Assembly: GCA_017654855.1 (NCBI GenBank)
Contig: CM030336.1
Location: 4,898,001 to 4,930,829, forward strand
Source: Podospora anserina
Lineage: Eukaryota
Length of the DNA stretch: 32,829 bases
Reading direction: 5' to 3'
Both the position numbers and the translations under genes were made by a program. The notes beneath the pieces are model-generated. The model had not been told where the DNA came from. It worked only from the letters and a program-made list of their open reading frames with translations, and searched no databases. Below are positions 1 through 32,829 of the stretch, piece after piece. The first letter of the stretch is position 1. Each line of letters starts with the position of its first letter.

Positions 1-171
1 CTGAGGTAAAGGACAATAAATAGAGACGTTCGTCCTCATATCCTTGGTTGATATTTCCAATCTCTAGTCTCCGTTTGCACATAAATCATGGTAAACTGTG
101 GAAGCCATCACTTGCTTTGAGTCTTTAGTTTAGATCTCCTCCTTACCTTGGCTATAATTCATCCCTCCTTC

Positions 172-676
172 ATGTCGGACTCGACGAATCCACCACAACG
201 CGCACCGAGACGCAGTCCAACGGACTCATCCTATGTAAAAACCCCCCGTCCGCAGCATCGCGGAGAGTTTCCCTTCATGCTAAAGGCTAACTGGAATAAA
301 GTACGACTGCGATGGCGTAGTGGCTAACAAGAACGATCCAAGTTCCAAGTCATGGCATTATGCTAGGGATGTCAGGGCGCAGGTCGCCGCTGAGCAGCCA
401 CAACATCCACGGGGATGGGGAAACCCATCATATTTCGGCGACAAAGCTGGCCTTCCTTTGGCAGCTTCGAAGCCCCTTACACATACTCCAATCGAACCTG
501 GGAGTTTGACTCCATATGTACCAGGGACTAAACCTGGAGCACACCGGGCAGTCTACAACGACACGAATAGAGCCGTGGTGGATGTGATTTACCACGATCC
601 CAACAAACCTCCAAAGAATGGCTCGAAGTTTGAGGAATTCTCCAAGGCGACTTATGTGGCGAAGGTGGTACCGTGA
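172..676 (+). CDS. Divergent RNase T1/barnase-fold (fungal guanyl-specific RNase-like) protein, ~145 aa, 2 exons (172-234, 302-676), no signal peptide
   Basis: ATG at 172. A 67-nt intron at 235-301 (GTAAAA...GCTAAC...AAG) joins exon 1 in frame to ORF 320..676. By eye, PGAHRAVYN matches T1 PGADRVVFN, DVIYH matches GVITH, LTHTPI matches YYEWPI, and YDCDG..YARDVRAQVAA matches YTCGS..YSSSDVSTAQAA. Confidence 0.7.
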
Positions 677-1337
677 TATTTGGATGTTTGGTAGATTCGA
701 TGATTACCTGCCTAAGTAGGCTGGTAGTCGGTATGGCTTTGTGAGAGCTCGGACTCAGCCTTCGGCATTGTTATAGATATTCTAGTGCTATTTGGATCTT
801 GGGAGTATGTATATATTGGTGTGATTTCTACGCTCTTTTTTACTAAGATTTCCTTTGTCTAGTAGATGAATTTACTTCTTTCACTTTGGCTCATTTCTGC
901 CTGCACAAATCTCCCGAGTAAGCAGAGTCTTTTACTTTCTAGAATATGGACACCCGGCAGATCCAGGCGCATTCATAGCCCGGCATTTGGTTCAGTGAAT
1001 ACCTTTTGTGTTTAGTATGACAATATGAGTTGGTTCATTGAAAGGAGCATTGCTCGATGGCTTGTGATAGGCTCCTGGGTGTATAGAGCATGATTATTCG
1101 CTCGTCACGCTCACCCAGTACCCCTGAATAAAGCAGGCAAATAACAAGGTGCAAAAAGCAAAAGATGATTTTGGTTTGGACTCAGATCTCTCCCCTTTTT
1201 TTCAACGGAATTGTGCCTTCTCTGACAGTCCATACTTGCCTCATCCGTTCTTACAATCGACACCCAGTTACCAGAGCAAACATAGCACCGGGCCACATTC
1301 CCCGATCAGATAAACAAGGAGTGACAGATCATCCAAG

Positions 1338-2187
1338 GTGGGGGGTAGTACCCGACCCCAGGTTTCGGGCCGAGGATGTCTGAACCAAGCTGCGGGGACC
1401 ACCCGGCACTGAGCTAGTGTGGCGCTCTAATCTCGGGGGCAGCAAGCCACTTTCCTGAAGGAACCATACATTAGTTGCAGGAAGCGAACGATTGTCAGGG
1501 ACTGTGCTCCCCTGTCTTTGCTTCCCAAGATCTGGAAAACACATGCAGGGGACGGTGCAGGACTCATGAACCAACCATAGGAACGGAACTTATCTGTGCC
1601 ACGTTTTTTCTGTCAGTCTATATCAGCTTGCTGCACAGATCGATGGCTTCTAAGAACGAACAAGACGAACAAAACAACCCGAGTTGTTGGGCCCCCGAAA
1701 CGTCAGCGAATTCAACAGTTGATGGTCCCATTTTCAAGTCAAACAAACAAAGCAACGGCGGCAGCACTCTCCGGCACGGACATCTGGAGACCGAACTGAC
1801 CCATAACAAGTTTGAGCGGTGAGCAAACCATCTTCGGTCAGAGATGATATGATTTCATCTTCAAGAACAAGGGAAGTGCAGAGCATGGATCGGGATCCCA
1901 AGGACAGGGTACAGCGTGGGGAAAAGAGTACCCAGCACCACCGACACGGAAGCGAACCGCCCGGGAATAACCTCACGAGGCCTGAATCCGGCAATGGATT
2001 ACCTACAATCCAGGGTCTTCTCCGCACACTAGCTCGCCCTAGCCCACAGCTCCCCACCGGCAGTTCAACTCTGAGAGTGGGAGCAGGTTACATTGAAATA
2101 GATGATAATGCTCGTGGTGCCTCAATACTCAACCTCGTTCGTTGGATCGACTCCATCTCTTCAACACAACCGTAACGATTTCTCCGC
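1338..2187. promoter_or_regulatory. Putative CreA/Cre1 (SYGGRG) carbon-catabolite repression sites upstream of the sugar transporter
   Basis: SYGGRG matches on either strand at 1338, 1392, 1784, 1916, 2020, 2052 and 2182. The motif is short and degenerate, so this is only modestly above chance. Confidence 0.3.
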
Positions 2188-2192
2188 TCGCC

Positions 2193-3945
2193 ATGTTGCC
2201 AAGACCGGCGTGGTTAACTAAGCCCTTCCTAGCCTCCCTCTTTTTGGGGATAGGGGGGTTTCTTTATGGATAGTGAGTCTGATGATCTAGGTCTCTTAAA
2301 GTAATGCGGACTGACTTCCCTTCAGCGACTCTGGAATCATCACCCCGAGTTTGGCGTTGGGTTCGTTCGTGACATACTTTGACAAGCCCGACGCGCCGCT
2401 TCGCGGTGCCATTGTGTCTGTGTATCAAGCTGGAGCTTGGTTGGGCAGTGCGTCAGTTGGTGTGACAAGTGACAGGTTGGGTAGGCGAAAGGCCATTGCT
2501 TTTGGGTGTATATGGGGCGTACTTGGAGGCGCACTCATGGCCGGCGCTGCCCATGTTGCCATGTGTAAGTTCCCTTGTCTCATGATGTCAACATACGCTG
2601 ATGAGCCGGTATTTCAAGTGATCATTGGTCGCCTTCTCGTCGGCTACGCGGTCGGGACCATTACCGGAGTTGCTCCTGTTTTTGGAGCAGAAATAGCCAA
2701 GACGCACGAGCGCGCAAAGATCACTGCGGTGAACCAGATGAGTGAGTGCCAACCTCTACGGGAGATACTGACCGGCGGCTGATCTTCCAACAGTGGTGGC
2801 CTGGGGCTTTTTCGTAGCCTTATGGGTAGGCGTGGGAGAAGGTAAATGGGGCAACGCGAACCAATGGAGACTCGGGTTTGCCATCCAGGCCATCCCCGCG
2901 CTCGTTCTCGGGGTCGGCGTCCTTTTCATCGGAGAGTCACCACGATGGCTCTGTCTCCAAGGCCGCTATAAAGATGCCGAGGAGACGTTCAACCGGTGGC
3001 ATCACGACGGAACAAACGATGAATGGTGCCGGACCGAGTTCGTCCTTATCCAGACCAGTATTGCTGAGGAGGTCGACACGCAACACCACCTCGGTTGGGT
3101 CGATCTCGTTCGCACCCCTTCTTTCCGGAAACGTCTTTTCGTCGGGTGCTTCGTCTGGGCTGCTGCCATGCTGTCTGGTATCAGCTTTGTCCAGTATTAC
3201 CAGACCGCCATCTATGCGACGCTGCAGTTCGACCAGGACCAACAGCTGCTGGTGAGCGGTTTGTACGGCTGTGTTGCCCCTGTTGCGTGCATTCTTTCGC
3301 TTTTCTTCGTCGACCGCGTTGGCAGGAAGAAGATCTTGGTTAGCAGCTCGGCCTTTCTGTCGGTGTCCTACATGATCATCACGATTCTTGCCGCCTTGTA
3401 CCCTGCGAGACCTGGTTTCCCGACCAACGCGGCAGCCCAGAAGGGCCTGATTGCCTGCATCTTCATGGTTTCAGCCAACTACTCGGCGTTATTGGGCCCC
3501 ATGACTTGGATCATTCCGTAAGTTTTTTCTTTCGAGATCTGTGACTGAGAAGGCTCAGACAGCTGACAGAGCTTGCAGGCCCGAAGTTTTCACCACGGAG
3601 CTCCGTGCCAAAGCAAACGCCGTCGTCCAGGTCCTGCACTACTCTATCAGCTTGATCATCACCCAGTGTTCGCCTATCGCGCTTGAGAGGGTGGGTTGGA
3701 AATATTATGTAAGTGTCAACGCCATAACTTCATATAACCGATCTATTGCCTGACACTCGCTACAGATCCTGTTTATCCTCACCAATGCTCTTTGTGCGGT
3801 TGTCTTTTGGCTTGCCTATCCGGAAACAAGAGGAAAGTCACTTGAGGAGATTGACGAAATATTCGGTGACATTGAGAGGAAGCGTGACGTTGAGGTTGAT
3901 GCTGTCGGGAATGTGGTAGTGGGGAAGGATGTCAATGAGAAGTAA
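2193..3945 (+). CDS. MFS sugar porter family transporter (Sugar_tr), ~491 aa, 6 exons: 2193-2272, 2326-2564, 2619-2741, 2794-3517, 3579-3708, 3766-3945
   Basis: Five GT-AG introns of 52-61 nt with CTGAC/CTGAT branch sites splice to one 1476-nt frame. Sugar-porter motifs: GFLYGYDSG, SDRLGRRK, IIGR..VG, GESPRWL, VDRVGRKK, PEVF...RAK, YPETRGKSLEEIDEIF. Confidence 0.95.
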
Positions 3946-4229
3946 GGGGCACTGTACTTGCTCAAAGTTAGATATGGATAAGCACATGGGATATTATCAA
4001 CGGTTGCGCAATGCTGTCATGAAAAGAAAGCTTTGCGCGAATACTATGGATTTATGCTCCAATCCATGATTCATTATACCATGACAAGTCGTAGAATTGG
4101 CTAAGGTATCTATAGAATATCTATCATATCAGTTATTCTCCGATGGATTGTAGTACAATCCGTTAAGAAACGCACCAAAAAAAACGCCCCACTTTGGAAA
4201 TAGGGGGTAGGATCCGTTAAGAATTCAGT

Positions 4230-5147
4230 TGTACGATCCGATAAGATCTTTCTTACCAAAATAAAAAAGAAAGATATTATTAGAATCGCCTAAACGAGCT
4301 GTATAGAATAATATAGGATATATTATTGTACGAGCGGTATAGAATGGTAAATAGTAAATGTAAAGTTAGGTATAAGTATATTAGTAATGTACGTAAATGG
4401 TAGGGTAAGTACGATCCGTTAAGAATTTAGTTGTACGATCCGATAAGATTTTCTTTATTAAGATAAAAAAAAAGTATATTATTAAAATTATTTAAACGAA
4501 CTGTATAGAATAATATAGAATATATTATTGTACGAATAGTATAAAATAGTAAATAGTAAATATAAAGTTAGGTATAAGTATGCTAGTAATATACGTAAAT
4601 AGTAAAGTAAGTATAATCCGTTAAGAACTTAGTTATATGATCCGATAAGATTTTCCTTACTAAAATAAAAAAAAAATATTATTAAAATCGTTTAAACGAG
4701 TTGTATAGAATAATATAGGGTGTACTATCGTACGAGTGGCGTAGAATTATAAATAATAGATGTGAAGTTAGGTGTGAAGTTAGGTATACGTAGGTTAGTA
4801 ATATGCGTAGAAAGTGTAGTTAAGTTAGGTAGTAAAATAGTAAGTTAGTTATATAATCCGATAGAATTTTTTTTATTAAAGTAAAAAATAAAGATATTAT
4901 TGGAATTACTTATATAAGTTATATAGAATAGTATAAGGTATATTATTGTACGAGCGGTATAAAATTATAAATAGTAAATATAAAGTTAAATATAAGTATA
5001 TTAGTAATATATATAAATAGTAACGTAAAGTTAAATAATAAAATGGTATATTGTACGATCTGATAAAAAATTTTTTATTAAAATAAAAAATAAAAATATT
5101 ATTAGAATTATTTGTACGAACTATATAAAAGAATATAGAATATATTT
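4230..5147 (+). repeat. ~202-217-bp tandem array (~4.5 units) of TLH element copy 1
   Basis: The (T)ACGATCCGATAAG anchor recurs at ~4234, 4437, 4639, 4855 and 5056, with similar intervening sequence. Confidence 0.85.
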
Positions 5148-5289
5148 TAATATAAAAAATATATAAATAATATTTAATAATATATTATAATATATTATAA
5201 TATATAATAAATATAAAATTAAATAAAAATATATTAATAATATATATAAATAATTAAGTATAGTTTATTTATAAAATAATATATTATAT

Positions 5290-5529
5290 TAATTTAAGGT
5301 ACGGTTATAGGCCTATAAATATTAATATATAAATAAAGCCTTTAGAGAATTAAATAGTTTAAAAGATATATATATAATTTTAATCCTTTAATTAATTTAA
5401 TCCGGTACTTATTTTATATAAAACCTAACCTAAAAGTAAGCTATTATTATATAAATATTTTTATCTAAAACTTTATTAAAGGTATTTTTATAGTATTATT
5501 ATTATTTTATATTTTTTTTCATTATTTTA
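5290..5529. mobile_element. Short (240-bp) solo LTR related to the Gypsy LTRs, inverted relative to them, heavily RIP-mutated
   Basis: Its reverse complement matches both LTR ends (ggcctatagccgtaccttaaacta; taaaatagtgagaaaacac...) and the internal aataagcaccggatt block. ATAT flanks it on both sides (5286-5289, 5530-5533). Confidence 0.7.
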
Positions 5530-5700
5530 ATATAATTTAATAAAGTTTTTTTTAAATAAAAAAGCATTATTAAAATTACTTTATTACGCTATATAATATA
5601 ATATAAATTATAATATTATATTATAAATTTATTTTATTAAAGTTATTAGTATATAGGAAATATTAAAGCCGATAATAAAAGTTATTTATATAATTAATTT

Positions 5701-5743
5701 TAAAAAATAAAAATAAAAATAAAAATAAAAATAAAAATAAAAA
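5701..5743. repeat. (TAAAAA)n microsatellite
   Basis: About 7 tandem copies of TAAAAA are directly visible. Confidence 0.8.
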
Positions 5744-5779
5744 ATATATATTAAATTTTTATTATCGTACGATATATTT

Positions 5780-6266
5780 AATTATTGGAATTATTAATAA
5801 CTATAAGCTCCTTAATCGCTCCCGTAACCTTTTATTTTCTTTACTCTCTTCCTTAACTTTAATACCGTTTTACTTAGCGGTATAAAAGTTATATTTACTC
5901 TTATAATCCTTTTACTTATAGTTATTATAAACACTACTTTAATACTTATCCGTCGTATAATAATCCTTAAAGGGCCCCCTATTAGGTTTATTAATATAAG
6001 TAATATAAAAAAAAGTAATTTCTAAATTACGGCTTTAGATTAAAACTATATTTAAGTAGTTCAGACGAGCTAATACTTTAGCCCCCTTTATTTTACTAAA
6101 AATATATTCGATATCGGCCGATAGTAAAGTCGAAATTACTTATTATATTTCCTATATATTTATAAAGAAAAGTATTATTATACGAATAAAATATATATTA
6201 ATATTAATATAGAAATTATTTATTAGCCTCTTAATATAAGGCTAATTAATATTAATAATCTTATAC
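5780..6266 (-). pseudogene. DUF3716-like gene relic of copy 1 (5' end displaced to 18142-18170 by the Gypsy insertion)
   Basis: Homologous to ~22990-23480. It shows the same RPSYLN.VLIQSR and C..CKW..H..CS remnants, with more RIP. Confidence 0.65.
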
Positions 6267-6630
6267 TAAAATAGTGAGAAAACACACAAAACAACCACAA
6301 CACCACAAATATACCCTCAACAGGTCTCAAAATGAACACACCTGCGTGACAGTGACTCGCTCGCAGGCCGCACTTCACGTAGGACAAAGAAAAGACACTA
6401 TAGGCTCGCAGGCCACATAATAAGCACCGGATTGGCCTGATCAGAGGGCCAGAATTGCCTGCACGCGTGTAAGGCACAAAAATACGAAGAAAAGAATAAA
6501 AGTCGATAATCTATCTAAAATAGAATGTCCGAAGCAAACCGCTTATATACATAACCCCTAAACCCCTAAGTCCTCTAAGAGCCCCGCTTCCTTACTTATA
6601 CTCTTAGGCCTATAGCCGTACCTTAAACTA
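6267..6630 (-). repeat. Gypsy 3' LTR
   Basis: 364-bp direct repeat of 17774-18137, differing essentially by transitions. The TG...CA termini are RIP-altered. Confidence 0.93.
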
Positions 6631-9600
6631 AACCTCCCTTCGCATTTAACTATTATAAACTAATAAGTAAATATATATATAAAAAAAAAATCCTTTATAA
6701 ATTAAAAAAAAAGAAAATATCGTTTAATAAAAAGAAGGGAAAACGATATAATCCTACTATCCCTTTATTTATTCTCCCTTAATTAAAGAGAAGAGTACCC
6801 TTACTTTTCGGATCTCAGAGTATACCTCCGTCCCTATCGAACTATCATAATTAGTAACCTAACGACTTCCTCCCTTCGTTTTTAAAGAACTTTAGGAGCC
6901 TACTCCTATCCTATAAAACTAGGTATATAATTAGACGAAAGGTATATTATTAACGATCCTAAATGGTTATAAATAGGGGAACGGGTAATTATAGGCTTAA
7001 AGAAGAGCGGCGAGTTTATTATTATAAAAGTATAAAATTTAAAGGGGGTTATTACCCTATTTAATCGTTAAGAATTACTCGATACGTTACTTAATTTAAA
7101 CCCTTTATAATTAAAGGGAAGACTCACGATATACTTATTTCCTTTAATAATAATAATTAAAACTAACGGAGAACTAAAAAGGAAAGTAAACCGGGGAATT
7201 AATAAAGATTTAAAAAGAAACGAGAAGGTATTTAGTAAGTTAAATCCTTTTACGTTTATTAAGTTCTTTAGGCCCTTCCTCCTTTATTTCTTATTATATA
7301 TCCTTTAATTAGGCTTATAACCTAAAAACCTTTTTATATAAATTATTTATAACCTTATTATTTTTTTCCTTATAATACCTATAGTCTTATAATCTTTATA
7401 ATAACGATCTCCTCTCTAAACCTTTATTACCGTTAAATCCTTCTTTTTACCATACAAAATACTTTTTTAAAAATAAATATAATAATATTTTAAAACTTAA
7501 AAACTATATTCCTACGCCCCGCCCTATTTACTATAAATTAGTCTCCTTACTTTTATATTAAAGCTATAGTAAAAAGCATAACGGATATAAGATACTAGGT
7601 AAGAAATAATATTAATTTAATACCCCTTTTAATCCTTCAACGAGTTTATATAAACTAAAATACTAATAGTAATATTATAGATACTTACTATTTAATAACT
7701 TCCGTTATTAATATAAATAGAAAGGATTTAATATCGTCGGTTAAAAACATTATAGTTATCGTTAAGTAAAAAAAAACGTATTAACGACTTTATTATAATA
7801 AGGTTTAAAGGCTCTTTAGAAATTTATATATAACGCTCGAGGATTTTTTAAAGAGAATACCGAAAAACGTAAGTAAGGACCGAGCTAATAAATTATTATT
7901 TAGTTTTTAATTAATTTTAAAAGTTATATATAGTATAAGTAAGGGAAGTTATATAAATACCGTAAATATAAGTCCGATTAGGGGGAATTATTATTTTTAA
8001 ATTAGGAAAAAGATATTTAATAATATTAATCGAAAACTATTTTACGAAAATAATATTAATTTAATCGGGCCGCCTTTTTATAATATAATTTTTTAGGTCG
8101 GTAATTAAGTTAAGGCTAAAACGAATAGGCTAAAGAGTATTATTACTTTAGGGAAAGAAAATGCTATGCGGGGAATTAGAGTTATAGACCTTATTAATAC
8201 TTTAAAGGCGTGCTTTTTAAATAATCTTTTTAACGAGATTATTAGGAGGACCGAATTTCTTAATAGTAATAAATTTTTTTTATAATATATTATAAATAGA
8301 CTTTATAAAAAGCGTTAATAATATTGTTTTATAAAAATTAAGAAGGAGTAGTATATAGTATAATCTATAATTAGAGGGTTATTGAGAGGGAAGTAAGGAA
8401 TTTTTTTAGAATAAAAAGTTAAAGAGGGAAAAAGGTTTTCGGTAAATCTTTATTCTTTATTATTTATTTAGCTTATAAAGTAAGATTATTAAATAGTTAC
8501 GTAAGCCGTTTAAGGAGGAAAGAGCGTTTTAATAAGTCTCCTTCCTATAGAGGTCTATAGGATTAGTCGTACCGTCCTATCTTTTAATTATAAATATTTA
8601 TATTAATTTTCTTTATTCTTATTTACTTTTTATTTTTTTTAATATTTATTAACCGCTTCCTTTTAATAGCCTTTTTTTTAAAGAAACTTATTACTTCGTT
8701 CGATTAAGCGGTTAACGACCTTACTATTTAAGTATTTATAACCTTTTTCGTTAAAAAACTTTTTAATTAGGTTAAAGGAGTCTTTAACCTTATTACGTAC
8801 GATTAGTCCGAAGTCGCTATAGACCCTATTTAAAAGCCTTTACTTATTACTTTTACTTATTATTTTACCGACCTTATTTATATTCCTAATAATTAAAGCG
8901 TTACTTATAAGAAGTATATTTAGGTTCGGCGTTTTACTTACGTTTATAACTTTACTATATTTAAAAGTATTAATATTTATTACGATATTTCTTTTCCTTA
9001 TTAAACTACTTTTTAATATTTTAAAATTTCCCCTTTAAATTCTAAATACATAATTACTCCCCTTTACTTTAAATAATTCCTTTTTAATTTAACGAAAAAG
9101 GGGGGTAAGAAAAAATAGTAATTACTTTTTAAGGATATTAATATAAATAAAATTATTATTAATTATATTTCTAAAGCGTTATTAACCGGTTCCGTTAAGC
9201 GGATTTTCGTTAAATAGTTTAATAAGTAGTTTTTCGGGCGTTAGTTCTTCGAAATTATTAAGCGGGCTTATCGCTTTAAAAGCTTATTTATTTAGGCTAC
9301 CGGGTTATTATAAGTACCGCCCCCCTAATTAAATTTAATTTAATATTAATATATTAAATTTAATTATATTAATTTATATAATAAGTGCGATTAAAATTAT
9401 TATTAGTTTTTCGTAACGTTTCCCGATAGGATTAAAACTAAAGTAATATAGCTATATTTCGGTTATATAAAAAAAAAGAACCTCGATTAGAAATACGGGA
9501 ATTATTAGTATAAAGGTATTTATTATTTATAGTTTAATATTAATAAGGATAACTTTTACTTTAAGGATTTTAGTAATAGTAGGTTATTAAAGTTGGATCG

Positions 9601-10249
9601 TAATACCGTAAGTTTAATTCCTAATAGTAAGGAAGTCGATTAGAATTAGGAATAAGAAAAATAGCGGGCTAAGTATAAAAAATTTAGGAAATAATAGATA
9701 GATAAGAAAAAGGAAAAAAAAAAAGAAAAAAAATAGTTTTTTATTTCTTTAGATTAAAGGAAGGGGTATAAAGAGAGGAGTAAATCGGAAAAAAAAATAA
9801 TAAGAAAAAAAAAAAAAAAAATTAAAAATTTAATATAATAATTTTTACTTTAATTAATTACTTCCCTTAATATCTTTCTTCCCTTTAAAAATAAATAATT
9901 TCTATAACTCTATTCTTATAATATAAGCTTTAATACCTTTTTAAAAAAAAATAATAATTATAATACTTTCGTTATCGTTTCTCTTTAATTACTTAAAAAG
10001 TCCTTTAGTTTACCCTTCTTTAAAACCACTTCTATACTTTTATTTTTTTTAAATCTTTTTTATACTTTAATATTCTTCCGTTCTATTTAAGTTTTTCCTT
10101 TAATTATTATTCTCTTTAGTATTTCTTTTACTATTTTTTTTTCTTTATTTTTATTTTTTACTATATCTATACCTTCCTTTACTCTATTTTTAAGTACCTA
10201 TTTAACTCTCCCTAGTCCTAACTATATATCTATATTCTTTTTATTTATA

Positions 10250-13200
10250 TATATATTTTTTAACTTAAAAAACTTTTTTACTTTATTTAGCGTATAAGAA
10301 ACTTATAATAGTACCCTATTTAGTATTTTTAAAAAGTAATAAATATTATTTAATTCGACCTTCCTTACTCTAAAAGGGCCGTCCTAGCAGTATTATAGCT
10401 TCCTTACTATACTTATATCTAACTTTTTATTTATTTTATATATTAATATTAAGTCCCCCCTTTTAATTATACTATTCTTAAGCCTAATACTATAAATCCC
10501 TTTTCTATTCTTTTTTACTATAACTTTCTATCTTACTATATTAACCCTCTTAGTTATTAAAATTAAATTTATTTCTTAGGATTTTAATAATCTTACCCTT
10601 ACCTTTATTAAATCTATAATCGCTTTTTCCTTCTAATATCTCCCTAATCTATCGAAACTAATTTTTTCCTATTAAACGACTTTCTATAATAGTATATCCT
10701 TTTCGATCGGTATAATAAGGTTAAACCTATATATTAAATAAAAAACACTATACTTATAAATACCTTATATCGTAATTTTATTAATAAATAATATATAAAG
10801 GAGCTACTACTTTTACTTTTTCCCCGTCCTATCCGTTATTTTTATTAATATTAATATAATTAGGATATAATTAAACTCCGTTACTCTATTTACTTTTACG
10901 TTATAAAGTAAAACTATTACTCGAAAAACTTTTAGTTTCTTTAAAATCTTAATAGCTTCCTTTTTAAATTCTAATCCGCCGTCCACTATTACGATTAAAG
11001 GGTAACCCTATTTAAAGATAATATTGTATAAAATAAAGTTTTTAACCCTAAAAGCCTTACTTAAACTTAAGACCTTCGCTTTTAAATACTTAATTAAGTT
11101 ATTCCTCGCTTTTAAAAAATAAATTTTTTTTCCCGAAACTATTAGTAAAAACTAAACGTTTAAATATTATTTCGTAAATAGGGTAGTTAAAGGCTTAATA
11201 TATAAATACTAATCTTTTTAACGTTTCGGGCTTTATTATTAATATTATTTATATATTTTAATCTAAACTTCGACGTTAACGTATATACCTTTCTAATAAT
11301 AGTTTTTTACTATTCGGGTATAGGTAGCTTCCTATCCTTTATAACCTATCTCGTTATAATATATATTAAAGATTCTTTCTCGCTCGATTAGAGGGTTAAT
11401 AATTTTTTTAAAGGGAAAGCCTCCTTTATTTAATTTAAAAAATAAAATTTTATTTTTAAGAATTATTTTTAGGGCGTCGTTCTTAATAGTCTAAACGTTA
11501 AACCTTATTTTAGCCTTTAGCTCCGTACTAATCGCGAGGAACTCGGCGATAGTATAAAAGTAAGGAGACTATAGTCTATTTAAGTAGGGGCCTTACTTAA
11601 TAATTTCTTTTTTCTTTTTCCTAATATTTACCCGTTAAATACTTACTTCCTAAATATCGTTCTTCTAGATCCTTACGTTAACTTTATTATTAATATTTAA
11701 TTTTAATTTTTTCTCCCTTAAATTAGAGGGGCTAGGTAGTTTTTTCGATAATACGTTTACTATAAAGTTCTTACTCCTAGGGATATAAATAATTATAAAA
11801 TTAAAAAATCTAATTTATTTTAACTATTTTATTATTAAGGCGCTAAAAACGTTACTAGCCGCCCCCTGGACTTAGTGGACTACTATTTAAGCGTCCGTTT
11901 TTACCGTAAAATATACTCCGAAAAAATACTTTTTAAATCTCTTTAAAATATATAATAATCCTCTTAACTTCCTCTTAATAATATTATACCTTTATTTAGT
12001 CGGGCTTTAAATATTATTCTTAAACCAATAAGGGTACCGTTTTTTATTAAGTTTTACTTATTTTATTACCGTTCCTTACCCCGTTAAGTTTATATTAAAA
12101 ATAATAAAAATTTTACCGAAACGATTATTATTAAACGTTAAAAAAACTAAATACGGTACTTCTATAATTAAAAAGGTAAATTACTTTATTATACTTTATT
12201 AAACTTCTATTTATTTTTATTTCGTATCCTTCTTTATTAAGAAATATAGCGGAATTGCGATTAAATTAAAGAAAGGTATCTATAGCCGATAGTAACCGGT
12301 GATCTTTAGGAAGGTACGAATATCCTTAAAACTATAGTAAATTCGTTATTTCTTTATTTTTATTATTTTTATTTAATTAGGGAAGCGTTTATCCGGTATA
12401 TAAAAATAGTTAAGGATAATAATTTTCCGTTTATATTAAAGGGATTTTACGGCTATAATTATAGTTCCTATAAGTTTATAATTAAATAAAATTATATCGA
12501 TATTCTTTAAGTACTTTAAAACTTATTTTTTAACTTTTAGTTTTTCTTTTTTACTATTATAGTTTTACTTTAGTCCTTTTACTATAATATCGTTTAGGTA
12601 TAGCCGATATACTTATAAGATAAGATTTTAAAAGACTTTAATTACGGCTTTTTAGAATTAAGCTATTAAGTTAGTAGTTCCTTAAAGTAAAGTATATATT
12701 TTAAATAGGTTAATAAGTATCGCGAAAGTAATAAAGTTTCGGTTTATTAAAATTAATTTAATTTAATTATATTCGGAAAAGAAATTAAATAAGGAAATAA
12801 TAAAATATTTTATAAAATCCTTACTAAACTCCTTAATACTTAATAAAATAAAGGTATTTCGTTATATAACTTTATTATATTTTTAAATATTATTAATTAA
12901 ACGGAAATTACTATCCTTTTTTTTTATTAGGAATTAATTATTATAATAGGGACTATATATTTCTTTAATAATATTTTTTTTAATTCGTTCCTTAAAGAGA
13001 TTAATAACTTTCTTTATAAATAGTTTTGGGATCGAAATAAACTTACTTTACTATATTTTATAAGGGATAATCCTAATATATTAAGTAAAGAAAATTTTTT
13101 TAAAGATTTATTTATATTTAATAAAGTCCTATACTAATATAACCTCCCTTACGAATAAAATTATTATAAATATTTTAACTTTTTAATTTATTAAAATATT

Positions 13201-14560
13201 AGTAATTTATTTAATTAAATTAGTTAAACGTTTTAAAGTAAAGTATAACCCTTTAATTATTTTAAAAAACTTAAAGATTATAATATTATTAAATTTTAAA
13301 TTGTATTATAGGGATTCCTTAATTACCGCCCATTTCTTTATTTTTTAATTCGGATTTCCTTTAAAAATATTATTATTTAACCTAATATTATTAATTAGCT
13401 TTACTTTTTTATTTACCCTTTTATATATTGTAATAATAATAATAATATCCGTAAACGTTAGTTAAGCTTATTTAAAAGTAATAATTAAACTAATCTTTAT
13501 ATTATTTTTCTTTTTAAAAAGGAGCGGAGGTAGATAACATTTATATAGTTATATAGTAAAAAAGCTACGCTAATCTAGTTAAGTGAAGGACTAATTAAAT
13601 ATCTTTAAGTATAAGGATATTATATCGGGCTTAAATAGGGTTATCCTATTAGTCCTTTAATTAGATAGCGGTAATATCTTTAGTAATAATAGTGACGGTA
13701 CTAAATATAAATTTATTATAAAGGTCGGTGGTAGCGGTCGTTCTTTCTTTAAAATTTCGTCCGAAATTAAAGTTTTTATCGTAATTTTTATTTTTTTAAA
13801 TTAAAATAAAGACTTCTCTTTTTAACAATCCTTTATACCTCCTTTCTTTCCTTCCCTCTAATTATTAATATTTTTTCCTCCCTTACTCCTAATATCCTCC
13901 TTTTCTTTATTTTTATAAAAAATAATATTAAACGTTAAATAATAATTTAATAATAATAAACTTAATTTCCCTAAAATAAAATTAAGTAAAGAACGTTTAA
14001 CTCCTTTATTTAATTTCCTAATTATTTTATTCCTTTCCTCTAGCTCCTTCATTACCTATTTAGGGATAGGTACTCCTTTATTAATTAATCCTTTAAATAC
14101 TTATAAAAGTTAATTAGTAAGAGAAGTATTACTTCGATCTTTACTATTATATTTTACTTTTATTTTATTAATTACTTCCTTTTTTACTATATAGGCTTTA
14201 ATTAATTTTCCCCTATATAATATATTTGCGTTAATTATATAGCTCTTTATAAAATTAAAGGTAAGGTTTGTATTCGTAAAGAACGGGATACTTAATAGTA
14301 GGTTATAGAAACCTAAAGCCTTAATATTATTAATAATAAAGAAATAATATAAAATTAAAACCCTAATTAATATTACTAAAGCTTAAGTTTTATTTATAAA
14401 CGTAATTAGATTTCTATAAAGGTTTTTAAATTATAAGTTTGTTAATATTATTAATAAATAAAACCTTTTAATTATAGTTTTATTAATTAAATTATATTCC
14501 GAGCTTATATTTAATATTATTAATATTTTTTTTAAAGTTAGTAAAATAAAGTTATAATAT
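10250..14560 (-). pseudogene. Gypsy pol relic (protease, reverse transcriptase, RNase H, integrase); boundaries approximate
   Basis: RIP-altered motifs on the - strand: ILNISSEYNLI (~14500, LDTGSE), LL*GTTN and YLNDIIVKG (~12700-12580, LPQG..NS / YLDD), YFFGVYFTVKTDA (~11900, RNase H), VIVDGGLEFK (~10980, integrase D), and KL..*DGPFRV (~10380, GPF motif). Confidence 0.88.
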
Positions 14561-17200
14561 AGTAATAGGACGTTATAGGTTCGAGTAACGGTTTTTAAGA
14601 GAGTTCGTTTATTACTAGAAAGCCGGTTAATGGGTATAAATAGTAAAGTCCGTAATCGCTTTTTTAAACTATTACCCGGTTAAACCTTACTTTTAATAAT
14701 CTTTTTTTAAATACTTCCCTCGACTATATTATACTTATTATCCGCCGTAATCCCGTATAAAGTAAGGATAGTTTTCCTTTAATTAAATAGAGGAGTTTTA
14801 TTATATTTAGCCGTTTAAAAATTCGTCCGAACCGTTAACGGTAAGGCTTCCCCCTTTTATAGAACTTTTTTTTTTTTATCCGGGGTACTTTTAAAAGATT
14901 TATATTATTCGATTACTTTAATATTTTTAGTTATACTCTTTATATAATTTATTAATTAGTAAATAAATATAAGTAAAACTTTATAATACTTTTTTAATAT
15001 AAATTTAGTTTAATTATAAATATATTTTTTAATTTTTTCGGTAATATAATTCTTAAAGTCCTTTACTTTATTATTAAGTAATTTTAAGTTACTCCGGACT
15101 TTATTCCCCTAATCGGACGAAACTCCTTCCTTAATTACTTTTAATTTTTTTTATGCGGAAGTAAATATTACTTTCGGATTTTCGGTTAAGGTTAGGTTAT
15201 TTATATCCTTTTTCGGTAAATCCTCGATCTTTACTTTTTTTATTCCTTACGCGTTTACCTTTACTTTTACCTTTTAATTATAAATAATTATTAGGATATT
15301 ATTAAAGCGCTTTAAAATACTTTTAGGTAATTACTTTTCTATTAAGTAACGTTATAAAGTATTTTTAATAATATAATTATTAATTAAATTTTTATTAAAC
15401 GGTACGTAAGGTTTAAAGTACTTATAAAGTTTATTTAATTTAATATTTATAACTTTAATTATTTAAATAACTATTTACTTTTTTTTTTTAATTAAAGAAA
15501 TTTCGGGCCTATATCCCTTACCTTTATAAATTTTTTAATATTTAATTTATTTCGTATAAGCTTTATAGGTTTTATTTAATTTTAATTTTAACGAAATTAT
15601 AGTACGAATTAAATTACTAACCTTCCTTTTACGTTACGCTTTCTTTATATCTTTTTAATTAAATTACGCTTTTTTATTTTCTAGCTACTCTTTCTTATCG
15701 ATATATACTTTACTTCCTTTAATATAGTATAGTCCTTACGCTTTATTATATTTTTTTTTTAAATACTTTATCGACTTAACGTAATAATTAGTTTTACCGT
15801 ACTAAAAATACTTTTTTAGTAGGGGAGGGCTATCGCGGTACTACCCTTTTAATTTTCCGAATTAAGTTTTAATATTAATAATAAAGAAAGTATTAAAAAA
15901 TAAATCTATTTCCCTATTAAGGCCAATACTAAAATCTAGGGAATAAGGTACTTAGTTTTTTAAATATTAAACGCGGATCTTTATTATCTTAAATTTACCG
16001 TTTCCCGGTATAAAAAAACTATTATAAATATTCGCCTTTAAATACTATAGTACTATCTCTTTATTTACTATAGCGTTAACCGCTATATACTAATCGAGTA
16101 CCTCGGTTACCTAATTAAAGGTAGTAAAGAAAGGTATAATAATTAATTTATTTTCTTTATAAATTCTTTTTTTTATATTATATTTATTTTCGATTATATT
16201 ATTAATTTAATTACTTTAAATAATAAAATTTATAAATCTTAAACGATGTTTAAATTCTTTTCGGTTAATAAAGGTTATCTTTATTAATTTAGAAAATTTT
16301 ATTTAAAAGTAATTAATAATCTTAACTTTTATTATTTTTTTCTCCCCGGTCGGTACTTAAAAAAATAGTTTAAAATAATTAAAAATAACTTTCTTTAACT
16401 CGCCTATACCTTTAAAAATAATTTTAGTATAAAAGTTATTTAATTCCTTATAAATATCTTTATTTTATCGGGGGTTATAGATTTTAAAGAGGTATTTAAG
16501 GCGGATAACTAAAATAAGTTAAATATTAATAAGTATAAATAGATTTATATATTCGTTAATTTATTTTTTTATATTAAAGTTATATTAAAATTTAAATTTA
16601 TAAACGCGAAAAGTAAATTCTATAATATAATACTCTTTATAAGTATTTTTAAAACGTTTTAAATATTCCGTAAAATACTTTCCTTTAAAATTATTTTTAA
16701 AACTAATTTTCTTTAAATTAAGGAATTTACGTTAAAGAAAATATATAGGTACTATAGAATAGGGAGTTAAATAATTAAATATAGGGGACCTTTAAAAGTA
16801 ATAATAATCGGGATAAACTCTTATAGGATATAGGTATTTAGGTTACTAAAATTAATATACGAACTTAAAAAGAGGAGCGGGATATCCGGTATACCGAGTG
16901 GAAGGCGCAGTATAATTCTAAGTAGCAGGATTTAGGTGGGTACGAGGTCCACTTAGTACGTTAGGAGCGTTAGGCCTTATAGTCGGGCTACTTTAATTAA
17001 AAAGGGGGCGAGGGGTCTTAGTATTTTTAAGGTAAGCGCGGTTTATAGTTGGGGAAAGGATAAATAGTAATAATTCCGGGGACCTAGCCGCCGGAATAGC
17101 TATTTTTATTACGGAACGAGCCGTAGGAGTTTAATACCCCTGGTTATTACCGGGAAGGCTAGTTAAAGCGATGGGTAGGATATTATTAAATATATCGATA
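14560..17200 (-). pseudogene. Gypsy gag region relic; boundaries approximate
   Basis: Lies between the 5' LTR and protease. It contains long codon-like stretches on the - strand, Pro-rich near 17200-16900. No diagnostic motif was confidently read. Confidence 0.5.
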
Positions 17201-17773
17201 TTCGATAATTACTATTATGTTTACGTTAATAATATAGTTTTTTCCTTATATATATTATTAAAAATATAAAAACGGTTATTCTTTATAACTTTAGTATATA
17301 AATATAAATTATATTTATTTAAATTAAAAGGAAAGTATTTACGTTTTTTTGCTTTTAGGTTCCTAATATTTTAAATTAAATTAATTTAAAAATCCTTACG
17401 ATTATTTATTATCGCTAAATAATATATTAGGAGGATTCTTTTTAATTAAAGATAAAAAAGGATTTTAATAATTAACGCGGAGATAAGGTTTATTAACGAA
17501 TTAGTTTTAATTAATATTTTTAATTTATTTTCTAGTTTTATCCGGACTATATACTTAACTCTCTACTCGCGGGTAAAAAATTTAAAGTTTAGTCGATAAT
17601 AAAAAAGTTTTATCCGATTAAACGGAGAAAAATCGTTTTTATTAAACCTCGCGGGGTTTAATAAAGTTATTGGTATTTATTATTATTCGTGGCTTCGCAC
17701 TTCCTTTAGTACCTAGGACTTATAAGTTTAGTTTGGACCTTAAGCTTTACTTAACCCAGGCACGACCTCTATT

Positions 17774-18137
17774 TAAAATGGTAAGAAAATATATAAAATA
17801 ACTATAACACTATAAATATACCTTTAATAGGTCTCAGAATGAATATACTTGCGTGATAGTGACTCGCTCGCAGGCCGCACTTTACGTAGGATAAAGAAAA
17901 GACACTATAGGCTCGCAGGCCATATAATAAGCACCGGATTGGCCTGATTAGAGGGCCAGAATTGCCTGCACGCGTGTAAGGCACAAAAATACGAAGAAAA
18001 GAATAAAAGTCGATGATCTGTTTAAAATAGAATGTCCGAAGTAAACCGCTTATATATATGACCCCTGAACCCCTGAGTCCTCTGAGAGCCCCGCTTCCTT
18101 ACTTATACTCTCAGGCCTGTGGCCGCACCCCAAACCA
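17774..18137 (-). repeat. Gypsy 5' LTR
   Basis: Direct repeat of 6267-6630. It ends ...aaacCA on +, immediately before the ATAC duplication. Confidence 0.93.
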
Positions 18138-18283
18138 ATACGAAGTACGGATAGTAAGGACGAAAGCTATTTTAAATATTTATTTAAAAATTAATTAGTT
18201 TATACGATTAAAAGTTTATTAAAAAAGGATTTTAATTAAAATTAAATTTATACCTCTAAAAACTTTAAAGCCGTATATATTAT

Positions 18284-18915
18284 TGTTAGATGGTAAGCCC
18301 TGATAGGCCTATAATATAGAACCTATACAGGGTTGCTGTAAAATACAGCAGTGCGTAAGCGGAAGCGGGAGGATACGACGGCAGTGCCGAAGAAAGGTAA
18401 AGCACTGTAATACAGTGAGGTATAAAAAATAAGAATTGCCTTTATTACCCTTGGCCTTAGCCTTTGGCCTTAGCCTTAAGCTTTTGCCCTTGAGGAAAGA
18501 AAGAAAACTATTCTACAGGAGAGAGGAGAGGTCTATATATAGGCCTTCGTAAGCTTACTGTGGGTCCTGTAGGCCCTGGAAGCCCCTATACCACTTTGGG
18601 GTATTTAGTGGGCTTAGGTGGGTCTAGTGTAGACTCACGGAAATCCATAGAACCTTCGGCAGCAGAGGTGCCCTGTAAATCATACTATTATAGCGACTTA
18701 CTACGTAAGCCTGTAGCTACTTTAAAAGGTTTTAGTATCTATTAACTAAGCCTTAGGCCACAGTAGCCCTGTAAGCCTTTAAGGGTCCCTTGTAAAGAAT
18801 ATTCTAAAGGGATCCAAGCCGGGAAGTTCCATTATTGCTTATAGTAGTACTGCCCACTGTAATATCAATCTATAGGGCAGTAAGTAGGGTACTTAATAGT
18901 ACCCACACATTAACA
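18284..18915 (-). repeat. Copia 3' LTR (632 bp)
   Basis: TGTTA...TAACA inverted termini. It begins exactly where homology to copy 2 stops, and is adjacent to the PPT. The partner LTR is not in the window. Confidence 0.8.
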
Positions 18916-21102
18916 CCCCTTCTGTGGGAGTGCTAGGTGCCCACTTACTAAGCCGTAGGGCCCTTATAAGTACTAGGCTTCCGGTAGTTCATTAGCTCTA
19001 AAAAGCGCTGGAACTTAGGTGCTGGTAGGGCCTTTATTAGGCCGTCGGCTGCTATATCCTCTGTAGGTACGAAGGATATAGTGATATTTCCTTCTGTAAC
19101 GCTTTCCCTAACGCCCTGGAATTTAAGGAGCGTGTGCTTGGTACGGTTATGGTACTTCGGGTTGTGGGCTGTCTCTATAGCACCTTAGTTATCGCACCTT
19201 AAGGGGGTAGGGTTCTTTAGAGAGCGCTAAATTTCACTGTATAGCCCTCTAAGCCACAGGGCTTCCCGGTTACCTTCTATTAAGGCCGTATATTCGGCCT
19301 CGAGGGTGCTGTAGGCAACCGTAGGCGCTCGTTTAGATTTCTAGCTTACAGGGCCACCTCCCTCTAAAAATAAGTAGCCGTAAGTAGACCGAGCAGTGGT
19401 TTTACAGCCAGCGAAATCGCTATCGGTATAGCCTATAGGCTTAATACTACCCGTACGTCCTAACTGTATAGCTAGGTCCATCGTGCTATATAGGTAGCTT
19501 AGCAGCTTTTTAGCTGCTTTTAGGTGGGCTACTTTAGGTGCTTGTAGGTGCCGTAAAAGCCACTGAACGGAGTGGGCAATATCGGCCCGAGTTTGGGTCA
19601 TCGGGTAGGTAGTAGTGCCTAGTAGGCTCTAATATAGCTTAGTATCGGCCTTGTTTAGTGGATTAGAGGGAGTTTCGGGGCCTGTAAGGCCTGGAGAGAG
19701 CGGTAAGGCGGGTGCGTAAGTGCTAACTTCGAAGTGCTTGACAGCCTCTTGGATATAGGCCTTTTGGTGGAGCTAAAGTAGCTTTTTACGCCTATTTCTT
19801 TTAATTTGGACCCCGAGAAAGAACTTAGTAGGGCCTAAATCCTCTATATCGTAGGCCTGAGCTAACTATAGCTTTAGGGCCTAAATATCTATAATAGAGG
19901 GTCTAATTAGTAAGCAGTCGTCGACGTGGCTCACTATAAAGATGCCTTTGTGAGGGTTATAGTAGGTAGCCGAATCTGAAACTAATGGACTATAGCTTAG
20001 GGTTTTAGCTAGTGCCGTAACCTTTTGTTGCCACAGGTGGGGGGCCTATTTTAGGCCGTATAGGGACCTTTTTAGTACTATAATTTGGTCCTTCGAAGGG
20101 TCCTAGCAGTGTTGTTTTAAAAGGTCTATAGCGGTTTGGCTACTAAGGCTATATTCGTATAGGCTTTTAGGGACTTCTATATATATATCGGAGTCCACCC
20201 CAGCGTTAAGAAAGGCCCTAACGAAATCGATTTGCTTAATTTCTAGGTCTTCTTTAGCTGCAATAGCTAGTAAAACCCGCTAGGTAGGTAGCGCTATAGT
20301 GGCTGCAAAGGTCTCGGTAAAGTCGGTTCCGGGCCCCTGTTGGAAGCCTCTGACTACTAGCCGGGCCTTAAATTTAGTAATTTAGCCCTGTGAGTCCTTT
20401 TTAGCTTTATAGACCTAAAGGCTAGTAATAGGCTTTTTTGGAGCCTGAGAGCGGTTAATGAAGTAGAAGGTTTTAGAATTTAGTAGCTGCTGTAGTTCAC
20501 TAAAGGAAGCCTGTAGCCACTGGTCCTTTAGTGGGTGCTTCAGGGCCTGTTTAAAGGTCCTAGGTTCTGTGCTAATAGAAGCAGTGCTGTAAGTGATAGC
20601 AGTAGTAGCCTGGTTAATAAAATACTTCACTAGAGCAGTGGTATCTATAGTATCGTTATTTACTACTTCGAATTCCTCCTTCTATAGCTTAGTGGCCTAC
20701 GGAAGTAGTACTTCGATATTAGTAAGCTTTGGAGGTGCTATTGCCGTAAGTATAGGCCTAGGAGGTGCTGTTGCAGTAGGTGCCCCTTTTGTAATTATAG
20801 GGGCTTCCCCTTTTAAAAGCTCGATATCTTCTAGTTTTAAAAGCCTTAGTTACGATATGGAGGCTATAGGTCCTTCTAAATAAGGCCTATAATTTTCGTA
20901 TAGTTTAACGAATAGCGTTTAGATTACTTGCCGGTGGCCTAGCCACACTAAGTAAGTGTTATTGCTTAGTACGGCTAGAAGCTTGCTTTTAGTAGCTTTA
21001 GGCTCTAGCTTCCTTACGGTAATACGTTTTTCAGGCGGTGTAAGTACTAGAACTTCAGCGCCTATAGCCCTGTAAAGTCCGAGGTCCGGGACGTAAGGGG
21101 CC
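18284..21102 (-). mobile_element. Ty1/Copia LTR retrotransposon, 3' half only (post-integrase region, RT, RNase H, 3' LTR), truncated by TLH element copy 2
   Basis: Motifs on the - strand: VPDLGLYRAIG..RKLEPKA (post-integrase SH3-like), EPRTFKQAL, KFKARLVVRGFQQ, SHVDDCL (RT), GYTDSDFAG, RCDN*GAI, RTKH and AADGL.KAL (RNase H). PPT AGAAGGGG abuts the LTR. Confidence 0.92.
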
Positions 21103-21204
21103 TATTAATTATTCTCCGATGGATTATAGTACAATCCGTTAAAAAGCGCACCAAAAAAAAGGCCCCACTTTAGAAACAGGGGGTAGGATCCGTTAAAGAA
21201 TTCA

Positions 21205-22960
21205 GTTATACGATCCGATAGGATTTCTCCCGTTAAAATAAAAAGTAAAGATAGCATTAGAATCGCCTGGACGAGCTGCACAGAATAGTATAAGGTATAT
21301 TATTATACGAGCGGTGTAGAATTGTAAATAAAAGATGTGAAGTTAGGGATAAGTATGCTAATAATGTACGTGGATAGTAAAGTAAGGTTAGGTAATAGAA
21401 GGGTAAGTTATACGATCCGATAGGATTTTTCCCGTTAAAATAAAAAGTAAAGATAGTATTAAAATTACCTAAACGAGTTACATAGAATAGTATAAAGTAT
21501 ATTATTATACGAACGGTATAGAATTATAAATAAAAGATATAAAGTTAAGTATAAGTATATTAGTAATATACGTAGATAGTAAAGTAAGGTTAGGTAATAG
21601 AAAAGTAAGTTATATAATCCGATAGGATTTCTCCCGTCAAAATAAAAAGTAAAGATAGTATTAAAATTACCTAAACGAGTTACATAGAATAGTATAAAAT
21701 ATATTATCGTATAAACGGTATAAAATTATAAATAAAAAATATAAAGTTAAGTATAAGTATATTAGTAATATACGTAAATAGTAAAGTAAAGTTGGGTAAT
21801 GGAAAGGTAAGTTATATAATCCGATAGGATTTCTTTTATTAATATAAAAAGTAAAAACACTATTAAAATTATTTAACCGAGCTATATAGAATAGTATAGG
21901 GTACATTATTATATAAGCGGTATAGAATTATAAATAGTAAATATAAAGTTAGGTATAAGTATATTAGTAATATATATAAATAGTAAAGTAAGGTTGGGTA
22001 ATAAAAAAGTAAGTTATACGATCCGATAGGATTTTTCTTATTAAAATAAAAAGTAAAAATACTATTAAAAATAATTAAATAAGTTATATAGAATAGTATA
22101 AAGTATATTATCGTACGAGCGATATAGAATTATAAATAAAAAATATAAAGTTAGGTATAAGTATACTAGTAATATACGTAGATAGTAAAGTAAGGTTGGG
22201 TAATAGAAAGGTAAGTTATACGATCCGATAAGATTTTTCTTATTAATATAAAAAGTAAAAATACTATTAGAATTATTTAAACGAGTTATATAGAATAGTA
22301 TAAGGTATATTATTATACGAGCGGTATAGAATTATAAATAAAAAATATAAAGTTAGGTATAAATATATTAATAATATACGTAAATAGTAAAGTAAGGTTG
22401 GGTAATAGAAAGGTAAGTTATACGATCCGATAGGATTTCTTTTATTAATATAAAAAGTAAAGATATTATTAGAATTGCCTAAACGAGCTATATAGAATAA
22501 TATAGGGTATATTATTATACGAGTAGTGTAGAATTATAAATAGTAAATATAAAGTTAGGTATAAGTATATTAGTAATATATATAAATAGTAAAGTAAGGT
22601 TAAATAATAAAAAAGTAAGTTATATAATCCAATAGGATTTCTTTTATTAAAATAAAAAGTAAAGATATTATTAAAAATAATTAAACGAGCTATATAAAAT
22701 AATATAAAGTATATTATTATACGAATAATATAGAATTATAAATAAAAAATATAAAATTAGGTATAAGTATATTAGTAATATATATAGATAGTAAAGTAAA
22801 GTTAGGTAATAGAAAAGTAAATTATACGATCCGATAGGATTTTTCTTATTAATATAAAAAGTAAAGATACTATTAGAATTACTTAAACGAGTTATATAAA
22901 ATAGTATAAAGTATATTATTATACGAGCGGTATAGAATTATAAATAAAAAATATAAAATT
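21205..22960 (+). repeat. ~202-bp tandem array (~8.6 units)
   Basis: The ATCCGATAGGATTT anchor recurs at ~21211, 21413, 21616, 21818, 22019, 22221, 22423, 22626 and 22827. Confidence 0.93.
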
Positions 22961-22989
22961 AATTAACTTTTATTATTATACGATTTATT

Positions 22990-23507
22990 TAATTATCGGA
23001 ATTATTAATAATTATAGGCTCCTAACTTTCTTCCGCCGCTCCCTTATTTCCCTCGCTCTCTTCTTCGGCTTTAATACCGCTTTATTTAGCGGTATAAAAG
23101 CTATATTTATTACCGTGATCCCTCTACTTATAGTTACTATAAGCACTACCCTAGTACCTATCTGTCGTACGATAATCCTTAAACGGCTCTTTATTAGGCT
23201 TACTAATATAGGTAGTATAAAGAAAGGTAACTACTAAACTACGGCTCTGAATTAAAACTGTATTTAAGTAGCTCGGACGAGCTAATACCTTAGCCCCCTT
23301 TACTTTACCGGGGACGTATTCGATATCGGCCGATAGTAAAGCCGAAATTACTTATTATATTTCCTATATATTTATTAATTTAAGTATTATCGTACGGGAA
23401 AAATATATACTAATATTAATATAGAAGCTATTTATTAGGCTCTTAATATAAGGCTGGCTAGTATCGATAACCTTATACGAGCTACGGGTAGTAAAGATAA
23501 AAGTTAT
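22990..23507 (-). pseudogene. DUF3716-like Cys-rich (putative Zn-binding) protein gene, RIP-inactivated, probably one intron
   Basis: The - strand reads ISALLSADIEYVPGKVKGAKVLARPSYLNTVLIQSRS...YTTY...EPFKDYRTTDRY*GSAYSNYK*RDHGNKYSF. Reversing RIP gives RPSYLNAVLIQSRG..C..C..PF..CR...WGGACGNCKWRDHG..CS, which I recognise as DUF3716-like. The start is inferred (ATA from ATG at ~23507). Confidence 0.7.
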
Positions 23508-23839
23508 TTTAAATATTTATTTAAAAGTTAATTAATTTATATAATTAAAAGTTTATTAAAAAAGGGCTTTAATTAAAATTAAACCTATACCTTTAAAAAC
23601 TTTAAGACCGTATATACCGCTTAGTTATTATACTTTAAGATCTTTATATTACCTCTTAAGTAATAATATTAATAAACGATAAATTTATAAACCTTATATA
23701 AAAATTATATAATATTTTTTTACTATTATATAATATTCTATTGTACGATATTTATATTATTTTATTATATAATATTTATATTATTTTATTATACGATAGG
23801 CTTACTATATAACCGTCCGGGAACTAAATATCTATATTT

Positions 23840-24830
23840 TTTAATTAAACTTTATTATACGGTACCTAAACGGTTTAATCGGAATAATAAAGTTATATTA
23901 TATAGTTAGCCTATTGAGGGATTTAAAAGAAAAGGCTTACTTTATAGACCTAGACCCCGGCAACCGCACGCTACTACCTTCCTACCGAGGTATACCTTGA
24001 CTATCGTACGGGACTAGCAACTATACGCCACTACCTTCCTGCCGAAATATGCCCTGACCATCGTACGGCACCCAGATACTTTAATCGGAATAATAATGCT
24101 TTATTATAAAGTTAGCCTATTAAGGGATTTAGAAGAAAAGGTCCGCTTTTAAAGACCCAGATCCGGCAACCGCACCCCACTACCTTCCTGCCCAGGCATG
24201 CCCTAACTATCGTACGGTACCCAGACGCCTTAATCGGAATAACAAGGCTCTGTTACACAGCTAGGCAGTTAAGGTAATTAGAAGAAATAGTCCCAGATCC
24301 TCGCAGCCGCACGCTACTGCCTTCGCGCCCAGGCGAGCCTTGCCTACCGTACGGGACCTAGACGCCTGGATCGGAATAATAAAGCTCTGTTACACAGCTG
24401 GGCAATCGAGGTAATTGGAAGAAATGGTCCTAGATCCTCGCAGCCGCACGCTACTGCCTTCGTGCCTAGGCGAGCCCTAACTACCGTACGGGACGCAGAT
24501 CCTCGCAGCCGCACGCCACTGCCTTCGCGCCTAGGCGAGCCTTACCTACCGTACGGGACCCAGACGCCTGGATCGGAATCATAAGGCTCTATTGTATAGC
24601 TGGCCTGTCGAGGGATTTAGAAGAAAAGGCCTGCTTTAAAGGAAAAGGTCTGCTTTTGTAGACCCAGACCCCGGCAACCGCACGCTACTGCCTTCCTGCC
24701 CAGGTACGCCCTGACTATCGTATGGGACTGGCAACCGCACCTTACTGCCTTCCTGCCCAGGTACGCCCTGACCATCGTACGGGACCCAGACCCCGGTAAC
24801 CGCACGCCACTACCCTTATCCACTTACACG
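23840..24830 (+). repeat. Composite GC-rich tandem repeat upstream of the helicase ORF (helicase-associated-repeat-like)
   Basis: Unit A (~50-65 bp, GCAACCGCACGCTACTGCCTTC...CGTACGGGA) alternates irregularly with unit B (~75-100 bp, CCCAGACGCCTGGATCGGAAT...GAAGAAA). Confidence 0.88.
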
Positions 24831-24947
24831 TAACCCACTCCACTTTTAATAGGGTATCCTTTTCTAAAAAAACTTACTAATAAACTTTAATTTAATAATA
24901 TCTCGTATTATATATAATTATTATATTATTATTAATACTATACTAGA

Positions 24948-27900
24948 ATAAACCCTTTTATTTATATCTCCCGCTTTTAAATTTTTATTTATAAAAAATA
25001 TAAAATAATTATTTTTATAAATAAAGTATTTACCTATCTTCGTACGTCCTATAAAAATATTATAATTATAAATAAATTAAATATTATATAAAAGTATAAT
25101 AATTTATTAACGGTCTTTCGAAAATAATAAAACCTAATAAACTTTATACTTCTTTTTATAATAATTAACTTAATTTTAGAACTAAAGAAGTTTTTTTTTA
25201 ATAAATTAAAGTACGATACCTATATTTATATTATACGGACTAAAAGAGCGATATAAAAGTATTATCGTACGAAGTATAATTAAATTAATTTTAATATAAA
25301 AGGGGGAAATATTAAAGTAACTTAATAATATTAAGAACTTTAAATAATTAAAATATATTATTAACGGTTTTTTAAAAGCCGGTTAATTACTAAATATTTT
25401 AAAGTACGATTAACGGAGCTAGTAATCGGGAGTCCTAACCTCGTATAATAAATCTAAAAATAAAAAAAATAGTTTATAGTATTTTATTATATAATTAATT
25501 TAACCCTTTAATAAATATTAATAACTATTATAGTAAGTAAGGGACAATTAACTTTAAATCCTTAATTAAATAAAATAAATTAAATATATTACTTTAGGTT
25601 TTTAAACCGGTAAACCGTATATCGTTCGACCTTTTTTAACTTAAACGAAGGATAGTTAAACAATAAAAATCTAATTACTTTTACGGTCCTTTATAAAATT
25701 TAAAAGAGGATTAATTAAATTATTATTAATATAATAATAAAGTTATTATTCGATAAAGTCGGTTACCCGGTTTTATTCGAGGTTAATAAAAAAATAATCG
25801 ACTAAAAACCTTTTAAACTTTTTAATAATAGTAGTTTAGTCCTTTATATAATATAAAAGTATTTTTTTATTTAGAAAAGGATTTTTGGGTATATTTATTA
25901 TATATAAAGTTAAGATTAATAGGATCGGTTATTATACGATTTAAACGTTAGTTAAATAAGAAGTTTAGAGACTATTATATAAGTAGTATAGGAGTTTTAT
26001 TACGATAATAATAAAGTTAAAAGAAAGTTATTAAATTAGGTATTTATCGATTTTTTTATTAGACTTTTAAATTATCCTTTCCTATAATCGTTATACAAAA
26101 GCGCCCTCCTTTTTACCCTAGCTACTATAGCCCTAAAGGATAATAGAAGGTAATATACCCCGTCCGACTTTATATTACTCCTCTTTACTATTATTACCCT
26201 CGGTAAAGCTTTTATCGTATAATATTTACTTTATAAGTTTACTTAACTAAAAGAGGTAAGTAAAAAGCTTAGTTTCTTTAATATCGTTTACTTTAAAGTT
26301 TCGAGGTTTATAATTAAAGTTTATTAAAGTAATTACCTTATATTAATAGACTAGATTTTAGAGGTTCGTACGTATAATATAATTATTAATAGCTTTATAA
26401 TATTTAAAAGTAGGCTTACGTTTAACGGTATTACTATTATATATTAAAATATTTTTATTATTATTAATGCCCTAGCTAAAATAATATATATTTTAATTAA
26501 TAAAATTAATTGTACGGTTTAGGACCTAACTTTCTTATTAATATCGGGTATTCCTATCCCGGAAATTCCTTAAAATAATTTAAAGGATAATATAAATTAA
26601 AATAAAATTAGGTATTTCTTTCTTTCCGATCTTAATAATATATATTTCCGGCGGTTTTAGAATTAAATTATATAACGAATTACCGAAAATCCTTTCCTTA
26701 CCTAACTTTAGTTAAAAGAATAGGGTAATAGTTATATTTATTATACGATCGAGGCTTAATCGTACTTAGACCGGGTAAATAGGTTCCGATTTTTCCTTTT
26801 TATCGTTGTTTATTTATTAATAAAGTTATTGCCTCGTACGATAAAGCTTTTAAGTATAAAGTTCTATAATATACTAGTTAGAGGGCTTAAAAATATATTT
26901 ATTTAATATAATATAATTATAATCGTACTATAGTATAATAAAGGATTAAATTATACCGGATAATTAAAAGTTATTTATCGCTATTTCCTAAAAGAGTTAA
27001 ATATAAGCGTTATACGATACCTTTAACTTATTTACCCCTTTTACTTTAGTTTATAATACTAATTTAACGGAGCCTCTACCCCTACCCTATTCTTTTAGGA
27101 TTTTAAATTTATACGGCTATTTAAAAATATTAAGTCTGGGGGTACCGGCTAAAGTATATCCTCCGGTAACCTAAAAAATTAATAATCGTTTAATAAAGTT
27201 AGCCGGGCCTTCGTATCGTATATAGAACGCTACCTCGGATCTAAAATTAGTATTCGGCTTTAACGTTATATTACTATAGGTATTACCCGCTAATTTTTTA
27301 TTTATTTTATTTTAAAGAGTTTATTAAAAAATAAAATAGTACCGTTATCCGATAATTATAATAGGTTTAATTTTAATTACGATAAGGATAACGAAAATAA
27401 AAGCTTTAATTCTATTATTACAGCCTAAACCGGTTACTCGGAAAGGATTACTAGAATAATATATATTAAGTATATTAATTAAGGAAGGTTAAAGTATACC
27501 GTATAATAATAGCGGTTTATAAAGCTTAATTAGTTATAATACTAGTTATTTACTTTCGGCTCGGACAATACTTTAACCCTCTAGTAAATTAAAATTAACC
27601 TTTTTTAGAACTAGCGTTATACCGTATAGTAGGGACGACTCCGGTATTTAGTTAGCCTTAATATTAAAGGTTATTTCCGTTAAATATTTAATAACCTTAA
27701 TATTGGTTTTAAGGGTAATTAGCGCGAAGTATTAACTTCTATTATATAAGGGTTTAGCCTAATCTTTTATATTACCGGGATAAATAATAAAAAAAATATT
27801 ATTTTTTTATTTTTAATTTATTATACGAAGGATAGGATTATTATTATTATTTTTCCTTTTATAATACTATAAAAGGATATAGCCCGGCGTTATAAAAAAT

Positions 27901-29654
27901 TAGGGATTAGTTATACGATTTAGAACTTTAAAAAGGTTTTAATTAATTAAATTATTTTTATAATCCCGGAGGCCTTTAATACTAAAATATTTAAAACCTT
28001 CATTAATAAGTTTAATATATAATAATAATTTAACCGGATTATTTTTAATAAATATTATACTATTTTAAACTCGTTGTATAAATTTCGACTACTCTTCCGG
28101 TAAATCGGCTAATATATAATTTTAATCGGGATATAATTACTTTTCCTAATAGCTACCCTCCTACCTCGGGACTTACTAGGGTTTTATAAAAGTTTATATC
28201 TTAATTCGTAAAAAATAACTATCGTACGGTTTATTATATCCCGGTCGAATATTAAATACTTTATAATTAAATATAGGGATTAAAAAGCCGTCCTCCAAGC
28301 CCTTTACTAATAAATTAATTCTATCGGTAACCGTAATTTTCGTATAAAGGTTATTATTTATTTCCCTTCGATCGATTTTACTAAAGCTATCTTATACCTA
28401 TTTAAATGTCCGGCATACTATAGTAGTATAGAAGAAAGTATCTAAAAAAGTAAGATCGTACGAAAGTAAATTAAAAGCGGTAATACTATTATAGTAACGT
28501 CTACCCTAAATACTAATATCGATATTCTAAACGTATAATATATTTTCTATACTAGGCTTTTAAAGATATTAAAGGACTTTATTTAAAAAAGCGGACGAGC
28601 CGGGAAAGACGGAGTAAAAGCCGAATCGGTAATTTTTTTTATAAAAAATCATATAACTAGAAAATTAATTACCGGAGCTATAAATTTAACGTTATTAAAA
28701 ATAAAGTATTTCGTACGGGATAGTAACTTATATTATAGGATTATTCTTTCCCGGGTAATAAACGGGCGGATAGATAGGGCCGGGTATAAGGAGGGCGAGG
28801 AGTTATATAGGTTATATAAAGAGCGGTTTTCTAGTATAGTTTATATAGAGTTATTCCGAATAGAGGAAAAGGCTTATAAATCTTATTATATAATAATCCC
28901 GAAAACTATAAATAAGTAAGCTTTCGATATAGTTATTAATAAAGAAAAGTAATATTAAATTATTATAAAAAAACGGAAAAGGAAAAAAGATATTATACGA
29001 GACGTAGAAGTTATAATTAAAGTATTTTTATAATTACGGGTAAACTATATAATTTACTTTTTAGAGTGTACCGAGTTTAAAGAGAAATATATACGACACG
29101 AATTTTAATAATCGACGGCTTACGGATTCCATAGTATTATATAAAATATTTTATAATTAATTAAACTTTTTAATAAATTAGAAAAACTATATATATTAAA
29201 GGGTTTACTTAAAGATAAACGGGTTTAAAAAAAAAGCGTAGAGTTAAGCGATTAGCTTTTAAGGGTTAGGGGTTTAAGTTTAAGTACCGTACGAAAGCTA
29301 AACGGAGATTTCTAAGGGTGTAATAAGTATGGGGTTCTAAAAAGGTTTTATAGGCGGTAAGAACCGTTAAGGGAAAACGAGGGTTCGTTTTATAAGTCTA
29401 GGAAAGATTATTTATATGGAATAAAATTAATAATGGGGTTAGTTGTAGTTAAAAAAAGGGGTTTGGGTTAGTTTAAAGAGGATATTAAAGTACTTTATTA
29501 GAAATACGGGGTTATATTAGATAACGAGATGGGGGTAGTACGTCGGTTATTCGTACGAGTAAAAGTATCGGATATTAAGTGTTCTATAATAGTATTAGTT
29601 TAGGTTAAAGTGTGGGAAGAAATTTGTACGAAATATTTAAAGTTAATAGAGTAA
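24948..29654 (+). pseudogene. Telomere-linked helicase (TLH)-like ORF relic, ~1570 codons: DUF3505/OrsD-like Zn domain, tyrosine-recombinase-like domain, RecQ-type SF2 helicase, Zn-binding RQC-like region
   Basis: All motifs are in one frame: IYKKYK..V.TYLRTSY (IC..C..HLR..H, ~24990), Y*RFF..YFKV (~25360), ITGINNKKN (Walker A, 27771), NRIIFNKYYT (DECH, 28032), FLIATLLP (~28143), VTSTLNTNIDILNV (~28494), FI*KSGRAGKDG (motif VI, 28578) and YYR.IL...NGR.DR..Y..GEELY..Y (CRR...C..C..C, ~28730). The stops I read are TAA/TAG, as expected from RIP. Confidence 0.88.
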
Positions 29655-29735
29655 TACTACGGTTTTTTTTTTAAAAAAAATATATATATATATATATTTT
29701 ATAAATAAAAGTAAAAATAAAGAAAAATATTATAT

Positions 29736-30075
29736 TATAATAGTAAAAAAATATATAAAATTAATTATAATATTATAAAGATATATATATAATAAGAGTT
29801 TGCTAGTAAGCTATACTATACGTAGGAAAAAGAAAAAAAAGATATTATAGGCTCATAAAGCTATATAATAAGTACCGGAACAGCCTGATTAGAGGGCTAG
29901 AATAGCCTATATACGTATAATATATAAAATATAAAAAAAAAAAAAGTCGATATCGTATTTAAAATAAAATATTAAAAATAAACTATTTATATATATAACC
30001 TATAAACCCCCGAATTCTTTAAAAAGTTTATATTATTATTTATACTTTTAAAAAATATAGCCGAACTTTATATAA
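29736..30075. mobile_element. Diverged solo LTR of the same Gypsy LTR group, same orientation as 6267-6630
   Basis: Collinear matches to the LTR: acgtagga.aaagaaaa, tataggctc, ataagtaccgga, gcctgattagagggc.agaat.gcct, aaaagtcgat, ataacc..taaaccc and tagccg. ATAT flanks it (29732-29735, ~30076-30079). Confidence 0.7.
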
Positions 30076-30419
30076 ATATATTTATAAAACTTTAAATGTA
30101 CTATTTTACGAAAAAAATAATAATGTTTTATAATAAAAAGAAATTAATAAATATAAAAGAGACTTTTTATTAATATTTTTAAATAGTATAAAAGAAATTA
30201 AATAATTAATAAAGAAAGAAAGAAAGAAGTAATTAAATAAGGGTATAATATATAGTAAAAAAAAAAGTATTAATTAAATAAATTTAAAATATAAAATTTA
30301 TTATTCTTTATAAATTAAATAAATAAAGTTAGATTGATATATATATATATATATAAATATTAATACTTAATATATATAAACGAAAAAAAACTATATATTA
30401 TAATATAAAAATTTAAAGA

Positions 30420-32829
30420 ATATATAATTATTATATATAAGTAGGAAAGTACCCGAACCGCTATATATATATATAAGGATATATAAAGACTAACTACTAT
30501 ATATTAGTAAGAGGGAATATGAATTACTATACGTATATATAAAACTATATAAAAGCTAATAACTATATATAAGTATAAATGTATTAAACCCGCTATATAT
30601 ACGTAAAAAAAAAGTATTAACCGCTATATATATAGTAAATAAGGTGCTAACCGCTATATAAATATAGAAAGGAATATTAACCGGTATATATATATGGAAA
30701 AAGTATTAAGCGCTATATATACGTAAGGAAAAGTATTAACCGCTATATATATAGTAATAAGAGTACTAACCGCTATATATATATAAAAAAGTATTAACCG
30801 CTATATATATATATAAGAATACGTTAAAACTAATTGTGATATAAATATAAGAAGGAATAGTAACCCGTATATATATGTGGAAAAAGAAGTACTAACCGAT
30901 ATATATATATAAAAAAAATACGTTAAAACTAACCGCTATATAGATATAAAGGGAATAGTAACCTGTATCTATATATAGAAAGAAGTGCTAACCGCTATAT
31001 AAATATAGAAAATAATAATAACCCGTATATATATATAGAAAAGAAATGCTAACCGCTATATATATATAAGGATACGTTAAAACTAACCGCTATAGAAATA
31101 TAAAAAGAATAGTAACCCGTATATATATATGGAAAAAGTATTAACCGCGATATATATAGATAAAGATACGTTAAAACTAACCGCTATAAAAATATAAAAG
31201 GAAAGAGTAACCCGTATATATATGTGAAAAGAAGTGCTAACCGCTATATATATATATAAAAATACGTTAAAACTAACCGCTATATAAATATAAAAGGAAT
31301 AGTAACCCGTATATATATGTGGAAAAGAAGCGCTAACCGCTATATATATATATAAAGATCTATTAAAACTTATTACTATAAATATATAGAAAAGAAATAC
31401 TAACCGCTATATAGATATAGTAAATAGTGTTAACCACTATAAATATATATAAAGATTTACCGCTTTATATATATAGCAAGGAATACTAACCGGTATATAT
31501 ATAAATAAAAAAAAGTATTAATTGTTATATATAAATAAAAAGACTATTAAGGGTAAAAAATATATATATATATATATTAATTAAAATTAACCGCTATATA
31601 AATATAGAAAGGAATATAAACTAGTATATATATATGGAAAAAGGGGCCAACCGCTATATATATATAAGGATACGTTAAAACTAACCGCTATAGAAATATA
31701 AAAAGGGATAGTAACCCGTATATATATATAGAAAAAAAGTATTAACCGCGATATATATATAAGGGGTAGGTTAAAACTAACCGCTATAGAAATATAGAAA
31801 GGAATAGTAACCCGTATATATATATAGAAAAAAGTGTTAACCGCGATATATATATAAGGGTAGGTTAAACTAACCGCTATAGAAATATAGAAAGGAATAG
31901 TAATCCGTATATATAAAAAGGAAAAAGTGTTAACCGCTATTATAAATATAGAAAGGAATATTAACTTATATATATATATAAAGAAAATGCTAACGGCTAT
32001 AAATATATAAAAAGAAATTTTAATTATTATAAATATATAGAAAGATCCGTTAAGATTAACCGCTATAAATATATGGAAAGAAGTACTAACCGCTATATAT
32101 ATATAGAAAGAAGTGCTGACCGCTATATATATATAGAAAAAATTGCTAACCGCTAAAAATATATATAAAGATACGTTAAAACTAAGCGCTATCTATATAG
32201 TAAAAAAAGTATTAAACCGCTATATATATATATATATATAAAAGTATATAAAAATCAACTGCTATATATATATCTAAAGATATATTAACCGATATATATA
32301 TATATAAAGAAATACTTACCGCTATATATAAAGAAAAAAAATATTAAATGTAATATATATATATATAATAAATAAAAACCAAGCGCTCGATATATAGTAT
32401 AAGAAATAGTAAATGCTATATTTATAGTAAAAAGTATGCTAACCGCTATATATATATAATAATATATTAAGACTAACCGCTATAAATATATTAAAAGAAT
32501 TATTAATAGTAAAAAGCATAATAACTGCTATATATATATAATAATATATTAAGACTAAGCGCTATAAATATATTAAAAAAAGTGCTAACAGCAAAAAGTA
32601 TACTAAACGCTATATATATATAATATTATGTTAAAACTAACCGCTATAAATATATTAAAAAAAGTACCGACAAAAAAAAGCATACCAACCGCTATATATA
32701 TATAATAATATATTAAGACTAACCGCTATAAATATATTAAAAAAAGTACCGACAGAAAAAAGCATAGCAACCGCTGTATATATATAATGATATGATAAGA
32801 CTAACCGCTATGATTATGTTAAAGGAAGT
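30420..32829 (+). repeat. Satellite of ~33-40-bp monomers with a TAACCGCTATA/TAACCCGTATA core, running off the window end
   Basis: Dozens of (C/T)TAACCGCTATA(TA)n units. A ~110-bp trimeric higher-order repeat spans ~30800-31950, and a ~103-bp variant follows from ~32400. Confidence 0.92.

What the first reader, a model, noticed from the sequence alone, without database searches (positions are those of the whole stretch)
4127..21140. Two TLH units share an exact left terminus at unrelated sites, one inside a Copia ORF: evidence of mobility
Seen: TTATTCTCCGATGGATT(G/A)TAGTACAATCCGTTAA begins at both 4133 (~185 bp after the transporter stop) and 21109 (inside Copia coding sequence). Upstream flanks are unrelated except for the 6 bases before: TATCAG versus TATTAA, which differ only by transitions. 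These could be a preferred target/crossover core or part of the element end. Inference: a base-precise junction reused twice points to enzyme-defined integration rather than ectopic subtelomere exchange. The unit would be terminus, 202-bp array, DUF3716 (-), GC repeats, YR-RecQ (+).
Basis: partly seen in the sequence, partly recalled or inferred. Interest (0 to 1): 0.85.

Follow-up and report, generated by a model that had tools for sequence, protein, structure and literature searches.

The report
Shared left end of telomere-helicase units
Two copies of a fungal chromosome-end repeat that carries a helicase gene start at the same base next to unrelated DNA, and the helicase protein family also contains a recombinase-type domain that could explain how such units move.

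Summary
The 34-mer occurs only at 4133 and 21109, and homology starts 6 bases earlier (4127/21103). The flanks are unrelated: an MFS transporter 3' flank and a minus-strand Copia pol.

The window holds one telomere-linked helicase (TLH) gene, not two. It is a RIP-killed pseudogene at 25257-~29600 (+) in copy 2.

Copy 1 is a 2.3-kb left-end remnant (4127-6266 plus 18138-18283). It is split by a nested Ty3/Gypsy element (6267-18137, 4-bp duplication ATAC) and cut off by a Copia LTR at 18284. Copy 2 runs to the window end, into a satellite that in an intact relative (L001) abuts TTAGGG repeats.

The helicase family's middle domain has a tyrosine-recombinase fold (Z 12.8 to Xer), with R, K, R, H and Y invariant in 34 of 34 proteins.

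Contigs of four strains show further joints at 21099-21101.

Best reading: a discrete TLH unit stacked twice onto one chromosome end. The recombinase step is inferred. Partly supported; new variant of a known kind.

The parts
2315..3521 (+). MFS sugar-transporter coding exons; unique, non-RIPed left flank of copy 1
   Evidence: Pfam Sugar_tr E 6.9e-19 and 4.1e-45. Region 1-4126 has GC 0.505 and normal RIP indices.
4127..4206 (+). Left terminal segment of copy 1. It holds the near-perfect palindrome GGATTGTA-G-TACAATCC (4145-4161) and the first RATCCGWTARR motif (4157-4167).
4207..6266 (+). Copy 1: RIP-degraded 202-bp array plus post-array segment. An inverted partial solo LTR of the Gypsy family sits at 5279-5535.
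   Evidence: TRF reports 4207-5146, period 202, 4.6 copies. RY blast.
6267..18137 (-). Nested Ty3/Gypsy LTR retrotransposon. LTRs at 6267-6630 and 17774-18137; 4-bp target duplication ATAC at 6263-6266 and 18138-18141.
   Evidence: The LTR pair has 0 transversions in 366 bp. RT_RNaseH at 11884-12105 (E 1e-4) and Integrase_H2C2 at 11260-11388 (E 0.036), both weak and below Pfam's cut-offs, on the minus strand. One low-stop minus frame runs ~9700-17200. Removing the element restores colinearity with copy 2.
18138..18283 (+). Continuation of copy 1 after the Gypsy insertion, ending at the Copia LTR
   Evidence: 99% RY identity to 23475-23621; alignment.
18284..21102 (-). Copia remnant: 3' LTR 18284-18914 (TGTTAG...TTAACA), polypurine-tract complement 18915-18922, and pol from RNase H/RT to the linker after the integrase. 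The 5' half is missing.
   Evidence: The LTR block has about 10-fold higher contig depth. No second LTR copy is in the window.
21103..21203 (+). Left terminal segment of copy 2 (palindrome at 21121-21137)
   Evidence: Further joints and loose ends at 21099-21101.
21204..22961 (+). 202-bp tandem array, 8.7 copies, one RATCCGATARR motif per unit
   Evidence: TRF score 2459, 88% matches. Motif counts.
22962..23850 (.). Spacer. In relative L001 a minus-strand DUF3716 gene lies at the equivalent place; it is not detectable here.
   Evidence: Pfam on six frames at E<=1 found none. tblastn with the L001 protein gave no hit here. L001 Pfam DUF3716 E 4.1e-8.
23851..24837 (.). GC-rich 57-137-bp tandem repeats about 400 bp upstream of the helicase gene
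   Evidence: TRF, RY blast, GC 0.515. Short arrays lie at the equivalent place in L001.
25257..29600 (+). RIP-inactivated telomere-linked helicase gene (OrsD zinc finger, tyrosine-recombinase fold, RecQ-like helicase). One frame, 107 in-frame stops in 1448 codons. The 3' limit is approximate.
   Evidence: phmmer best E 8.4e-109, 1383 hits. tblastn places it at 25257-28916, frame +3. Family domains; fold; stop count.
29775..30052 (+). Partial solo LTR of the same Gypsy family
   Evidence: 91% RY identity to both LTRs.
30564..32829 (+). Telomere-proximal satellite (~30/96-bp units containing TAACCGCTAT), running off the window
   Evidence: TRF. The 10-mer occurs 26 times in 30618-32811 against 0.36 expected for the whole window. 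The same 10-mer occurs 17 times in the L001 arrays that end at (TTAGGG)n.

Best explanation
**What the two sequences are.** They are the centromere-side (left) ends of two copies of one discrete, multi-copy subtelomeric unit. The unit consists of:
- a terminal segment of ~80-100 bp holding a palindrome;
- a 202-bp array that repeats the motif RATCCGWTARR;
- a spacer;
- GC-rich short repeats;
- one large plus-strand gene (C2H2/OrsD zinc finger, tyrosine-recombinase domain, RecQ-like helicase: a telomere-linked helicase, TLH);
- a telomere-proximal satellite.

**State of the two copies.** Copy 2 (21103 to the window end) is complete but dead from RIP. Copy 1 is only the first 2.3 kb of an older unit.

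**Proposed history (inferred).**
1. A unit capped the chromosome end just beyond the MFS transporter gene.
2. A Gypsy and a Copia element inserted into it.
3. The end was lost distal to a break inside the Copia.
4. A second unit was joined by its fixed left end to that break, giving a head-to-tail stack like tandem Y' elements in yeast.

**Shown:** the anatomy, the nesting order, the precise boundary, extra joints at the same boundary in other contigs, and the recombinase fold with conserved catalytic residues in the protein family.

**Inferred:** that the fixed end is made or used by the unit's own tyrosine recombinase, acting on the terminal palindrome and motif array, with the helicase assisting; and that the joining happens at chromosome ends.
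For: **Boundary**
- The boundary is exact and the flanks are unrelated.
- Differences inside the shared part are almost all transitions.

**Further junctions at the same place in the contigs of 4 of 4 strains laid**
- A joint 18671>21101 in X1 (1 contig, 48 bases on the shorter side).
- A joint 18310/21099 on opposite strands in X2 and X5 (1 contig each, 32 bases on the shorter side).
- Four X15 contigs whose match starts at 21101 and whose upstream parts agree at only 0.54.
- Four X5 contigs run on from 18279 with the copy-2 sequence (agreement 0.94). The Copia insertion is therefore private to copy 1, and the unit natively continues as in copy 2.

**One TLH gene, in copy 2**
- phmmer best E 8.4e-109, 1383 hits; single frame at 25257-28916.
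- Of 34 family members, 33 have DEAD, 32 have Helicase_C and 17 have OrsD.

**Recombinase domain**
- R408, K443, R543, H589 and Y598 (P0001 numbering) are invariant in 34 of 34 proteins.
- AlphaFold model: pLDDT 83.4, pTM 0.83.
- VIA-align against 48,161 chains: Xer Z 12.8 (rmsd 3.6, 156 aligned), XerA 10.6, XerH 10.5, Cre 10.1. Rows 1-15 are all tyrosine recombinases or type IB topoisomerases. The first clearly unrelated row has Z 3.8.
- Foldseek agrees on PDB and on BFVD, but every match is weaker than E 0.001 (best 1.9e-3 and 3e-3).

**Chromosome-end context**
- In 7 of 78 related loci (TTAGGG)>=3 is present, always at the contig end downstream of the gene.
- L001 has the same order of parts and ends in a TAACCGCTAT satellite followed by the telomere. 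The window ends in the homologous satellite.
- L056 and L057 hold two TLH genes in tandem.
- The two window copies have the same orientation. Neither the Copia 5' half nor the rest of copy 1 is in the window.
- The motif RATCCGWTARR occurs 19 times against 0.72 expected. Eighteen of these lie in the two units, all on the plus strand.
Against: - Only two junctions are seen directly.
- The extra joints rest on single short-read contigs with 32-48 bases on the shorter side.
- The last 13-15 bases of the X15 loose-end consensus are purine-rich and could be RIP-diverged copies of the same Copia flank. Some of those contigs may therefore be duplicates of one junction rather than independent events.
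- 335 loose-end rows were not shown, so ragged ends are not excluded.
- All 20 holder runs, from 6 studies, keep 97-99% of the sampled words of 1500-4400. No empty site and no presence/absence polymorphism was seen.
- The window has no telomere repeat tract, even read transition-blind. The right end of copy 2 is not seen, so terminal stacking and internal insertion cannot be told apart here.
- No target duplication, terminal inverted repeat or second copy of the end sequence was found.
- The resident gene is dead, with 107 in-frame stops, so any joining was ancient or done in trans.
- A recombinase fold need not be catalytic: Ndc10 is among the matches. No Pfam integrase model hits any of 34 members.
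- Copies 1 and 2 differ by about 1-3% transversions and gaps in their non-array parts, so neither is a recent copy of the other.
Confidence: 0.55

Rival explanations
1. Crypton-like insertion. Copy 2 is a whole tyrosine-recombinase transposon. It excised as a circle and integrated inside an intact Copia. The other Copia half and the rest of copy 1 lie beyond its right end, outside the window. TATCAG/TATTAA would be the crossover core.
For: - The family has a recombinase fold with conserved catalytic residues.
- The end is precise and no terminal inverted repeat is seen, as in Cryptons. Passages read in PMC7175516 describe Cryptons as having no terminal repeats and only a 4-bp flanking repeat.
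- The Copia is broken inside its coding sequence.
- A motif like the terminus, TTAGTTATT, recurs at 23621.
Against: - No right end, target duplication or second core was found.
- The hexamer lies inside the matched part of the other contigs, whose matches start at 21099-21101. It behaves as part of the element.
- The window ends in a satellite that abuts the telomere in L001.
- In relatives the gene always points to a nearby telomere, in 7 of 7 loci with telomere repeats. This is unexpected for a freely inserting element.
- Both window copies have the same orientation.
- TYARTTATT is common in the window: 23 hits against 17.9 expected.
Confidence: 0.2
2. Ordinary subtelomeric block duplication (ectopic recombination or break-induced replication) without any defined element end. 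4127/21103 would simply be the breakpoint of one duplication, and other junctions would be copies of it.
For: - With two copies, homology must end at the same base in both.
- Subtelomeres of a related group of fungi share blocks of 7-58 kb (PMC4522978, section 9 read).
- The X15 loose-end consensus may partly be RIPed Copia flank.
- No polymorphism is seen among 20 runs.
Against: - Copy 1's left flank is unique DNA and copy 2's is Copia.
- Two more joints place the same end against other Copia-LTR positions, one of them inverted. A random breakpoint would not recur within 2-4 bases.
- Many collapsed metagenome contigs of relatives start 365-816 bp upstream of the gene (20 of 78 by my count). 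That is compatible with a recurrent boundary, or with an upstream array breaking the assembly.
Confidence: 0.15
3. The shared 2.5 kb is a pair of LTRs, or an independent non-autonomous repeat, and is unrelated to the helicase gene.
For: - There are two direct copies with an internal tandem array.
- A purine-rich run GGGACGTAAGGGG lies just left of 21103.
- A 9-bp direct repeat TYARTTATT lies at both edges of the 2.5 kb in copy 2.
Against: - The sequence between the copies is a minus-strand Copia with its own LTR and polypurine tract, broken in pol. It is not an internal region on the plus strand.
- At least 4 X5 contigs continue from the 2.5 kb into the copy-2 downstream sequence.
- L001 has the same array-to-gene arrangement.
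Confidence: 0.03

Closest known systems
Telomere-linked helicase (TLH) gene families and yeast Y' elements
   Same: - The protein has a large RecQ-like helicase, two N-terminal C2H2-type motifs and a conserved ~250-residue 'TLH domain' upstream of the helicase. These features are stated in passages of 10.1101/2024.02.27.582403.
- The units are multi-copy and lie next to telomeres (7 of 78 related loci).
- Tandem units occur (L056/L057).
- Low-GC subtelomeric RecQ copies were reported for one fungus: 13 copies, GC 34.7% (PMC4522978, section 9).
   Different: - Here the unit has a base-precise centromere-side end joined to unrelated DNA.
- The 'TLH domain' region is shown to have a tyrosine-recombinase catalytic fold with an invariant R-K-R-H-Y set.
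- In the passages read that domain has no assigned function.
- Five full-text searches pairing TLH, subtelomere or RecQ terms with 'tyrosine recombinase' or Crypton gave no paper making the link: searches returned 0 papers, and none of the papers listed makes it, judged by listings and one paper's passages.
- That the recombinase-fold region equals the published 'TLH domain' is inferred from its position only.
Cryptons (tyrosine-recombinase DNA transposons of fungi)
   Same: - A tyrosine-recombinase catalytic domain.
- No LTRs or terminal inverted repeats seen.
- A precise end.
   Different: - Cryptons are small elements with a recombinase ORF and a short flanking repeat (passage in PMC7175516).
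- This unit fuses the recombinase to a helicase and a zinc finger, carries long arrays, and lies at chromosome ends pointing to the telomere.
- No flanking repeat or right end was seen.
Starships (giant fungal transposons moved by a DUF3435 'captain' tyrosine recombinase)
   Same: - Fungal.
- Recombinase-encoding.
- One defined end near which the element's genes start.
   Different: - No member of 34 hits DUF3435 or any Pfam integrase model.
- The unit is about 12 kb, not tens to hundreds of kb.
- It has a telomeric location.
Telomere-targeted retrotransposons (HeT-A/TART; fungal MoTeR and FoTeR, the latter seen only as a search listing)
   Same: Works alike in outcome: units with one fixed end stacked head to tail at chromosome ends.
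   Different: These move through RNA with a reverse transcriptase. No reverse transcriptase belongs to this unit; the only RT domains in the window are in the nested Gypsy and the Copia.
REP9/Styx element (class II, DUF3716 genes)
   Same: It carries DUF3716-domain genes in a fungal mobile element (passages of PMC8232023). The L001 unit also has a DUF3716 gene.
   Different: REP9 is 7.9 kb with 43-bp terminal inverted repeats, 6-bp target duplications and an integrase-core (rve) protein. None of these was found here.

Membership tests
TLH / Y'-type subtelomeric helicase unit | RecQ-like SF2 helicase core (DEAD + Helicase_C) | tested here: met
   The window frame 26043-29639 hits the family at E 8.4e-109. 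Of 34 members, 33 have DEAD and 32 have Helicase_C. Pfam run directly on the RIPed window frames finds nothing, even at E<=10.
TLH / Y'-type subtelomeric helicase unit | N-terminal pair of C2H2-type zinc motifs | tested here: inconclusive
   OrsD is present in 17 of 34 family members and in L001. In the window only P0004 aligns from its residue 3, and no motif is recognisable after RIP.
TLH / Y'-type subtelomeric helicase unit | [quoted passage not shown] | tested here: met
   The match covers query residues 2-921, including the region 85-280 residues before DEAD. That this region equals the published 'TLH domain' is inferred from position.
TLH / Y'-type subtelomeric helicase unit | Adjacent to a telomere | tested here: inconclusive
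   There is no telomere tract in the window. The window does end in the satellite that precedes (TTAGGG)n in L001. In 7 of 78 relatives telomere repeats lie downstream of the gene.
Crypton-type tyrosine-recombinase transposon | Tyrosine-recombinase catalytic fold with the R..K..(H)R..H/W..Y set | tested here: met
   Z 12.8 to Xer, 10.5 to XerH and 10.1 to Cre. R408, K443, R543, H589 and Y598 are invariant in 34 of 34. The H-to-Y spacing of 9, as in lambda Int, is recalled, not taken from a call. Activity was not tested.
Crypton-type tyrosine-recombinase transposon | Both ends defined, with a short direct repeat of the target at each side | not testable with these tools
Crypton-type tyrosine-recombinase transposon | Empty sites or insertion polymorphism | tested here: not met
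   All 20 holder runs keep 97-99% of the sampled words across junction 1. Junction 2 was not tested for polymorphism.
Starship | DUF3435 'captain' recombinase at the 5' end | tested here: not met
   No DUF3435 is among the 8 Pfam families hit by 34 members at E<=0.01.
LTR retrotransposon (the shared 2.5 kb as LTRs) | Direct LTRs flanking a same-strand gag-pol with primer-binding site and polypurine tract | tested here: not met
   The Copia between the copies is on the minus strand, has its own LTR at 18284-18914 and is broken in pol at 21102.
Helitron | Rep (HUH) plus Pif1-like helicase; 5' TC and 3' CTRR hairpin | tested here: not met
   No Rep domain was found in any frame of 23600-32829. 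The family helicase is DEAD/Helicase_C with RecQ names. The 3' end could not be examined.

The most novel reading that the evidence does not exclude
Telomere-linked helicase units are autonomous mobile elements specialised for chromosome ends. Under this reading:
- Their single large protein is a site-specific tyrosine recombinase fused to a RecQ-like helicase and a zinc finger.
- The protein recognises the unit's terminal palindrome and motif array.
- It joins that fixed end to broken or eroded chromosome ends, or to other DNA.

TLH and Y'-like subtelomeres in fungi would then be built by a recombinase-driven capping transposon rather than only by homologous exchange.
Probability: 0.25. Interest if true: 0.9.

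Novelty: new variant of a known kind. Interest (0 to 1): 0.72.

Why it matters
TLH genes and yeast Y' elements have been known for decades as telomere-adjacent helicase repeats. In the papers I could search, their spread is put down to recombination between chromosome ends, and the conserved 'TLH domain' has no assigned function.

Two results here make a different mechanism directly testable:
- The unit has a base-precise inner end that is reused against unrelated DNA.
- Its protein family carries a tyrosine-recombinase fold with a fully conserved catalytic set.

If the mechanism holds, it would explain three things:
- how chromosome ends are re-capped after loss;
- why the units stack head to tail;
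- why the genes always point to the telomere.

It would also add a new architecture, recombinase plus helicase, to eukaryotic mobile DNA.

For genome annotation, the window shows that heavily RIPed 'TLH units' must be dissected with transition-blind comparison. Here one apparent unit is mostly a nested Gypsy element.

Tried and rejected
**Tools unavailable**
- No whole genome is held for this window.

**Hypothesis rejected**
- The two copies as LTRs of a plus-strand Copia: rejected by the strand and domain order of the Copia.

**Pfam on window frames (stops read as X)**
- 23600-32829, all six frames, E<=0.01: nothing.
- 24800-29700, all six frames, E<=10: nothing.
- 6632-15631, plus frames: nothing.
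- 22900-24000, six frames, and 6632-9000, minus frames, E<=1: nothing.
- Seven of the ten ORFs tested had no family, including those in the LTRs, the array, the GC repeats and the satellite.

The helicase gene was found only by phmmer against the 1.84-billion-protein library.

**Other searches with no useful result**
- DUF3716: tblastn with the L001 protein at E<=10 gave only two chance-level hits in the transporter flank, none in the units.
- Terminal inverted repeat: no inverted copy of the left end in the window.
- Telomere repeats: one 1-mismatch dimer at 29260, at chance level. No tract was found transition-blind.
- tRNA in the 202-bp array: ARAGORN, including intron mode, and Rfam at E<=1 found nothing.
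- An exact-pattern scan of metagenome contigs for the terminus gave 0 matches.
- phmmer of the recombinase-like segment against PDB sequences gave only two chance-level rows.
- All-against-all comparison of the 78 related loci did not yield several copies of one unit with different left flanks. Most pairs are the same locus in different samples.
- The motif TYARTTATT at 23621 is not clearly above chance: 23 hits against 17.9 expected.
- Upstream minus-strand ORFs of ten further loci were either other transposons (LINE in L009, Gypsy in L030) or had no Pfam family.
- Depth figures were not used as copy numbers, as the tool advises.
- Supplementary files of the papers were not opened.

Full report
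**1. Observation**

Its 31-base core, allowing 3 mismatches, occurs only at these two places. None of 100 shuffles gave a match.
- The window is fungal DNA heavily mutated by RIP. GC is ~0.50 in the gene flank and 0.19-0.25 in most repeats, with TpA/ApT of 1.28-2.37 and (CpA+TpG)/(ApC+GpT) of 0.08-0.72.
- I therefore compared the window with itself in purine/pyrimidine code. The shared parts are:
  - 4127-5163 ~ 21103-22126 (93.7%);
  - 5754-6266 ~ 22965-23478 (97%);
  - 18138-18284 ~ 23475-23621 (99%).
- The six bases before the 34-mer differ only by RIP-type transitions and belong to the repeat. Left of 4127/21103 the flanks do not align.

**2.

- Segment 6266-6631 equals 17773-18138 with no transversion in 366 bp. 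These are the LTRs of a nested element, refined to 6267-6630 and 17774-18137 (TA..CA).
- A 4-bp target duplication, ATAC, lies at 6263-6266 and 18138-18141.
- Removing the element restores colinearity with copy 2.
- Its minus strand carries weak RT_RNaseH (E 1e-4) and Integrase_H2C2 (E 0.036) matches, both below Pfam's cut-offs but in Ty3/Gypsy order. One low-stop frame runs over ~7.5 kb.
- More pieces of the same LTR lie inverted at 5279-5535 and direct at 29775-30052.
- Copy 1 ends at 18283 against TGTTAG, the outer end of a Copia LTR (18284-18914...TTAACA). The polypurine-tract complement follows it.
- The Copia is on the minus strand and stops at 21102. A weak SH3_retrovirus match (E 0.0012, below cut-off) begins 13 bases from the joint; RVT_2 scores E 8e-40.
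- Its 5' half and second LTR are not in the window.

**3. What lies in copy 2**

- Pfam sees nothing from 23600 to the window end, even at E<=10.
- A phmmer search with frame 26043-29639 (stops read as X) against 1.84 billion proteins gave 1383 hits at E<=1e-3. The best was E 8.4e-109 over query residues 2-921.
- tblastn with 12 of the hits places one gene at 25257-28916, in one frame. All 17 segments lie there and none elsewhere.
- The frame has 107 stops in 1448 codons.
- Of 34 full-length relatives, 33 have DEAD, 32 have Helicase_C and 17 have OrsD, a C2H2-type zinc finger. Source names are 'superfamily II DNA helicase RecQ' and the like.
- This is the published architecture of telomere-linked helicases (passages of 10.1101/2024.02.27.582403).
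- So the window has one TLH gene, not two.

**4. The middle domain**

- In the 34-protein alignment R408, E411, K443, R456, R543, H589 and Y598 (P0001 numbering) are invariant.
- An AlphaFold model of the domain (P0002 residues 613-884 with 57 relatives) has pLDDT 83.4 and pTM 0.83.
- Aligned to 48,161 PDB representatives it matches:
  - archaeal Xer: Z 12.8, rmsd 3.6, 156 aligned;
  - XerA: Z 10.6;
  - XerH: Z 10.5;
  - Cre: Z 10.1;
  - phage and transposon integrases, type IB topoisomerases and, lower down, protelomerases.
- Rows 1-15 are all of this superfamily. The first clearly unrelated row has Z 3.8.
- Foldseek on PDB and on viral models gives the same families at the top, but every match is weaker than E 0.001 (best 1.9e-3 and 3e-3).
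- No Pfam integrase model hits any member, and sequence search of PDB finds nothing.
Catalysis is untested.

**5. Relatives**

- A scan of metagenome contigs gave 78 loci.
- Seven have (TTAGGG)>=3, always at the contig end downstream of the gene.
- L001, the closest un-RIPed relative, has this order of parts:
  - 322-bp tandem units, each holding a tRNA-Gly-like gene;
  - a minus-strand DUF3716 ORF (E 4e-8);
  - 20-bp and 44-bp arrays;
  - the zinc-finger and helicase ORFs on the plus strand;
  - a 23/24-bp satellite;
  - the telomere.
- Its satellite shares the 10-mer TAACCGCTAT (17 times) with window 30618-32811 (26 times; 0.36 expected for the whole window). No other locus has more than one copy.
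- The window therefore ends inside the telomere-proximal satellite of copy 2.
- L004 also has a DUF3716-like stretch upstream on the minus strand.
- L056 and L057 hold two TLH genes in tandem.
- In the window itself DUF3716 is not detectable.

**6. Is the left end a real end?**

- Two copies cannot tell, because homology always stops at the same base in both.
- Twenty runs of one coded species, from 6 studies, hold 97-99% of the sampled words of 1500-4400. Junction 1 is fixed and no empty site was seen.
- Contigs of four runs were laid on 17600-21420 at 80% likeness (1629-1858 contigs each). They show:
  - a joint 18671>21101 in X1;
  - a joint 18310/21099 on opposite strands in X2 and X5;
  - four X15 contigs that begin to match at 21101, with upstream parts agreeing at only 0.54;
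  - four X5 contigs that continue from 18279 as copy 2 does.
- So the same end, within 2-4 bases, stands against up to four contexts.
- Caveats:
  - the joints rest on single contigs with 32-48 bases on the shorter side;
  - the X15 consensus near the joint could be a RIPed Copia flank;
  - 335 loose-end rows were not shown.

**7. Mechanism**

- The end region holds a palindrome, GGATTGTA-G-TACAATCC, 18 bases inside the boundary.
- The motif RATCCGWTARR recurs once or twice per 202-bp unit: 19 hits against 0.72 expected, 18 of them in the two units, all on the plus strand. This looks like an array of protein-binding sites.
- I propose that the unit is a discrete entity whose fixed end is joined to chromosome ends or breaks, probably by its own recombinase-helicase.
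- The window then records two successive cappings of one chromosome end, with Gypsy and Copia insertions in between.
- This explains the same orientation, the loss of the rest of copy 1 and of the Copia 5' half, and the satellite at the window end.
- Insertion through a circle (Crypton-like) and plain block duplication remain possible.

**8. Literature**

- No paper in the searched library holds 'telomere-linked helicase' together with 'tyrosine recombinase' and 'fungi', or with 'Crypton'.
- Three wider searches listed nothing that links the two. I judged this by listings, abstracts and the passages of PMC7175516.
- Also read, passages only:
  - PMC4522978 (section 9 read whole);
  - PMC8232023;
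  - 10.1101/2022.03.07.483234;
  - 10.1101/2024.02.27.582403.
- Supplements were not seen.

**9. Verdict**

- The thing is a known kind, a TLH subtelomeric unit, with two features not found in print here: a base-precise inner end and a recombinase domain.

Noticed in passing
L001:139-781: Each 322-bp tandem unit upstream of the DUF3716 gene holds a tRNA-Gly(GCC)-like gene with a 45-base insert. Rfam tRNA scores are 48.7 and 44.2 bits against a gathering score of 29, and aragorn in intron mode agrees. No tRNA could be recognised in the RIPed 202-bp array of the window.
   Followed up: partly
window 4122-4131: At junction 1 the last five flank bases (TATCA) are repeated as the first five bases of the unit (TATCA). 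There is no such repeat at junction 2. Unexplained; it may be chance in AT-rich DNA.
   Followed up: no
window 23621-23629: TTAGTTATT resembles the first bases of the unit (TCAGTTATT at 4129, TTAATTATT at 21105). It sits exactly where copy 1 is interrupted by the Copia LTR, so the shared 2.5 kb of copy 2 is bracketed by a 9-bp direct repeat. The motif is common in the window (23 hits against 17.9 expected).
   Followed up: partly
window 23851-24837: A block of 57-137-bp GC-rich tandem repeats keeps GC 0.515 between neighbours at 0.19-0.25, so it largely escaped RIP. Short arrays lie at the same place before the gene in L001.
   Followed up: no
L006, L008, L011, L012, L017, L018, L020, L022, L029, L033, L034, L036, L039, L040, L042, L044, L052, L066, L072, L074: About 20 of 78 related contigs begin 365-816 bp upstream of the helicase start codon. 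This suggests a recurrent assembly break there, caused either by an upstream array or by the boundary of a collapsed multi-copy unit.
   Followed up: no
L056:1-13084 and L057: Two TLH genes of different subfamilies lie in tandem in the same orientation. The first matches L077 at 93%, the second matches L059 at 91%. No telomere tract lies between them.
   Followed up: partly
L045:576-2300, L069:1346-3112, L076:609-2114, L077:326-1837, L078:3132-4655: Minus-strand ORFs of 501-588 residues lie upstream of TLH genes in these loci and have no Pfam family. They may be a divergently transcribed partner gene in those lineages.
   Followed up: partly
L030:5324-7882: A minus-strand Ty3/Gypsy pol (RT, RNase H, integrase, chromodomain) lies about 1.8 kb before a TLH start codon. 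That is too little room for its gag, protease and 5' LTR. It may parallel the truncated Copia next to copy 2.
   Followed up: no
window 5279-5535 and 29775-30052: Two further partial LTRs of the nested Gypsy family lie here, one inverted inside the array of copy 1 and one after the helicase gene. The family has repeatedly hit these units.
   Followed up: partly
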